From assembly GCA_018673485.1 (NCBI GenBank), contig JABHCP010000002.1, positions 67,502 to 123,733 on the forward strand: a DNA stretch of 56,232 nt, written 5' to 3'. This DNA is from Candidatus Uhrbacteria bacterium. GTDB taxonomy: Bacteria; Patescibacteriota; Patescibacteriia; UBA9934. Below the pieces are notes generated by a model. That model was given only the letters and a program-made list of their open reading frames with translations, was not told where the DNA came from and did no database searches. This document shows, in pieces, positions 1-56,232 of the stretch. How positions within the stretch are numbered: position 1 is the first letter of the stretch; every line of letters begins with the position of its first letter. A program made the position numbers and the translations under genes.

Positions 1-2
1 AT

Positions 3-1076
3 CCGACAGGACAAGACTTACACATTGGTCATGCTTTGCAGTTACGCAAGCTTAGGCAGTTTCAAGACCTCGGGCACGAGATCATTATGCTGATCGGATC
101 GTTTACTGGAATGATTGGGGACCCGACTGACAAAGGTGCGGCAAGGCAGAAGCTAACGCGAAAAGAGGTTTTGCTTAATGCGGCGACATACAAAAAGCAG
201 GCAGCGAAGATCTTATCGTTTAAAGGAAAGAATCCCGCAAAGATTATGTTTAATCACAAGTGGCTCTCGAAGATGAACTTTGGCGATGTAGTTGATTTAG
301 CAAGCAACTTCACTGTTCAGCAAATGCTCGAGCGTGATATGTTCGAACGTCGAATTAAAGAGGGGAAGCCAGTGCACTTGCATGAGTTTATGTATCCGCT
401 TATGCAGGGGTATGACTCAGTGGAGATGGATGTTGATTTAGAGGTTGGTGGAACGGATCAGACTTTCAACATGCTTGCGGGGCGTACTTTGATGAAGTCG
501 ATGAAAGGAAAGGAGAAGATGGTAATGACACTTAAGTTGCTTGCAAACGATGAAGGTAAGAAGATGAGCAAGACCGAGGGTGGATTTATTGCACTTAACG
601 ACGCACCAGAGGATATGTATGGAAAGATTATGGCCATGGATGACGGAGTGATCATTCCTTACTTTGAGCTTTGTACAGATTTACCAATGGAGGAAGTTAA
701 TGGTAAGAAGATACAGATGGAGCAGGGGGTGAATCCGCGTGACATCAAAGCAGAGCTAGCGTTTGAGGTTGTGAAGACTTATCACGATGAGGAAATGGCA
801 AAGAAAGCTGCTGAGCACTTTGTGAATGTTTTTCAAAAGCATGAGGCTCCCAAGGATATGAAAGAGCTTGCAGTATCGAGCCCTGAGTCGATTATTGACG
901 TGCTAGTTCGGTCGAACTTAGTTTCATCAAAATCAGATGCCAGGAGAATGATTGAACAAAAAGGTGTTAAGCTTGATGGTGATGTGATTGAATCAGTTGA
1001 TCAGATGATCGAAGGCACCATGGGTGGCATTGTTCTTCAAAAAGGAAAGAGACATTTTGTTAAATTGGTTAAATAA
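3..1076 (+). CDS. tyrS: Tyrosine--tRNA ligase (5' end truncated by the window edge)
   Basis: The frame is open from base 3 (PTGQDLHIGHA, HIGH motif). It also has YPLMQGYD, GGTDQ, KMSKT and a C-terminal S4-like domain (SKSDARRMIEQKGVKLDG). Confidence 0.97.
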   Translation, partial: PTGQDLHIGHALQLRKLRQFQDLGHEIIMLIGSFTGMIGDPTDKGAARQKLTRKEVLLNAATYKKQAAKILSFKGKNPAKIMFNHKWLSKMNFGDVVDLASNFTVQQMLERDMFERRIKEGKPVHLHEFMYPLMQGYDSVEMDVDLEVGGTDQTFNMLAGRTLMKSMKGKEKMVMTLKLLANDEGKKMSKTEGGFIALNDAPEDMYGKIMAMDDGVIIPYFELCTDLPMEEVNGKKIQMEQGVNPRDIKAELAFEVVKTYHDEEMAKKAAEHFVNVFQKHEAPKDMKELAVSSPESIIDVLVRSNLVSSKSDARRMIEQKGVKLDGDVIESVDQMIEGTMGGIVLQKGKRHFVKLVK

Positions 1077-1089
1077 ATATAAATAATTT

Positions 1090-1223
1090 GTCATTCTGAG
1101 CAGAGCGAAGAATCTACTAGGTCGAGAGGATCTCTCCGATGCGTCGAGATGGAAGTAAATTTCCCATTTCGAACGGAGAGAGAAATCTTCTTGGGCAGAT
1201 CCTTCGCAGAGCCTCAGGATGAT
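1090..1223. repeat. Composite palindromic repeat (family B arms enclosing a family A-like core)
   Basis: gtcattctgag..gaagaatct...agatccttcg..ctcaggatga arms. It aligns along its length with the reverse complement of 55122-55255. Confidence 0.85.
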
Positions 1224-1234
1224 GAAGTGAGAAT

Positions 1235-2935
1235 ATGTACGCACGCGAAAAAGCAAAACAAGAAGTTTTAAATGCACTTAGAAAATACATCGAAGTAGAT
1301 GTAAGCATTGATGACATTGAAACCCCGCCTGACAATAAGATGGGGGACTTCGCATATCCTGTCTTTCAGGCTGCTAAGAAGATGAAGAAGAACCCAGCCG
1401 AGCTTGCAACCGAGATCGCGGTAAAGATCGGACCATCTGATTTAGTTGATGGTGTGAAGGCTGTCGGGCCTTATGTGAACTTTACACTCAAGATGCCAGC
1501 GTTTGGTGCTAAGGTTTTGGAAGACGTTGAGTTGAAAAAAGAAAAGTACGGTCAGGTGACAGTAGGTGAGGGTAAAAAAATTATCGTTGATTACGCTCAG
1601 CCAAACACTCACAAAGAATTTCACGTTGGGCATATTAGAAATGCAGTTTTGGGTCAGTCAATTATCAATACACTTCGCGCTAGTGGGTATGAGGTGGTGG
1701 CTGCGTCATACATCGGGGACGTTGGAGCGCACGTTGCTAAGGCTTTGTGGGGAATGGAGAAGTTCCACAAGGGAGAGGAGTTTGATAAAGAAACGCGAGC
1801 GCAAAGACTTGGACAGATTTATACCGAAGCAACAAAAGCAGTTGAGGAGAATGAAGATTATAAATTAGAAATCGCAGAGGTGCTCAAGGCTATTGAGGCG
1901 CAGCAGGATCCGTGGTTTTCACTTTGGAAAAAAACAAGAGAGTGGAGCCTGGATTCATTTAAAGCAATATTTAAAGAGCTCTCAATCGAGCCTGACGCTT
2001 GGTACTTTGAAAGTGAAGTAGAAAAGCCAGGTAAGGAAATAGTTTCAAAGATGCTTACAGACGGGATTGCAAAAAAGAGCGAAGGCGCTGTAATAGTTGA
2101 TTTGGAAAAAGAGGACTTGGGAGCATTCTTGGTGCTTAAGTCAGATGGGTCGTCATTGTATGCGACTAAGGACTTGGCACTGGCGATGAAAAAGGAAAAA
2201 GATCACGGAGCTGATAGGCAGATTTTTGTAGTGGACGTTCGTCAGTCACTTCATTTTAAACAGTTGTTTGCTACCTTGAATCGAATGGGATTTGAAAAGC
2301 AACTTATACATATTTACTACGACATGGTAAATTTGCCAGGTGCTACTATGTCATCACGCGCTGGGAACATCATTACTTATGAAGATTTGCGTGATCAGAT
2401 GAGCGAGCGATTGATTAAGGAGACTAAGGAGCGACACGAGGACTGGTCAGATAAAAAGATTGCAGAAGTGGCCAAGGCCGTGTCGATTGCATCGATAGAG
2501 TTTATGATGTTGCGTCAAGATGCGGAATCAATTATCACCTTTGATATGGATGAGGCCATGAGTTTTGATGGATTTACAGCACCATACTTGCTTTACACTG
2601 TTGCGCGAATTGGGAGTATTGAGAAGAAGGCCAAGAAGAAGGCAAAGTCTGCCGTTGCGCATCTTACTCATGAAAAAGAAGCAGAACTTTTGCGAAAGCT
2701 GTCAGAATATCCAGAAGTGATTGAGCGTGCTGGATTAAAGTTCCACATTTCTGCAATCGCTGTTTGGGTGTTCGAGCTGGCGCAATTGTTTAATGAGTAT
2801 TACCATGATGTCAGAATTTTGGATGACGAGGACTTGGATCGAATGCGCGCGCGACTAGCATTGATCGGTGCAGTAAGGGTGACAATGAAGAATGGACTTA
2901 AGTTACTTAATATAGAGACATTAAAAGAAATGTAG
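1235..2935 (+). CDS. argS: Arginine--tRNA ligase
   Basis: QPNTHKEFHVGH (HIGH-like), KSDGSSLYATKD, MSSR, and a C-terminal DALR domain ending KEM. Confidence 0.97.
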   Translation: MYAREKAKQEVLNALRKYIEVDVSIDDIETPPDNKMGDFAYPVFQAAKKMKKNPAELATEIAVKIGPSDLVDGVKAVGPYVNFTLKMPAFGAKVLEDVELKKEKYGQVTVGEGKKIIVDYAQPNTHKEFHVGHIRNAVLGQSIINTLRASGYEVVAASYIGDVGAHVAKALWGMEKFHKGEEFDKETRAQRLGQIYTEATKAVEENEDYKLEIAEVLKAIEAQQDPWFSLWKKTREWSLDSFKAIFKELSIEPDAWYFESEVEKPGKEIVSKMLTDGIAKKSEGAVIVDLEKEDLGAFLVLKSDGSSLYATKDLALAMKKEKDHGADRQIFVVDVRQSLHFKQLFATLNRMGFEKQLIHIYYDMVNLPGATMSSRAGNIITYEDLRDQMSERLIKETKERHEDWSDKKIAEVAKAVSIASIEFMMLRQDAESIITFDMDEAMSFDGFTAPYLLYTVARIGSIEKKAKKKAKSAVAHLTHEKEAELLRKLSEYPEVIERAGLKFHISAIAVWVFELAQLFNEYYHDVRILDDEDLDRMRARLALIGAVRVTMKNGLKLLNIETLKEM

Positions 2936-2939
2936 GAGT

Positions 2940-3022
2940 GACAGTATGCAGTAGACAGTAGGCAGTAGGCGGTTCGAAATTTTGAACCGTATATCGCATA
3001 CTGCATTCTGCATTCTGCCTAC
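2940..3022. repeat. Inverted pair of heptamer tandem repeats (cagtagg-like / cattctg-like) around a small hairpin
   Basis: gacagtatgcagtagacagtaggcagtaggc ... ggttcgaaattttgaacc ... gcatactgcattctgcattctgcctac. Confidence 0.7.
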
Positions 3023-3036
3023 AATAATTATCATAT

Positions 3037-3414
3037 ATGGCAAAAAATCAGAGTGCTGAAACAATTATCGCACAAGGCGTGCGAGTGGAGGGGGATTTTG
3101 TAAGTGATGGTGACGTAATCATCGAGGGTGAAGTGGCTGGAAATGTTCAGGCTGCTGGAGACTTGCGTGTTGGTAATGATGCTAAGATTCATGCTGACGT
3201 TGTCGCGCGTAATGCGAATGTGTCTGGTGAGATTCGCGGAAACGTGCAGATCGCCGAGAAGCTCGAGCTTCTTTCAACTGCTAAAATGATCGGTGACGTT
3301 ACAACCAATGTTCTATCTGTTGCCTCAGGCGCACAAGTTAATGGAAAGATTACTATGGACGGTCGCGAGGTTAAGGTTGAGAAGCAGAAAGTTAAAGAGG
3401 AAGAAAAAGTTTAA
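3037..3414 (+). CDS. Bactofilin (polymer-forming cytoskeletal protein, CcmA family)
   Basis: ETIIAQGVRVEGD..IEGEVAGNV beta-helix repeats and LELLSTAKMIGDV..LSVASGAQVNGKITM. Confidence 0.9.
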   Translation: MAKNQSAETIIAQGVRVEGDFVSDGDVIIEGEVAGNVQAAGDLRVGNDAKIHADVVARNANVSGEIRGNVQIAEKLELLSTAKMIGDVTTNVLSVASGAQVNGKITMDGREVKVEKQKVKEEEKV

Positions 3415-3426
3415 ATAAAATCACAG

Positions 3427-3527
3427 CACCCATCCAGAGGAGCCCAAAGGCGACGAAGGATCCCGTACGTTGCCGATCGAACGTCGACGTAAGCAACGGG
3501 ACTCTGCGCTGGCGCTCTGAGTGGGTG
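3427..3527. repeat. Palindromic repeat, family B variant (cccatccagag...ctctgagtggg)
   Basis: The left arm cccatccagaggagcc[ct]aaaggcgacgaaggatc is shared with 22417-22513. The core gatcccgt..cgaacgt..gtaagca.cgggact is shared with 14441-14542. Confidence 0.85.
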
Positions 3528-3535
3528 GTTATATT

Positions 3536-4282
3536 ATGTACTATTACGTCTACGATGAGTTTGTTCAAGACCCAAAGTTTGAACGCGATCTTGCATTGAT
3601 CGAAACCAGACTGACGGACCTTGGAATTGCAGGCAAGATTGCCAGACTTGCGCTTTTTCGTGATCCAAAAGAACTCATTCGTGACGAGATCCGAAAGGGT
3701 GCAAAAACAATCGTGGCGGTAGGAAATGATATTACGCTCCGGCGAGTGATCGATGCAGTGGGAGACTCGGGTGTCGTGATTGGTGTTGTACCAGTCGGAA
3801 AGGATGGGAATATTTTGTCTTCGATTCTAGGGATTCCTGTGGGAGTAGACGCATGCGACATCCTCTCAGCTCGTATTATCGAGGAGCTCGACATTGGCGA
3901 GGTAAACGCCCGACGATTCTTGCACACCGTACACGTGCCACAGGTTTCACAGGTTGAAGTAGTGGTGGATAAAGGCTACAAGATGAATGCATTTAAAAAA
4001 TGTACAGTAGAGGTCCGCAACCTGGCCTTGGAAGGCGAGGACGTACGAGCAGCAAATCCAGTCGACGGAAAATTAGAATGCGTACTGCGAACTCCATCAA
4101 AAGGACTTTTCAAAAAGAACAAGCTAAATACTTCCATAGTTCCTGCCAAAGATTTGCAGATGACCCTAAGCAATTCAGTAAAATGCATCGCCGACGGAGA
4201 AGAATTCGAAAGCAACGAACTAAGATTCAAAATAATCCCAAAGGCTTTGAGAGTGATCACGGGAAAGGGGAGAAAGTTTTAA
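3536..4282 (+). CDS. Diacylglycerol kinase catalytic-domain-like protein
   Basis: IVAVGNDITL (in place of GGDGT), IGVVPVG..N, and ADGE near the C-terminus. ATG at 3536 is preferred because the GTG at 3521 lies inside a repeat. Confidence 0.7.
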   Translation: MYYYVYDEFVQDPKFERDLALIETRLTDLGIAGKIARLALFRDPKELIRDEIRKGAKTIVAVGNDITLRRVIDAVGDSGVVIGVVPVGKDGNILSSILGIPVGVDACDILSARIIEELDIGEVNARRFLHTVHVPQVSQVEVVVDKGYKMNAFKKCTVEVRNLALEGEDVRAANPVDGKLECVLRTPSKGLFKKNKLNTSIVPAKDLQMTLSNSVKCIADGEEFESNELRFKIIPKALRVITGKGRKF

Positions 4283-4292
4283 ATAAACAAAC

Positions 4293-4324
4293 AAAAAACC
4301 GCCAGACTAATCTGGTGGTTTTTT
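4293..4324. terminator. Intrinsic terminator hairpin between the convergent DAGK-like gene and tRNA-Val
   Basis: aaaaaacc-gccaga-ctaa-tctggt-ggtttttt, with A/T tracts on both sides. Confidence 0.7.
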
Positions 4325-4400
4325 GGTGGGTGTTGAGGGACTCGAACCCCCGACCCTCTCGGTGTAAACGAGATGCTCTAGCCAGCTGAGCTAAACACCC
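4324..4400 (-). tRNA. tRNA-Val (anticodon TAC)
   Basis: GGGTGTTTAGCTCAGCTGGCTAGAGCA-TCTCG-TTTACAC-CGAGA-GGGTCGGGGGTTCGAGTCCCTCAACACCCACCA, with encoded CCA. Confidence 0.97.
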
Positions 4401-4421
4401 ATATGCATCAATTGCGAGAAA

Positions 4422-4472
4422 AGAATAACATATGTATCTGTGATTGACAAGGGGGTGGGTATTGGGTATATT
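4422..4472. promoter_or_regulatory. Back-to-back sigma70 promoters for tRNA-Leu (+) and tRNA-Val (-)
   Basis: + strand: TTGACA(4444-4449)-17-TATATT(4467-4472). - strand: TTGTCA(4450-4445)-17-TATTCT(4427-4422). Confidence 0.75.
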
Positions 4473-4492
4473 TCTGGCGCACCAATTATTAC

Positions 4493-4579
4493 GCGAACGT
4501 GGTGGAATTGGTAGACACGCCAGCTTGAGGGGCTGGTGCTCGCAAGGGCATGGAGGTTCGAGTCCTCTCGTTCGCACCA
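4493..4579 (+). tRNA. tRNA-Leu (anticodon GAG)
   Basis: GCGAACGTGGTGGAATTGGTAGACACG-CCAGC-TTGAGGG-GCTGG, long variable arm (TGCTCGCAAGGGCA), GTTCGAGTC T-loop, ends CGTTCGCACCA. Confidence 0.97.
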
Positions 4580-4644
4580 AAAGATTCTGACTATACGTCG
4601 GGATTTTTTGTATTGTTGGGAATTATTCGATAAACTGGGGCGGT

Positions 4645-5229
4645 ATGATTGATGATTTTGAGGTGCAGGAATTTGTTGAGAGGAGGTTTAGTAATTTGGA
4701 TGTGGTGGGGGAGGATATTGAGGGTAAATACTTTGAACGGTGTACGTTTATAAAGTGTACGTTCTCAAAGTGTAACTTTTCTGGTTCAGAATTTTCTGAT
4801 TGTGTGTTTGATGGTTGTGAATTAAGTTTGCCTAAGCTTAAGAACTGCAGTTTGAAGAATGTTAACTTTAAAACTACAAAATTGATTGGTGTCGATTTCA
4901 CAAAGTGTATAGTTAGTTTTTTGGAGTTGAGCTTTAGTAATTGTCTTATCGATACGTGCAACTTCTCCATGCTACCGATGAAAAATACACCATTTGAAAA
5001 ATGCGTTATTCGGGAATGTACTTTTGGAGATATGGACCTTTCAAATTCAACTTTTAATAATTGTGATTTAGAAAGAACCCTCTTCCACAACGCCAAGCTC
5101 GACAAGGCTGATTTCTCCAGTGCAAATAATTATTCTATCAACCCACTGAACAATTCAATCAAAGGCGCAAAGTTTTCCCTACCAGCCGCAACCGCCTTAC
5201 TCACCGCATTTGAGATAGAGTTAAAGTAA
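4645..5229 (+). CDS. Pentapeptide repeat protein (Qnr/MfpA-like fold)
   Basis: Recurring five-residue repeats: CTFIK CTFSK CNFSG SEFSD CVFDG ... LSNSTFNNCDLERTLF..AKLDKADFS. Confidence 0.88.
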   Translation: MIDDFEVQEFVERRFSNLDVVGEDIEGKYFERCTFIKCTFSKCNFSGSEFSDCVFDGCELSLPKLKNCSLKNVNFKTTKLIGVDFTKCIVSFLELSFSNCLIDTCNFSMLPMKNTPFEKCVIRECTFGDMDLSNSTFNNCDLERTLFHNAKLDKADFSSANNYSINPLNNSIKGAKFSLPAATALLTAFEIELK

Positions 5230-5331
5230 TGATTATGAAAGTAGTCCTCCCACGAGGTTTTTTTGTTTTCTAAAAGCAGAAACGCCCACCACGGAGGTGG
5301 CAGGCGCAGTACGGGACGTGAGGTCAAGTGG

Positions 5332-5694
5332 CTAGCACTTGATGATGAAGACGTAGGTGTCACCGGGGTTGGTGACGATGCGCTTCTTCGTGCCCTTCTT
5401 TTTTTCATCGTCGACCATCGCGTAGGTCTCCCACTTCACGATGCAGAGACGTACGTGCGCGAGCGTCATGCAGGAGCTGACTTCGGCCCTGATGTCGTTG
5501 AAGTTGTAGATCTCGAGCACCTCGGCAGCCGCCTTCTGTGCAGCCACGCTTGGGCCAGCGGCGCCGACGATCTCGGCGCGCTTCTTGTTGCTCGAGAGGT
5601 ACACACGCACCGCAGAGCTGACAGCTTGCTCGATGGCGAGCTGCAGGACAACAGACTCCGCAACAGTGCGACCGGTTTGTTCGTTTCCCGACAT
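5332..5694 (-). CDS. Hypothetical protein (solitary, GC-rich ORFan)
   Basis: Open frame with SD GGAGGT before the ATG at 5694. Upstream - strand promoter TTGACT-17-TAAGGT near 5730-5757. Confidence 0.7.
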   Translation of the reverse strand: MSGNEQTGRTVAESVVLQLAIEQAVSSAVRVYLSSNKKRAEIVGAAGPSVAAQKAAAEVLEIYNFNDIRAEVSSCMTLAHVRLCIVKWETYAMVDDEKKKGTKKRIVTNPGDTYVFIIKC

Positions 5695-5807
5695 GACCAC
5701 CTCCAGGTTTGAGTTGTCAGGAGAGTGACCTTAGCTGATTTAGATGGAAAAGTCAATCACTCATCTTCAGAGTTGCCTATCCCGCCGGCGCTTCTCTTTG
5801 GCGGGAC

Positions 5808-5835
5808 TGCATACCGCATACCGCATACCGCCTAC
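5808..5835. repeat. Heptamer tandem repeat (ataccgc)x3
   Basis: tgc-ataccgc-ataccgc-ataccgc-ctac, directly before a TGATATAAT extended -10. Confidence 0.8.
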
Positions 5836-5855
5836 TTTTGATATAATAAAAACAT

Positions 5856-6104
5856 ATGGGAGCATTTATTTTAAGAACATTAATCGGACTTGTGGTCACA
5901 GCACTTGGTCTTTCTATGACCTGGAAGACAGAGTGGTTTTTAAGGATACTGGGACGTAATCCATGGGCAGAGAGAAACTTAGGAAGCGGCGGAACGCGAT
6001 TGTTGTATAAGCTTATTGGAATGGCTATTATGGTTATTGGATTTATCATTGTTACAGATCTTTGGGACAATTTTATGCTCTGGTTAGTTGGTTCATTATT
6101 TTAG
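5856..6104 (+). CDS. Small two-TM membrane protein
   Basis: Two hydrophobic segments flanking WFLRILGRNPWAERNLGSGGTRLLYKLIG. Extended -10 TGATATAAT at 5839-5847. Confidence 0.8.
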   Translation: MGAFILRTLIGLVVTALGLSMTWKTEWFLRILGRNPWAERNLGSGGTRLLYKLIGMAIMVIGFIIVTDLWDNFMLWLVGSLF

Positions 6105-6107
6105 ATT

Positions 6108-6265
6108 CCCACTTCGACGTATCGGAGAAGTCTTCTCGGGCTCGATCGAATCCTAGAAGATCTCTCACTTCGTTCGAGATGGGAACTAAGTTCCATTTCG
6201 ACGTCCAGGAGAAAACTTCTCGTTTAAATCGAGTATTAGAAGATCTCTCCGTTGCGTCGAGATGG
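6108..6265. repeat. Palindromic repeat family A, two tandem units
   Basis: cccacttcgac..gagaagtcttct ... agaagatctctc..tcgagatgg occurs twice. The same motif is at 17310-17392 and inside the composites at 1090 and 55122. Confidence 0.8.
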
Positions 6266-6306
6266 TAAGCTTTCCACTTTAAACTTTCTACTTTCTATTA
6301 TTTCCT

Positions 6307-6855
6307 ATGAGCACAGGCAGTGTATTACTTGATTCAAAAAAGATACTCCGCGAGATTGGTTTGCGTGAGGGTGATAAGGCGGCCGACTTTGGTGCCGGAC
6401 GCACCGGTCATTTTGTTTTCCCAGCGTCACAGATTGTGGGAGAAGAAGGAACTGTTTATGCGGTCGATATTGTTAAGGATGTTTTAGCTATGATCGATGG
6501 GCGCAGAAAGTTATTTGGGATTTTGAATATGCACACCGTGTGGGGGGATTTTGAACGCGAGGGAGGAGTCAGAATTAAAGATCACACACTTGATTGGGTA
6601 TTGGTGGTAAATAATGTGTGGTGCGTTAAGGATGTTGGAGTTTTAGCTCACGAGATTAAGAGAGTTTTAAAACCTGAAGGAAAAATCTTGGTAGTTGACT
6701 GGAGTCGGCGCGCGGATAGTCCAGCAGCACCTCCAAAAGATAAGCGCAAAGAAGCGATGGAGGTGGAAGCGCGGTTTTTGCAAGAGGGTATTGTTAAAGA
6801 TCGAGATTTGCAAGTTAACGATACACACTGGGGTGTTGTATTCAGAATTGCTTGA
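6307..6855 (+). CDS. Class I SAM-dependent methyltransferase
   Basis: Motif I ADFGAGRTGHF, VYAVDI, and EIKRVLKPEGKILVVDW. Confidence 0.88.
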   Translation: MSTGSVLLDSKKILREIGLREGDKAADFGAGRTGHFVFPASQIVGEEGTVYAVDIVKDVLAMIDGRRKLFGILNMHTVWGDFEREGGVRIKDHTLDWVLVVNNVWCVKDVGVLAHEIKRVLKPEGKILVVDWSRRADSPAAPPKDKRKEAMEVEARFLQEGIVKDRDLQVNDTHWGVVFRIA

Positions 6856-6889
6856 CGATCAGGGATCAAGTTAGTAATATCGCTTCACA

Positions 6890-6988
6890 GGCAACCACCC
6901 CCAGCCCCTCCTTGGGAAGGAGGGGAGATTAGATTGAATTCGATCAAGGTCCCCCCCACTTCCCAAGGGGGAGATAGAGGGGGTTGCC
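6890..6988. repeat. Palindromic repeat family C (full two-arm copy)
   Basis: ggcaaccacccccagcccctccttgggaaggagggg ... cccccccacttcccaagggggagatagagggggttgcc. Confidence 0.85.
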
Positions 6989-7037
6989 ATTAGACTAGTT
7001 TTTGATTCGTTGTTTTATCACCTTTACTATTTCAAAT

Positions 7038-7457
7038 ATGGATTTATCACAAATTTTCTCACTAGGTTTCTGGTTTGACCTTCATACAACCGGACTGAGC
7101 ACATCGTTTGAGCGTGGATTCTTTTTCTTGTTCGCATTGTTTATTATTCTAGGCTCAGTGAGCAGGATAATGGCAAAGAACAAAAAAGATGATCGTTTTA
7201 TGGTGAAGGCCTACAAGTATGTTGGACAGATGTTTATGACATTAGGTGCTCTTGGTCTTCTATGGTTCTTCTTTGCCTATGAGCAGATCTATTTCTTTGG
7301 CGCACGTTTCTGGTTCCTAGTTTGGTTGCTAGGTTTGATCGCTTGGATAGTATGGATTGTTCGGTACGTAAAAGTAAAGATCCCAGAGCTCAAAGAGATG
7401 GGTGCAGTTAAGAAGGAGGTCAACAAGTATATTCCAAAGAAAAAGAGTAAAAGATAA
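7038..7457 (+). CDS. Hypothetical membrane protein (about 3 TM, basic C-terminal tail)
   Basis: Hydrophobic helices and a YIPKKKSKR end. ATG at 7038 is preferred over the TTG at 7002. Confidence 0.8.
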   Translation: MDLSQIFSLGFWFDLHTTGLSTSFERGFFFLFALFIILGSVSRIMAKNKKDDRFMVKAYKYVGQMFMTLGALGLLWFFFAYEQIYFFGARFWFLVWLLGLIAWIVWIVRYVKVKIPELKEMGAVKKEVNKYIPKKKSKR

Positions 7458-7458
7458 T

Positions 7459-7818
7459 ATGGATCCGCGGCGTCGGTTTGGCAATAAAGCTGAAAACCTG
7501 GCGGCGCGGTTTTTAGTTTCCAAAGGTTATAAGATTCTAAAGCGTCAGTATCGCACGCGCGGTGGAGAGATCGACCTGATCGCACTCGACGGAGATGAAA
7601 TTGTGTTCATCGAAGTAAAGGCTCGAACAACAAATGAGTTCGGCTACCCTGAAGAGTCAGTCACCCGCGACAAATTGCGCAAGATCCAAGCAACAGCCGA
7701 GCTCTATTTATCAAAATCAAAATCATTAAATTCCCCATACCGCATTGAGGTTGTGGCTGTTGAATATCAAAAAGGTATGGATCCGATAATAACCATTGTA
7801 CCGGTGGTTGAGGTTTAA
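7459..7818 (+). CDS. yraN: YraN/UPF0102 family endonuclease-like protein
   Basis: GNKAENLAARFL..KGYKIL..QYR..GGEIDLIA.DG..IVFIEVKAR. Confidence 0.9.
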   Translation: MDPRRRFGNKAENLAARFLVSKGYKILKRQYRTRGGEIDLIALDGDEIVFIEVKARTTNEFGYPEESVTRDKLRKIQATAELYLSKSKSLNSPYRIEVVAVEYQKGMDPIITIVPVVEV

Positions 7819-7917
7819 CTGTGGATAGCAGTTTAACTGATATCCACAGATTTTGGGGATAAAGCAATGATCGCCCGCACAAGAGTGCGGGCGACGATGT
7901 TGTCTGAAACGCGAGGG

Positions 7918-8913
7918 CTACATGGTGGGCATCTCCAGGCGGTGCTTGTCGCAGAAGCGCTGAAGTTTTTTGGTCCGCTCACGCGTGACGTGGTAGCGGA
8001 TCAGCAGGCGTAGCTTGTTGCCAGGCGCGCGGACTGGGTACCACTTGCGGTTGCGGTAGTACCCATCTCCGCCCAACTCTGCGCGGCTAGCAGGGCATTC
8101 CAAGTCGGAGATCTTGCCAACGTCGGCGTAGGCGCCCCACAGCCAAGCCATCGGGAGGTGGCCGTTTTTGTCCAAGATCTGGGGCTTGGAACCCTTGCAG
8201 TTCTGACCGTAGCTGAACTGCAAATGACGAGCTGTGTTTTCCCAGGCCTCGGGATCTTCCGAGACCGCGGGCACAAGGCCGTCCTGGCGGTGTGCTCGCC
8301 ACACCATGTCGATGTAGGTCGCGAGCGGTCGGTAGTGAGCGATCGCGCGCATGTGCATAGCGATCAGCGTACACTGTGATTGCGGTGTCGGGGTCTCTGG
8401 AAGCCAGAAGGGCTTTTCGACCGTTGCACCATAGGCGTGGCACTCCATGCGAATAGCCTGAACCATGAGGTCAAAGGCGCGCTTGTGGTCACCACTTTCC
8501 ATAAAACGTCCCAGGTTGTGCATCAAGTAGACGTGAAGCGCGAGGGGCCAGCTTGTGATCAGCTCGAGCTCGCTCTTCTTCATGTTGATGAAAAGCGGTG
8601 CGAACATGTTTTCATGGCGGTCGATCACCTGCGAGTTCTCGCGTGCCGCGACCAGCTCTTCGAGCAGTTCGGGCTGAGCTTGGAACTGCTGCGAGAGCTG
8701 AAGCAGGCGCTTGAAGGCGTTGTGACGATAGTGGCCGGGTAGACCCAGAACCATCATGATCAGGTAGTTCCAGCCGATCTCGCTGGCACCGCTTTCAAGG
8801 TGGCTCACCTGCCCCAGGAACAAGTCGCTGAGCAGACTGTCTTGTTGGGCCATCGCAATGGCCGTCTCTGGATCATCGCGGTAGATGTCCAGGAGGATAT
8901 CGATATCGTTCAT
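7918..8913 (-). CDS. Hypothetical protein (solitary, GC-rich ORFan, 331 aa)
   Basis: Long ORF with normal composition, SD GGGAG 6 nt before the ATG, its own promoter, and a downstream hairpin near 7870-7899. No family recognised. Confidence 0.75.
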   Translation of the reverse strand: MNDIDILLDIYRDDPETAIAMAQQDSLLSDLFLGQVSHLESGASEIGWNYLIMMVLGLPGHYRHNAFKRLLQLSQQFQAQPELLEELVAARENSQVIDRHENMFAPLFINMKKSELELITSWPLALHVYLMHNLGRFMESGDHKRAFDLMVQAIRMECHAYGATVEKPFWLPETPTPQSQCTLIAMHMRAIAHYRPLATYIDMVWRAHRQDGLVPAVSEDPEAWENTARHLQFSYGQNCKGSKPQILDKNGHLPMAWLWGAYADVGKISDLECPASRAELGGDGYYRNRKWYPVRAPGNKLRLLIRYHVTRERTKKLQRFCDKHRLEMPTM

Positions 8914-8996
8914 GTCGTTCTCCCACCAATGCTATTAATAACAAAGGTATTTGGAGTGCGGTTGTTGATCCGGACGGAATTCCAGATAACTACAAA

Positions 8997-9060
8997 AAAG
9001 TACACTAAAAACAGCAAAATGTCAATAGCGCTTGCCAAACATTAAACCTCGTGTTATCCT
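8997..9060. promoter_or_regulatory. Divergent sigma70 promoters (ORFan on -, nusA on +)
   Basis: - strand: TTGACA(9025-9020)-17-TACTTT(9002-8997). + strand: TTGCCA(9032-9037)-17-TATCCT(9055-9060). Confidence 0.65.
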
Positions 9061-9231
9061 CTTGTTATTGGATGAATCTCGGCCTGACGGCCGGGACTTT
9101 TTACAAGATAAAGGTTTAATTGTTTAAGATGTTGAAAATGTTTATTTCAAAATAAATATGTTAGACATTTTCAGCATTTAAACTTCATTCAAATAAATAA
9201 CTTAAACATTTTAAACAATTTAATCACTTCT

Positions 9232-10710
9232 ATGGCATCAGAAATAGAACAGGCGATACGGTTTGTGTGTGAGGAGAAAGGTCTCTCATACGAATCTGTG
9301 CTCGAGACAATCGAGACTGCTATGGCTGCGGCTTACCGTAAAGATTACGGAAACCGACAGCAAAATATTCATGTAAAATTCGATCCGTCAGACGGAAATA
9401 TTGTGGCTTGCGATATGAAAACTATCGTGGAGGACATCTCTGCTGAAGAGCTCGAGGCTATGGCTGATCGTCAGGCAGAACGCGCTGCAGAGCGTGCAGC
9501 GCTTGAGGCGGCGCCGGAAGATGCGCGACCAAGACGTCGCGATGAAGACGAGGATGATATTATTGGAGATGAAGAAGACGGCCCAACCTTTAACCCAAAA
9601 ACCGAGATCATGGTGTCCGACGCTCAGGTTTTGAAAATGGGTTCAAAAGTTGGTGATGAGTTAAAGATTGATTTGCCAATTCCGGGTGAGTTTGGACGAA
9701 TGGCTGCGATGACTGCCAAGCAGGTTATTACGCAAAAGCTTCGCGAAGCTGAGCGTGAGATAATTTATAACGAGTATAAAGAGCACGAAGGTGAGGTTCT
9801 TATCGGAACAGTACAGCGACGAGAGGGTAGAGTTGTATTAGTTGATATCGGTAAGACAGCTGGAGTTATTTTGCCACAGGATCAGGTGCGCACAGAGCGC
9901 TATGAATCGGGACAAAGAATAAAGGTTTATGTTCGCGAGGTTAGCCTTGGTTCACGTGGCCCTCAGATTTGTCTTTCACGATCAAGTACAGAATTAGTAA
10001 AAGCATTGTTTGATTTGGAGATTCCAGAGATCGCTGACGAGATTGTAGTCATCAAGGCTATGGCTCGTGAGCCTGGTGCTCGAACAAAGGTTGCAGTTCA
10101 CACAGATGACGAATCAATTGATCCGATTGGAGCATGTATTGGTCAGCGTGGAGTGCGAATTCAAACTATCATCACAGAAATGGGTGGTGAGAAGATCGAC
10201 ATTGTTGAATGGTCAGAAGATAGCAAGCAGTTTATTGAAAACGCTTTATCACCTGCGAAAATTTCACGTGTTGAATTAAATGAAGAAGATATGGAGGCTG
10301 CGATAATCGTTGAGAACGATCAGCTTTCGCTCGCTATTGGTCGTGGTGGTCAGAACGTGCGACTAGCTTCAGAACTTACCGGTTGGAAGATTAGTGTGCG
10401 TGAGGATGAAGACGGAGAGAAGGCAAGCGAAGAAGAGGTTGAAGAGGTTGAAGAGGGAGAAGAGCCTGCATCTGCCGACCATCCAGAGGAGCCGGAGGCG
10501 ACGAAGGATCCCGTTGAAGAAACCTTGGAGGAGGCTCAAGAGGACGCTGAGATCCATGATGAAGTTGAAGACATCGAGGAGAAGCTTGAAGTGGTGGAAG
10601 AGAGTGAGGATACGCAGGAAGATCCAACGCCTTCGGTTGAGGAGATTAAGGAAGATGAAGAAGATGAGGTTGAAGAGGAGCAAGAAGAAGTATTAGAGGA
10701 CAATAAGTAA
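9232..10710 (+). CDS. nusA: Transcription termination/antitermination factor NusA with long acidic C-terminal tail
   Basis: FGRMAAMTAKQVI, S1 domain, AREPGARTKVAV, GACIGQRGVRIQ, LAIGRGGQNVRLASELTGWKI. Confidence 0.97.
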   Translation: MASEIEQAIRFVCEEKGLSYESVLETIETAMAAAYRKDYGNRQQNIHVKFDPSDGNIVACDMKTIVEDISAEELEAMADRQAERAAERAALEAAPEDARPRRRDEDEDDIIGDEEDGPTFNPKTEIMVSDAQVLKMGSKVGDELKIDLPIPGEFGRMAAMTAKQVITQKLREAEREIIYNEYKEHEGEVLIGTVQRREGRVVLVDIGKTAGVILPQDQVRTERYESGQRIKVYVREVSLGSRGPQICLSRSSTELVKALFDLEIPEIADEIVVIKAMAREPGARTKVAVHTDDESIDPIGACIGQRGVRIQTIITEMGGEKIDIVEWSEDSKQFIENALSPAKISRVELNEEDMEAAIIVENDQLSLAIGRGGQNVRLASELTGWKISVREDEDGEKASEEEVEEVEEGEEPASADHPEEPEATKDPVEETLEEAQEDAEIHDEVEDIEEKLEVVEESEDTQEDPTPSVEEIKEDEEDEVEEEQEEVLEDNK

Positions 10711-10715
10711 GGCTT

Positions 10716-11453
10716 ATGGAACTATTTTACACAGTTTTCTACGAACCACTTTATAACTTACTAGTTTTTTTCTACGATCTATTTCCATCAGCTGGAATTG
10801 GTTTGGCGATTATTTTGGTGACATTGTTGATTAAGGGTATCTTGTTCCCGTTTACCTTTAAGTCATTAAAGAGTCAGCGGTCAATGCAAGAATTGCAACC
10901 AAAGATTGCAAAGATTCGTGAGGAGTTTAAAGAGGATAAGGAAAAGATGGCGCAAGAGCTAATGGCAGTTTACAAAGATAATAATGTAAATCCATTCTCA
11001 TCTTGTTTGCCACTCTTGATCCAGTTACCGATTTTCTTTGCACTGTTCCGCGTGTTGCGTGATGGAATTGTGGAGGTGAAGGCTGACATGCTGTACAGCT
11101 TCATTCCAGCACCAGACATTATCGATTCAATGTTCCTGGGCATGATCGATTTGGCAGAAGTTTCTATCCCGTTGGCAGTACTTGCTGCGATCGCTCAGTA
11201 TTTCCAGGTTAAGCGCACAATGGCACAAAAGCCAGCCAAGGAAGTGAAAAAAAGCTCAGGTGCTATGGATGAAAACATGATGGCAAATATGAGTAAGATG
11301 ATGCTCTACTTTATGCCAGCAATTACATTGGTAATTGGAGTGACATCCTTGCCAGGTGGTGTGATGTTATACTGGCTTTCAACAACTTTCCTAACCATTG
11401 TTTTGTATTCGATTTTCCTACCAAAGAAAAAGGAGGCAGACGAGAAAAAATAA
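10716..11453 (+). CDS. yidC: YidC/Oxa1 membrane protein insertase (short form)
   Basis: GLAIILVTLLIKGILFP, MQELQPKI, NPFSSCLPLLIQLPIF, LPGGVMLYW. Confidence 0.93.
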   Translation: MELFYTVFYEPLYNLLVFFYDLFPSAGIGLAIILVTLLIKGILFPFTFKSLKSQRSMQELQPKIAKIREEFKEDKEKMAQELMAVYKDNNVNPFSSCLPLLIQLPIFFALFRVLRDGIVEVKADMLYSFIPAPDIIDSMFLGMIDLAEVSIPLAVLAAIAQYFQVKRTMAQKPAKEVKKSSGAMDENMMANMSKMMLYFMPAITLVIGVTSLPGGVMLYWLSTTFLTIVLYSIFLPKKKEADEKK

Positions 11454-11471
11454 ATAAAAAAAGAAAGTATG

Positions 11472-11504
11472 AACGCCCCCGCCTGAGTACAGGTGGGGGC
11501 GTTT
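11472..11504. terminator. GC-rich hairpin between convergent yidC and ORFan
   Basis: aacgcccccgcctg-agta-caggtgggggcgtt. Confidence 0.7.
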
Positions 11505-11522
11505 GACGTGGTACGCGTTGGG

Positions 11523-12293
11523 CTAGAGGTTGGGCTGGCCCTTGACCTTGAGCACGTCGATGCGCTCGCCGTCGTCGTCGACCGGGTTGCCGTCGTCGTC
11601 GATGAAGTGGATCTCGAAGCCCTGCCAGATGAGGCGGGCGATGAGGCGCACACGGTGACGGATGTCGTCGTAGCCCAGGTGCGCGTTGTCGCCCAGGCCG
11701 ATTCGCTTGACCAGCGCGTCGAGCTCCTTGAGGCGGCCGTCGATCAGGCGCAGGCCGTTGAGGTCGACCATGGAAGTGTCCCACGGCTCGTCCATGCTCT
11801 GGACTTCGTCCTCGGTGATGAACAGGATGGCGTTGAGCACCATCCAGCAGGCCAGGCGGTAGGCGTGCGGGTGGGGGGTCTCCTCCGCGCGGTCGTACCA
11901 CCCGAGCAGGTGCTGGGGCATGCCGCGGAAGTCGTTGACGGTGTCTAGTTCCCATTCGGTGTGCCGGGTGCGGTGACGCAGAGTGCCGGCCGCGAAGCAC
12001 AGCTGATGCAGGGTCGGCAGTTCCATACCGATCTCCCACTCCATGATCTGGCCGACGATCAGCCAGGGGTCGTTGTCGACGTTGAACATGTCCTCGGGGA
12101 TGGGCATGACGTCGCCGTCGGTCAGCATCGCCTCGACGACCTCCTCCTCGTTCTCGAGCGCCAGGCGGTCGCTCTTGTTGAGCGCGCCCGCCTCGGCGAC
12201 CAGCTCGAAGGTGGTCTCCGGGGGCACGCCAGGCACGCTGGTGTTGAGGAATGCGATCATGTCGTAGGGAAGGCCGTTGGTATCCAGGTCCAT
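11523..12293 (-). CDS. Hypothetical protein (solitary, GC-rich, acidic ORFan, 256 aa)
   Basis: SD GGAG before the ATG and promoter TTGACA-17-TACTCT near 12340-12368. Line 11581 is 39/60 G+C. Confidence 0.75.
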   Translation of the reverse strand: MDLDTNGLPYDMIAFLNTSVPGVPPETTFELVAEAGALNKSDRLALENEEEVVEAMLTDGDVMPIPEDMFNVDNDPWLIVGQIMEWEIGMELPTLHQLCFAAGTLRHRTRHTEWELDTVNDFRGMPQHLLGWYDRAEETPHPHAYRLACWMVLNAILFITEDEVQSMDEPWDTSMVDLNGLRLIDGRLKELDALVKRIGLGDNAHLGYDDIRHRVRLIARLIWQGFEIHFIDDDGNPVDDDGERIDVLKVKGQPNL

Positions 12294-12399
12294 CTGTCTC
12301 TCCGGGGTTGGGGTGGTTGGCCGCTGGAAGCGACGTTGCAGAGTAGCCTATTTTGACGAGAATGTCAATACTTTGAGAGAAAGCTGATATAATATTTGT

Positions 12400-13419
12400 A
12401 TGAAAACAAAAACATTGCGTGGGATCATTTTTTTCAGTGCTTTAGTGCTCGGACTTGGTCTTTTGGGGTATTTGATTTACCGCGAAGGGTGGGGCCAGAT
12501 TCTGCAAACTTTGATGAATTTTGGGCTTGTGCCGTTCTTGGGATTTGTAGCAATATCAGCCATCAACTTTGGATTATATAGTTGGCGATGGCAGTTGATC
12601 TTGAACCATCAAGTGAATAAAAATCAAAGATTGTCACTTTGGCGGATGTATCGCCATCGTATGGCAGGTTTTGCGGCGTCCTATCTAACGCCCGCAGCAC
12701 AAGTTGGTGGTGAGCCAATTAGAATTGGAATGTTAATGAGCGACGGAATTAGTAGTAAGAAAGCAACGAGCGCTGTGATGCTTGATATCACTGTGGAGTT
12801 AATGGCATACATTGCGTTTATCATTGCAGGTGTTGCTCTTGCTTTGATAACCGGACTTGGATCGGGTAATACAATGATTGCGATTGGCGTGGGACTTTTG
12901 GTGATGCTGGTCGTTCTATCAGGATTTTTATTTGGTGTTGCCAAGGGTGACGGGTGGTTTAGTAAAATATTTCGCGCTCTGCGATTAGGTAAGTTTAAGT
13001 CCATGAAGAGAGTAGAGGGCTGGATTAAGGAGACGGAGGCAATTATGGGAGTTTTCTTACATGCTCGAAAATCGTTTTTAATGGCGATTGCATTTTTAGC
13101 AGTAACGGTTATTTCTTTCCGTGTCGTTGAGGTTTTTTATCTGGCACACTTTTTCGATATTCAGTTAAATTTCGCTCAGGCATTTTTAATTAGCACTTTG
13201 CCAGGCATCGCGCTGTTACTCCCTGTACCAGCCGGGCTTGGTGTGTTTGAAGGAGGGTTTGCGAGTGTGTTTGTGCTCCTTGGAGTACCACTAAGTGCTG
13301 TTGCATTCGCCCTTGTGATTCGACTACGAGATTTCGCGTTTATTGGCTTTGGTTTGATTCACCTCTTGCGCCAAGGGGGCATTGTGGTGCAAGATGTGAT
13401 AAGGAGAAGTAGAGAGTAG
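12400..13419 (+). CDS. Lysylphosphatidylglycerol synthase TM-region / flippase-like (UPF0104) membrane protein
   Basis: SWRWQLIL, AASYLTPAAQVGGEPIR, PVPAGLGVFEGG, ALVIRL. Extended -10 TGATATAAT at 12385-12393. Confidence 0.88.
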   Translation: MKTKTLRGIIFFSALVLGLGLLGYLIYREGWGQILQTLMNFGLVPFLGFVAISAINFGLYSWRWQLILNHQVNKNQRLSLWRMYRHRMAGFAASYLTPAAQVGGEPIRIGMLMSDGISSKKATSAVMLDITVELMAYIAFIIAGVALALITGLGSGNTMIAIGVGLLVMLVVLSGFLFGVAKGDGWFSKIFRALRLGKFKSMKRVEGWIKETEAIMGVFLHARKSFLMAIAFLAVTVISFRVVEVFYLAHFFDIQLNFAQAFLISTLPGIALLLPVPAGLGVFEGGFASVFVLLGVPLSAVAFALVIRLRDFAFIGFGLIHLLRQGGIVVQDVIRRSRE

Positions 13420-13480
13420 AATGTAGAAGGTAGGTTTATGACTTAGTGCCTACATTCTACTTTCTACATTCTACATTCTG
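13412..13480. repeat. Inverted pair of heptamer tandem repeats (gtagaat / attctac)
   Basis: gtagagagtagaatgtagaaggtag ... ctacattctactttctacattctacattct. Confidence 0.7.
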
Positions 13481-13495
13481 TATTTTGTATCACCT

Positions 13496-14398
13496 ATGCC
13501 TCCAAGCCTGATAGAAAAAGACGTTCATAATACCTTAGCTTACTTTGCGTATAATCAGTATCCGCTCACTGCTTTTGAGGTTTATAAGTGGCAGTATTGC
13601 CCGGAGCGTGTTTATTCTTATCAGGAAATTGATAAAGTGCTTAAAGGGTCTGACTGGCTTTTGAACAGAGTTGGACATTTTGAAGGGATGTATGGCCTTG
13701 GTAATAATCTGGAAGTTGAGCAGCAGGTTGCAGCTCGAAAGCGCCGCTTTCTTGATGCTGTTAAAAAGCAAAAAAAAGCGTGTAAGGTTGTACAGTATAT
13801 TTCGCGTTTACCGTCAGTTAGAGGTGTGGCTATTTGCAATTCACTTGCTTATCATTTCACGCGGGAGAAAAGTGATATAGATTTATTTGTCATTACAAAA
13901 AGCGGTCGGGTATGGACTGCAAGAATGTGGGCGGTAGCACCATTGATGCTGCTACGCCAAAGGCCGGGTGAAACAAGGAAAGATCCAGTAGATATTAGTT
14001 TTTTCATCTCGGAAGATGCTTTAAATCTTTCAGAGCTTATGATTGATAAGAGCGATCCGTATTTAGCTTTTTGGATAAAAACACTAACACCAGTTTACGG
14101 TGATGAAGGTCTGTGGGATAGATTTTTTAAAGAAAACTCATGGGTCGATAAGTGCCTTCCAAATGCTCATCGACCTAAACGTGCATATAGAATGAGGTGT
14201 AATAATAGAATCTCATTTTTGCCATGTTTGCTCCCTGAGTCACTGATGAGATCGCTGCAATTACTAAAGATGCCTTACAGAATGAAAGTATTGTGCAATC
14301 AAGGGACATGCGTGGTTATGAATAAGGAGATGTTGAAGTTTCACACAACCGACAGAAGGCGTGAGATTTCAGACGCGTTTGAAAGGAAGTGTGTATAG
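13496..14398 (+). CDS. Nucleotidyltransferase-fold protein
   Basis: VRGVAICNSLAY....KSDIDLFVI resembles the Pol-beta-like (G)S..DxD motif. Confidence 0.65.
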   Translation: MPPSLIEKDVHNTLAYFAYNQYPLTAFEVYKWQYCPERVYSYQEIDKVLKGSDWLLNRVGHFEGMYGLGNNLEVEQQVAARKRRFLDAVKKQKKACKVVQYISRLPSVRGVAICNSLAYHFTREKSDIDLFVITKSGRVWTARMWAVAPLMLLRQRPGETRKDPVDISFFISEDALNLSELMIDKSDPYLAFWIKTLTPVYGDEGLWDRFFKENSWVDKCLPNAHRPKRAYRMRCNNRISFLPCLLPESLMRSLQLLKMPYRMKVLCNQGTCVVMNKEMLKFHTTDRRREISDAFERKCV

Positions 14399-14400
14399 AG

Positions 14401-14442
14401 CAGACTTCAGAATCCAGACTTCAGAACCCAGACTTCAGAACC
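14401..14442. repeat. 14-nt tandem repeat x3 (cagacttcagaa[tc]c)
   Basis: cagacttcagaatc cagacttcagaacc cagacttcagaacc. Confidence 0.85.
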
Positions 14443-14542
14443 CATCCCGACGTTAGGAGGGATCCCGTGCGTAACTATCGAACGTTGAGGTAAGCAGCGG
14501 GACTCTTCGCCCTTCGACAAGCTCAGCACTCTGAGTGGGTAG
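14441..14542. repeat. Palindromic repeat, family B variant
   Basis: cccatcccga..gggatcccgtgcgta..cgaacgtt..gtaagcagcgggactcttcg..ctctgagtgggtag; homologous to 3427-3527. Confidence 0.8.
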
Positions 14543-14551
14543 TAATAACCT

Positions 14552-15850
14552 ATGATAAAGATAAGAACCAAACTCATACCTTATATAACACCAGCGATCT
14601 TTTTTTTGTTGCCCTGGCAGATGCGGTATATATTTGATCAGCAGTTGATCGTGGGTGAGCAGTTCGAGTTTGGAGTGATTAGTCTGTACATAGTTGAGCT
14701 ATTGGTTGTTCTGGCGTTTATTGTTTATGGTCGATTAAGAATTTGTAGAGCACATAAGAAAACAGTCGGATTTTCTTTTTTGATTTTATGCCTGGCTTTG
14801 ATTTCCACGCTCTGGGCAGTAAATGGCGCGGTGGCATTTGGACAGTTTGTTCATATTCTTGTGGCCATGATGTTATTTTTACTTTTATTGGATTCAAGAA
14901 CTAATTTGCGTTGGGTGGCAATCGGATTCGTGGCTGGTTTGGTGATCCCGATCGGGCTGGGGCTTTGGCAGGTGATTGTAGGTGGCTCGATTGCATCAAC
15001 TTGGTTGGGGTTAGCCGCGCGCGACGCGCAAACACTAGGTGACGCGGTCTTTGCCTTGGATGACGGCACGCGTATTTTAAGAGCATACGGATCCTTCGGT
15101 CACCCAAATACCTTTGGCGGATATTTAGTGATTGGTATATTATCTCTTCTTATTTTTCCTGTGTCATCCCTGCACAGGCAGGGATCCATCGATCGAAGAT
15201 CTGTAATTTGGTGGACCGCAATTATCATTTTACTAATCGGACTCATCATCACATACTCACAATCAGCTTGGATCGCCTTGATCGTTGGGCTAGCTTCTGG
15301 AGTTAGCGTGCTCATCTATCTTCGTCATCCTGAGCGAGCGAAGCGAGTCGAAGGATCTATTCAAACACGATTCAAGCTCATAGCCGGCGCATTCACCGTA
15401 CTTATTTTATTGGGATCAGTTTTTGGAGTGCTTGCACTTGATCGTATTGGTCAGGGTCAAAGTTCAATTACCGAGCGGGCTGATCAATATCAAGAGTGGC
15501 CAAGCATTGCCTCGGATTCGATGTTGCTAGGAGCTGGATTTGGAAATTATACGTATGCGATCGAGCAGTTCGATCAAGCCCGAGAGTGGTGGCAGTACCA
15601 ACCAGTTCATAACGCACCGATGTTGATAGTAGGAGAGCTTGGAATTTTCGGATTAGTACTGATTGGACTCTGGGCAGCGTCAATTGATAAACTAAACTTC
15701 GCTCGATTGCCAGCGCGCGCGCCAACAGTCGCCCTTATGATGGGATGCGCACTTTTGGTGATCGCTGGACTCGATCACTATCTCTGGACCCAGTGGGCAG
15801 GCCTAGCACTTGTAGTATACGTAATGGCATTGACCGCGAGAGTTGAATAA
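14552..15850 (+). CDS. O-antigen ligase / Wzy-like polytopic membrane protein
   Basis: RAYGSFGHPNTFGGY, TYSQSAW, GAGFGNY, PVHNAPMLIVGELGIFG, and many TM helices. Confidence 0.88.
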   Translation: MIKIRTKLIPYITPAIFFLLPWQMRYIFDQQLIVGEQFEFGVISLYIVELLVVLAFIVYGRLRICRAHKKTVGFSFLILCLALISTLWAVNGAVAFGQFVHILVAMMLFLLLLDSRTNLRWVAIGFVAGLVIPIGLGLWQVIVGGSIASTWLGLAARDAQTLGDAVFALDDGTRILRAYGSFGHPNTFGGYLVIGILSLLIFPVSSLHRQGSIDRRSVIWWTAIIILLIGLIITYSQSAWIALIVGLASGVSVLIYLRHPERAKRVEGSIQTRFKLIAGAFTVLILLGSVFGVLALDRIGQGQSSITERADQYQEWPSIASDSMLLGAGFGNYTYAIEQFDQAREWWQYQPVHNAPMLIVGELGIFGLVLIGLWAASIDKLNFARLPARAPTVALMMGCALLVIAGLDHYLWTQWAGLALVVYVMALTARVE

Positions 15851-15857
15851 TTTAGTC

Positions 15858-15891
15858 CCCCCTTCCCAAGGGGGAGCTAGAGGGGGTTGCC
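15858..15891. repeat. Palindromic repeat family C (single arm)
   Basis: cccccttcccaagggggagctagagggggttgcc; 33/34 identical to 55844-55877. Confidence 0.88.
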
Positions 15892-15981
15892 GTTTATCTC
15901 GATCTCATCGAGTTTTTTTATTTGCTTTCTTATTGATACATTGCTAACCTAAAAATACCCCGTAACAAGAGGAGGTGGGGA

Positions 15982-16119
15982 ATGGGTGTAAGAAAGTTGA
16001 CGACCGCTATTCATGCGTCATGTGGCAGAAGTGATGTTTTCTGGTGTATGGTCGCTGGATGGGCTGGAGTCGTTATCGTGTTTGTCATGTCGTACTTCAT
16101 CATTCCACTTTGTGTCTAG
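15982..16119 (+). CDS. Small single-TM protein, 45 aa (MGVRKLTT...FIIPLCV), not in the ORF track
   Basis: SD AGAGGAGGT 5 nt upstream, hydrophobic C-terminal half, promoter TTGCTT-17-TAACCT at 15922-15950. Confidence 0.6.
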   Translation: MGVRKLTTAIHASCGRSDVFWCMVAGWAGVVIVFVMSYFIIPLCV

Positions 16120-16129
16120 GAGGTGAGCT

Positions 16130-16264
16130 TTGGATAACGAGCAACATGCTGTTTCAAGAGATCCTGGCTGGGGTATGCTACTCGTCCTTGCTGTACCGAT
16201 CTGCGCTGTGGCGATCGTCGGTAGCTTGCTTCTCGGAGCGGTGCTCAATGGAGCTCTGCCATGA
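16130..16264 (+). CDS. Small single-TM protein, 44 aa (MDNEQHAV...LNGALP), not in the ORF track
   Basis: TTG start with SD GGAGGTG overlapping the previous stop codon; TM segment GMLLVLAVPICAVAIVGSLLLGAVL. Confidence 0.6.
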   Translation: MDNEQHAVSRDPGWGMLLVLAVPICAVAIVGSLLLGAVLNGALP

Positions 16265-16395
16265 TGCGCGGAGGGCCATCAGTTGGTGGAATGCTGCTTA
16301 TGGCGATCATCTTGTTGGTACTGTTCGGGGTGTTGCCCTGGGCGGTGTGTGAGATCTCTGATTCACAGGAGTACGCATGGAGCGCTTCTCGCTAA
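16261..16395 (+). CDS. Small single-TM protein, 44 aa (MMRGGPSV...AWSASR), not in the ORF track
   Basis: ATGA overlap with the previous stop; TM segment MLLMAIILLVLFGVLPWAVC; followed by hairpin ccgcgttgtcc-ctctt-ggacagcgcgg and a T tract. Confidence 0.55.
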   Translation: MMRGGPSVGGMLLMAIILLVLFGVLPWAVCEISDSQEYAWSASR

Positions 16396-16501
16396 CCTAC
16401 ACTGTCCGCGTCCGCGTTGTCCCTCTTGGACAGCGCGGCTTTGCTTTTTAAAGCAAAAACCGACCAGGCCGTGAGGTGCGAGGTCGGACGATGGTCGGTA
16501 G

Positions 16502-16885
16502 TTATTGTTGATCGGTGGGGGTATCAAAGTGCAGGACGATTCCCATGCTAATGTATACGATGATACCTAGGCAAAGAGCAATTCCTACGGGGATACTACT
16601 ACCAAACATTATATAGAGAGCGAGTGTTGCGACCATTAACCCATAGTACAGAACGATGAGTACCTTGCAGGTTATTACTCGTAATCTCATTACATTCACG
16701 GTGTAGCGAGTGGGTCGGAATAGCCCACATTCCCAATAGCTTCCAGCAAGGGCCAAGATGGAAACATAGAACATGTAGACCCATTGGTCCAGTGTGATCG
16801 CGATGAGGATTACGATGCTGCTTGCAAAGATGCCAACAAGTGAGACCGGGAATTGATCTACGAGTTTTTTTAGGAAGGTGCTCAC
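16502..16885 (-). CDS. Hypothetical four-TM membrane protein (solitary ORFan)
   Basis: GTG start with SD GGAGG, four hydrophobic segments, promoter TTGACA(16941-16936)-17-TAAGTT(16918-16913). Confidence 0.7.
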   Translation of the reverse strand: MSTFLKKLVDQFPVSLVGIFASSIVILIAITLDQWVYMFYVSILALAGSYWECGLFRPTRYTVNVMRLRVITCKVLIVLYYGLMVATLALYIMFGSSIPVGIALCLGIIVYISMGIVLHFDTPTDQQ

Positions 16886-16954
16886 GGTTGCCTCCGCGTT
16901 AAGTTCTTCGCCAACTTAAAACAAATTTCGTTATTTGTCAATTACTGTGATGCC

Positions 16955-16983
16955 TTGACATACGGGCCTTAATTCTCTAACAT
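16955..16983 (+). promoter_or_regulatory. Sigma70 promoter of groES-groEL
   Basis: TTGACA(16955-16960)-17-TAACAT(16978-16983). No CIRCE element seen. Confidence 0.7.
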
Positions 16984-17008
16984 TCCCCTGTAAATAAGTA
17001 ATTTTATT

Positions 17009-17299
17009 ATGCAATTAAAACCAGTTTCAGATCACATCATTTTAAAGCCGATTGATAAAGAGACGGTAACAAGCTCGGGGATTATCATTCCTGATACTGT
17101 TGAGAAAGAGAAGCCAGAGCAGGCTGAAGTGCTCGCTGTTGGTCCTGGTAAGATGCTTGAAAATGGTCAGCGTCAGCCGATCGAGGTAGCTGTTGGTCAG
17201 AAAATCATGTTTAAAAAATGGACACCTGACGAGGTGGAGATCGAAGGACAAAAGTATTTGATAATTAAAAGTGAGGACGTGATTGCGATTGTAGAATAA
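17009..17299 (+). CDS. groES: Co-chaperonin GroES
   Basis: LKPVSDHIIL, TSSGIIIPDTVEKEKP, VLAVGPGK. Confidence 0.97.
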   Translation: MQLKPVSDHIILKPIDKETVTSSGIIIPDTVEKEKPEQAEVLAVGPGKMLENGQRQPIEVAVGQKIMFKKWTPDEVEIEGQKYLIIKSEDVIAIVE

Positions 17300-17303
17300 A
17301 TAA

Positions 17304-19061
<1,758 letters not shown>

Positions 19062-19064
19062 AAG

Positions 19065-19094
19065 AAAACCCCCGAGAAACCTCGGGTGTTTTTT
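19065..19094. terminator. Intrinsic terminator after groEL (likely bidirectional)
   Basis: aaaacccccgag-aaac-ctcgggtgtttttt. Confidence 0.75.
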
Positions 19095-19551
19095 AATATC
19101 CTTGCAAATTACCTATGCGATCACTAATGTCGAAATCAGAGAGGTTGCCGGAGTTTTCTGTCTGACTTTCTGCTACTCTTTGTTGAGTTTCGTTATATGA
19201 GGTGATGAGACTTCCTGTTGTGTATATTGTGAGAGGAATAAATATAACGAGAAACGCATAGCGCCACTTTTTCTTTATGAGAGACACAATACATCCAATA
19301 AGTATCATGATCATGCATTCAATTGTAAGAAAATAATGTATTGCACCAACGGCATTTACCCTATTACCCACGCCAGAGAGCATGAATTTTATTTTTGGTT
19401 CCAGAATTACAATAAGAACGCTTAGTATGATTGGCCAAAAAAGAGTCAGTGAAAATAATGTATGTTTTTTTAGTGAATAGGTTAGGTGAAAGAGGTAAAT
19501 CAAAAACGGGGATAAAAGCACGAACCAGAGAATGATAATTTCATATTCCAT
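19093..19551 (-). CDS. Hypothetical membrane protein (AT-rich, about 4 TM)
   Basis: Several hydrophobic segments and a polar C-terminal tail. Confidence 0.65.
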   Translation of the reverse strand: MEYEIIILWFVLLSPFLIYLFHLTYSLKKHTLFSLTLFWPIILSVLIVILEPKIKFMLSGVGNRVNAVGAIHYFLTIECMIMILIGCIVSLIKKKWRYAFLVIFIPLTIYTTGSLITSYNETQQRVAESQTENSGNLSDFDISDRIGNLQGY

Positions 19552-19637
19552 ATATGATTATTTTATCACAAACTTAGCGCTTTTGAATTTGACTCATGTG
19601 CGTTATACTATTTCCATAAAAACTAAACGATAATATT

Positions 19638-19988
19638 ATGACAGAGATAAAAAAGCCAGTGGTTGATAAAAAGGACGTAGATGACAATAAGGCACTCGCT
19701 GCCCTCGGATATGTGTTTATTTTGTGCTTTATTCCACTTTTGATGGCTAAGGATTCAAAGTTCGCTCAGTTCCATGCAAAGCAGGGGTTGGTGCTATTCA
19801 TAGTTGAGGTTGTATTAATGGTCGTTTCTAACATTTTGATATTCATTCCGATCCTTGGATGGTTTGTAATGATGATTGCGTACTTGGCTGTGACGATTGC
19901 TGCAATTGCAGGAATACTAAAGGCACTTGAAGGTGAAATGTGGGAGATGCCAGTGTTGGGTGATTACGCAAAGAAATTGAAGATTTAG
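19638..19988 (+). CDS. DUF4870/Tic20-like membrane protein
   Basis: LAALGYVFILCFIPLL..KDSKFAQFHAKQGLVLF ... ALEGEMWEMPVLG. Confidence 0.85.
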   Translation: MTEIKKPVVDKKDVDDNKALAALGYVFILCFIPLLMAKDSKFAQFHAKQGLVLFIVEVVLMVVSNILIFIPILGWFVMMIAYLAVTIAAIAGILKALEGEMWEMPVLGDYAKKLKI

Positions 19989-20037
19989 CAGGTAGTACCA
20001 CTTTTAGTTTTATTGAGATAATCATTAAGTAAAATAT

Positions 20038-21246
20038 ATGGCAAAACAAGACGGAGCTCCAGGATCTGGACGAGGGGAGTCACCAACTGAGTCACCGGCA
20101 GAGAAGGCTCGACGGTTGATTCAGGAAAAGCGTGAAAAACAGGAGGCGAAGGAAAGTCAGGAGGTGTTGGCTCTCAAAGAAAGGTTGGAGGAGTTAGATT
20201 CGGAATCTTCTGGATTAGATCAAAAGATCGCTGATTATGATGAGGCATTGGCTGAGTTTGATAATGTGCCCGACGCTATGATGGAAGGAGATTTGAAGGA
20301 GTATCAGGAGAAATTAATCAAAGAGAAGAAGGTGGCTGGAGATCGTAAACAAGATATCGGCACACAGAACGAAGTGCTAAAGGCAAGCCCTTATTATTTA
20401 GGTATTCAAGCGGAGGCGGCCCATCCAGAGAGGATGGAGTATAAAGGAAAGAGAAAGGAAAACGCTGCAATTGAAAGAGAGAAGGAGGATTTTGCTAAAG
20501 AGTTGCAAGATATGTTTAAGGAAGCGAATACGTGGTTTGATCAATTCCATAAAGATACAGAAGATTTGCAGGCAAAGTTGAGCGAACTTGGAGAAGCCCG
20601 GGAGTTGCATAAGCGGGAAGAAAGAAAGAAGGCAGAAATCAATCAACGCTTTGAAGATGAAATAGCGTCACTTGAGCAAAGCCATGGTGATGTTAAGAAA
20701 AAGAACTTTAAGAAAATCAGAGACCTTGCAGGTCGGATGCCGGAAGTGGCTGAAGCAATGGAGGGTTGGTTTGAGCGGTGGATAGACAAGGTGCAACCCG
20801 GTGTTATATTCCCAGACAAGGGTCTTGTCGCGCTTAGAAATGGACGTGAAGCCATTGTTCAGACAGCTCAAGATGCAAAGCAAGCAGATGGCATTTGTAC
20901 TGAAGCTAATAACAAATCTATTGGTTTGGAAAATAAGTATAAAATAAAAAAAAGAGAGGTTGAAGATGCGCTTAGCAAAGAGATGGGATTTTATAGAAAG
21001 ATGGTAGATTTCAGGATAGGTTCACAACGTATGAGCGCGTCTGTTAGAAGTGAGCTAACGTCATTAGTACCAGAAGCGGACGTTGATACTTTTATGGCGC
21101 AATTAGACGAGATAAAGCCAATGTTGAAAGCTGTCTATGAAAGGAATAGTCAGTATGGAGACCACAGATCGAGGACAGTTATGTCCAATACAGGTGAAAT
21201 TATGCGCGAGATAGATGATTTCAAAGGAATTATGCAGCGCTCGTAG
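20038..21246 (+). CDS. Hypothetical coiled-coil protein
   Basis: 402-aa ORF, E/K/Q-rich helical composition, no catalytic motif seen. Confidence 0.8.
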   Translation: MAKQDGAPGSGRGESPTESPAEKARRLIQEKREKQEAKESQEVLALKERLEELDSESSGLDQKIADYDEALAEFDNVPDAMMEGDLKEYQEKLIKEKKVAGDRKQDIGTQNEVLKASPYYLGIQAEAAHPERMEYKGKRKENAAIEREKEDFAKELQDMFKEANTWFDQFHKDTEDLQAKLSELGEARELHKREERKKAEINQRFEDEIASLEQSHGDVKKKNFKKIRDLAGRMPEVAEAMEGWFERWIDKVQPGVIFPDKGLVALRNGREAIVQTAQDAKQADGICTEANNKSIGLENKYKIKKREVEDALSKEMGFYRKMVDFRIGSQRMSASVRSELTSLVPEADVDTFMAQLDEIKPMLKAVYERNSQYGDHRSRTVMSNTGEIMREIDDFKGIMQRS

Positions 21247-21295
21247 CCATTGAAAAAAATCTAAATACAGGGCATGATAGCCCTGTATTTAGTTT

Positions 21296-22402
21296 ATGTC
21301 AGCAATCCAGAAACAACTTAAGGAACTTCAGCAAAAGGCTCAGGATGCTTGGGTTATGTTGGATTTGGATCACTCGCAGGAGCGGGTTCATGATCTTGAG
21401 GTTGTTATGAATGCGGCTGATTTTTGGTCCGATCAAGAAGGGGCGAAAAAAATATCTCAGGAAGCGTCTGAGCGTAAAGATCAGATCGAGATTTGGCAGA
21501 CACTCATTAAAGAGATTGAAGACGCGCTTGATATGCTTGCACTAGCAGCACAGGAAGATGATGACACCGTGCAAAAAGAAGTCGAGCAGACCACGCAGGA
21601 ACTTCAGAAGCGATTTGATAAACTTGAGTTGCAAACTCTTTTGTCAGATGATCAGGACGCTAACAATGTGATTTTAACAATTCATGCTGGCGCTGGAGGA
21701 ACAGACGCAATGGATTGGGCAGGAATGCTTTTGCGAATGTTTACACGCTTTGCAGAATCTCAAAGTTGGAGCGTTGATGTGCTTGAGAGCTCACCCGGGG
21801 AAGAGGCTGGTTATAAGAGCATTCAATTATCAATTAAGGGTAGGTATGCGTATGGATATTTGAAGTCAGAGGCAGGTGTTCATAGACTTGTGCGAATTTC
21901 TCCCTTTGATGCTGAGAAGATGCGTCACACTGCTTTCGCGCTCGTTGAAGTGATCCCAGAGCTCGATGAGCTTTCAGAGAAAAATGTGCAGATCGATGAG
22001 GAAGATCTAAGAGTTGACACCTTTATGTCATCGGGCTGTGGTGGTCAAGGAGTTAACACGACCTATTCAGCAATTCGAATCACGCACCTTCCAACGAAAA
22101 CGGTTGTGACGTGCCAAAACGAGCGGTCGCAACTCCAAAACAAGGCAACGGCAATGGTAGTTCTAAAGTCCAGGCTGTTTCAAAGAATGTTAGAAGAGCG
22201 CGCAGAAAAACTTGAAGAATTAAAGGGTGGTCATAAGTCACCAGAGTGGGGGAATCAAATTAGAAGTTACGTGTTGCATCCGTACAAAATGGTAAAAGAT
22301 CATCGTACGAATCATCAAGTGCAAGATGCCGAGAAAGTATTGGATGGTGATTTACAAGATTTCCAAGAGGCGTATTTAAGAAAACAGGTTTCTGATAAGT
22401 AA
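21296..22402 (+). CDS. prfB: Peptide chain release factor 2 (no programmed frameshift)
   Basis: GAGGTDAMDWA, GVHRLVRISPF (SPF), GGQ, QNERSQLQNK, WGNQIRSYVLHPY. Confidence 0.96.
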   Translation: MSAIQKQLKELQQKAQDAWVMLDLDHSQERVHDLEVVMNAADFWSDQEGAKKISQEASERKDQIEIWQTLIKEIEDALDMLALAAQEDDDTVQKEVEQTTQELQKRFDKLELQTLLSDDQDANNVILTIHAGAGGTDAMDWAGMLLRMFTRFAESQSWSVDVLESSPGEEAGYKSIQLSIKGRYAYGYLKSEAGVHRLVRISPFDAEKMRHTAFALVEVIPELDELSEKNVQIDEEDLRVDTFMSSGCGGQGVNTTYSAIRITHLPTKTVVTCQNERSQLQNKATAMVVLKSRLFQRMLEERAEKLEELKGGHKSPEWGNQIRSYVLHPYKMVKDHRTNHQVQDAEKVLDGDLQDFQEAYLRKQVSDK

Positions 22403-22416
22403 TAAGTCAAATAATT

Positions 22417-22513
22417 CCCATCCAGAGGAGCCTAAAGGCGACGAAGGATCTCGGTCGTAGCCGATTGAACGTTGCATAACGCAACGGGATCCCTCACATT
22501 CGTTCGGGATGGG
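22417..22513. repeat. Palindromic repeat, family B variant
   Basis: cccatccagaggagcctaaaggcgacgaaggatc...gcaacgggatccctcacattcgttcgggatggg. Confidence 0.85.
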
Positions 22514-22535
22514 TAGTAATCGCAATTTCGAAAAT

Positions 22536-23465
22536 ATGAAAAAACTATATAAAAATATAATTGTCACTGGTGGAGCTGGGTTTATCGGTTCCCATCTTGT
22601 TGATCAGTTAGTAGGAATTTCCAAAAAGGTAATCGTGATCGATAAGGTAAAGCCTGAGAAGGGGCGGAAGAATCGCAAGGCAAAGTATTTAAAGATGAAC
22701 ATTCAGGATTCGGGCGCGCTTGATGTGTTTAAAAAGTATGAGCCAGAGGTGGTTTTTCATCTAGCTGCACATTTGCACGACAGAGAGTCAGTGGAGATGC
22801 CAATAGATAATGCGATGGATAATGTGATCGGTTTGTTAAACATTTGTGAGGCAAATCGCAAGACCTCAAAGGCTAAGATGGTATTTATGTCGTCGTGTGC
22901 AGTTTACGGAATGCATGAAGAGCTTCCTATCACTGAAGAATTTACGCCAAATCCTTTAACACCTTACGGAATTTCAAAGTTAGTTGGTGAGAATTACTTA
23001 CGATTTTATAATAAGACATACGGTATCCCGTATACTGCGTTTAGAGCTGGGAATATTTATGGGCCACGTCAGGATTCGAGCGCTGAGTCGGGAGTGATTG
23101 GTATTTTTTCATCTAGGTTGATATGCGGTAAGCAGGTGATGATTAATAACGACGGCAAGACAACTCGTGATTATGTATTTGTCGATGACGTTGTGCGAGC
23201 GTTGTTAAGCGCTGCTGATTCTGAATTTGTTGGCGTTTTAAATATTGGAACTGGAGCTGAAACTGAAACGGGAGATATTTTCAAACAAGTAAAAGCAGCG
23301 GTTGGTGTTGGAGTCTCGGCCGAGCGCAATGAAATGCAACAAGATGCTTTAAAGAATATCGCGCTTGACGTTAGCGCCGCGCGAGAGGCACTGAACTGGG
23401 AGCCGAGCGTGACGATTGATGAAGGGATTGAAAAAACAGTACAGTGGTATCGTGAGAATATATAA
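22536..23465 (+). CDS. NAD-dependent epimerase/dehydratase (GalE-like extended SDR)
   Basis: VTGGAGFIGSHL, SSCAVYG, YGISK (YxxxK), NIYGPRQ, TRDYVFVDD. Confidence 0.93.
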   Translation: MKKLYKNIIVTGGAGFIGSHLVDQLVGISKKVIVIDKVKPEKGRKNRKAKYLKMNIQDSGALDVFKKYEPEVVFHLAAHLHDRESVEMPIDNAMDNVIGLLNICEANRKTSKAKMVFMSSCAVYGMHEELPITEEFTPNPLTPYGISKLVGENYLRFYNKTYGIPYTAFRAGNIYGPRQDSSAESGVIGIFSSRLICGKQVMINNDGKTTRDYVFVDDVVRALLSAADSEFVGVLNIGTGAETETGDIFKQVKAAVGVGVSAERNEMQQDALKNIALDVSAAREALNWEPSVTIDEGIEKTVQWYRENI

Positions 23466-23467
23466 GT

Positions 23468-23878
23468 ATGGTACGTGTAGGCTTGGGCATAATAATTGTA
23501 AATGATCGAGGAGAGGTTTTAATTGGTAGGCGAATAAATATTCATGCGCCATATTATGCTATTCCTGGGGGTCATCTAGAGGTAGGTGAAACATTTGAGG
23601 CGGGTGCTATTCGCGAGATCGAGGAGGAGACTGGATTAATGATCAAAGACCCAAGAGTTATTGCAATTACAAATAATTTAGAAACCTTTAAAGAGTCAGG
23701 TAAGCATCATATTTCGGTAGGATTATTGGCTACAGAGTTTGACGGTGAATTGCGGAATATGGAGCCAGAAAAATGTGAGGGGTGGTTATGGGTTAATCCC
23801 CGTGAATTACCAAAACCACTTTTTGACGCGAGTCAAAAGTGCATTGAGTGTTATTTAGAGGGAAAATTTTATAATTAA
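23468..23878 (+). CDS. Nudix hydrolase (MutT/NUDT15-like)
   Basis: Nudix box GGHLEVGETFEAGAIREIEEETGL; EPEKCEGWLW. Confidence 0.92.
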   Translation: MVRVGLGIIIVNDRGEVLIGRRINIHAPYYAIPGGHLEVGETFEAGAIREIEEETGLMIKDPRVIAITNNLETFKESGKHHISVGLLATEFDGELRNMEPEKCEGWLWVNPRELPKPLFDASQKCIECYLEGKFYN

Positions 23879-23881
23879 ATC

Positions 23882-23957
23882 GTCATCCAGAGCGAGTCTG
23901 AAAGACGAGTCGAAGGATCTATTCATTGAGAGATCCCTCGGCTTCGCTCGGGATGAC
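23882..23957. repeat. Palindromic repeat family B (gtcatcc...ggatgac)
   Basis: gtcatccagagcg..cgaaggatct-attcattgag-agatccctcggcttcgctcgggatgac. Confidence 0.88.
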
Positions 23958-23969
23958 AAGATTAATCAT

Positions 23970-24569
23970 ATGTTAAGCATTACATCACAAGACATTGAGC
24001 GGGCACTTGCTTGCTTGCAGAAAGGGGAGGTTATTATTTTTCCAACCGAGACTTCTTATGGAATTGGTTGTGATGCAACAAACGCTGATGCGGTAGAGCG
24101 CGTGTTTCTAATTAAGGGAAGACCAGATGAAAAGGGCGCGCCTGTGATAATCCCCGATCAGGAGTCAGCTTCTGAATATATTAAGATTAACGACAAGGCA
24201 AGAGTTCTGATGGATAGATTTTGGCCAGGGCCTTTGAATATCATCGGAGAAGTAAAGAGCGATTCATCGGTAGCAAGCAAGTGCGCATTTAATGGAACGC
24301 AGGCAGTGCGTGTTTCATCTCACCCTTTTTGCGCAATACTAGCTCGACGTTTTGGTAAGCCAATTGTGGCGTCAAGTGCTAATATTTCTGGAAAGGATGC
24401 GGCTTATTCGATTAGTGAGGTGAAAAAAGCTTTTGCTGATCGTTCTGATGGGCCAGATTGTATTATCGATGGTGGAGACTTACCGCAACTTCCAGCCTCT
24501 ACTACTGTGAAGATTGAGGGTGATCGAGTAGAAATTTTGCGTCAGGGAAGTGTGAAAATTGAATTATGA
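23970..24569 (+). CDS. tsaC: L-threonylcarbamoyladenylate synthase (Sua5/TsaC)
   Basis: FPTETSYGIG, IKGRP, FWPGPL, SSANISG, STTV. Confidence 0.93.
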   Translation: MLSITSQDIERALACLQKGEVIIFPTETSYGIGCDATNADAVERVFLIKGRPDEKGAPVIIPDQESASEYIKINDKARVLMDRFWPGPLNIIGEVKSDSSVASKCAFNGTQAVRVSSHPFCAILARRFGKPIVASSANISGKDAAYSISEVKKAFADRSDGPDCIIDGGDLPQLPASTTVKIEGDRVEILRQGSVKIEL

Positions 24570-25315
24570 AAAAAAGCTACGGGCAACATTTTTTGATTAG
24601 CGATTCAGTTGTAGATAAGATAATTGCAGCTGCTGACTTGAAGTCTGGTGATTTTGTGGTTGAAGTTGGGCCAGGGCAGGGGGCTTTGACAGGTGAGTTA
24701 ATCAATAAAGTCGGAGAGTTGGTTTTGATTGAGGCTGATCGGGACTTGATAGATGGCTTGAATACAGACTTTTCAAAAGCGCAGATAATTCATGCTGACG
24801 CTGCAAGGGTTGATATTGACTCTATTGTTGAGGATCGGCCTTGGATTTTTGTGAGTAATCTTCCGTATAACGCGGCCAATGCTATTTTAATGAATATGCT
24901 CACTGCGAAGAACCCTCCAAGCGCTAGCGTGGTTATGGTGCAAAAGGAGGTGGGTGACAAGATCATGGCAAAGCCTGGGAATATGTCGGTTCTCTCAGTA
25001 GCAACACAGATTTATACAAAACCAAGCCGAGTTTGCATTGTAAAGCCAGGCAGCTTTAATCCACCTCCAAAAATAGATTCAGTTGTACTGAGGTTAGAAT
25101 CCAAAGTAGCACCTTCCAATGCCGAGGAGGTCATCGGACTTGCTAAGATTGGGTTCTCATCACGTCGTAAGCAATTACATCGTAACTTGGTGAGCGCTAA
25201 GGTTGCACCTTCCGATAGGATCAAGAAAATACTCGTCGAACTTGGATTGAAAGAGACCGTACGCGCACAAGAACTATCAGTACAAGATTGGGTCGAATTA
25301 TTTGATAAGATATAA
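24566..25315 (+). CDS. rsmA: 16S rRNA adenine dimethyltransferase RsmA/KsgA
   Basis: KKSYGQHFL, VEVGPGQGALT, SNLPYN, MVQKEV, FNPPPKIDS, FSSRRKQL. Confidence 0.96.
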   Translation: MKKSYGQHFLISDSVVDKIIAAADLKSGDFVVEVGPGQGALTGELINKVGELVLIEADRDLIDGLNTDFSKAQIIHADAARVDIDSIVEDRPWIFVSNLPYNAANAILMNMLTAKNPPSASVVMVQKEVGDKIMAKPGNMSVLSVATQIYTKPSRVCIVKPGSFNPPPKIDSVVLRLESKVAPSNAEEVIGLAKIGFSSRRKQLHRNLVSAKVAPSDRIKKILVELGLKETVRAQELSVQDWVELFDKI

Positions 25316-25407
25316 TTAGTGGCTCGACATTGGGTGTTACTAACTGTGCAAAAAAAGAGTGCTAAGTATGCACTTTTTTTGGTATAATAATCCTTGTAAG
25401 TCTAATC

Positions 25408-26049
25408 ATGACACAACAAAGAGAACGAATTGTTATTCGTAAAACTAAGCCCACGTTTCCTAAGGAACAAAAGGCAGTATTTTGGCTTTTAATTACAGCT
25501 GGATGCTTGGCACTCGTGCTGGGTGGATTTTATCTAATACGACACATTACGAGTCCGTTTTTTACTGAGTATTCAGGTGAGTATGTCTTTACTCAAAATC
25601 AAGAAGACATGCTTGAGATGATGGAGCAGCAGGTCAATGATACAGACGGGGATACTCTGACGGATTATGATGAGCTGTATATTTACGGATCGTCACCATA
25701 CTTAATGGATACGGACGGTGATGGTTACAATGATAATACAGAAGTTTTGGCAGGTACTGATTTGAATTGCGCGGCTGGAGAGAATTGTTCTGGTTTCACA
25801 GAGTTATCAGACACAGAGTTCTTTGAGGACGTATTGCCTAATGAAGTGACATCTGTTCCCGATACGTCACTAACAGATGTGCAAGAGGCTATCGAGAGTT
25901 TAACAGCAAGTGAGATCAGAGAATTGCTTATTACAGCGGGCGCTGATCCTGAAGTCGTAGCCGAGATCGCGGACGAGGAATTGCAAGCCCTTCTTTTGGA
26001 GGTAATGGAGGAGGTGCAAGCTAGTGAAGATTTTCAACTTTTAGAGTAA
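25408..26049 (+). CDS. Membrane-anchored acidic protein with thrombospondin type-3-like Ca-binding (DxDGD) repeats
   Basis: N-terminal TM, then DTDGDTLTDYDE..YGSSPYLMDTDGDGYNDNTEV. Confidence 0.8.
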   Translation: MTQQRERIVIRKTKPTFPKEQKAVFWLLITAGCLALVLGGFYLIRHITSPFFTEYSGEYVFTQNQEDMLEMMEQQVNDTDGDTLTDYDELYIYGSSPYLMDTDGDGYNDNTEVLAGTDLNCAAGENCSGFTELSDTEFFEDVLPNEVTSVPDTSLTDVQEAIESLTASEIRELLITAGADPEVVAEIADEELQALLLEVMEEVQASEDFQLLE

Positions 26050-26060
26050 ATGACCAATAA

Positions 26061-29000
26061 ATGGTGACTATGAACCGAAGAAAAACCCTTCGCAGGATTG
26101 TACATGTTTTTGTAGCAATTTTTTTGCTTTTTAATATAAGTAGCTCGGCTTCATCTATTTTGCCGATTGCACACGCTAATTTGCCAGTAGTGGATATTAC
26201 CGCACAGACTGATAGAAGTATTAAAGAGGTTTTAGAAGTTGTGGCTGATAAGCTTAAACAAGCTTTGACAACGTCGCTATCTGCCGAGATGGTTAATCTC
26301 TTGTCCATGATGGCGAATGAGCTTTCGTACAACTCCGCGGTGTGGATTGCTTCAGGTGGAAACGCTGAAAGCCCATTGTTTAATTCCATACCACCAGAGG
26401 ATTACTTTAAATTTGCAGGTGCACGTGTATTGTCTGAAATTTATAACGAAGTAGTTATTGATAATCTTGAAGGCGGGTTATTTGTTACTTTAAATGTTTA
26501 TTTACCGACTGACCCTGAAGTTTTACAGGCCGTGCGAAATGGAATTAAATCTTACGCAATAGCACCTGAGGTGAATTTTGATTACCCAGATATTAAGAAT
26601 AACTGGACTGCATATTTGGCATCACTTGATTCAAGTGATCTCGAACCAGAGGAGAAGACTGCGATGGTTCTTTCTGTTGCAGTTGAGGCCTTTGACCCGG
26701 ATGTAAACGAATTTGGCGCAATCACACAGTTGCACATGTATGCGCTTAGTGAAACCTATAATCAGGCTCAAAGTGAGGAGCAACAGTTGTTGGCCAACAA
26801 TGGGTTTAGAGCGGTTACAGATTACATAACTCATCAAATTTTCACACCAGCGTCACTTGTAAAGGATGAATTGGAGCAATCAATCGCATTGCAGAAGTCA
26901 TTGCCTTTTGATTTGAGCACGTCGCTGATGGCAAATACAGATACTTTGATGGCTATCGGAATTAACGCTGGAACAATTTTCACAAACACACTTTTCTCAG
27001 AACTGATGAATAAGGTGCAGGGAGGTTTGTTTGAGGATGTTGTTTTTGATGATTCCAATCCATTTGATGTTAATAGCTCAATTGAGTATTCACGATCAAG
27101 AATTCAGTCAGTGTTTAAGAGCCTGACATCGTTTAAGCCTTTGGAGATTACAGATTACAGCATGCTCTCGGAGCTTTCTACTTGCCCGACGTTCTCTAGG
27201 GGAACATCGACTAGTATTTACAACTGTGCAATTGATTCTTCATTTGTGTCGGCAATCGCGCTTTCGCGCGCTGGATCAAGTTTGAACCTGCAGGATGCGA
27301 TTGACGAGGGTTATGTAGATGGTACTTGGCCGCTGATTCCGTCAGCCGACACCGCCAGGAATCAAGATACAAAATGTTACACATATGGATTTTGCCACAG
27401 CAATTTGGTAAAGCTTCGTAAGGCAAGAATAATTTCAATTGGTTGGGAGTTAGCGGCTGAGTCTGACCATAACTCAGATACGGATCCTGTTACACTTCAA
27501 GAAGTGGTAGACGGGTTCTATACTTGTAATAGTGATGGTGAGCTTGATAGTGAGAACCCCTGGTGTCACTTAATCGATCCAAACTGGGTTCTAAAGTTCC
27601 CAGAAACGCAGTGTCGCACCTTGGCCTATGGTCAAGTTTTGTCTGGCTTTGGAACAGATCAACGTGCACAAGAGTGTGTTGATATTCAAAGTTGTGTTTC
27701 AGAAGATGGCGACGGAAACTGTGATGGAGGATATGGCTACTGCGTACGTGAGCAAAATACATGGAAGTTCCGCGGACAGGAGTGCCCAGAGCACTATGCA
27801 AGCTGTATGTCCTTTGAAAACGGGGAAGGCGGATCAGTAGACTTTTTAACAAATACATTAGATTACGGTAATTGCGATTCATCAAATATTGGTTGCATGT
27901 GGAACGCGACTCAAAAAGAAGTTGTCGCTGGAGTGTATGAGTGGCCAGAAATTGATGACTTAGCAGTTAGTGATTTGGAGCCTGATGCTTATCAAAATAG
28001 ATTGTACTTCAATTCCAACGTAGAGGAGTGTGATGTTGATGACGCAGGGTGCGAACATTTGTACGAGCGTGATTCAGATACGTCGCTCAACATGATTTCT
28101 AATTCCAGCTTTGAGAGTGATCTTGACGAAGATGGCACCCCAGACAGCTGGCTTATAAATGGTGCGACTTATAGCACTGATAGTACAATGCAGCGATCTG
28201 GCGCCGATGCTATTGATGTAGCATCAGGTTTGGTGACTAAGTACGGACTAGTGTTGAATCAATCGCGTTATCACGCAATTTCGGTCTATGTTAAGGCGAC
28301 AGATCCAACTGCTGATTACGGATATATAACCATGACTTTTGCAGATGAAGATGGTAATGCATTGGACATGTCCAGCCAAAGTATAGATGGATCATGTTCA
28401 TCTGATGATTGTCTGACAAGTTGTGCAGTTGGAACTTCAACAGACACAATCGAGATGTTACTCGATCCAAAAAGTGACAGCTATATTCGAACAGAATGTG
28501 TATTCACTTCTCCAACTCTAGCTGACAGGACTTTAGATATATACGCAAAGATTGAGATTAGTGGAAGCGTAGGAAGCGTTATCATCGATGACATTATGCT
28601 GGAGCAGGACTTTGAAGCAGATATCTATGCTGGGGAGTACAATGAGGACCCAACTTCTTTATACATGAAGGTGGCGCCTGACTACTTGGGTTGCACTGGT
28701 GCAAGTGATGATGCTGACGAGTGCGCTAATTACGCAGGAGTTTGTTCTGAGCTCGAAGCAGGGTGCGGGTCGTACACGCCAGTTAATGGTGATCCAAGCG
28801 TGACTGCGGTAGTGAGCTTGGTCGACCAGTGTCCAAGCACATGCGACGGATACGACACATTCCGCCAAGAGGCAACGCAATACGAGCCTTATGGCGATTT
28901 TCCAATTTACTTAATTCCTTCAACTGCAGACACATGTAATGAAAGTGCAGTTGGATGTACTGAATTTACCAATCTGGACACTGAAGCTCGCGAGCATTAC

Positions 29001-32000
29001 ACAGATCTTCGAGCTTGTGTTACTGAAGATCAGGCACGTACTAATGTGGCTGGTGACAACGCTTCCACATTCTACACTTGGGAAGGGTCAGACGAAGAGG
29101 GTTACCAGCTAAGAACTTGGCGACTTTTGGAGTCCGATCTCGATAGTGGTTCTTATCATGACTATTCATATCAAGAGAGCGATGAGATTGATGTTCGACC
29201 AGGTTCGGCGCCATGTACTAATTGGTCAACGGACGCTGATGGGATTACTTGTAATGATGACGCTGATGAAGATTTAGCCATCGATGGAGATTATGGTCTT
29301 TGCGATGAACATTCAGATATTATTTACAGCCCAGGTTGCCGCGAGTTCTATGATACCTATGGAGGGCTGCATTATCGACTGTGGAGCGAAACTGTAACAG
29401 TTAATGACGCATGCGTGTCTTATCGACTTACTGAGTTGGTGGGGGATAGCGCAGCAGAATGGACAAGTGCGTGTACGACTGCTCAGGGTTACTTTGACTC
29501 AAGTGCTGAGATTTGCCGGTTCTACGGATATGCTCAAGAGAGCACTGAGTGTTCCGAATCAAACAACGGTTGCCGAGCATACACTGGTGGAAGAAGCGCT
29601 AACAGTAGGCTGGTACTGCAAGATTTGTTTGAGGAGGGCACACTTGTTAACTGGGGCGCGGATAGTGCTACAACGGTGACACTTTCCAATGAATCAGTGG
29701 CAGTAGATGGACACTCACTAAAATCAGAAGGACAGATCGTTTGGAGTCATTTATATGACGAAGGTTCAGCTTGCGCGACAGAGGACGGCTGTGCGTCGAG
29801 CACTGGAGTGTTGGGCGGAAGTTGTACAGTTGATTATGGAGATCAGCTTTGTGGAACGCTCGAAGGTGAGTTATTTACTGATAAAACTTATACACTAACA
29901 TTCTGGGCTAAGGGAGAAACTGACCTAGATGTTGGATTTGATATGGACGCCAATACAAGTGGTGTGAGCATCGATACTTATGTTGATGGTGTGGTGCCAA
30001 GTGTCGAACTTTCAACTGAGTGGACTTATTACTCAGTTGGTCCGTTTGACATGAATGAGGCAGATTACGCGGCATTTGGAGACGGAACTGTGCTTGCATT
30101 CGTTCCGAGCTCTACCGCTGACTTTTACGTTGATAACATTGTACTGCGAGAAGGTGAGGATGAACTGACCTTGATTAAGGATTCATGGAGCACTCCAGCG
30201 ACTTGCGATCAGTCATGGGAGGGGGCAACGTCCGCGCAATTCCATCTTGGTTGCCAAGAGTATACCGATCAGGAAAGCGATACTTGGTACTTAAAGTCGT
30301 TTAGGAATTTATGTGACGGAGACGCTGTTGGTTGTAAGAGTTACTACACAACAGAGCAGTCAGATTCAAATTATGCGGCAGTTTACAACGCAACTTGTTA
30401 TAACGCCGACTTTGAGAGCAATGGTGTCGCCGATCAAGCTACTGAAAGCACCGGGTGCTATGTTTACACACAAAACAGTAGAACAGAATTTGATACAACT
30501 AGTCCGTTGCTGTGTACTATCATTGCTGGTGAAGATCATTGTTTATTCGACTTTGATGAGTGGTTTATTCCGCAAGCTGAGATCTCTGACATTTCAAATT
30601 ACCCAGAGCTTTATCACTTGAATTACGGACCAGACGCAACATTCACGAAGGCAGATTCTGACATCTACCTAATTTATGATGAGGACTTAGAGTGTTCATC
30701 ATCTGACGTGGCCGGATGCAGTGAGCTTGGACAGCCAACGTTTAGCGGTGATCATTCGCTGGTAGATGATTGGATGAGTGTTTATTACATTAACGATCCA
30801 GATGTTTACACAGATATTCTGTGTAGCAACGAAGAGCTTTTCTGTAAGGAATTTGAGTCAACGCGCGAAGGTACTTGGTACTTTAAGGATCCAATCGGAC
30901 TTGAGTGTGAGTATAAGACCGACGTTTCAATCGACGGTACAAGTTACACAGGTTGGTTCCGCGAAGGTACTAGCGAGTTCTGTTACGGAGAAGGAGCGTG
31001 TACCGGAGATGGAATAACAGCGTGCACTAACGACGCGCAGTGTGCAGTTGACGGTTTGGGTGAATGTAATATTACCGATGGCGCATACTTGGTTGGCGGA
31101 ACAGAGAGTGGAATATGGCGAAACGGAGACCTTGCCTATGACGGATCAGTCGGACATTGTTCAGCTGAGTATGATGGTTGTAGCGCATTTGAAGATCCGC
31201 TCGACGTTGATGATAATGAGTTTTATGGTTATTCCGACGGGGAAATGTATTACTACATAGACGACGATCAGATCGATGACAGCAACTTGCTTTCATCACA
31301 AAGATGTAATGGTCAGGTTTCTCAAAAAGAAGGTTGTACTTTGTTCTATGACAGCGGTGAAGCTGGATTTGATTACAATGCTAGTGCCACATATGTTGTG
31401 AGTACCCATGCAGACGAGATTTTAGGTGAAGAACCATTCGTGCTAGTTGATCCGATTGATTGTACTAGCGATAGCACTTCCGAGATTACTTTGCCAGATG
31501 GTGCGACAACTTACGATCCGTGCATTAGCAGATGTTTGTATTCAAACAGAGCATTAACGGGGTCTACATCAGGAATTTCAGATAGCTATACGGTAGGTCA
31601 GTCATGTTTCCTAGATGACGATTGCCCAAATTATGATAGCACCACCGGAGATATTGTATCTGGACACTGCGCCGACATTATTTCAACAACATATTATACA
31701 ACCCTTGGGACTGTAACTAGTGAAGACCCAATGCCACGGCTTGAAAATGACACTAACCGTGTGATTAGTGTTAATCAGGATCGTGTGTGTGCAGAGTGGT
31801 TGAGCTGTTCAAGTTCATATTCAATTTGGGACCAAGACACTGGTAAATACCGCACAATTTGTGACGGAGTGGATTTGTGTACTGAGTATTCAGCCGAAGG
31901 TCACCCGTCATTCTGCAGTGAATGGGATCCAGAGGATCCAGCAGTCGTTCTTGATATTGGTAGGTACGTTTCGCGTGACGTGACTTGGTATGGAGAAGAA

Positions 32001-35000
32001 TACTCTGGATATTCTGTGCCAAATGTATTACCAATTCAACACCTTGATCAAATAGATATTGCGCCGCCGGCTGGATATTGCGACATGGGTAATGAATATC
32101 AACCTGGAGATACCGCATATGACACATATCACGCCGAGGCATGTGACTTTGATGTTGATTGCGGGTCAATGTCTGGGGATAGAGAGTCCGCGAATAGACT
32201 TTGCGTAGCAGAGGATGATGCCGACTATAGAGTTGGATACATCGCTGGATCTTGTACGCAAGAGTATGCGGAGGATTGTGCAGTTGGATATTGTTCAGAA
32301 GATGGTTCTGCGTGTACTAGTACTAACGATTGCGTAGGTGCAGATTCGGTCTGTACACCGGGTGTTTGTTACGCGATTGGTGCAACAACTTGCAGTAAAG
32401 ATGCTGACTGTGGCGTTAATGAAGAGTGTTTCTCTGGGGTTTGTGCTGAAAATACCGGTTATTGTGATTTAGACACCTTAGCTTGTGGAAGTGGAGTCTG
32501 CTATACATCAGTGGCCTATAAAGAAGGAAGTTGTTATGGCGGTGCCTGTTTCCTTGCGATGGACGGTGAGCCGTTTGAACAAAACATGTATGAAGGTCAG
32601 TCTTGTCGAGCTTACCCTGAGGGCGATAGCCCATTTGGTGAGAATGTAATTAGTGAATGGAACTATGTTTCCGATACTGATCTAGGTCAGACATCCGATA
32701 CGTCAAGTTTCATTTTATCTACAATCGACAGGGTCGGTAGCTTTGCTCCGCGGTCGTTCTTAGCTGGATTTGAAAATGTTGAAACTTGTTTGCCTGGAGA
32801 AGATTGCGTGTGTTCTTACACTAAGTTATCAAATAGTAATGGTCAGTCAGTCTATGCGTCACCGGAGACGAGTTTGGTGGACGCCTATAGCCTAGGTTCA
32901 ACAGGAATACTTGGAATTTGTTCGGCTGGAAGTGCTGTTGCTGGTGCGGTCTGTATTGAAGATGCAGACTGTCAGACATCTAGTGTTACTACTACAGCTG
33001 AAGGTTCTGCGACTTGTGATCGAATAACTGAAGAAAATACAGTTTATGGACTAAGTGGATATTGCCTGGAGCGTGACACAGGATTAAATATTGAAGGAGA
33101 CCAGTACACTGGTGCGTGTTTAACATGGCTGCCAATTGATCAACTTTCCGGATCTACCGATTTGTACGCAAAGTTCACAAGCGCTGGATATTCAGGTGAT
33201 AGTTATTACTGTGGCGATGTTGATATTTTTACAGACTTCTATACAAGTGGATCGTCAGAAAGTGTAGATGAGAGCACAAGTTCATATGGCTATGAAGCTG
33301 TGGCCTGTGCTGAAACACACGAGTACGAAGCTTGCGATGTGCATAATTGTGTCGATAACGCCGCATGTCCAGATGGCTACTATGCGATTATGGGTGCATG
33401 TGAGGCAAGCCCTGTCAGCGGAGATAATAACTATGCAGAGTCATGTACGGTTAATAATAATGATTGCCCGTACGTATGTGTGCCTTATAATGCGCATGAA
33501 AAGGAAGATGAGACAAAGATGTGTGATCCAGACTCTGTGGAGGCAAACAGTGGTATAAATATGGAATGGGCAGAAAGCGCTGATTATACCGGTTTCATTA
33601 TGGATACCAGTAGCAGCTACTACGGTACTAGATATGAATATTCAAATAGAGTTTATACAATCGATGCGTATAGCGACTTTGATGACATGGTGGAATATGT
33701 AAGTGACTGTGTTGTTAATGCAGTCGAGTTTGGATCATCTGAGTTCTATGACTTAACCTACAAACATGTCGGTGCTTGTAGCGGTACTAGCTGCTCTTCT
33801 GATGAGGCGCTCGGTAATGGATACTACAATCTTTACTTGTCTTCTTATACTTATCCAGCGTGTTCGGTGCTTTTGCAGACATCAGATGGAGTCGGTGATA
33901 ATTATGCGTGGACAGATAGGGTGCTTGGAGATGAAGAATATTCAATTCCTACACTTGAGTACACTCCAGAAACTCCTAACTTACCATTTGGATCTAGCTT
34001 AAGTCCCGCGTCGTTAGGCCAGGATGTAGCGCAAGTTCCAGCGTGCAGTAGGCCTGTTGGATTTGAAACTATGATAACGCCAGACGTTGGGTATGATGGT
34101 GCTTGTGATGCAGGTTATATAGATTATACGTACGGAATTTCCTTTGACGAGCCAGGCGCGTTACCTTTCACAGGCTTTACAATGGAATTAGGTTACACAC
34201 CAACGTTGTCCCCAGAAAATTCAACTATTTCGTACGGTTCAGGGATTGATTCCTTGGTTGGTAGCCTGAACAATGTTTTTGCGAAAGTTTTGAATGTGTT
34301 CCATTGGGTACCAAGTATAAACTTAGTTCATGATTCTGATGGAACTATTGGAGAATACGTTGAAGGAGATGCAAGTCTTTACGATGTTCATGACGATGTT
34401 CGATCATCTGGTGTACCACCGACAGTTTGGGCAGTGGATATGGAGAATTGTGGGTCAAGGTATTGTGAAGAGGGAGCGGAAAATGCGATTACTTTAAATG
34501 CTCAGAACACTGGTGACTTTGAAAGTGATGAAGGTTTCTTCCGCGCTACAGTAAAATTCTTTGCTGCAGCTTATACGGAGCAACTGCCAATTAGGCGTGT
34601 AATCGTAGAGTGGGGAGATGGCGACGAGTCAGGTTCAGCAGAACCAGATAACTATTACCAAAATCATCGTGGTCTTGTTGAGGGATCTGAGACAGATTCA
34701 ATTTGTGGTACAGACGATGAATGGGGAATGACAGCAGACTCGTGCGACCCCAACTACTTCACCTACCAACACTCATACAGATGCTCCGGCGCAGAATTGC
34801 TCACCGAGTGCGATCCTGACGAAGACGGTAATCTCGCAGTGAGCCCATGTACTTACGACTTCGAGTCCTGCGTCTACCAACCACGCGTCCACATCCGAGA
34901 CAACTGGGGCTGGTGTACAGGAACGTGTCCTGATGGCACCGCATTAAATGGAGACGATGGTGATAATGAATGTTTTGACGCAGTCGGAGATTTGAGCTCA

Positions 35001-35108
35001 CCAGATCCGCAGAGTGAATGCAGTTACACCTTATATCCAGAATTAGAAGGGTATACCACTGTTGACCCATGGGTTTATTATAATGGAATAATCACAGTCG
35101 AAGAATAA
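26061..35108 (+). CDS. Giant secreted/surface Cys-rich acidic protein (3015 aa)
   Basis: Signal-peptide-like N-terminus (VFVAIFLLF...AHA), many Cys, repeated CxxxxDC/QC motifs, and two possible carbohydrate-binding-like beta modules (NSSFESD..PDSW; LFEEGTLVNWG). Confidence 0.9.
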   Translation: MVTMNRRKTLRRIVHVFVAIFLLFNISSSASSILPIAHANLPVVDITAQTDRSIKEVLEVVADKLKQALTTSLSAEMVNLLSMMANELSYNSAVWIASGGNAESPLFNSIPPEDYFKFAGARVLSEIYNEVVIDNLEGGLFVTLNVYLPTDPEVLQAVRNGIKSYAIAPEVNFDYPDIKNNWTAYLASLDSSDLEPEEKTAMVLSVAVEAFDPDVNEFGAITQLHMYALSETYNQAQSEEQQLLANNGFRAVTDYITHQIFTPASLVKDELEQSIALQKSLPFDLSTSLMANTDTLMAIGINAGTIFTNTLFSELMNKVQGGLFEDVVFDDSNPFDVNSSIEYSRSRIQSVFKSLTSFKPLEITDYSMLSELSTCPTFSRGTSTSIYNCAIDSSFVSAIALSRAGSSLNLQDAIDEGYVDGTWPLIPSADTARNQDTKCYTYGFCHSNLVKLRKARIISIGWELAAESDHNSDTDPVTLQEVVDGFYTCNSDGELDSENPWCHLIDPNWVLKFPETQCRTLAYGQVLSGFGTDQRAQECVDIQSCVSEDGDGNCDGGYGYCVREQNTWKFRGQECPEHYASCMSFENGEGGSVDFLTNTLDYGNCDSSNIGCMWNATQKEVVAGVYEWPEIDDLAVSDLEPDAYQNRLYFNSNVEECDVDDAGCEHLYERDSDTSLNMISNSSFESDLDEDGTPDSWLINGATYSTDSTMQRSGADAIDVASGLVTKYGLVLNQSRYHAISVYVKATDPTADYGYITMTFADEDGNALDMSSQSIDGSCSSDDCLTSCAVGTSTDTIEMLLDPKSDSYIRTECVFTSPTLADRTLDIYAKIEISGSVGSVIIDDIMLEQDFEADIYAGEYNEDPTSLYMKVAPDYLGCTGASDDADECANYAGVCSELEAGCGSYTPVNGDPSVTAVVSLVDQCPSTCDGYDTFRQEATQYEPYGDFPIYLIPSTADTCNESAVGCTEFTNLDTEAREHYTDLRACVTEDQARTNVAGDNASTFYTWEGSDEEGYQLRTWRLLESDLDSGSYHDYSYQESDEIDVRPGSAPCTNWSTDADGITCNDDADEDLAIDGDYGLCDEHSDIIYSPGCREFYDTYGGLHYRLWSETVTVNDACVSYRLTELVGDSAAEWTSACTTAQGYFDSSAEICRFYGYAQESTECSESNNGCRAYTGGRSANSRLVLQDLFEEGTLVNWGADSATTVTLSNESVAVDGHSLKSEGQIVWSHLYDEGSACATEDGCASSTGVLGGSCTVDYGDQLCGTLEGELFTDKTYTLTFWAKGETDLDVGFDMDANTSGVSIDTYVDGVVPSVELSTEWTYYSVGPFDMNEADYAAFGDGTVLAFVPSSTADFYVDNIVLREGEDELTLIKDSWSTPATCDQSWEGATSAQFHLGCQEYTDQESDTWYLKSFRNLCDGDAVGCKSYYTTEQSDSNYAAVYNATCYNADFESNGVADQATESTGCYVYTQNSRTEFDTTSPLLCTIIAGEDHCLFDFDEWFIPQAEISDISNYPELYHLNYGPDATFTKADSDIYLIYDEDLECSSSDVAGCSELGQPTFSGDHSLVDDWMSVYYINDPDVYTDILCSNEELFCKEFESTREGTWYFKDPIGLECEYKTDVSIDGTSYTGWFREGTSEFCYGEGACTGDGITACTNDAQCAVDGLGECNITDGAYLVGGTESGIWRNGDLAYDGSVGHCSAEYDGCSAFEDPLDVDDNEFYGYSDGEMYYYIDDDQIDDSNLLSSQRCNGQVSQKEGCTLFYDSGEAGFDYNASATYVVSTHADEILGEEPFVLVDPIDCTSDSTSEITLPDGATTYDPCISRCLYSNRALTGSTSGISDSYTVGQSCFLDDDCPNYDSTTGDIVSGHCADIISTTYYTTLGTVTSEDPMPRLENDTNRVISVNQDRVCAEWLSCSSSYSIWDQDTGKYRTICDGVDLCTEYSAEGHPSFCSEWDPEDPAVVLDIGRYVSRDVTWYGEEYSGYSVPNVLPIQHLDQIDIAPPAGYCDMGNEYQPGDTAYDTYHAEACDFDVDCGSMSGDRESANRLCVAEDDADYRVGYIAGSCTQEYAEDCAVGYCSEDGSACTSTNDCVGADSVCTPGVCYAIGATTCSKDADCGVNEECFSGVCAENTGYCDLDTLACGSGVCYTSVAYKEGSCYGGACFLAMDGEPFEQNMYEGQSCRAYPEGDSPFGENVISEWNYVSDTDLGQTSDTSSFILSTIDRVGSFAPRSFLAGFENVETCLPGEDCVCSYTKLSNSNGQSVYASPETSLVDAYSLGSTGILGICSAGSAVAGAVCIEDADCQTSSVTTTAEGSATCDRITEENTVYGLSGYCLERDTGLNIEGDQYTGACLTWLPIDQLSGSTDLYAKFTSAGYSGDSYYCGDVDIFTDFYTSGSSESVDESTSSYGYEAVACAETHEYEACDVHNCVDNAACPDGYYAIMGACEASPVSGDNNYAESCTVNNNDCPYVCVPYNAHEKEDETKMCDPDSVEANSGINMEWAESADYTGFIMDTSSSYYGTRYEYSNRVYTIDAYSDFDDMVEYVSDCVVNAVEFGSSEFYDLTYKHVGACSGTSCSSDEALGNGYYNLYLSSYTYPACSVLLQTSDGVGDNYAWTDRVLGDEEYSIPTLEYTPETPNLPFGSSLSPASLGQDVAQVPACSRPVGFETMITPDVGYDGACDAGYIDYTYGISFDEPGALPFTGFTMELGYTPTLSPENSTISYGSGIDSLVGSLNNVFAKVLNVFHWVPSINLVHDSDGTIGEYVEGDASLYDVHDDVRSSGVPPTVWAVDMENCGSRYCEEGAENAITLNAQNTGDFESDEGFFRATVKFFAAAYTEQLPIRRVIVEWGDGDESGSAEPDNYYQNHRGLVEGSETDSICGTDDEWGMTADSCDPNYFTYQHSYRCSGAELLTECDPDEDGNLAVSPCTYDFESCVYQPRVHIRDNWGWCTGTCPDGTALNGDDGDNECFDAVGDLSSPDPQSECSYTLYPELEGYTTVDPWVYYNGIITVEE

Positions 35109-35114
35109 CATTAT

Positions 35115-35199
35115 AACCTCCTTCAGTTTCCTTCTCCTTGAAGAGTGGGAGAGACTGATCAGGATCCCCCTACTTTTTAAGGAGGGGTAAGGGGTGGCT
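35115..35199. repeat. Degenerate family C palindromic repeat
   Basis: aacctccttcag..tctccttgaagagtgggag ... ccccctactttttaaggaggggtaaggggtggc. Confidence 0.55.
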
Positions 35200-35222
35200 A
35201 TAAAGATAGTTCAATAAACATG

Positions 35223-35247
35223 AGAACCCTCGCAAGAGGGTTCTTTT
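35223..35247 (+). terminator. Intrinsic terminator after the giant gene
   Basis: agaaccctc-gcaa-gagggttct-ttt. Confidence 0.75.
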
Positions 35248-35308
35248 AGATGCATTAAGCCCCGCCGGCCCAGAGGGTGGCGGGGAGTCTATTGCGAGCT
35301 AGTTGAGG

Positions 35309-35977
35309 CTAGAACTCGCAGACAAAGTCGTGACGAACGTCGAAGGCTTCGTCGACCATGGCGTAGGCGAGGTAGTCGTTTCCAACTTCCATGTCCACGA
35401 AGGGCATGTCTTCCTTATCGCCCTTGATCTCGAAGGAGGTGCCGTCGAACTCGAGCCACGAGCCGTTGCCCAGGTGTTCGTCCAGGCGCAGGATGTAGCC
35501 CTGTTCGGTCTCGACCGAACCCTCGTTGTATTCGTACATCACGGTGTCACCGTTATACATGGTGCACACGGCATCTCCGCTCACGAAGTACGAGATGAGG
35601 CTCACGGTGACCGGGTTCTCCGAGGTGTCGGTGTCGATCGTGGCCTTTCGGTTCACGTAGTCGATGCCGTCCACGGTGACGATCCGGTAGCCGTCAGCGG
35701 TCAGGTCGTTCTCGAGTGCGCCGAGCTGGATGCGCGCTTCGTTGCGCAGCTTCACGCTCAGGGGCTCACCGGTCACGCCTTCGGCGATGACTTCGGCGGT
35801 GTCCTCGATTGTGTAGTCCAGGCCGTCGATCACGTCGTTGCCGAGCATGGCGTCGATCATGATGGTCATGCTCTCGACCGGGGTACCGGTGTCGTCGGTG
35901 TTGTCGATGTTGCTCTCGCAGGCCCCAACGAAGAGGGCCAGGAAGAGAGCAGTCAGGATCGCGTTGATGCGGGTCAT
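35309..35977 (-). CDS. Putative acidic lipoprotein (GC-rich ORFan)
   Basis: Lipobox-like LFLALFVGA-C; SD GGAGG; promoter TTGACT-17-TATGGT near 36088-36116. Confidence 0.72.
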   Translation of the reverse strand: MTRINAILTALFLALFVGACESNIDNTDDTGTPVESMTIMIDAMLGNDVIDGLDYTIEDTAEVIAEGVTGEPLSVKLRNEARIQLGALENDLTADGYRIVTVDGIDYVNRKATIDTDTSENPVTVSLISYFVSGDAVCTMYNGDTVMYEYNEGSVETEQGYILRLDEHLGNGSWLEFDGTSFEIKGDKEDMPFVDMEVGNDYLAYAMVDEAFDVRHDFVCEF

Positions 35978-36352
35978 GATATGCCTCCAGGCACGGGGGT
36001 TGGGTAGCTTGGCTTTCGCCAGGCCTGCGGTGCGTACTCACGGGATGTGGCACACACAAGAGCTGTAAAGGACTATGATCTACACTAACCATAGCGTATT
36101 TTGGTATAAAAGTCAATGTGTCAAGAAAAATCACATCTCACACAGCAAAACCAGTCTTCCCCCAACCAAACCAAAAAACCGCCAACTCACGCGGTTTTTC
36201 ACTCATTCGATGCGCAAAAACTCACTACCCCATCGCCACCCCCTGTGGATAAAACAGTGGAAACAGTGTTGACAACCCACCACCCCCCATGCTTGATCTG
36301 TGAAAATTACCAGATTCTATTTTGAATTGCGATCATGACTCACTGTTGCGAA

Positions 36353-36381
36353 TTGGCCATGTGAGACATATTTGCTATAGT
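36353..36381 (+). promoter_or_regulatory. Putative promoter of the nucleotide-enzyme block
   Basis: TTGGCC(36353-36358)-17-TATAGT(36376-36381) with a TG extension; SD GAGGGAG before 36419. Confidence 0.5.
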
Positions 36382-36418
36382 TTCATCGACCCCAAATAAT
36401 TTCCCCGAGGGAGATGTC

Positions 36419-36988
36419 ATGAAGCGTACTGTCCTCTATGTCACTTCAAATGAGTTGAAATTCCAGGTTGCTCGTCATATTTTTGAAAAGACGGGCTTGA
36501 GCGATAGCATTGAACTTGAACAGGCCTCACAGGTGAGCTTGAGTGAAATACAAGCCGAGAGCTCTGTGGACGTGGCCTTAAGGAAGGCAAGTGATGCATA
36601 CCGTGTATGTGGAGTCAGTTGCATCGTCTCTGATAGCTCATTCCACATTCCGGCATTGAACGGTTTCCCTGGCCCATTTGTAAAGTTCGTAAACAGGTGG
36701 CTCACAGCTAAGCAGATTCTACTTATGTTGGAGCAAGACCAGCGAGTAGAAGCATTCTATGATGATGTTAGAGTGTATGTGAACGCAAAGGGTGAGAGTT
36801 ATGCGTTTCATTGCACGACGCACGGACATGTAGACCCTGCAGTCAGGGATGCTTCCGGAAGAGGCGTGGATAGCATCTTTATACCAGACGGTTTTGATGT
36901 GCCATTGTCATCTTTGCAAGCAGACGACCTGCTTAGTGTGTGGGATGAGTCAGGGTGGTGGAAATTAAAGGCACATCTAGGCGTTTGA
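36419..36988 (+). CDS. Ham1/ITPase-family non-canonical NTP pyrophosphatase-like protein #1
   Basis: TSNELK, EIQ, RKA, VSDSSF, ALNGFPGP, DSIFIP. The SHR motif is absent. Confidence 0.85.
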   Translation: MKRTVLYVTSNELKFQVARHIFEKTGLSDSIELEQASQVSLSEIQAESSVDVALRKASDAYRVCGVSCIVSDSSFHIPALNGFPGPFVKFVNRWLTAKQILLMLEQDQRVEAFYDDVRVYVNAKGESYAFHCTTHGHVDPAVRDASGRGVDSIFIPDGFDVPLSSLQADDLLSVWDESGWWKLKAHLGV

Positions 36989-37124
36989 TAGACACTTCGT
37001 TGTGTCATCGTAGCACTTTCGAATTTGCCCATTCTTAGGGTCCTACGCTCAGCGTTCCGTAGATTGTATCTGCGGGACGCTTATAGTTTATATAATGAGA
37101 ACACATAATAATATATTTATAGTT

Positions 37125-37916
37125 ATGGAATATCCAGCGAATATCCTATCTAATCGTGATGAAGATCCGAAAATTCTAAATAATATCGAGAACGCTTTAA
37201 AGGAAAGAAGGGGTTTTACATTCAGTTTAGAACACGGATGTCCGGTAGTTTTTTTAATTTCTGGTGGTTTGGATTCAATGTTGATAATGGATAGGCTGCT
37301 TGGTGAGTATGGTTGCGAGATATATCCTTTATATATAGAGAGAGGTGCAAGAGCAGGAAAATTTGAGAAACAATGTTGCGAAAAATATTGTGAGATTTAT
37401 CAAGAAAGATATCCAAAATTATTCCATTCAATGGAGGTTGTGCAGATGAATATCCCACCTAAAGAGTTTAAGTTGAATATAGGCGAGCATAGATTAAATA
37501 CAATAGGCCATCCAATGAGAAATGCGGTAATACAAAGCATTGGTGTTCAGTATGCTGTAAGTTTATCGTCATCCGTGGATTCACAAATAAAGCATGTATT
37601 TACCGCAACATCGCCTGACGATACTTTTCCTCACTCGAGTTTACTATCACTAAGATCCTTGACATTGATGGCTTGTGTTGATGGTGGAGACTGGGGGTGG
37701 CAAATTTCTTCCCCTTTACTTGAACCTACCTTGTGGGGCGAGCTAACCAAAGAGGACATGATAAGGTATGCTGTTGAACATGACTTACCACTAGAACATA
37801 CACGTACATGCACGCGGGGAGATGAATTGGCGTGTGCTAAGTGCCCAGAATGTCTTTGTCGTCTGAGGGCTTTTGCCGGAGTTGGCATCCAGGATCCGAT
37901 AGCTTATAAAATATAG
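37125..37916 (+). CDS. QueC-like PP-loop ATPase #1 (divergent)
   Basis: ISGGLDS, PMRN, SPL, and Zn motif C-x7-C-x2-C-x2-C (TRTCTRGDELACAKCPECLCR). YPDC is replaced by FPHS. The 37095 ATG overlaps a TATAAT, so 37125 is preferred. Confidence 0.85.
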   Translation: MEYPANILSNRDEDPKILNNIENALKERRGFTFSLEHGCPVVFLISGGLDSMLIMDRLLGEYGCEIYPLYIERGARAGKFEKQCCEKYCEIYQERYPKLFHSMEVVQMNIPPKEFKLNIGEHRLNTIGHPMRNAVIQSIGVQYAVSLSSSVDSQIKHVFTATSPDDTFPHSSLLSLRSLTLMACVDGGDWGWQISSPLLEPTLWGELTKEDMIRYAVEHDLPLEHTRTCTRGDELACAKCPECLCRLRAFAGVGIQDPIAYKI

Positions 37917-37946
37917 AAATGATATTTAATTTATAATAATGTATTT

Positions 37947-38528
37947 ATGCAAAAAAAAGACTTATATTTTATAACAGGGAATAAGCATAAGTTTGAGGTT
38001 GCTGAAAACTTTTTTAAAAATTGCGATGCTGGAAATTACTTTAATTTAATCCAGCATGATATTTCACCGCCAGAAATTCAGTCCGATTCTATAGGTACTA
38101 TAGCTACTAGTTCAGCACGTTGGGCATTTGAAAAAATCGGTAAGCCATTGATAACAGCTGACGCTGGATTGCAAATCGAAGCTTTGAATGGTTTTCCTGG
38201 CCCTTTTGTTAAGTATATGAATTCGTGGTTCAACCAAAACGATCTTTTGCGAATGATGGACGGCAAGCTAAATAGAACCGCTGTTTTTATGGATGCCTTA
38301 GCGTTTGTTTTTGGAGATATGGAGGAGGTTTTTAGTTCTGATACTATTGGTAAATTATCTACTAGTCCCGCCAAGGAAGATGGATATACAGTTGATCAAT
38401 TATTTATTCCAGATGGTATGGACAAGAGTTTAGTTCAACTGTCCAATGAAGAGAGGCGAGATGTTTGGAATGTTGAGCGATGGACGTTATTGACGGACTT
38501 TTTAATAAAAAATTATGACAAATTGTAA
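37947..38528 (+). CDS. Ham1/ITPase-family protein #2
   Basis: TGNKHK, EIQ, TADAGL, ALNGFPGPFVK, DQLFIP. The conserved Lys of (x)KA is lost (TSSAR) and SHR is absent. Confidence 0.85.
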   Translation: MQKKDLYFITGNKHKFEVAENFFKNCDAGNYFNLIQHDISPPEIQSDSIGTIATSSARWAFEKIGKPLITADAGLQIEALNGFPGPFVKYMNSWFNQNDLLRMMDGKLNRTAVFMDALAFVFGDMEEVFSSDTIGKLSTSPAKEDGYTVDQLFIPDGMDKSLVQLSNEERRDVWNVERWTLLTDFLIKNYDKL

Positions 38529-38702
38529 TGTTTAGTAGAATGTTGCAGTTTTGATAATCTAATTGCAGTCATTTTTGCTGCATTTTAGCTGAGAGATTTG
38601 AAGATTGTTCCAAGTTAATATCAGGTATGTATGTCTGGTATTTCTTGCTATTGATGCGTTTTTATACTAACATCGCCATAAGGGGTTCATTCTGAGCACC
38701 TA

Positions 38703-39374
38703 ATGCCTAATGGGAGCGACAAGATGCAACAGTCCATTCAAGAGATGATGAGCGAGCGTACATTGGTTTTGATCAAGCCAGATGCCGTCAAGCGGGCTTT
38801 GGTCGGGGTCATTTGCCAGCGCTTCGAAAGAGTTGGTATGAAGATCGCAGCTTGCAAGATGCTGATTCCAAGTCAGGAGCAGCTTGATGGTCATTTTGCC
38901 GGTTCGGAAGATTGGATCCGCGGTATGGGGGAGAAGACTCTGGCCGCATACAGCGAGCAAGGTATCGATCCGATGGAGGTGTTGGGCACCAATGATCCCG
39001 CGGTGATCGGTCAGAGAATCAAGGGTTGGAACTTCAACTACCTTTCACTCGGACCTGTTGTTGCAGTGGTACTTGAAGGGGTCCATGTTGTCGCCACAGT
39101 TCGAAAGATGGTAGGGAACACGTTGCCCTACAAGGCTGCACCCGGTACGATTCGAGGAGATTTCTCCATCAATTCGCCAGATTTGGCAAACTTGGTTGGC
39201 AGTGCCTGCAAGAACGTGGTCCACGCCTCCGGTACCGTAGACGAGGCAAGACACGAGATAGCGAATTGGTTCGCGCCATCAGAAGTTTGCGAGTGGGAAA
39301 GGGCGGATGAGTTCATTCATTTCGTCCAAGGAAAGTCCAGTCAACACCCGACCAAGAAGGAGATCGGATCATGA
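38703..39374 (+). CDS. ndk: Nucleoside diphosphate kinase (long form; start may be 38724 or later)
   Basis: ERTLVLIKPDAV, PGTIRGDF, NVVHASG (catalytic His). Confidence 0.93.
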   Translation: MPNGSDKMQQSIQEMMSERTLVLIKPDAVKRALVGVICQRFERVGMKIAACKMLIPSQEQLDGHFAGSEDWIRGMGEKTLAAYSEQGIDPMEVLGTNDPAVIGQRIKGWNFNYLSLGPVVAVVLEGVHVVATVRKMVGNTLPYKAAPGTIRGDFSINSPDLANLVGSACKNVVHASGTVDEARHEIANWFAPSEVCEWERADEFIHFVQGKSSQHPTKKEIGS

Positions 39375-39655
39375 GTGACTTCAACGCCGTGGAAGAGAAG
39401 CTGGCTGCCTTGAGGGGATCCAATCCCCGGGAGGCTGCGGAGTTCGCCTACGTTCTGGCCATGCTGCACAAGAATGCAGGTAACGACCAAGAGGCGGCTC
39501 GATTCGGAAAGGAGGCCATCAGTCTCTTCGATCAGTGTGAGATGGAAAGCATGGAGCAGTGCGCTGCAGTCAACGTCGTCGTTGAGGGCATTGCGCTCCC
39601 TAGCCTGATCCATCAGCAGGTCGTGCGTAATCGCCTCGATCCCATCGAGCTCTAG
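39371..39655 (+). CDS. Small helical (TPR-like) hypothetical protein coupled to ndk
   Basis: ATGA overlap, SD AGGAG, and the helical pattern AAEFAYVLAMLHKNAGNDQEAARFGKEAI. Confidence 0.75.
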   Translation: MSDFNAVEEKLAALRGSNPREAAEFAYVLAMLHKNAGNDQEAARFGKEAISLFDQCEMESMEQCAAVNVVVEGIALPSLIHQQVVRNRLDPIEL

Positions 39656-39671
39656 CGCGTGACCCAGTACT

Positions 39672-39704
39672 TACCCCGCTGACCGATTCGTGGTCGGCGG
39701 GGTA
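39672..39704 (+). terminator. Hairpin ending the ndk-TPR unit
   Basis: taccccgctgacc-gattcgt-ggtcggcggggta. Confidence 0.7.
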
Positions 39705-39813
39705 TCAGCGTTTTACAATATTCGCTGTAAAAAGACTTAATTTTGACAATAAAGACCATATTTGACAAAATAAATGCGCACTTAATATCTGATGTAAATT
39801 GCAAAATGTTTGT

Positions 39814-40380
39814 ATGGAAGAGATCATGATAGTCACAGGTAGTTCAAAGAAAATAGAGGAATACGGTAGGTATCTTGGTAGTGAACATGCTAATATTTCT
39901 GTATCAAAACTTGATATTGATATTCCTGAAATACAGTCTATAGACAGCCAGGAGATTATATTAAGTAAGGTAGACGCTGTATCTAAAGTGGTTTCAGGGC
40001 CTTTTTTGGTAGATGACGTAAGTTTTTATACAGATAGGTATCCAAATTTTCCAGGCGCATATGCAAAATTTACAAATAATACTTTGGGGGTAGATGGTTG
40101 GAGTCGACTATTTGAGGAAGGTGATAAAATCTCAGCTGTGGCAACACTTGGTTTTTATAGGTTCGGAAAGGTAGATTTTTTCAATGGAAAAATTGATGGG
40201 GTCATTTCGTTTGATGATAAAATACCTGTTGATACTGTATCACCAATTGATAGCACTTTTTATTTGCCTGAATATAATAACTATTTGTTCAATTTAGTTA
40301 AGAGCAATGATTTTAAAAATCATAGGCGACTCGCTTTTGAAGCTTTCTTGTTCCATGTGATTGATGTAGCCAGCTGCTAA
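39814..40380 (+). CDS. Ham1/ITPase-family protein #3
   Basis: TGSSKKIEE, EIQ, SKV, VDDVSF, FPGAY, DSTF, and C-terminal NHR (SHR-like). Confidence 0.85.
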   Translation: MEEIMIVTGSSKKIEEYGRYLGSEHANISVSKLDIDIPEIQSIDSQEIILSKVDAVSKVVSGPFLVDDVSFYTDRYPNFPGAYAKFTNNTLGVDGWSRLFEEGDKISAVATLGFYRFGKVDFFNGKIDGVISFDDKIPVDTVSPIDSTFYLPEYNNYLFNLVKSNDFKNHRRLAFEAFLFHVIDVASC

Positions 40381-40514
40381 CGTGTATCGTCTGTGATGTG
40401 CGTTGAATGGTGATTGCATTAAATGGTCTTGTAAGCTCTTCAGAGTCTGCATTTATCAGTTTTTGTGTCGCAACGTACTTTATAGAAAAACCCAATGTTC
40501 AAGGAGGGTGCAAG

Positions 40515-41063
40515 ATGAGTGTGTTGATGGTTGGTGGAATTCACGGAGTTGGGAAGACATTTGTGATCAGGAGAGCTGTGGATATTGTAGACCCATCGTT
40601 ACCGATTTTGAAGGGGTCCGAGATCCTAGCTCAGCTGTTAGATATTTCTACAGAGGAAATTCCATACGTAGATTCGAGTCGCCGAGCCAGTGCTAGGGTG
40701 CAGATGTTCCTGCGACTACAAAATGCTAGAGTAGGAGTTAGAGATGCACACTATAGCGTGCATTCATCAAGCGGATATGAGGCTGTTTTCGATCTTCGAG
40801 CTGCCAAGCATGTCGCGGCCATTGTGCTGCTGGTAGCTCCAGAGAATATTGTGTTAGAGAGGCGGCGGAATACTGGAAAGGACAGGCCCTTGGACATCGC
40901 TCAGATTCGCGAGCATGCCGAAATTGAGGAAGAGGCCGCTAAGAACTATTCTCAAAGGTTGGGTGTGCCCTTCTATATTGTCCGCAATACGCAAGATGAT
41001 GACGCAATCGGTGAGTTGGTACATCTAATTGAAAGGTATTGCGTGAAATCTCGTGAGGCATGA
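40515..41063 (+). CDS. P-loop nucleoside monophosphate kinase (archaeal AdkA-like)
   Basis: Walker A GIHGVGKT, DAH, LERRR..GKDR lid-like segment. SD AGGAGG precedes the ATG at 40515. Confidence 0.8.
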   Translation: MSVLMVGGIHGVGKTFVIRRAVDIVDPSLPILKGSEILAQLLDISTEEIPYVDSSRRASARVQMFLRLQNARVGVRDAHYSVHSSSGYEAVFDLRAAKHVAAIVLLVAPENIVLERRRNTGKDRPLDIAQIREHAEIEEEAAKNYSQRLGVPFYIVRNTQDDDAIGELVHLIERYCVKSREA

Positions 41064-41137
41064 ATTGATATTTATCAAAACATGCCTCCATAATGCTTTT
41101 CCGTTGAGGTGAATAGTCTTAAGAAAAAATAATCTAT

Positions 41138-41863
41138 ATGTATAAAGATATAAGTCCATTCGGTATTAACATAGACGCATCCACAATTGGTGAGGCATGG
41201 GTGGATTTAGTCGATGCAATTTTGGAGCACGGAAAAAAATCTTTAGATGAAGATAGGGGAAGGTTGGCACTGCAAAATGTTAGATTGAGAATTAGCGATG
41301 TTTCATTGCCAGATAAAATTATTGAAAAATATGGAGATAAGGAAAACATTGATGCGATTTTGCATCTTACATTGAAGGGTGATGAAATGTATGACTTTGA
41401 CGTTGTTCCCAGCTTTAGCCCTGGTGCAAAAAGTTACAATGCCAGGATTAAGGAGGGGAGAATGATAGAGTTCGTGGTCAAGAGGTTGAGCAACATTCCT
41501 GAGAGCAAAAAAGCTATAATAAGTTTTATACACTGGGATGATTATAAGGCAGTTCTCGATACCCCATTTGACGATTATTTACCTTGCATAACGACGGTTC
41601 AGTTTAGATTGCTTGAGGATAAAGATGGATTGAAAATGAATGTTAATTTTACCGCGAGGTCGATAGATGCTTTTCAAAAGGCAAATGGAAATATTATTGC
41701 CATAGTTGCTTTAGCTCAGGAGGTTTGCGGGCAATTAATGACGAGTCTGGATAAGAAGATTGAAATAAATGCCATTGATGGCTTCATTACAGATGCTCAT
41801 GTGTATGGTGAGTGCTTAGAAGGTGCCAAAGCAGTTGTAGCCAAAGTTAGGTCAGAGATATGA
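41138..41863 (+). CDS. Thymidylate synthase-fold protein (ThyA / hydroxymethylase superfamily)
   Basis: SYNAR, PESKKAII, LPC (catalytic Cys), QF, RSID, aligned Asn (RSIDAFQKANGN), DAHVY. Confidence 0.88.
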   Translation: MYKDISPFGINIDASTIGEAWVDLVDAILEHGKKSLDEDRGRLALQNVRLRISDVSLPDKIIEKYGDKENIDAILHLTLKGDEMYDFDVVPSFSPGAKSYNARIKEGRMIEFVVKRLSNIPESKKAIISFIHWDDYKAVLDTPFDDYLPCITTVQFRLLEDKDGLKMNVNFTARSIDAFQKANGNIIAIVALAQEVCGQLMTSLDKKIEINAIDGFITDAHVYGECLEGAKAVVAKVRSEI

Positions 41864-42699
41864 AGACTAAAATTATAAATACAGACACCGCGGGTAATAT
41901 AGAAAACAATAAACTGGAGGACCTTTCCGTTTTGGAGGATGTCGAGAAGATATTTAAAAAACGTAGGCCTCATATAGCTCATATTCCAAAAGAAGGCAGT
42001 GTTGTGGTGGCATCTGTTTCCGGTGGAATGGATACGATAGCTAATTTAGCCATTCTCATGCAAGAATTTAAGCTAAAGGTATATCCAATATTCATAAATA
42101 GAGGACAGACTAATTATGTTTGGGAGAAGAAGTCGGTAGACTTTTTCAATAATTATTATAATAAAAGATTTCCCAAATATTATAATGACTATATTGAGGT
42201 AGAGTTAGCATCACCACCAGATGGATATAAGGAAATGTTGAATAGCACAAGGGCCCTACCTGACAACGTAGAGATGAGGAGGAATGTGGCGTACCCATCG
42301 AGAAATTCAACTATTGCATTAACATGCATGGAATATGCTTATGCCCTGCAAAGCAAGGGTGTATATCCTAAGACCGTATTTTCTGTTCATACAGCCGATG
42401 ACCCAGTTTTGCATTCTTCATTAACAGCTGTCAGGGTTGCGAATCTACTGATGTGTCAGATTACCGCAGACTATAATTGGCAGTTCATCTCTTTACCCAT
42501 TGAAAAAGAATTAGGTAATTATTTCGGTAAAGCAAGATTGGTTAAATGGGCTTATGAAAATGATATTCCACTGGAGAAAACCAGGAGTTGTTATAAGGCC
42601 AGCAAAGAACACTGCGGGGAATGTTTTCCGGCGTGTAAAAATAGAAAAAAGGCATTCGCAGATGCTGACATAGAAGATAGTACTTCTTACATCATTTAA
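41860..42699 (+). CDS. QueC-like PP-loop ATPase #2 (divergent)
   Basis: VSGGMDT, YPSRN, TRSCYKASKEHCGECFPAC. YPDC is replaced by VLHS. ATGA overlap with the TS-like gene. Confidence 0.85.
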   Translation: MKTKIINTDTAGNIENNKLEDLSVLEDVEKIFKKRRPHIAHIPKEGSVVVASVSGGMDTIANLAILMQEFKLKVYPIFINRGQTNYVWEKKSVDFFNNYYNKRFPKYYNDYIEVELASPPDGYKEMLNSTRALPDNVEMRRNVAYPSRNSTIALTCMEYAYALQSKGVYPKTVFSVHTADDPVLHSSLTAVRVANLLMCQITADYNWQFISLPIEKELGNYFGKARLVKWAYENDIPLEKTRSCYKASKEHCGECFPACKNRKKAFADADIEDSTSYII

Positions 42700-42711
42700 T
42701 GAAAATAGTTT

Positions 42712-43284
42712 ATGAGTAGAAGACTGTTGGATGGAATAGAAACTAAAGTTCTGATTGAGCAAAAGCGTGAAATTCAAATGAAACTTTTATCACTGGGGTG
42801 GGAGATACAGGATTTGGTTTCGAAAAGAGAGGAGCGGTTATTTAGTGACGGTGATTCAACAAGGGTTATATTGAAAACAGATAAGAACAATCGTACCAGT
42901 TCTATGCAGGTTGATGTTGATTCAATGAACTCTATTGATGAGAGGAACGGTTGCTGTAGCTACGTGGTGCAGTTTGGTGATATAAAAAAAATACGGGAGG
43001 CATTATCTATGTCAGATTTTAGCAATCAAAGAGTATTGGAATTTTTTCAGCAAGCCTGGATGAATGAATCATACGGCAATGATTTGAATGTTATTTTTGA
43101 AATGTTACCTTTTGCCAATATTCTTAGAATTAGAGGTACGTCTCAAAAAGTAGAAGAATTATTGGAGCATTTAGATTTAATATATGCAGAGAGATTAGAT
43201 TGCAATTATTGGACTGCGTATGAGAATTTTTGCAAAGTCAATTCTATCGTAGAGAGACAGAATATAGAATTTGGTAGCAACTAA
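42712..43284 (+). CDS. Hypothetical protein, possible degenerate CYTH (triphosphate tunnel) domain
   Basis: The N-terminus IETKVLIEQKREIQMKLLSLGW resembles the CyaB ExExK start. Later motifs are not clearly canonical. The ORF itself is well supported. Confidence 0.5.
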   Translation: MSRRLLDGIETKVLIEQKREIQMKLLSLGWEIQDLVSKREERLFSDGDSTRVILKTDKNNRTSSMQVDVDSMNSIDERNGCCSYVVQFGDIKKIREALSMSDFSNQRVLEFFQQAWMNESYGNDLNVIFEMLPFANILRIRGTSQKVEELLEHLDLIYAERLDCNYWTAYENFCKVNSIVERQNIEFGSN

Positions 43285-44067
43285 ATAAATTTTATGATGA
43301 GTTTGATTGCATGTTGCAGAAAGGCTTAAATAAACTATTGCGTTGCTAGTGGAGGTACTATGTTGACCACATTTTGAAATTATCCCCATTGAGTGTTGAA
43401 GTCGACGAGACAGGATTTGGTTGTAAGGTTCGCATAGATTTTAGAACGTGTTGAAGGGCTTCAACACGTTTTTGGTGTTTTGGGTTGTTTTGGCTATTGC
43501 GTAGAGCCCCAATAGATAGTGCAATAGACATAGAACGTTCAGAGCTTTGCAATTTGCGAAGCACGCAATTCAAATCGAGTCTCGAGGCTTGGTCTGACAG
43601 ACGTATTGCGACTGCATCACCCGTAAGTCAATGTGTATTAGAAGAGAGAACTGTGCATATTGATAAACGATGCTGTGGCCACGATGCGTAATAATCAAAC
43701 ACGCGCTTCTTTAAGGGGAGTGGGAGGCGCGCATGTCCGTACAACTTCTATTTGTGGGTCTGTCACAAAACAACCATTTGGTTCATTTATCCAAAAGCGT
43801 TGCTGCAGCACCTACGAGAAAATACAGCAATAGCGCCACTATTACAGTATTTTCTCGCAGGCACTTCGCTAACGTTTTGAAAAAATGACCTCAAAAGTTT
43901 GTTCTGCGACAGACCCATATCTTTGGCAAGCGGGCGCATGAAACTCGCGTCCTCAAGCGTCCGCGCACCAAAGGGTCGTCTCTGTCTGGGCACAACTCCT
44001 ATGCAGGCAGAGACGGAAGTCTAATTTCAGATTTACGCCTCATCTTTCACTCAAGTGTGAGGAACAG

Positions 44068-45942
44068 ATGCACAGCGCCCGATACCTTTTCTATTCGTTT
44101 ATGATCGTCTCTATGAGCTTCATGGCAAGCCTGCTACTCGCTGGGTGTCTGGGCTTTGGTGGCGGTGGTCAAGATGTGATCACGATCCAGATGCCTTTTG
44201 CCTATGGCTACAGTAGCCTGTGCACTCAGGGTGTTAATGGGTCGTATTCACACGGTTATAGCTCAACTCGCTATGATCTTGATCTCGATACACCTAACGA
44301 TCGTGACGATTATATCTACGCACCCATTGGCGGTACTGCTTATGTGCATGACTCCGACCGTGATGACGGATTTGGCGTGCACATTAATATCGATTTGGGT
44401 GATGGGACTTACATCATTCTCGCTCACTTGGACGACACACTCATCGGCGACGGTGAGGAGGTGGCGCAAGGTCAGTTGATCGCTATCGAGGGCACGACCG
44501 GTGCCTCCTCCGGTGATCACCTGCACATCGGTAGGCATAGCGGTGACGCCACCAGCAACGGCTGGGACGGCGTGTCGCTCGAGGGCTTGGTTATTGAGGC
44601 CTACAGCTCCAGCGACGGAGGTCTCGATTCCTATCTTACCTCCGAGTTCGTCTGTGACCTGTCCGGTGGACACTACTACCAGTCTCGAATGGAGACACCG
44701 GTTTGGCACCCAAATGGCACCTTGGTGATGACTCCAAACTCGCCCGACGTGTACGTTCTTAACGAGGGCTATAAGTACCTCATTGAGGACGAGGGCGTGT
44801 TTTGGAGCTACAACTGGGACTTTTCCCAGCTCGTGTACGTCGATGAGACCGAGCTCGCATGCTACGCAGATGGTGCGAGTTTGAGTGACGAAACGCAGAT
44901 CACTGCCGTCTACAACGAAGGCGTAGTGTGGTTGCTTGTTGGCGCTCAAGATGGTGAGGACTATCTGCGCTATCGGGTGTCGTCGAGCTACTGGCAAGCG
45001 ATCCTCAAGAGCTGGGGAATTACCGCCTCGACTTATGATGATCTTTCTACCAGCACCGAGCTCTTCGACTACTACTACGAGAGTTCGCAAAGCGCCACTT
45101 TGCGTGAGGGCACACTTGTCACTGAAGCTTCGAGCTCAGACGTATATGTGATCATGCAGGGCGCCGCTTACCCGATCTTGGATTGGGATACGTACTTAGG
45201 GCTTGGGTTTTGGAACCGTGAAGTCATCGCGCTTGATGATGGAGCCGTGCATGGAATCCAAGGGTCGGTGGGCGACTGCAACACTGGATTCGGGTGCATC
45301 ACCTACGAGGATCTGCTTTACTGCGGAGGGGAGTCATGGGACGGAAGCACTTATCCTGACGACACCCAGGACACAAGTGAATATGGCGACGAGGGTGATA
45401 CTGGTGAACCATTGGATGAGCCAGAAGACGATCCGGATGATCCAGAGCTTGGAGACACTGGCTTCGATGATGATCCTGACGATCAGCAAGACACAGGTGA
45501 CGAGCAAGATGAGCAGGATGATCCTGATGACGATCCTGTGGATGATCTTCCTGATGATCTTGGTGAAGGTCTTTCGTGGATTCGTGTTGATGGTGGTTAT
45601 ATCGGCCTGCGAGTTGCAGAGGTATTTGATTCGTCAGTCGATGGCGAAGATGTCGCAGCAACCGGAGTCGGAGTTGATTCAGGCTGGGGCTACAACGGCT
45701 CCAACCTTGCAGACTACGAGAGCGAGACTGACATGGCGTGGTACGAGCTTTCCACTGGGTGGTACAGAATGACCATGCGAACGTCGTCAGAATGGGCAAT
45801 TTATAACCACTACTGCGCATCTACCTCGAGCACCTCGGATCTGTGTCACGAAAACGCAGATGGCTCTTACGCGCTGTGCTTTGAGGTCTCGAGCGGGGAA
45901 GTGCAAACGCTCTCAAGCGCAGATTGCGCAACACTTGAATAA
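44068..45942 (+). CDS. M23 family metallopeptidase, putative lipoprotein, with acidic linker
   Basis: Lipobox LLAG-C; H..D motif (SHGYSSTRYDLD); YIILAHL; HLH (SSGDHLHIG); two repeats HPNGTLV..PDVYVL / LREGTLV..SDVYVI; D/E-rich linker. Confidence 0.88.
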   Translation: MHSARYLFYSFMIVSMSFMASLLLAGCLGFGGGGQDVITIQMPFAYGYSSLCTQGVNGSYSHGYSSTRYDLDLDTPNDRDDYIYAPIGGTAYVHDSDRDDGFGVHINIDLGDGTYIILAHLDDTLIGDGEEVAQGQLIAIEGTTGASSGDHLHIGRHSGDATSNGWDGVSLEGLVIEAYSSSDGGLDSYLTSEFVCDLSGGHYYQSRMETPVWHPNGTLVMTPNSPDVYVLNEGYKYLIEDEGVFWSYNWDFSQLVYVDETELACYADGASLSDETQITAVYNEGVVWLLVGAQDGEDYLRYRVSSSYWQAILKSWGITASTYDDLSTSTELFDYYYESSQSATLREGTLVTEASSSDVYVIMQGAAYPILDWDTYLGLGFWNREVIALDDGAVHGIQGSVGDCNTGFGCITYEDLLYCGGESWDGSTYPDDTQDTSEYGDEGDTGEPLDEPEDDPDDPELGDTGFDDDPDDQQDTGDEQDEQDDPDDDPVDDLPDDLGEGLSWIRVDGGYIGLRVAEVFDSSVDGEDVAATGVGVDSGWGYNGSNLADYESETDMAWYELSTGWYRMTMRTSSEWAIYNHYCASTSSTSDLCHENADGSYALCFEVSSGEVQTLSSADCATLE

Positions 45943-46007
45943 CACTCAACCTTGAGTGTTCTAACGGGCCGCATCGCGGCCCGTTCATGCTAGCACTACA
46001 CCGGTGC

Positions 46008-46911
46008 CGGGCCGTTGATTGTAGCATTTTATCATTTATATTAAGGTTTTTATGTCTAGATCTTTAAGAATACAATATCCTGGAGCTTTATATCATGTAA
46101 CCAGTCGTGGCAATCGCAAAAAAGATATTTTTACCAGCGATTCAGATCGGCAGATCTTTATATCCTTATTGCGTCGTATTATCAAAAAGCACAATTTATT
46201 GTTACACGCATATTGCTTGATGAATAATCACTATCATCTACTTTTAGAGACAATAGATCCAAATTTGTCTTGCAGCATGCGCGAACTAAATGGTCGATAT
46301 GCTCAGACTTACAATAAAATCAATGGAACGGTGGGACATCTATTCCAGGGCAGGTATAAGGCATTTGTTATAGAGAAGGAATCATATTTATTGGAAGTTG
46401 CACGATATATAGTCATAAATCCAGTTCGAGCAAAGCTCACTAAGCATCCCGGTGATTGGGAGTGGAGTAGTTATAGGTCCACGGCAGGACTGAATAGCAT
46501 TCATGATTCTGTATATTCAGATTTTTTGTTAGGCATGTTTTCAAAAAGTAGAAATATTGCCCAGGACGAATATCAGCGTTTTGTTCTCGGTGGTATAGGA
46601 TTGAAGTCACCGTTTCAAGATTCTCGAGAAGGTAATATTTTAGGTTCTGCAAGATTTGCTGCAGAATTATGGAATGAGAATCTTGAGTGCATTAATGAAA
46701 TTGTTCGCGCTGAGCGTATGGTTGCAAGGCCAAGCCTGAGTGATATTTTTGAGCGCACGTTTATGAAAGAAGATAGGAATAAGGCTATCTATCAAGCTCG
46801 TTTGCGCGCAGGTTATTCAATGACTGAAATTGCAAAATTTCTGGATTTACATCGAACAACTGTTAGTGGAATATTCAGTAAAATGTTCAAAACACTACAA
46901 TCAACGGCCCG
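46008..46911. mobile_element. IR-bounded Y1/HUH (RAYT-like) transposase element
   Basis: Perfect 17-bp inverted repeat: cgggccgttgattgtag (46008-46024) and ctacaatcaacggcccg (46895-46911). Confidence 0.7.
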
Positions 46912-46930
46912 ACCCCCGGTTGAGGAATAA
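46052..46930 (+). CDS. REP-associated/IS200-like tyrosine transposase (Y1_Tnp) with C-terminal HTH
   Basis: YHVTSRGN, YCLMNNHYHLL (HUH), GHLFQGRY, YIVINP, WEWSSY, and a C-terminal HTH (YSMTEIAKFLDLHRTTVS). Confidence 0.9.
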   Translation: MSRSLRIQYPGALYHVTSRGNRKKDIFTSDSDRQIFISLLRRIIKKHNLLLHAYCLMNNHYHLLLETIDPNLSCSMRELNGRYAQTYNKINGTVGHLFQGRYKAFVIEKESYLLEVARYIVINPVRAKLTKHPGDWEWSSYRSTAGLNSIHDSVYSDFLLGMFSKSRNIAQDEYQRFVLGGIGLKSPFQDSREGNILGSARFAAELWNENLECINEIVRAERMVARPSLSDIFERTFMKEDRNKAIYQARLRAGYSMTEIAKFLDLHRTTVSGIFSKMFKTLQSTARPPVEE

Positions 46931-46994
46931 GTAGTTTAATATGTGTGCAAAAATGCTCAAAAAAGTATCTGCGTCATGCTATAATGATTCCAGT

Positions 46995-49604
46995 ATGGAA
47001 AAAATGAAAATGACCGCATTACAACTGTGCCAATGGATTAAATCGCACAGATCAAGCATTGTATTTTTTGCTTTTATTTTTGTGGTGGCCATAACGCTGC
47101 CAAATGTTGCTTTTGCAGATTTTGATGAATTGTTAATTGGTGCTACGGGGAGTATAAACCAGATAATCCTGGCGTTATTGGCATATCTTCTGAGTTTAGT
47201 CTTGGCGGGAATCGGAAAGTTAATAGTGATGATTCTTGGAGCGCTAATAATCCCAATTCTGGGTTATAACAACTTTGGCAATAGCGCGATCGTTAATCTG
47301 GGTTGGCCATTGGTGCGCGATGTAGTAAACATGTTTGTCATTGTGGTCTTGCTTGTCATCGCGGTGCAGACAATTCTTGGTTATCAGAAGGCGCAATGGG
47401 AGGCACAGCTCCCACGATTTTTCATCGCTGTTGTACTTGTAAACTTTAGTCGTACAATTTGCTTGATAATGATTGATGTTTCGCAGGTTGTAATGTTTAC
47501 TTTCGTAAATGCTTTGCGAGATATTGCAGCTGGTAACTTCATGAATTTATTTCAACTGACTGATTTTACTGTAATTAATAGTGAAACCTTAACAGAGCTG
47601 GCAGGTATCGGGAATCTTGAGCTTGCTAAGATGTATGTAGAGCTTAGCCTGATTCTTTCCTTGCTGTTAGTTGTATTGGCCGTAATAGGTATTTTAGCAA
47701 TAGTATATTTGTATAGAATTATTGTTCTTTGGGTGCTGATAATTCTCTCTCCAATTGCATTTTTCTTGGGAGGAATTACTCAGCTTTTTGGTGAGGCGGG
47801 TGGTAGGTATAAAGAGTGGTGGAATATGTTTACAGCAGCACTTACTCTGGGACCTATGCTTACATTCTTTTTGTGGCTTGGTTTGGCGGCGGCGTCATCT
47901 GACCCAATTGCAGTTAGTGAGGGGATGAATTTTGCAGGTACGGAAGATATCCCAACGCTGTTTGCCGAGATCTTTATGTCAGAGAAGATAGTTAGCTTGG
48001 CCATTGGACTAATTTTAATAATGGTCGGATTTAAAGTTTCAAGCAAGGCCGCTCAGCAGCTTGGAAATGTTGCATCTAAGTTGATAACTGAAGATGCTGG
48101 TAAAAAGATGGTGAAAAATATGGTGAAGGCTCCAGCATCTCTAGCTTATCGTGGAGCTAAGTGGGCAGGAAAAGAAGGAGGGAAGCAACTCATGGGACGT
48201 ACAGATATTGGAAAACAACTCGGGGCTGGTTTAACAGATATGGGAAAAGAGATGGCTGCCAAGGGTGGATTTATAGGTGGTATTGCCGGGCGTGGTTTAA
48301 TCGGTGCTGGTGGTCAGGTTAGGCGAGGCGCTGAGGGACCAAATATTGAAGGACGTAAAAAAGCTCAAGAAAATATAGCTGGAATGGACATGGACGAGCG
48401 CATTGCACGTGCTGGTGCCATTGTTAATGCTGATGGTACTATGGGCGGCACACCACCTTCACTCTCGGGCCAAAGAGAACAAGAGGCCATTATGCTTAAT
48501 GCAGTAACAGATGGTGGATTTAGAAAGAAGCTCAAGAAAGACATGACAGAGGATCAATATAGTGAATTCATGAAGGCTTCAATGCAACATGTTGACAAGA
48601 ATAGCGATGAGCTGTTAACCGAAGATGCTGATAAGAAGAGCTTTAAAAAGACAAAGGCGGGAAATATGCGTGAATGGATTGATGGTAAGGCTGAAAGGGA
48701 AGGTGAAGATTTTGATGCACAGAAAGAAATTAACGATATTGTTTCAGACGAGGACTTTAAAGTGGGCCATCTTTCAGCTGATGACGTCGCAGATCCAGAG
48801 ATTAGAGCAGCGCTTGAAGCAAAGACTGTTCGTTCATGGACCGCGCCTGACGGTACTCAACATACTGAAAATATGATGCAACAACTTCAGTCTGGTAGGG
48901 GTGTTAAAGAAGATGTGAAACAAGCGGCGCTCACTGGCTTTACCGGTGAAGTTGATCTAGCTGAAGCATCTGCTGACCAAATTGCAGAAGCAGTGCGATC
49001 CGGAATTATGGATATTGGAGGTATTACAGCAGATAGTGTTGCAGATCCAGTACGTGCTCAAGAGATAGCTGTTGGTTTGGCTCGTGGGGGTGTGAATTTA
49101 GCCAATATTGAAGATGATGCAGTTCGAGCAAGCCTTGGAGCTGCTCTTCAGGGCGAAGCAGAGCGTGATGATATTAGTAATCAAGACAGGGCTAGAATTA
49201 ATCAAGCAAGAGTACAGGCTGGCGTTGATGTAAACCAAGTATTTAATATTCAAAATAATGCCGATGTAGAGGGCCAAATGGCAGGAGATATCACAAGGGC
49301 ATTGTCCGATGACCCAACAATTATTCAGAATTTTGACGCACAGCTTGTAGAGGCAGAGAATAGTGGCGCAACAGATGTGACGCGTGCAATAACTGAGGCT
49401 ATGAGCAATGTTGACTTCAAGGGCATGGCAACGCAATTCAATCAGGCGCAAAGTCAGGCTGAACGCGATCAAATAAGCGCAATGCTGGATCGACATGAGA
49501 CGGCTTTGAGAGCTGAGGCAGGCAGAGACGATAATGATGCAGGTCGTGACAGAGAACTACTAAGACACCAGCGGCAAATTAACCTTGCGCGCAGAGATAT
49601 GTAA
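46995..49604 (+). CDS. VirB6/TrbL-like polytopic membrane protein with long cytoplasmic tail
   Basis: GWPLVRDVVNMF, FFIAVVLVNFSRTI, YRIIVLWVLIILSPIAF, EWWNMF. TGCTATAAT at 46977-46985 places the start at 46995 rather than 46941. Confidence 0.75.
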   Translation: MEKMKMTALQLCQWIKSHRSSIVFFAFIFVVAITLPNVAFADFDELLIGATGSINQIILALLAYLLSLVLAGIGKLIVMILGALIIPILGYNNFGNSAIVNLGWPLVRDVVNMFVIVVLLVIAVQTILGYQKAQWEAQLPRFFIAVVLVNFSRTICLIMIDVSQVVMFTFVNALRDIAAGNFMNLFQLTDFTVINSETLTELAGIGNLELAKMYVELSLILSLLLVVLAVIGILAIVYLYRIIVLWVLIILSPIAFFLGGITQLFGEAGGRYKEWWNMFTAALTLGPMLTFFLWLGLAAASSDPIAVSEGMNFAGTEDIPTLFAEIFMSEKIVSLAIGLILIMVGFKVSSKAAQQLGNVASKLITEDAGKKMVKNMVKAPASLAYRGAKWAGKEGGKQLMGRTDIGKQLGAGLTDMGKEMAAKGGFIGGIAGRGLIGAGGQVRRGAEGPNIEGRKKAQENIAGMDMDERIARAGAIVNADGTMGGTPPSLSGQREQEAIMLNAVTDGGFRKKLKKDMTEDQYSEFMKASMQHVDKNSDELLTEDADKKSFKKTKAGNMREWIDGKAEREGEDFDAQKEINDIVSDEDFKVGHLSADDVADPEIRAALEAKTVRSWTAPDGTQHTENMMQQLQSGRGVKEDVKQAALTGFTGEVDLAEASADQIAEAVRSGIMDIGGITADSVADPVRAQEIAVGLARGGVNLANIEDDAVRASLGAALQGEAERDDISNQDRARINQARVQAGVDVNQVFNIQNNADVEGQMAGDITRALSDDPTIIQNFDAQLVEAENSGATDVTRAITEAMSNVDFKGMATQFNQAQSQAERDQISAMLDRHETALRAEAGRDDNDAGRDRELLRHQRQINLARRDM

Positions 49605-49610
49605 TAACAC

Positions 49611-51407
49611 ATGAAAGACGGAGGATTTAGACAACTTCCTAGAGTTCGCGATTACCTTCTAGACGTCACGGTCTATGATCAGTTAGAAGAAGTCGCAACT
49701 AAGCACGAACTTCCGCAAGAGCGTTTGGAAGAGTTGTTGGATTTAACAGATGCCGTAATCAGTGGCCAGCTTAAGGTTGAACAAGTTCCTGAATTTATTG
49801 AAAAAGCTTTTGGGGTGGATGAGCAGAGGGCAAAGGCGATTGCGGCTGATGTTGTTGGGTATCGGTTGTTGCCTCTTACTGCGTTTATCGAAGGTGTGGA
49901 GGATTCGATTAAAGCTTGGGGAGGGGATGTGGCTAGTTATCCGGAGTTTAGAATTGAAAAGCCGGGGCTTGATGATGAGCTTTTGGAATATGCCCGCAAG
50001 ATTGGTTTGGAGCTTCCAGAGAATTTAATGAAGCGATTTATTTATCTTTCTAAAGGGTACATTGAAAAAGAACGAGATCGCGAGGCGACGTCAACTTTAT
50101 TGAAACGCCCAATGAATATCGGTGGATTGGATTTGAAAGAAGAACAGATTGAAAGTTTGTTAACGAAGTTGGATGAGAGTTTTGGGGAGAAAGGAGAGGA
50201 AAAGGTGACGGTAGCGAATAATAGTATTCCAGAAGCCGTCATCCCGAGCGAAGTCGAGGGATCTCAAGGGGTTGATGAAGATGTTGTGGTCGAGGTTCCG
50301 GTTGTGAAGGTCGAAGATAAAACACCAGAAGAAAAGCCAAGATTAGATTCAAAGCCCGATAAGGCAACGCGGACGCGGGAGATGTTACCGATGAAGGCTG
50401 TGCCGCATGCGTTAACTACAGATGTGCCAGTTATTTCTGGGCATTTATTTGCCCACGAGGAGGCAGAGGTGAAGGGTCATGCTGAGCGTTTGAAAAAGCA
50501 GGGCGTGGAAGGTGGTGGTGAATTTACTAAAAACCTAGGCGGTATAGTTGAGCAGACTGCGCAGAAGGTTGCACCTATTTTTAAAGAAGCTAAGCAGTCG
50601 CAAAAGTCAGCCACGGCCATTGCAGAGGCATTTGTCCGTGGAAGACTTGGTGAGCAAAGGGCTGACGCTTTGTTGCAGGACAAATATGCGATGAGCGCGG
50701 AGCAATCACATGCGGCGATCAAGATCCTTAAAGATGGTTATGCTCAGGCTCACAAGACACCACCGGTTAAACCAAAAAAAGTGAAAGTAAGCACTGCAAT
50801 TAAGGAAAGCACGGTCTTGGATGAGCGTCATGCGGCTTTAACATCATCAGTTCCAAAAGAATCAATCAAGCCTGTTATGCCAAGCTCTAGAATTAGTGCA
50901 GCGCGATCGAAGCAGGAGGAGCTGGAGGTACAAAGTAAAAAGATCGATCAAGATAAGGTGAAACAGGCACAGGTTAAAGCTCGTCCAGAAAAAGCAAAGA
51001 TACGCTTAAGTAAGGAGAGCGTTCCGCCAAAGCGACAAGTTGAGGCAACGAGAAAGATGGCTGACGTGAAGAAGGTGTCAAAGTTGATTGGTCCAGTTGA
51101 GGAGCTTGGAACAATGGGCATCATCGAGTTTAGAAGGCTCTCTTCTGACCCTAATGAAGCGATTATTAAGGTTCTAAACACACTTGATTTGCTTGAGGAG
51201 ACTGATTATGAGGATAGGATTAAGGGTATTGTTGCTTGGCGAAAGAGTCCGGTAAATAAGCTGTATGTATCATTGGTCCAAGATGCGCTTACAAACGCAA
51301 TGACAGTGGCAGATGCGGCGGCCAAGAAGCGTAACGCGGGTGATGAAAGTTTGAGTGCCGCTGAAATTGATGCCATTGTTGGATTGAACAGAAAATTAAG
51401 TTTTTAA
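49611..51407 (+). CDS. Hypothetical protein in the T4SS-like cluster; contains an in-frame repeat-derived segment
   Basis: 598-aa ORF. VIPSEVEGS at 50238-50264 is a family B repeat arm. Confidence 0.85.
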   Translation: MKDGGFRQLPRVRDYLLDVTVYDQLEEVATKHELPQERLEELLDLTDAVISGQLKVEQVPEFIEKAFGVDEQRAKAIAADVVGYRLLPLTAFIEGVEDSIKAWGGDVASYPEFRIEKPGLDDELLEYARKIGLELPENLMKRFIYLSKGYIEKERDREATSTLLKRPMNIGGLDLKEEQIESLLTKLDESFGEKGEEKVTVANNSIPEAVIPSEVEGSQGVDEDVVVEVPVVKVEDKTPEEKPRLDSKPDKATRTREMLPMKAVPHALTTDVPVISGHLFAHEEAEVKGHAERLKKQGVEGGGEFTKNLGGIVEQTAQKVAPIFKEAKQSQKSATAIAEAFVRGRLGEQRADALLQDKYAMSAEQSHAAIKILKDGYAQAHKTPPVKPKKVKVSTAIKESTVLDERHAALTSSVPKESIKPVMPSSRISAARSKQEELEVQSKKIDQDKVKQAQVKARPEKAKIRLSKESVPPKRQVEATRKMADVKKVSKLIGPVEELGTMGIIEFRRLSSDPNEAIIKVLNTLDLLEETDYEDRIKGIVAWRKSPVNKLYVSLVQDALTNAMTVADAAAKKRNAGDESLSAAEIDAIVGLNRKLSF

Positions 51408-51472
51408 TGTTATAATTAAAGTAGATATTCTAAAGAAGGCCCCTCCTTACGTTAGGATAAGGAATGAACATT

Positions 51473-51910
51473 ATGCCAGAGCAGTTCGTGGTTCCACAAT
51501 TTCTTGATGTCGAAACTAAAATAATCGGACCAGTTACTCTGCGACAGTTTTTAATTATGCTAGCGACTGTTTTAGCAGACTTCCTTGTTTATAGAATATT
51601 TTTAAATATCATTGCAGTTATCGGTGTTGGAATTCCAATTTTGGCAATTGGTGTCATTTTTGCCTTTGCAAAAGTTAATGGCCGACCTTTCCATTTTGTA
51701 GTTTTAAGTATGATTCAAACCCTACGTCGGCCTATGGTGCGGGTTTGGGATAAGGCATTGACTGACGCTCAAGTCAGAGAAGGGTTCAAGAAAGAAGAGA
51801 AAAAGGTTGAATTGCCAGTTGCTAGAAAGAAGAGACCAGGGAAGTCTCGTTTATCCGAACTTGCTTTAGTAGTTAACACTGGAGGAGTATACAACCCAGA
51901 AAAAGAATAA
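51473..51910 (+). CDS. PrgI family (VirB3-like) membrane protein
   Basis: QFVVPQFLDVETKIIGPVTLRQF, two TM segments, KVNGRPF. Start could also be 51464. Confidence 0.85.
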   Translation: MPEQFVVPQFLDVETKIIGPVTLRQFLIMLATVLADFLVYRIFLNIIAVIGVGIPILAIGVIFAFAKVNGRPFHFVVLSMIQTLRRPMVRVWDKALTDAQVREGFKKEEKKVELPVARKKRPGKSRLSELALVVNTGGVYNPEKE

Positions 51911-51913
51911 TGT

Positions 51914-52621
51914 ATGGTACAAAGAAATGAAGAAATGCAGTCCAAAAAGCTTGCCAAGGCAAAGCCAGGACCTCCAACTCAGAGATTTTTAGACATTGCC
52001 GAGATTCGCGAGAATGCGGTTGTGCTCAAAGATGGAACTTTGCGTGGGGTTTTTATGGTGTCGAGCATCAACTTTGCTCTAAAATCACAGGATGAACAGC
52101 AGGCCACAGTACAGTCCTACATGCAGTTTTTAAACGGACTTGAGCATTCAATTCAGGTCGTTATTCAGTCCAGAAAGATGAACATTGATGCTTACATGGA
52201 GGCGCTAAAGGAGCAGGAACGTACTATTAGCAATGATCTTCTACGAACACAGATTGTTGATTACCGAGCTTTTGTGAATGAATTGGTTGAGTTGGGCGAG
52301 ATCATGCAGAAGAAGTTTTATATAGTAGTTCCTTATGATCCAGCGTCAGACAAGCAGAAGGGGTTTATGACTAAGGTATCTGCTGCGATTATGCCAGCGT
52401 CGCTCGTGAAGCTTAACGAGAAAAAGTTCAAGGAACGCCATAGTGCACTTTTGCAACGCATGAATATTATTCAAAATGGTTTGGTTGGAATGGGGTTGCA
52501 AAGCGTGATGTTGGACACCCAAGGTTTAATTGAGCTTTATTACACAGTTTATAATCCAGACGTTTTTGATACGCAAGAGTTAGCAAGTTTGAGCGATATA
52601 AGAGTAGAACAAGGATTTTAA
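51914..52621 (+). CDS. TraC/VirB4 N-terminal-like accessory protein
   Basis: IAEIRENAVVLKDG.LR.V..VSSINFALKS.DEQ ... KKFYIVVP, LDTQGLIELYY. Lies between prgI and virB4. Confidence 0.7.
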   Translation: MVQRNEEMQSKKLAKAKPGPPTQRFLDIAEIRENAVVLKDGTLRGVFMVSSINFALKSQDEQQATVQSYMQFLNGLEHSIQVVIQSRKMNIDAYMEALKEQERTISNDLLRTQIVDYRAFVNELVELGEIMQKKFYIVVPYDPASDKQKGFMTKVSAAIMPASLVKLNEKKFKERHSALLQRMNIIQNGLVGMGLQSVMLDTQGLIELYYTVYNPDVFDTQELASLSDIRVEQGF

Positions 52622-52631
52622 TTTCCAACCT

Positions 52632-54569
52632 ATGTCAATTGATATAAAAGATTTAAAAAACGAGCAACCAAGCGTGGATGCGCAGGAGAAGAAGCAACTT
52701 ACTCCAGAGCAGGAAAAAGCTTTGCAGGAGAAAAAGACGCTTGAGGAAGAGTACGTGTATAGGCGGGGAACTGTCACTGTTCGTGATTTGATTGCGCCTG
52801 CATCTTTTCAAGTAAATCCAGACTTTTTGAAGATTGGAGATACTTTTGTTAGAACACTTTTCATTGTGACATACCCAAGGTATGTCACCATAGGTTGGGG
52901 TGCTCCAGTCATTAATTATAGTGGAACATTGGACATTGGAATGTTCTTTTATCCAATTCCGGCTGAATTAATCCTCAAGCAGTTACGTGACAAGACTGGA
53001 GTTTTAGAGTCACAAATTATTTCTGATAACGAAAAAGGTGCACCTCGTGATCCGATTCGCGAGACTGCTTTACGTGATGTTGAGCAGTTGCGTGACGATC
53101 TAACACAGGGTATTGAGCATTTTTTCCAATTTGCTTTTTATGTAACGATTTATGCTAAGGATAAGGAGGAGCTAGATAAACGCAGTGGTCAGATTGAATC
53201 AATCTTTGGTTCAAAGCTAATTTACACAAAACGAGGATTTTACCAAGCTGAGCAAGGATTTAACTCAACGATGCCGCTTGGAAATGATGAGCTCATGATT
53301 ACGTTTAACATGAGTACGTCGCCGATCGCTTCATCTTTCCCATTTATATCATCGGACCTCACTAGTGATAGGGGGATCTTGTATGGAATTAATAGACATA
53401 ATAACTCATTGATTTTGTTTGATAGATATTCATTACAAAATGCTAATGCGGTTGTGTTTGCAACATCCGGTGCAGGAAAAAGTTATGCAGTAAAGTTGGA
53501 GATCTTGCGGTCGATGATGATGGGAACGGATGTCATAGTTATTGACCCAGAGATGGAGTATAAGACACTCTCTGATTCTGTGGGCGGAACATATGTAAAT
53601 GTATCGCTTGCCTCGGAAAGTAAGATTAATCCGTTTGATCTTCCACGCGCTGTTGGTGAGGGGACTTCAGTTGAAGATATTTTACGAAGTGCCGTTATTA
53701 CAATTAAGGGCTTGTTGCGCATTATGATCGGGCAACCACTTGGTGCCTCAACAAAGGTTGGTTTCACGCCAGCTGAGGATTCAATGCTTGATCGTGCGAT
53801 CATCGAGGCTTACGCGAAGAAAGACATAACCCCAGATTTAACAAATCTTGAAGGTGTGGAGTACCCGGTTTTGCAAGATTTGCAGGAAATTTTGGAAGGA
53901 ATGGAAGGTGGTACGGATCTTGTTGATCGGCTTAGAAAGTATACAGAAGGAACATTCTCTGGGCTTTTAAATTCACCTACAACAGTAGAGATGGAGAACC
54001 AGTTAGTGACTTTCTCTGTTCGTGATTTGGAGGATGAGCTTAGGCCAATGGCGATTTACACAATTATTAACTACATTTGGAATGTTGTTCGTTCAGAGCG
54101 TAAGAAGCGTCTGCTAACGATTGATGAGGCGTGGTGGTTAATGATGCATGAGGATTCAGCGAAGTTTATTTTTGCTCTTGTAAAGCGTGCTCGTAAGTAC
54201 TTCCTGGGAGTGACGACCATCACTCAGGACGTGAATGATTTTTTGCGCAATCCATACGGACAGGCAATTGTTACAAACTCATCATTGCAGCTTTTATTAA
54301 AACAATCACCGGCAGGAATCGATTTGGTTGCAAAGACATTCAACCTAACGCAAAGTGAGAAGTATTTGTTGCTCGAGGCAGCAATTGGTGAGGGTATTTT
54401 CTTTGCTGGCGCCAAGCACGCAGCGGTTAAAATAGTCGCTTCATACAATGAGGATCAACTTATAACAACGAACCCCGAGCAATTGCTTGAAATCGAGCGA
54501 GCTCGCAAGGAATTTGAAGAGTCATTTTCCTCTACTCAAAAAGCACCATCTAAACCTAAGGCCGAATAA
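52632..54569 (+). CDS. VirB4-like conjugation/secretion ATPase
   Basis: Walker A ATSGAGKS, VIDPEMEY, INPFD, Walker B LTIDEAW, RARKY..G..TITQDV, GEGIF. Confidence 0.92.
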   Translation: MSIDIKDLKNEQPSVDAQEKKQLTPEQEKALQEKKTLEEEYVYRRGTVTVRDLIAPASFQVNPDFLKIGDTFVRTLFIVTYPRYVTIGWGAPVINYSGTLDIGMFFYPIPAELILKQLRDKTGVLESQIISDNEKGAPRDPIRETALRDVEQLRDDLTQGIEHFFQFAFYVTIYAKDKEELDKRSGQIESIFGSKLIYTKRGFYQAEQGFNSTMPLGNDELMITFNMSTSPIASSFPFISSDLTSDRGILYGINRHNNSLILFDRYSLQNANAVVFATSGAGKSYAVKLEILRSMMMGTDVIVIDPEMEYKTLSDSVGGTYVNVSLASESKINPFDLPRAVGEGTSVEDILRSAVITIKGLLRIMIGQPLGASTKVGFTPAEDSMLDRAIIEAYAKKDITPDLTNLEGVEYPVLQDLQEILEGMEGGTDLVDRLRKYTEGTFSGLLNSPTTVEMENQLVTFSVRDLEDELRPMAIYTIINYIWNVVRSERKKRLLTIDEAWWLMMHEDSAKFIFALVKRARKYFLGVTTITQDVNDFLRNPYGQAIVTNSSLQLLLKQSPAGIDLVAKTFNLTQSEKYLLLEAAIGEGIFFAGAKHAAVKIVASYNEDQLITTNPEQLLEIERARKEFEESFSSTQKAPSKPKAE

Positions 54570-54571
54570 TT

Positions 54572-55117
54572 ATGGAGAAAAAGCAAAAATTTGAGATCTT
54601 ATTAGCCATCTTGTTAATAGTTTTATTGGTTGGTTTGGTTTGGTGGCTCGTGGGTTCAAAAGATGATCAGGTTGATCCAACGGTTGACGAAGATAGTCAA
54701 GTCCAAGATGTTTTGCCCGGGCAAGAGCCGTTGGACTTAACTGGTTACGAAGAGGACGCTTCGACGATTGCGCGAGTTTTTGTTGAGAGATTCGGAAGTT
54801 TTTCCAATCATAGTGATTATGAGAATGTCAGTTCTGTGATGGACATTGCAACGAGTTCTTTGCAGGACAGGCTCGGATTGTTGGTTGATGGTGCGTCGGC
54901 TGATGACGGGGCGGTGTACTACGGGGTGTCAACTTATGTGATTTCAATTGATCAAGTTGAGGTGACTGATGTCAGGGAGGTGTTAGAAGTTATGACTCAG
55001 CGCGAAGAGTCGATAGACAGCCCGTCTAACGCAACTGTGAAATATCAAACAATGGCACTTACACTTGTTAAACTAGGTGATGAGTGGTTCGTTGATGACT
55101 TTGAGTGGCTCGACTAG
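54572..55117 (+). CDS. Membrane-anchored hypothetical protein (possibly VirB8/TcpC-like NTF2 fold)
   Basis: N-terminal TM, ARVFVERFGSFSN, C-terminal LVKLGDEWFVD. Confidence 0.7.
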   Translation: MEKKQKFEILLAILLIVLLVGLVWWLVGSKDDQVDPTVDEDSQVQDVLPGQEPLDLTGYEEDASTIARVFVERFGSFSNHSDYENVSSVMDIATSSLQDRLGLLVDGASADDGAVYYGVSTYVISIDQVEVTDVREVLEVMTQREESIDSPSNATVKYQTMALTLVKLGDEWFVDDFEWLD

Positions 55118-55121
55118 GTTC

Positions 55122-55255
55122 GTCATCCGAAACGGAGTGAGGGATCTACTCCAGAAGATTTCTCTCGTTGATCGAAATGGGAAATTAATTTCCATCTCGA
55201 CGCATCGGAGAGATCTTCTTGATTGAGTAGATTCTTCGCAGAGCCTCAGAATGAC
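55122..55255. repeat. Composite palindromic repeat (inverted copy of 1090-1223)
   Basis: Its reverse complement reads gtcattctgag..gaagaatctact..agatctctccgatgcgtcgagatggaa..aatttcccatttcga, matching 1090-1223. Confidence 0.88.
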
Positions 55256-55267
55256 AGTTGTTTATTC

Positions 55268-55325
55268 GTCATCCTGAGGTGCTCGAAGGATCCACTAGCG
55301 TAGACTCCGAAGGTTTTAGAATGAC
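55268..55325. repeat. Short family B palindromic repeat
   Basis: gtcatcctgagg..cgaaggatcc...agaatgac. Confidence 0.7.
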
Positions 55326-55330
55326 ATGAT

Positions 55331-56002
55331 ATGAGATTGGTTAAAAGGATTTTACAAACAATCAAAGACGCGGTTTTCCCGCGTTTTTGTATTCAATGTA
55401 ATAAAGAAGGTTCGCTGCTGTGCGATGAGTGTTTTGTATTTTGGCAGTCTGGAAAGCTTCAGATTGTTGATGATGATCGACATCTGTATTCTTGGCAATA
55501 CGCTGACTCAATTGCACGCGAGTTAATATGTTCGTGGAAGTATCATTATGATCAGAGCGCGTGGAAAATTATGCAAGCAAAGCTGCAACCGTCGCTGAGC
55601 GCTTTGCAGCATTTTGTGCACATTCATTCCATCGAGGCGATTGTGCCAGTGCCTTTACACTCAATACGAATGTGCGAGAGGGGATTTGATCAAGCCGTAA
55701 TGATTGCAGAGTTTCTGGGGCGTGAGCTTGATCTGCCAGTTGCTAACCTCATCAAACGAAATCGCTCAACCGGTCATCAAACCGAGCGCGAAACCCAAGA
55801 CCGAATCGAATCCATGAAGAAGAGCCCATTTACTTTCATCTCTCCCCCTTCCCAAGGGGGAGCTGGAGGGGGTTGCCCGCTGACCTCAATCCTCCTCATC
55901 GATGATGTCTGGACCACTGGTGCCACAATTAATGCCGCAGCTGATACGATTAATGAGTTAGGAACGAATCTAGTTTGGAAATATACTTTAGCAAAAGGGT
56001 AG
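55331..56002 (+). CDS. comF: ComF family phosphoribosyltransferase-like competence protein; contains an in-frame family C repeat
   Basis: Zn finger CxxC..CxxC, VPVPLH, RGFDQA, LLIDDVWTTGAT. SPPSQGGAGGGC is inserted before the PRPP motif. Confidence 0.9.
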   Translation: MRLVKRILQTIKDAVFPRFCIQCNKEGSLLCDECFVFWQSGKLQIVDDDRHLYSWQYADSIARELICSWKYHYDQSAWKIMQAKLQPSLSALQHFVHIHSIEAIVPVPLHSIRMCERGFDQAVMIAEFLGRELDLPVANLIKRNRSTGHQTERETQDRIESMKKSPFTFISPPSQGGAGGGCPLTSILLIDDVWTTGATINAAADTINELGTNLVWKYTLAKG

Positions 56003-56204
56003 ATGAAAAACCCACAGCAGAACTGTGAGTTTGTCATGGTGGAGAGAGAATCTCACACCACCCCTATGGCGTTCGTCATTCTTTCTCACTGTCACCCCCG
56101 GCAATGTAAGGAGTAGTACCTACCTCTTACTATCCCCTTGTTCGAATCCCTCCATTCATTCCAACAACGAAAAAACCTCTGGACAACATCCAGAGATTTT
56201 TTCA

Positions 56205-56232
56205 TGGCGGAGAGAGAGGGATTCGAACCCTC
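56205..56232 (-). tRNA. 3' end of a tRNA, probably tRNA-Ser (truncated by the window edge)
   Basis: GAGGGTTCGAATCCCTCTCTCTCCGCCA gives a T-arm, acceptor stem and CCA. The implied GGAGAG 5' start is typical of tRNA-Ser, but the anticodon is outside the window. Confidence 0.8.

What the first reader, a model, noticed from the sequence alone, without database searches (positions are those of the whole stretch)
36419..43284. Candidate new system: a nucleotide-modification island (3x Ham1, 2x QueC-like, TS-fold, NMP kinase, NDK, CYTH-like)
Seen: nine consecutive + strand genes, eight of them nucleotide-acting folds. Order: Ham1 - QueC-like - Ham1 - ndk - small helical - Ham1 - NMP kinase - TS-fold - QueC-like - CYTH-like (ten ORFs counting the CYTH-like gene). 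Two ATGA overlaps link ndk to the helical gene and TS to QueC. Established: Ham1 enzymes turn NTPs into NMPs; TS-fold enzymes modify C5 of pyrimidine NMPs (phage dUMP/dCMP hydroxymethylases, MilA); NMP kinase plus NDK rebuild triphosphates; QueC activates a carboxylate by adenylation. Defence systems reuse these folds (QueC in QatABCD and type IV CBASS, HAM1 in Kongming). Inference: the set spells out NTP -> NMP -> modified NMP -> modified NTP. It could (a) make a non-canonical nucleotide for DNA/RNA modification or as a toxin, (b) sanitise or recycle modified nucleotides scavenged by a host-dependent CPR cell, or (c) act as nucleotide-based anti-phage defence. No queD/queE/folE/tgt/dpdA, Sir2, CD-NTase or TatD is in the window, so it matches none of the named systems.
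Basis: partly seen in the sequence, partly recalled or inferred. Interest (0 to 1): 0.92.

Follow-up and report, generated by a model that had tools for sequence, protein, structure and literature searches.

The report
Conserved pyrimidine-nucleotide modification cluster in ultrasmall symbionts
A Patescibacteria genome carries a ten-gene block whose core, a divergent thymidylate-synthase-like enzyme coupled to QueC-like ATP-dependent enzymes, a nucleotide pyrophosphatase and a nucleotide kinase, recurs in at least 79 species of ultrasmall bacteria and archaea, fits no named system, and probably builds a chemically modified pyrimidine nucleotide that has not been identified.

Summary
Both ATGA overlaps are real.

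The ten-gene block as a whole is not the conserved unit. The unit is TS-like, plus QueC-like (often two paralogs) or a SAM methyltransferase, plus one NTP pyrophosphatase (Ham1, CYTH or NUDIX), plus one NMP kinase, sometimes with NDK.

That unit occurs in 84 non-redundant loci from many Patescibacteria classes and from Nanoarchaeota. It was found on no viral contig. PADLOC gave only generic QueC-model hits, and none of the six paper searches returned a description of it.

- The TS-like enzyme keeps the catalytic Cys, Arg-Ser-Asp and His/Tyr residues but lacks the ThyA C-terminal segment.
- Its base-specifying residue is Asn in 50 members (the window included) and Asp in 29, which points to uracil-type and cytosine-type branches.
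- The QueC-likes keep the PP-loop and the Zn site but lack two canonical substrate motifs.
- The window's CYTH copy has lost its catalytic residues.

Best reading: (d)NTP to (d)NMP, then C5 modification, then an ATP-dependent amidation, then re-phosphorylation. The product and its destination are unknown. Novelty: a new variant of a known kind of pathway. Interest 0.78.

The parts
36419..36988 (+). g1, Ham1-family NTP pyrophosphatase, 'W-type'. The core motifs TSNELK, SEIQ, DSSF and NGFPGPFVK are kept. The C-terminal SHR base-recognition motif is replaced by S-V-W.
   Evidence: Pfam PF01725 at 5.2e-20. Motif table. A 14-bp terminator-like hairpin follows at 37051-37081.
37095..37916 (+). g2, QueC-like PP-loop ATPase of subfamily cl3. 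In sister loci L003, L006 and L008 this subfamily is the copy that lies next to the TS-like gene.
   Evidence: Pfam QueC at 7.3e-15. SGGLDS and a 4-Cys motif are present, and the canonical Y35, H39 and YPDC residues are absent. Subfamily clustering.
37947..38528 (+). g3, Ham1-family NTP pyrophosphatase, 'W-type', with D-V-W in place of SHR.
   Evidence: Pfam at 5.6e-26. The nearest solved relative is M. jannaschii Mj0226 at 1e-22, and the Kongming HAM-like protein scores only 2e-12. Motifs.
38703..39374 (+). g4, nucleoside diphosphate kinase with an internal insertion of about 50 aa. The active-site His context NVVHAS is present.
   Evidence: Pfam NDK at 2.2e-34 in two stretches. Sequence. NDK lies beside the cluster in a few other loci: L011, L036, L037, L039 and L040.
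39371..39655 (+). g5, a 94-aa helical protein, weakly TPR-like, translationally coupled to ndk by an ATGA overlap. It is not part of the conserved system.
   Evidence: Weak TPR hits at E = 0.009-0.08. No relative in any of 87 loci. Overlap read.
39799..40380 (+). g6, Ham1-family NTP pyrophosphatase, 'HR-type', which keeps N-H-R. TTG start.
   Evidence: Pfam at 7.7e-14 over the full profile length. Motifs.
40407..41063 (+). g7, P-loop nucleotide kinase related to archaeal adenylate kinase (KinA). This is the most frequent kinase type in the conserved cluster.
   Evidence: NF003122 at 2.4e-8, 33.7 bits against a cut-off of 155. PDB 3h86 archaeal Adk at 1.3e-4, with the P-loop GGIHGVGKT. KinA lies in the TS chain of 34 of 84 loci.
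41138..41863 (+). g8, the signature gene: a short, divergent TS-fold enzyme of the Asn (uracil) type. Key residues are Cys150, Arg174-Ser175-Asp177, Asn185, Asp219-His221-Tyr223, Arg40 and Lys124-Lys125.
41860..42699 (+). g9, QueC-like PP-loop ATPase of subfamily cl1, translationally coupled to g8 by an ATGA overlap.
   Evidence: Pfam QueC at 1.6e-11. Alignment and invariant residues. Model and fold search. 27 of 29 cl1 members lie directly downstream of a TS-like gene. Overlap read.
42712..43284 (+). g10, a degenerate CYTH (triphosphate tunnel metalloenzyme) homolog that is probably catalytically inactive. The changes are ExExK to GxExK, K66Q, E83S, R113Q, E139R and E141R.
   Evidence: In related five-gene loci the same position holds truncated CYTH remnants: L086 117 aa and L087 121 aa. 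A terminator-like hairpin lies at 43443-43472.

Best explanation
The block is an expanded copy of a gene cluster shared by Patescibacteria (CPR) and DPANN archaea. The cluster most likely makes a modified pyrimidine nucleotide at the level of free nucleotides.

**Proposed order of steps**
1. A Ham1-family pyrophosphatase (CYTH or NUDIX in other genomes) cleaves a pyrimidine (d)NTP to the (d)NMP. This supplies the substrate and lowers the pool of the canonical triphosphate.
2. The TS-fold enzyme g8 attacks C6 of the base with Cys150 and adds a one-carbon unit at C5. Asn185 indicates a uracil substrate in this window.
3. The QueC-like PP-loop enzymes g9 and g2 spend ATP to adenylate an oxygen on that nucleotide, either on the new C5 substituent or on a ring carbonyl. 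They then replace it with nitrogen (amide, amine or nitrile chemistry). In other genomes a SAM methyltransferase fused to Ham1 takes this place.
4. The Adk-like kinase g7 and NDK g4 rebuild the triphosphate, probably for use by a polymerase.

**Status of each claim**
- Shown: the genes, their folds, the intact catalytic motifs, the translational coupling and the conservation of the cluster.
- Inferred: the order of steps, the deoxy sugar and the C5 chemistry.
- Speculative: the atom that the QueC-likes act on, the product and its destination (DNA is favoured).
For: **Conservation**
- There are 592 TS-like homologs, and every source name among the 120 listed is CPR.
- There are 79 GTDB species loci across Woese-, Nealson-, Uhr-, Ames-, Berkel-, WWE3-, Levy- and Saccharibacteria and Nanoarchaeota.
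- Among the 62 loci with at least 2.5 kb on both sides, 54 have QueC-like or MTase in the chain, 52 have Ham1, CYTH or NUDIX, and 33 have a kinase.
- The set TS + two QueC-likes + Ham1 + KinA occurs in 10 loci, including the window and L085-L087.

**Non-orthologous displacement at fixed positions**
- The pyrophosphatase is Ham1, CYTH or NUDIX.
- The kinase is KinA or a dNK/Tmk-like type.
- The partner enzyme is QueC-like or an MTase-Ham1 fusion.

**Catalytic competence of the TS-like enzyme**
- C150, R174, S175 and H221 are invariant in 79 sequences.
- The residue equivalent to E. coli N177 is N in 50 and D in 29.
- The TS fold is confirmed, nearest to the CMP hydroxymethylase MilA.

**QueC-likes**
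- They keep SGGxDS, PxRN and the Cys4 Zn site.
- They replace the substrate motifs YxQxHxxE and YPDC that are defined for canonical QueC.

**Hints that the sugar is deoxyribose**
- In 9-13 sister loci the gene next to the TS-like gene encodes a DNPH1/Rcl-like domain. PDB names this family 5-hydroxymethyl-dUMP N-hydrolase (9e-14). The catalytic Glu is replaced by Gln, and a ribbon-helix-helix-like tail follows, so the protein looks like a dNMP-sensing regulator.
- dNK/Tmk-like kinases and YfbR-like HD genes lie in some clusters.

**Other**
- Where Ham1 is present, the CYTH gene is decaying.
Against: - No product, substrate or cofactor has been measured.
- The folate site cannot be judged. The enzyme lacks the ThyA C-terminal segment, and the N-terminal half aligns poorly with ThyA.
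- The best structural match is a ribonucleotide enzyme, MilA, so RNA-level or free-base products are not excluded.
- Only about half of the complete loci carry a kinase and only a few carry NDK, so re-phosphorylation may rely on housekeeping enzymes or may not happen.
- None of the paper searches returned a report of wholesale base replacement in CPR DNA (the library is limited).
- A Ham1 plus kinase pair also occurs in Southlakia, which lacks the TS-like and QueC-like genes. Those two parts could therefore be general salvage genes that merely cluster with the TS-QueC pair.
- The QueC-like subfamily combinations vary (cl1 alone, cl1+cl3, cl3+cl2, cl1+cl2) and do not fit one simple two-step scheme.
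Confidence: 0.45

Rival explanations
1. Salvage and sanitation island. The symbiont lives on scavenged host nucleotides. The Ham1 enzymes remove non-canonical or modified NTPs, the kinases and NDK re-phosphorylate salvaged NMPs, and the TS-like/QueC-like pair converts a scavenged modified pyrimidine nucleotide (for example 5-hydroxymethyl, 5-formyl or 5-carboxy forms) back into a usable one.
For: - The distribution is restricted to Patescibacteria and DPANN, groups described as lacking nucleotide biosynthesis (PMC10633639).
- Southlakia has Ham1+AAA-kinase and NDK-like+Ham1 pairs without the TS-like gene.
- The neighbour family is related to DNPH1, an enzyme that clears 5-hydroxymethyl-dUMP.
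- There is no export, polymerase or glycosylase partner in the window.
Against: - TS-fold enzymes build C5 substituents. Removal of such groups is not an established activity of this fold.
- The tight translational coupling of TS and QueC, and the Asn/Asp split with matching partner sets, look like a dedicated biosynthetic route.
- The cluster was recovered in only 79 species genomes by a motif-seeded scan, so it looks accessory, whereas salvage needs are universal in these groups.
Confidence: 0.2
2. An alternative housekeeping thymidylate (or deoxycytidylate) synthesis route for organisms without a normal folate cycle. The short TS-like enzyme does the C5 methylation, and the QueC-like or SAM-methyltransferase partner supplies or recycles the one-carbon donor.
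For: - g8 has the short architecture of methanogen-type TS (TIGR03283 at 3.5e-13 over its full length) and lacks the ThyA C-terminal cofactor-closing segment.
- A Tmk-like kinase lies in some clusters.
- No ThyA or ThyX was found in 1.2 Mb of flanks (a weak test).
Against: - 29 of 79 members carry Asp at the uracil-specifying position, so they cannot be dUMP methylases in the classical sense.
- The family was recovered in few CPR genomes.
- Southlakia uses canonical Tmk-Dcd-DHFR-ThyA.
- L003 has a separate canonical Tmk 6 kb away from the cluster.
- No reductase is present for a reductive methylation.
Confidence: 0.1
3. Production of a nucleoside or nucleobase antimetabolite or signal directed at the host or at competitors. 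This would resemble the bacimethrin and mildiomycin pathways (TS-like CMP hydroxymethylase, N-glycosidase, methyltransferase) or 6-thioguanine synthesis (PP-loop YcfA acting on GTP). The Ham1 enzymes would serve as self-protection.
For: - The nearest structure is MilA.
- The PP-loop enzyme YcfA, solved with GTP bound, is among the g9 fold matches.
- MTase variants of the cluster and a DNPH1/MilB-fold neighbour recall BcmA, BcmB and BcmC.
- An ABC exporter lies next to the cluster in 7 loci.
Against: - The DNPH1-like protein has lost its catalytic Glu and carries a DNA-binding-like tail, so it is not a glycosidase.
- The window has no exporter, phosphatase or glycosidase.
- Kinases and NDK point towards triphosphates, not towards secreted bases.
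Confidence: 0.1
4. Anti-phage defence by nucleotide depletion or by synthesis of a toxic nucleotide, in the manner of QatABCD, type IV CBASS, Kongming or viperin-like systems.
For: - QueC and HAM1 folds are reused in named defence systems.
- The distribution looks patchy and accessory.
- Kinases accompany prokaryotic viperins (own knowledge).
Against: - PADLOC finds only the generic QueC model.
- QatC scores are 12-19 bits against a cut-off of 280.
- None of the scanned window ORFs matched an ATPase-sensor, nuclease, Sir2, CD-NTase or deaminase partner.
- The neighbourhood is partly syntenic with a distant Parcubacteria genome (KsgA, M23 peptidase, T4SS-like genes). That argues for a stable chromosomal locus, not a defence island.
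- The window Ham1 proteins are closer to the archaeal NTPase Mj0226 than to the Kongming HAM-like protein.
Confidence: 0.07
5. A 7-deazaguanine or queuosine-related salvage pathway. The QueC-likes would process a deazapurine carboxylate or amide scavenged from host tRNA, feeding the tRNA-guanine transglycosylase.
For: - The proteins belong to the QueC family.
- tgt lies divergently next to TS-QueC-NUDIX in oral Saccharibacteria.
- A PF10343 Q_salvage gene flanks the cluster in L085.
Against: - These adjacencies occur in only two lineages.
- The canonical QueC substrate residues Y35, H39 and YPDC are replaced.
- No role for a TS-fold enzyme in deazapurine chemistry is known.
- None of the scanned window ORFs matched queD, queE, folE, queF or tgt.
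Confidence: 0.06

Closest known systems
Phage pre-replicative base-substitution pathways (T4 gp56 dCTPase, gp42 dCMP hydroxymethylase, gp1 dNMP kinase, host NDK; SPO1 dUMP hydroxymethylase; the Z-genome set MazZ/PurZ/DatZ)
   Same: The logic is the same. An NTP pyrophosphatase supplies the NMP and lowers the canonical dNTP pool, a base-modifying enzyme acts on the NMP (TS-fold in T4 and SPO1), and a dedicated kinase plus NDK rebuild the triphosphate.
   Different: - The cluster is found in cellular genomes (CPR and DPANN) and on no viral contig.
- The pyrophosphatase is Ham1, CYTH or NUDIX, not the dUTPase or MazG fold.
- One or two QueC-like PP-loop enzymes (or a methyltransferase) are added, which have no counterpart in these phage pathways.
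- The product is unknown.
MilA / BcmA nucleoside-antibiotic pathways (mildiomycin, bacimethrin)
   Same: A TS-fold enzyme acts on a pyrimidine NMP, and MilA is the best structural match (TM 0.70). The Asp-type relatives pair with a SAM methyltransferase and a protein of the MilB/DNPH1 fold.
   Different: - Sequence identity is about 17%.
- The window enzyme is the Asn (uracil) type.
- The DNPH1-like neighbour is catalytically altered and looks like a regulator.
- Kinases are present, and QueC-like partners are unknown in these pathways.
Canonical QueC (7-cyano-7-deazaguanine synthase) and its defence paralogs QatC and Cap9
   Same: Same fold, the PP-loop SGGxDS, the PxRN motif and the C-terminal Cys4 zinc site. 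The nearest solved structures are QueC 2pg3 and Cap9 9nto.
   Different: - The substrate-pocket motifs YxQxHxxE and YPDC are replaced.
- There are no queD, queE or folE neighbours and no QatA, QatB, QatD, CD-NTase or Cap10.
- The 2026 survey of PF06508 does not mention a thymidylate-synthase-linked or CPR group.
Methanogen-type short thymidylate synthase (TIGR03283) and ThyA
   Same: TS fold and a short architecture. The catalytic Cys, Arg-Ser-Asp, Asn and Asp-x-His-x-Tyr residues are kept.
   Different: - Scores are far below the equivalog cut-offs (49.5 against 174.6 bits).
- SRR is replaced by SKK.
- Gln180-Lys181 is near-invariant where ThyA has Leu-Gly.
- The ThyA C-terminal segment is missing.
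- Part of the family has Asp at the base-specifying site.
- The enzyme is genetically coupled to QueC-like genes.
6-thioguanine pathway YcfA (PP-loop enzyme acting on a free purine nucleotide)
   Same: It is a precedent for a PP-loop ATPase that activates a ring oxygen of a free nucleotide. The PDB holds a YcfA-GTP complex, and YcfA is among the g9 fold matches.
   Different: The similarity is remote (TM about 0.45). YcfA acts on a purine and has a sulfur-transfer partner. It has no TS-fold partner.

Membership tests
Canonical QueC (preQ0 synthase) | SGGxDS PP-loop and the C(x)8CxxCxxC zinc motif | tested here: met
   g9 has SGGMDT and C244, C252, C255, C259. g2 has SGGLDS and four Cys. These residues are invariant in 29 sequences.
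Canonical QueC (preQ0 synthase) | The substrate motifs YxQxHxxE (Y35 essential) and YPDC (Y131 essential), as defined in PMC13329287 | tested here: not met
   g9 has NRGQTNyvwE and g2 has ERGARAgkfE, so there is no Tyr or His at those positions. YPDC is replaced by (A/P)DDP/DDT...HS. Only PxRN is kept.
Canonical QueC (preQ0 synthase) | Genomic linkage to queD, queE or folE, and a score above the TIGR00364 cut-off | tested here: not met
   No such genes were found among the 41 window ORFs scanned or in the TS gene chains of the related loci. TIGR00364 scores are 33 and 27 bits against a cut-off of 150.
QatABCD / type IV CBASS (QatC, Cap9) | A QatC- or Cap9-type protein with QatA, QatB and QatD, or with CD-NTase and Cap10, as neighbours | tested here: not met
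   NCBIfam QatC at E = 0.052 and 5.8e-4 (12-19 bits, cut-off 280). PADLOC QatC at 0.0041 and 14 bits. No partner genes are present.
Kongming (HAM1-containing defence) | A HAM1-like protein together with deaminase and SIR2-like partners | tested here: not met
   No partner was found among the scanned window ORFs. g3 matches archaeal Mj0226 at 1e-22 and the Kongming HAM-like chain at only 2e-12. PADLOC found nothing for g1, g3 or g6.
Thymidylate synthase ThyA | TS fold with the catalytic Cys, Arg-Ser-x-Asp, Asn177 and Asp-x-His-x-Tyr | tested here: met
   C150, R174, S175, D177, N185, D219, H221 and Y223 are present. Fold search probability is 1.00 for many TS chains. Pfam scores 34.5 bits against a cut-off of 24.3.
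Thymidylate synthase ThyA | Equivalog-level score, the Arg-Arg phosphate clamp and the C-terminal cofactor-closing segment | tested here: not met
   NCBIfam scores are 18-50 bits against cut-offs of 175-327. SRR is replaced by a near-invariant SKK. The protein ends about 18 residues after His-x-Tyr, whereas ThyA has more than 40 further residues.
Thymidylate synthase ThyA | Methylation of dUMP to dTMP with methylene-tetrahydrofolate | not testable with these tools
   This needs an enzyme assay or complementation of a thyA mutant.
CYTH / triphosphate tunnel metalloenzyme (g10) | The N-terminal ExExK motif and the conserved acidic and basic tunnel residues | tested here: not met
   The window copy has G-I-E-T-K, and Q66, S83, Q113, R139 and R141 where relatives have K, E, R, E and E. 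It has no Pfam hit, while 14 of its 15 aligned relatives hit PF01928. It is a homolog of the family and probably not an active member.
Ham1 / ITPase family (g1, g3, g6) | Core catalytic motifs (T-G/S-N-x-x-K, PEIQ, Asp, FPG..K) | tested here: met
   All three copies keep them, and the Pfam scores are above cut-off.
Ham1 / ITPase family (g1, g3, g6) | The C-terminal S-H-R motif of purine-specific ITPases | tested here: not met
   g1 has S-V-W and g3 has D-V-W. Only g6 keeps N-H-R. All NCBIfam equivalog scores are below cut-off. The role of SHR is from my own knowledge of ITPA and RdgB.
Nucleoside diphosphate kinase (g4) | NDK domain with the active-site His | tested here: met
   Pfam scores 118.7 bits against a cut-off of 27. 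The NVVHAS context is present. The match is split by an insertion.
Archaeal adenylate kinase AdkA (g7) | Equivalog-level similarity and a P-loop | tested here: inconclusive
   The P-loop is present. NF003122 scores 33.7 bits against a cut-off of 155, and PDB 3h86 matches at 1.3e-4. It is a related kinase whose substrate is unknown.
Phage-type pre-replicative base-modification pathway | A modified dNTP is made and incorporated into DNA | not testable with these tools
   This needs LC-MS of DNA nucleosides or analysis of raw long-read signals.

The most novel reading that the evidence does not exclude
Some Patescibacteria and DPANN archaea make a hypermodified pyrimidine deoxynucleotide before replication, by a TS-fold enzyme followed by QueC-fold amidation, and incorporate it into their own chromosome. 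This would be a thymine-derived base in Asn-type carriers such as this window and a cytosine-derived base in Asp-type carriers such as oral Saccharibacteria. I know of no earlier case of phage-style nucleotide-level DNA base substitution in cellular prokaryotes. It would also be a new chemistry for both enzyme folds.
Probability: 0.2. Interest if true: 0.93.

Novelty: new variant of a known kind. Interest (0 to 1): 0.78.

Why it matters

- **A defined, testable gene set.** It consists of TS-like, QueC-like, an NTP pyrophosphatase and a kinase. It is conserved across both groups yet absent from current annotation schemes, defence catalogues and the 2026 survey of the QueC family.
- **If the product is a modified DNA base.** It would change how these genomes are sequenced and restricted. 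It would also bear on how symbiont DNA is told apart from host DNA.
- **If the product is a salvage intermediate or an antimetabolite.** It would bear on the symbiotic exchange itself.
- **New enzymology either way.** The cluster points to new chemistry for two well-studied folds. The Asn/Asp split gives a built-in prediction of uracil against cytosine substrates.
- **Experiments are feasible.** Asp-type carriers include oral Saccharibacteria, a group with cultivated members.

Tried and rejected
- **PADLOC and PHROGs scans of all ten proteins.** Only generic QueC and TS families matched, and no defence system was found.
- **Direct PDB sequence searches.** g8 found nothing and g9 found nothing significant. 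A profile of the g8 family matched TS only at E = 0.22. Structure prediction was therefore needed.
- **Scan of 2.9 million viral contigs with the TS-like profile.** No hit, so a phage origin or phage carriage is not supported.
- **Search for canonical ThyA or ThyX in 1.2 Mb of flanking DNA.** This covers only about 15 kb per genome and does not settle co-occurrence.
- **hhalign of the family against E. coli ThyA.** The aim was to map folate-site residues. The N-terminal half aligned with low confidence (probability 3.5%), so I make no claim about Glu58, Trp80 or Trp83 equivalents.
- **Queuosine lead.** tgt adjacency is confined to one lineage of oral Saccharibacteria and Q_salvage to one locus. 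It is kept only as a low-probability rival.
- **g5 as a system component.** Rejected, because it has no relative in 87 loci.
- **A simple model for the QueC-like subfamilies.** In this model one subfamily converts U-derivatives to C-derivatives and another does a common later step. It does not fit the observed combinations.
- **Six literature searches on this gene combination or on CPR nucleotide handling.** None returned a description of the cluster.
- **Tn-seq tables for Southlakia.** That organism lacks the TS-like and QueC-like genes, so no fitness data apply. The TM7x supplement held nothing relevant.

Full report
**1. What is in the window**

The window is chromosomal DNA of a Patescibacteria (CPR) bacterium.
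- It encodes TyrRS, ArgRS, NusA, YidC, GroEL, a release factor, KsgA and Sua5.
- The nearest named relatives of its GroEL are Parcubacteria (82%) and Uhrbacteria (77%).
- Downstream of the block lie an M23 peptidase, an IS200-like transposase and a type IV secretion-like set with PrgI and a VirB4/TraG-like ATPase.

The two ATGA overlaps (ndk/g5 and TS/QueC) are in the sequence.

Terminator-like hairpins after g1, g3 and g10, together with promoter-like sites before g6 and g8, suggest several transcription units, with g8-g9-g10 as one of them. The promoter scan as a whole is not above its shuffled expectation.

**2. Gene identities**

HMM scans confirm the folds:
- Ham1 for g1, g3 and g6.
- QueC for g2 and g9.
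- NDK with an insertion for g4.
- A P-loop kinase closest to archaeal adenylate kinase for g7.
- A thymidylate-synthase family protein for g8, which matches the short methanogen-type TS model over its full length. All equivalog scores are far below cut-off.

*g8 and g9.* Neither has a significant sequence match to a solved structure. AlphaFold2 models built on family alignments are confident, with pLDDT 93 and 95.5.
- The g8 model matches TS-fold enzymes, best the CMP hydroxymethylase MilA at TM 0.70.
- The g9 model matches QueC and Cap9, and more weakly other PP-loop enzymes including GMP synthase, TtuA and the 6-thioguanine enzyme YcfA.

*g10.* It has no Pfam hit. It belongs to a family in which 14 of 15 aligned members are CYTH, and the family profile matches the Sulfolobus triphosphate tunnel metalloenzyme at 9e-14. 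The window copy has lost the first Glu of ExExK and five further conserved charged residues, so it is probably inactive.

*g5.* It has no relative anywhere in the related loci.

**3. Conservation**

The TS-like protein has 592 homologs at E <= 1e-3. They are 50-70% identical to g8, and every source name among the 120 listed is CPR. An exhaustive profile search of 1.84 billion cluster representatives gives only 16 representatives at E <= 1e-30, so the family is compact and strongly conserved. More remote hits of about 200-215 aa appear from about 1e-16; from their length they may be methanogen-type TS, but they were not identified.

A scan of one genome per GTDB species found 79 loci. They come from Woese-, Nealson-, Staskawicz-, Uhr-, Ames-, Levy-, Berkel-, WWE3- and Saccharibacteria (including oral Nanosynbacter) and from Nanoarchaeota.

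I called ORFs in all loci and classified them with iterated profile searches seeded from the window genes and from recurrent neighbours. There are 84 non-redundant loci, of which 62 have at least 2.5 kb on both sides. The gene chain that contains the TS-like gene also holds:

| Partner in the chain | All 84 loci | The 62 complete loci |
|---|---|---|
| QueC-like gene | 59 | 46 |
| QueC-like gene or SAM methyltransferase | 69 | 54 |
| Ham1, CYTH or NUDIX | 66 | 52 |
| Kinase | 38 | 33 |

The set TS + two QueC-likes + Ham1 + Adk-like kinase occurs in 10 loci: the window, L003, L006, L008, L010, L041, L052 and L085-L087. The exact ten-gene arrangement is unique to the window.

**4. Patterns that bear on function**

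(a) *Non-orthologous displacement.*
- The NTP-cleaving enzyme is Ham1 in some lineages, CYTH in others and NUDIX in others.
- The kinase is Adk-like or dNK/Tmk-like.
- Where no QueC-like gene is present, the gene after the TS-like gene is usually a fusion of a class I SAM methyltransferase with Ham1.

Such swaps at fixed positions argue that the steps 'NTP to NMP' and 'NMP to NDP' belong to the pathway.

(b) *Catalytic residues of the TS-like family.* All 79 full-length sequences keep the nucleophile Cys150, Arg174, Ser175 and His221. Almost all keep Asp177, Asp219 and Tyr223, together with family-specific Lys124-Lys125 (Arg-Arg in ThyA) and Gln180-Lys181.

(c) *The base-specifying residue.* The residue aligned with E. 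coli Asn177 specifies uracil when it is Asn and cytosine when it is Asp in classical TS-fold enzymes (established knowledge of ThyA and T4 dCMP hydroxymethylase).
- It is Asn in 50 members and Asp in 29.
- The Asp type comprises the oral Saccharibacteria clusters (TS-QueC-NUDIX-orf160) and all methyltransferase-type clusters.
- The window and all CYTH-type clusters are the Asn type.
- This split is hard to reconcile with a housekeeping thymidylate synthase.

(d) *A neighbour in sister loci.* In 9-13 loci, including the closest relatives of the window cluster, the gene beside the TS-like gene encodes a domain homologous to DNPH1/Rcl, the 2'-deoxynucleoside 5'-phosphate N-hydrolase. PDB depositors now name that enzyme 5-hydroxymethyl-dUMP N-hydrolase (E = 9e-14).
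- Its catalytic Glu is replaced by an invariant Gln.
- A C-terminal segment follows that weakly matches the ribbon-helix-helix region of NikR.
- I read this protein as a regulator that senses a 5-substituted dNMP. It is the best available hint that the intermediates are deoxynucleotides with a C5 substituent. The gene is absent from the window.

(e) *The QueC-likes.* They keep the PP-loop, PxRN and the Cys4 zinc site. They lack the Tyr35/His39 and YPDC substrate motifs that were shown by mutagenesis to be essential in canonical QueC (PMC13329287).
- They fall into three subfamilies, all linked to the TS-like gene. The window has cl1 (g9) and cl3 (g2).
- The 2026 survey of PF06508 does not mention a thymidylate-synthase-linked or CPR group.

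(f) *Ham1 and CYTH.*
- g1 and g3 lack the C-terminal SHR motif of purine-specific ITPases and carry a conserved Trp there instead. g6 keeps N-H-R.
- Where Ham1 is present, the CYTH gene after TS-QueC is truncated (L086, L087) or has lost catalytic residues (the window).

**5. Most likely mechanism**

1. A Ham1 enzyme converts a pyrimidine (d)NTP to the (d)NMP.
2. g8 adds a one-carbon unit at C5 of a uracil nucleotide through the classical Cys-C6 adduct.
3. g9 and g2 adenylate an oxygen of that product and replace it with nitrogen. This follows the known chemistry of QueC (carboxylate to amide to nitrile), TilS and GMP synthase (ring carbonyl to amine).
4. g7 and g4 rebuild the triphosphate.

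The genes, folds, motifs and linkage are shown. The order of steps, the deoxy sugar and the C5 chemistry are inferred. The atom targeted by the QueC-likes, the one-carbon donor and the fate of the product are speculative. The donor is uncertain because the enzyme lacks the ThyA C-terminal segment that closes over folate.

A methyltransferase can stand in for the QueC-like enzyme. This fits either capping of a carboxylate or hydroxyl on the C5 substituent, or modification of the C2 oxygen as BcmC does in bacimethrin synthesis (own knowledge). I cannot choose between these. Confidence in the overall reading is 0.45.

**6. Rivals**

- *Salvage and sanitation (0.2).* This fits the lifestyle. It also fits the Ham1-kinase and NDK-Ham1 pairs in Southlakia, which lacks the TS-like gene and uses canonical Tmk-Dcd-DHFR-ThyA. 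It does not explain a TS-fold enzyme coupled to QueC-likes.
- *Alternative housekeeping thymidylate synthesis (0.1).* The Asp-type members and the small number of carrier genomes recovered count against it.
- *Antimetabolite or signal production (0.1).* MilA, BcmA and YcfA provide precedents, and ABC exporters lie beside 7 loci. The window has no exporter or glycosidase, and it does have kinases.
- *Defence (0.07).* No support.
- *Queuosine or deazaguanine link (0.06).* It rests on tgt adjacency in one lineage and a Q_salvage gene in one locus.

**7. Comparison with known systems, and verdict**

The cluster works like the phage nucleotide-level base-substitution pathways (T4, SPO1, Z-genome). 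It differs in three ways: it sits in cellular genomes, it uses other pyrophosphatase folds, and it adds a QueC-fold step.

It is not a member of the queuosine, Qat, CBASS type IV or Kongming systems, because defining features were tested and not met. It belongs to the TS fold family but not to ThyA equivalogs. No viral contig carries it, and none of the six paper searches returned a description of it.

I rate it a new variant of a known kind of pathway with an unknown product, interest 0.78. There is a 0.2 chance that it marks nucleotide-level DNA base substitution in cellular organisms.

Noticed in passing
window 26061-35108: A single 3015-aa ORF immediately upstream of the island, rich in Cys, Asp and Thr, with an N-terminal hydrophobic segment. 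It looks like a giant secreted or surface protein of the kind common in CPR genomes.
   Followed up: no
window 46941-54569; L004 1-3266: A type IV secretion-like block: an 887-aa membrane protein, a 598-aa protein, PrgI, a 235-aa protein and a VirB4/TraG-like ATPase. The same kinds of neighbours (PrgI, TraC-like, KsgA, LysM-M23 peptidase) flank the TS-QueC-CYTH cluster of a marine Parcubacteria contig. The chromosomal context is therefore partly syntenic across distant relatives.
   Followed up: partly
window 46052-46930: An IS200-like Y1 transposase domain fused to a C-terminal helix-turn-helix. It lies between the M23 peptidase and the secretion genes.
   Followed up: no
window 35100-36400 and 44000-46000: Patches of higher G+C (51-53%, against about 38-45% in the island) flank the island on both sides. 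The first holds a - strand lipoprotein-like ORF at 35309-35977 (signal peptide with the lipobox VGAC). The second holds the M23 peptidase, which has a long acidic low-complexity tail.
   Followed up: no
L003 9285-9947, L006 92-709, L008 9304-9906, L010 8529-9131, L036 5537-6118, L037 10723-11310, L038 9255-9872: A family of about 200 aa lies directly beside the TS-like gene. It has a DNPH1/Rcl-like domain (5-hydroxymethyl-dUMP N-hydrolase fold) with the catalytic Glu replaced by Gln, followed by a ribbon-helix-helix-like tail. It is a candidate nucleotide-sensing regulator and is absent from the window.
   Followed up: yes
L070 3179-4894, L077 7313-8758, L081 11156-12826, L068 8214-9428: Fusions of a class I SAM methyltransferase with Ham1 follow Asp-type TS-like genes in loci that lack a QueC-like gene. 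The human Maf-methyltransferase fusion ASMTL is a loose parallel (own knowledge).
   Followed up: partly
L064 8476-12456 and 12 related oral Saccharibacteria loci; L085 5628-6947: In oral Saccharibacteria a tRNA-guanine transglycosylase lies divergently next to TS(Asp)-QueC-NUDIX-orf160. In L085 a PF10343 queuosine-salvage gene and an HTH regulator lie next to QueC-Ham1-kinase-TS-QueC. These are only two lineages, so the lead towards queuosine is weak.
   Followed up: partly
L026, L074, L076, L081, L083 (OX335598.1, complete Saccharibacteria chromosome): In these loci the TS-like gene is split into two or three ORFs. The cause could be pseudogenisation of an accessory gene or frameshift errors in the assemblies.
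   Followed up: no
L086 3684-5210: A diversity-generating retroelement signature (reverse transcriptase plus a bAvd accessory protein) lies 4 kb upstream of a TS-QueC-QueC-Ham1-kinase cluster.
   Followed up: no
window 23468-23878: A further NUDIX hydrolase lies between a sugar epimerase and Sua5/TsaC, 12.5 kb upstream of the island. It was not linked to the island by any test.
   Followed up: no
L051 12438-14195, L054 12496-14253, L010 5972-7336 and four others: ABC-transporter genes lie next to the cluster in 7 loci. The two tested differ in architecture. L051 encodes a 585-aa ABC_membrane + ABC_tran protein. L010 encodes a 454-aa ATPase-only protein with several ABC_tran stretches. L054 has a 585-aa protein like that of L051. 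This is a possible hint of product export in some lineages.
   Followed up: partly
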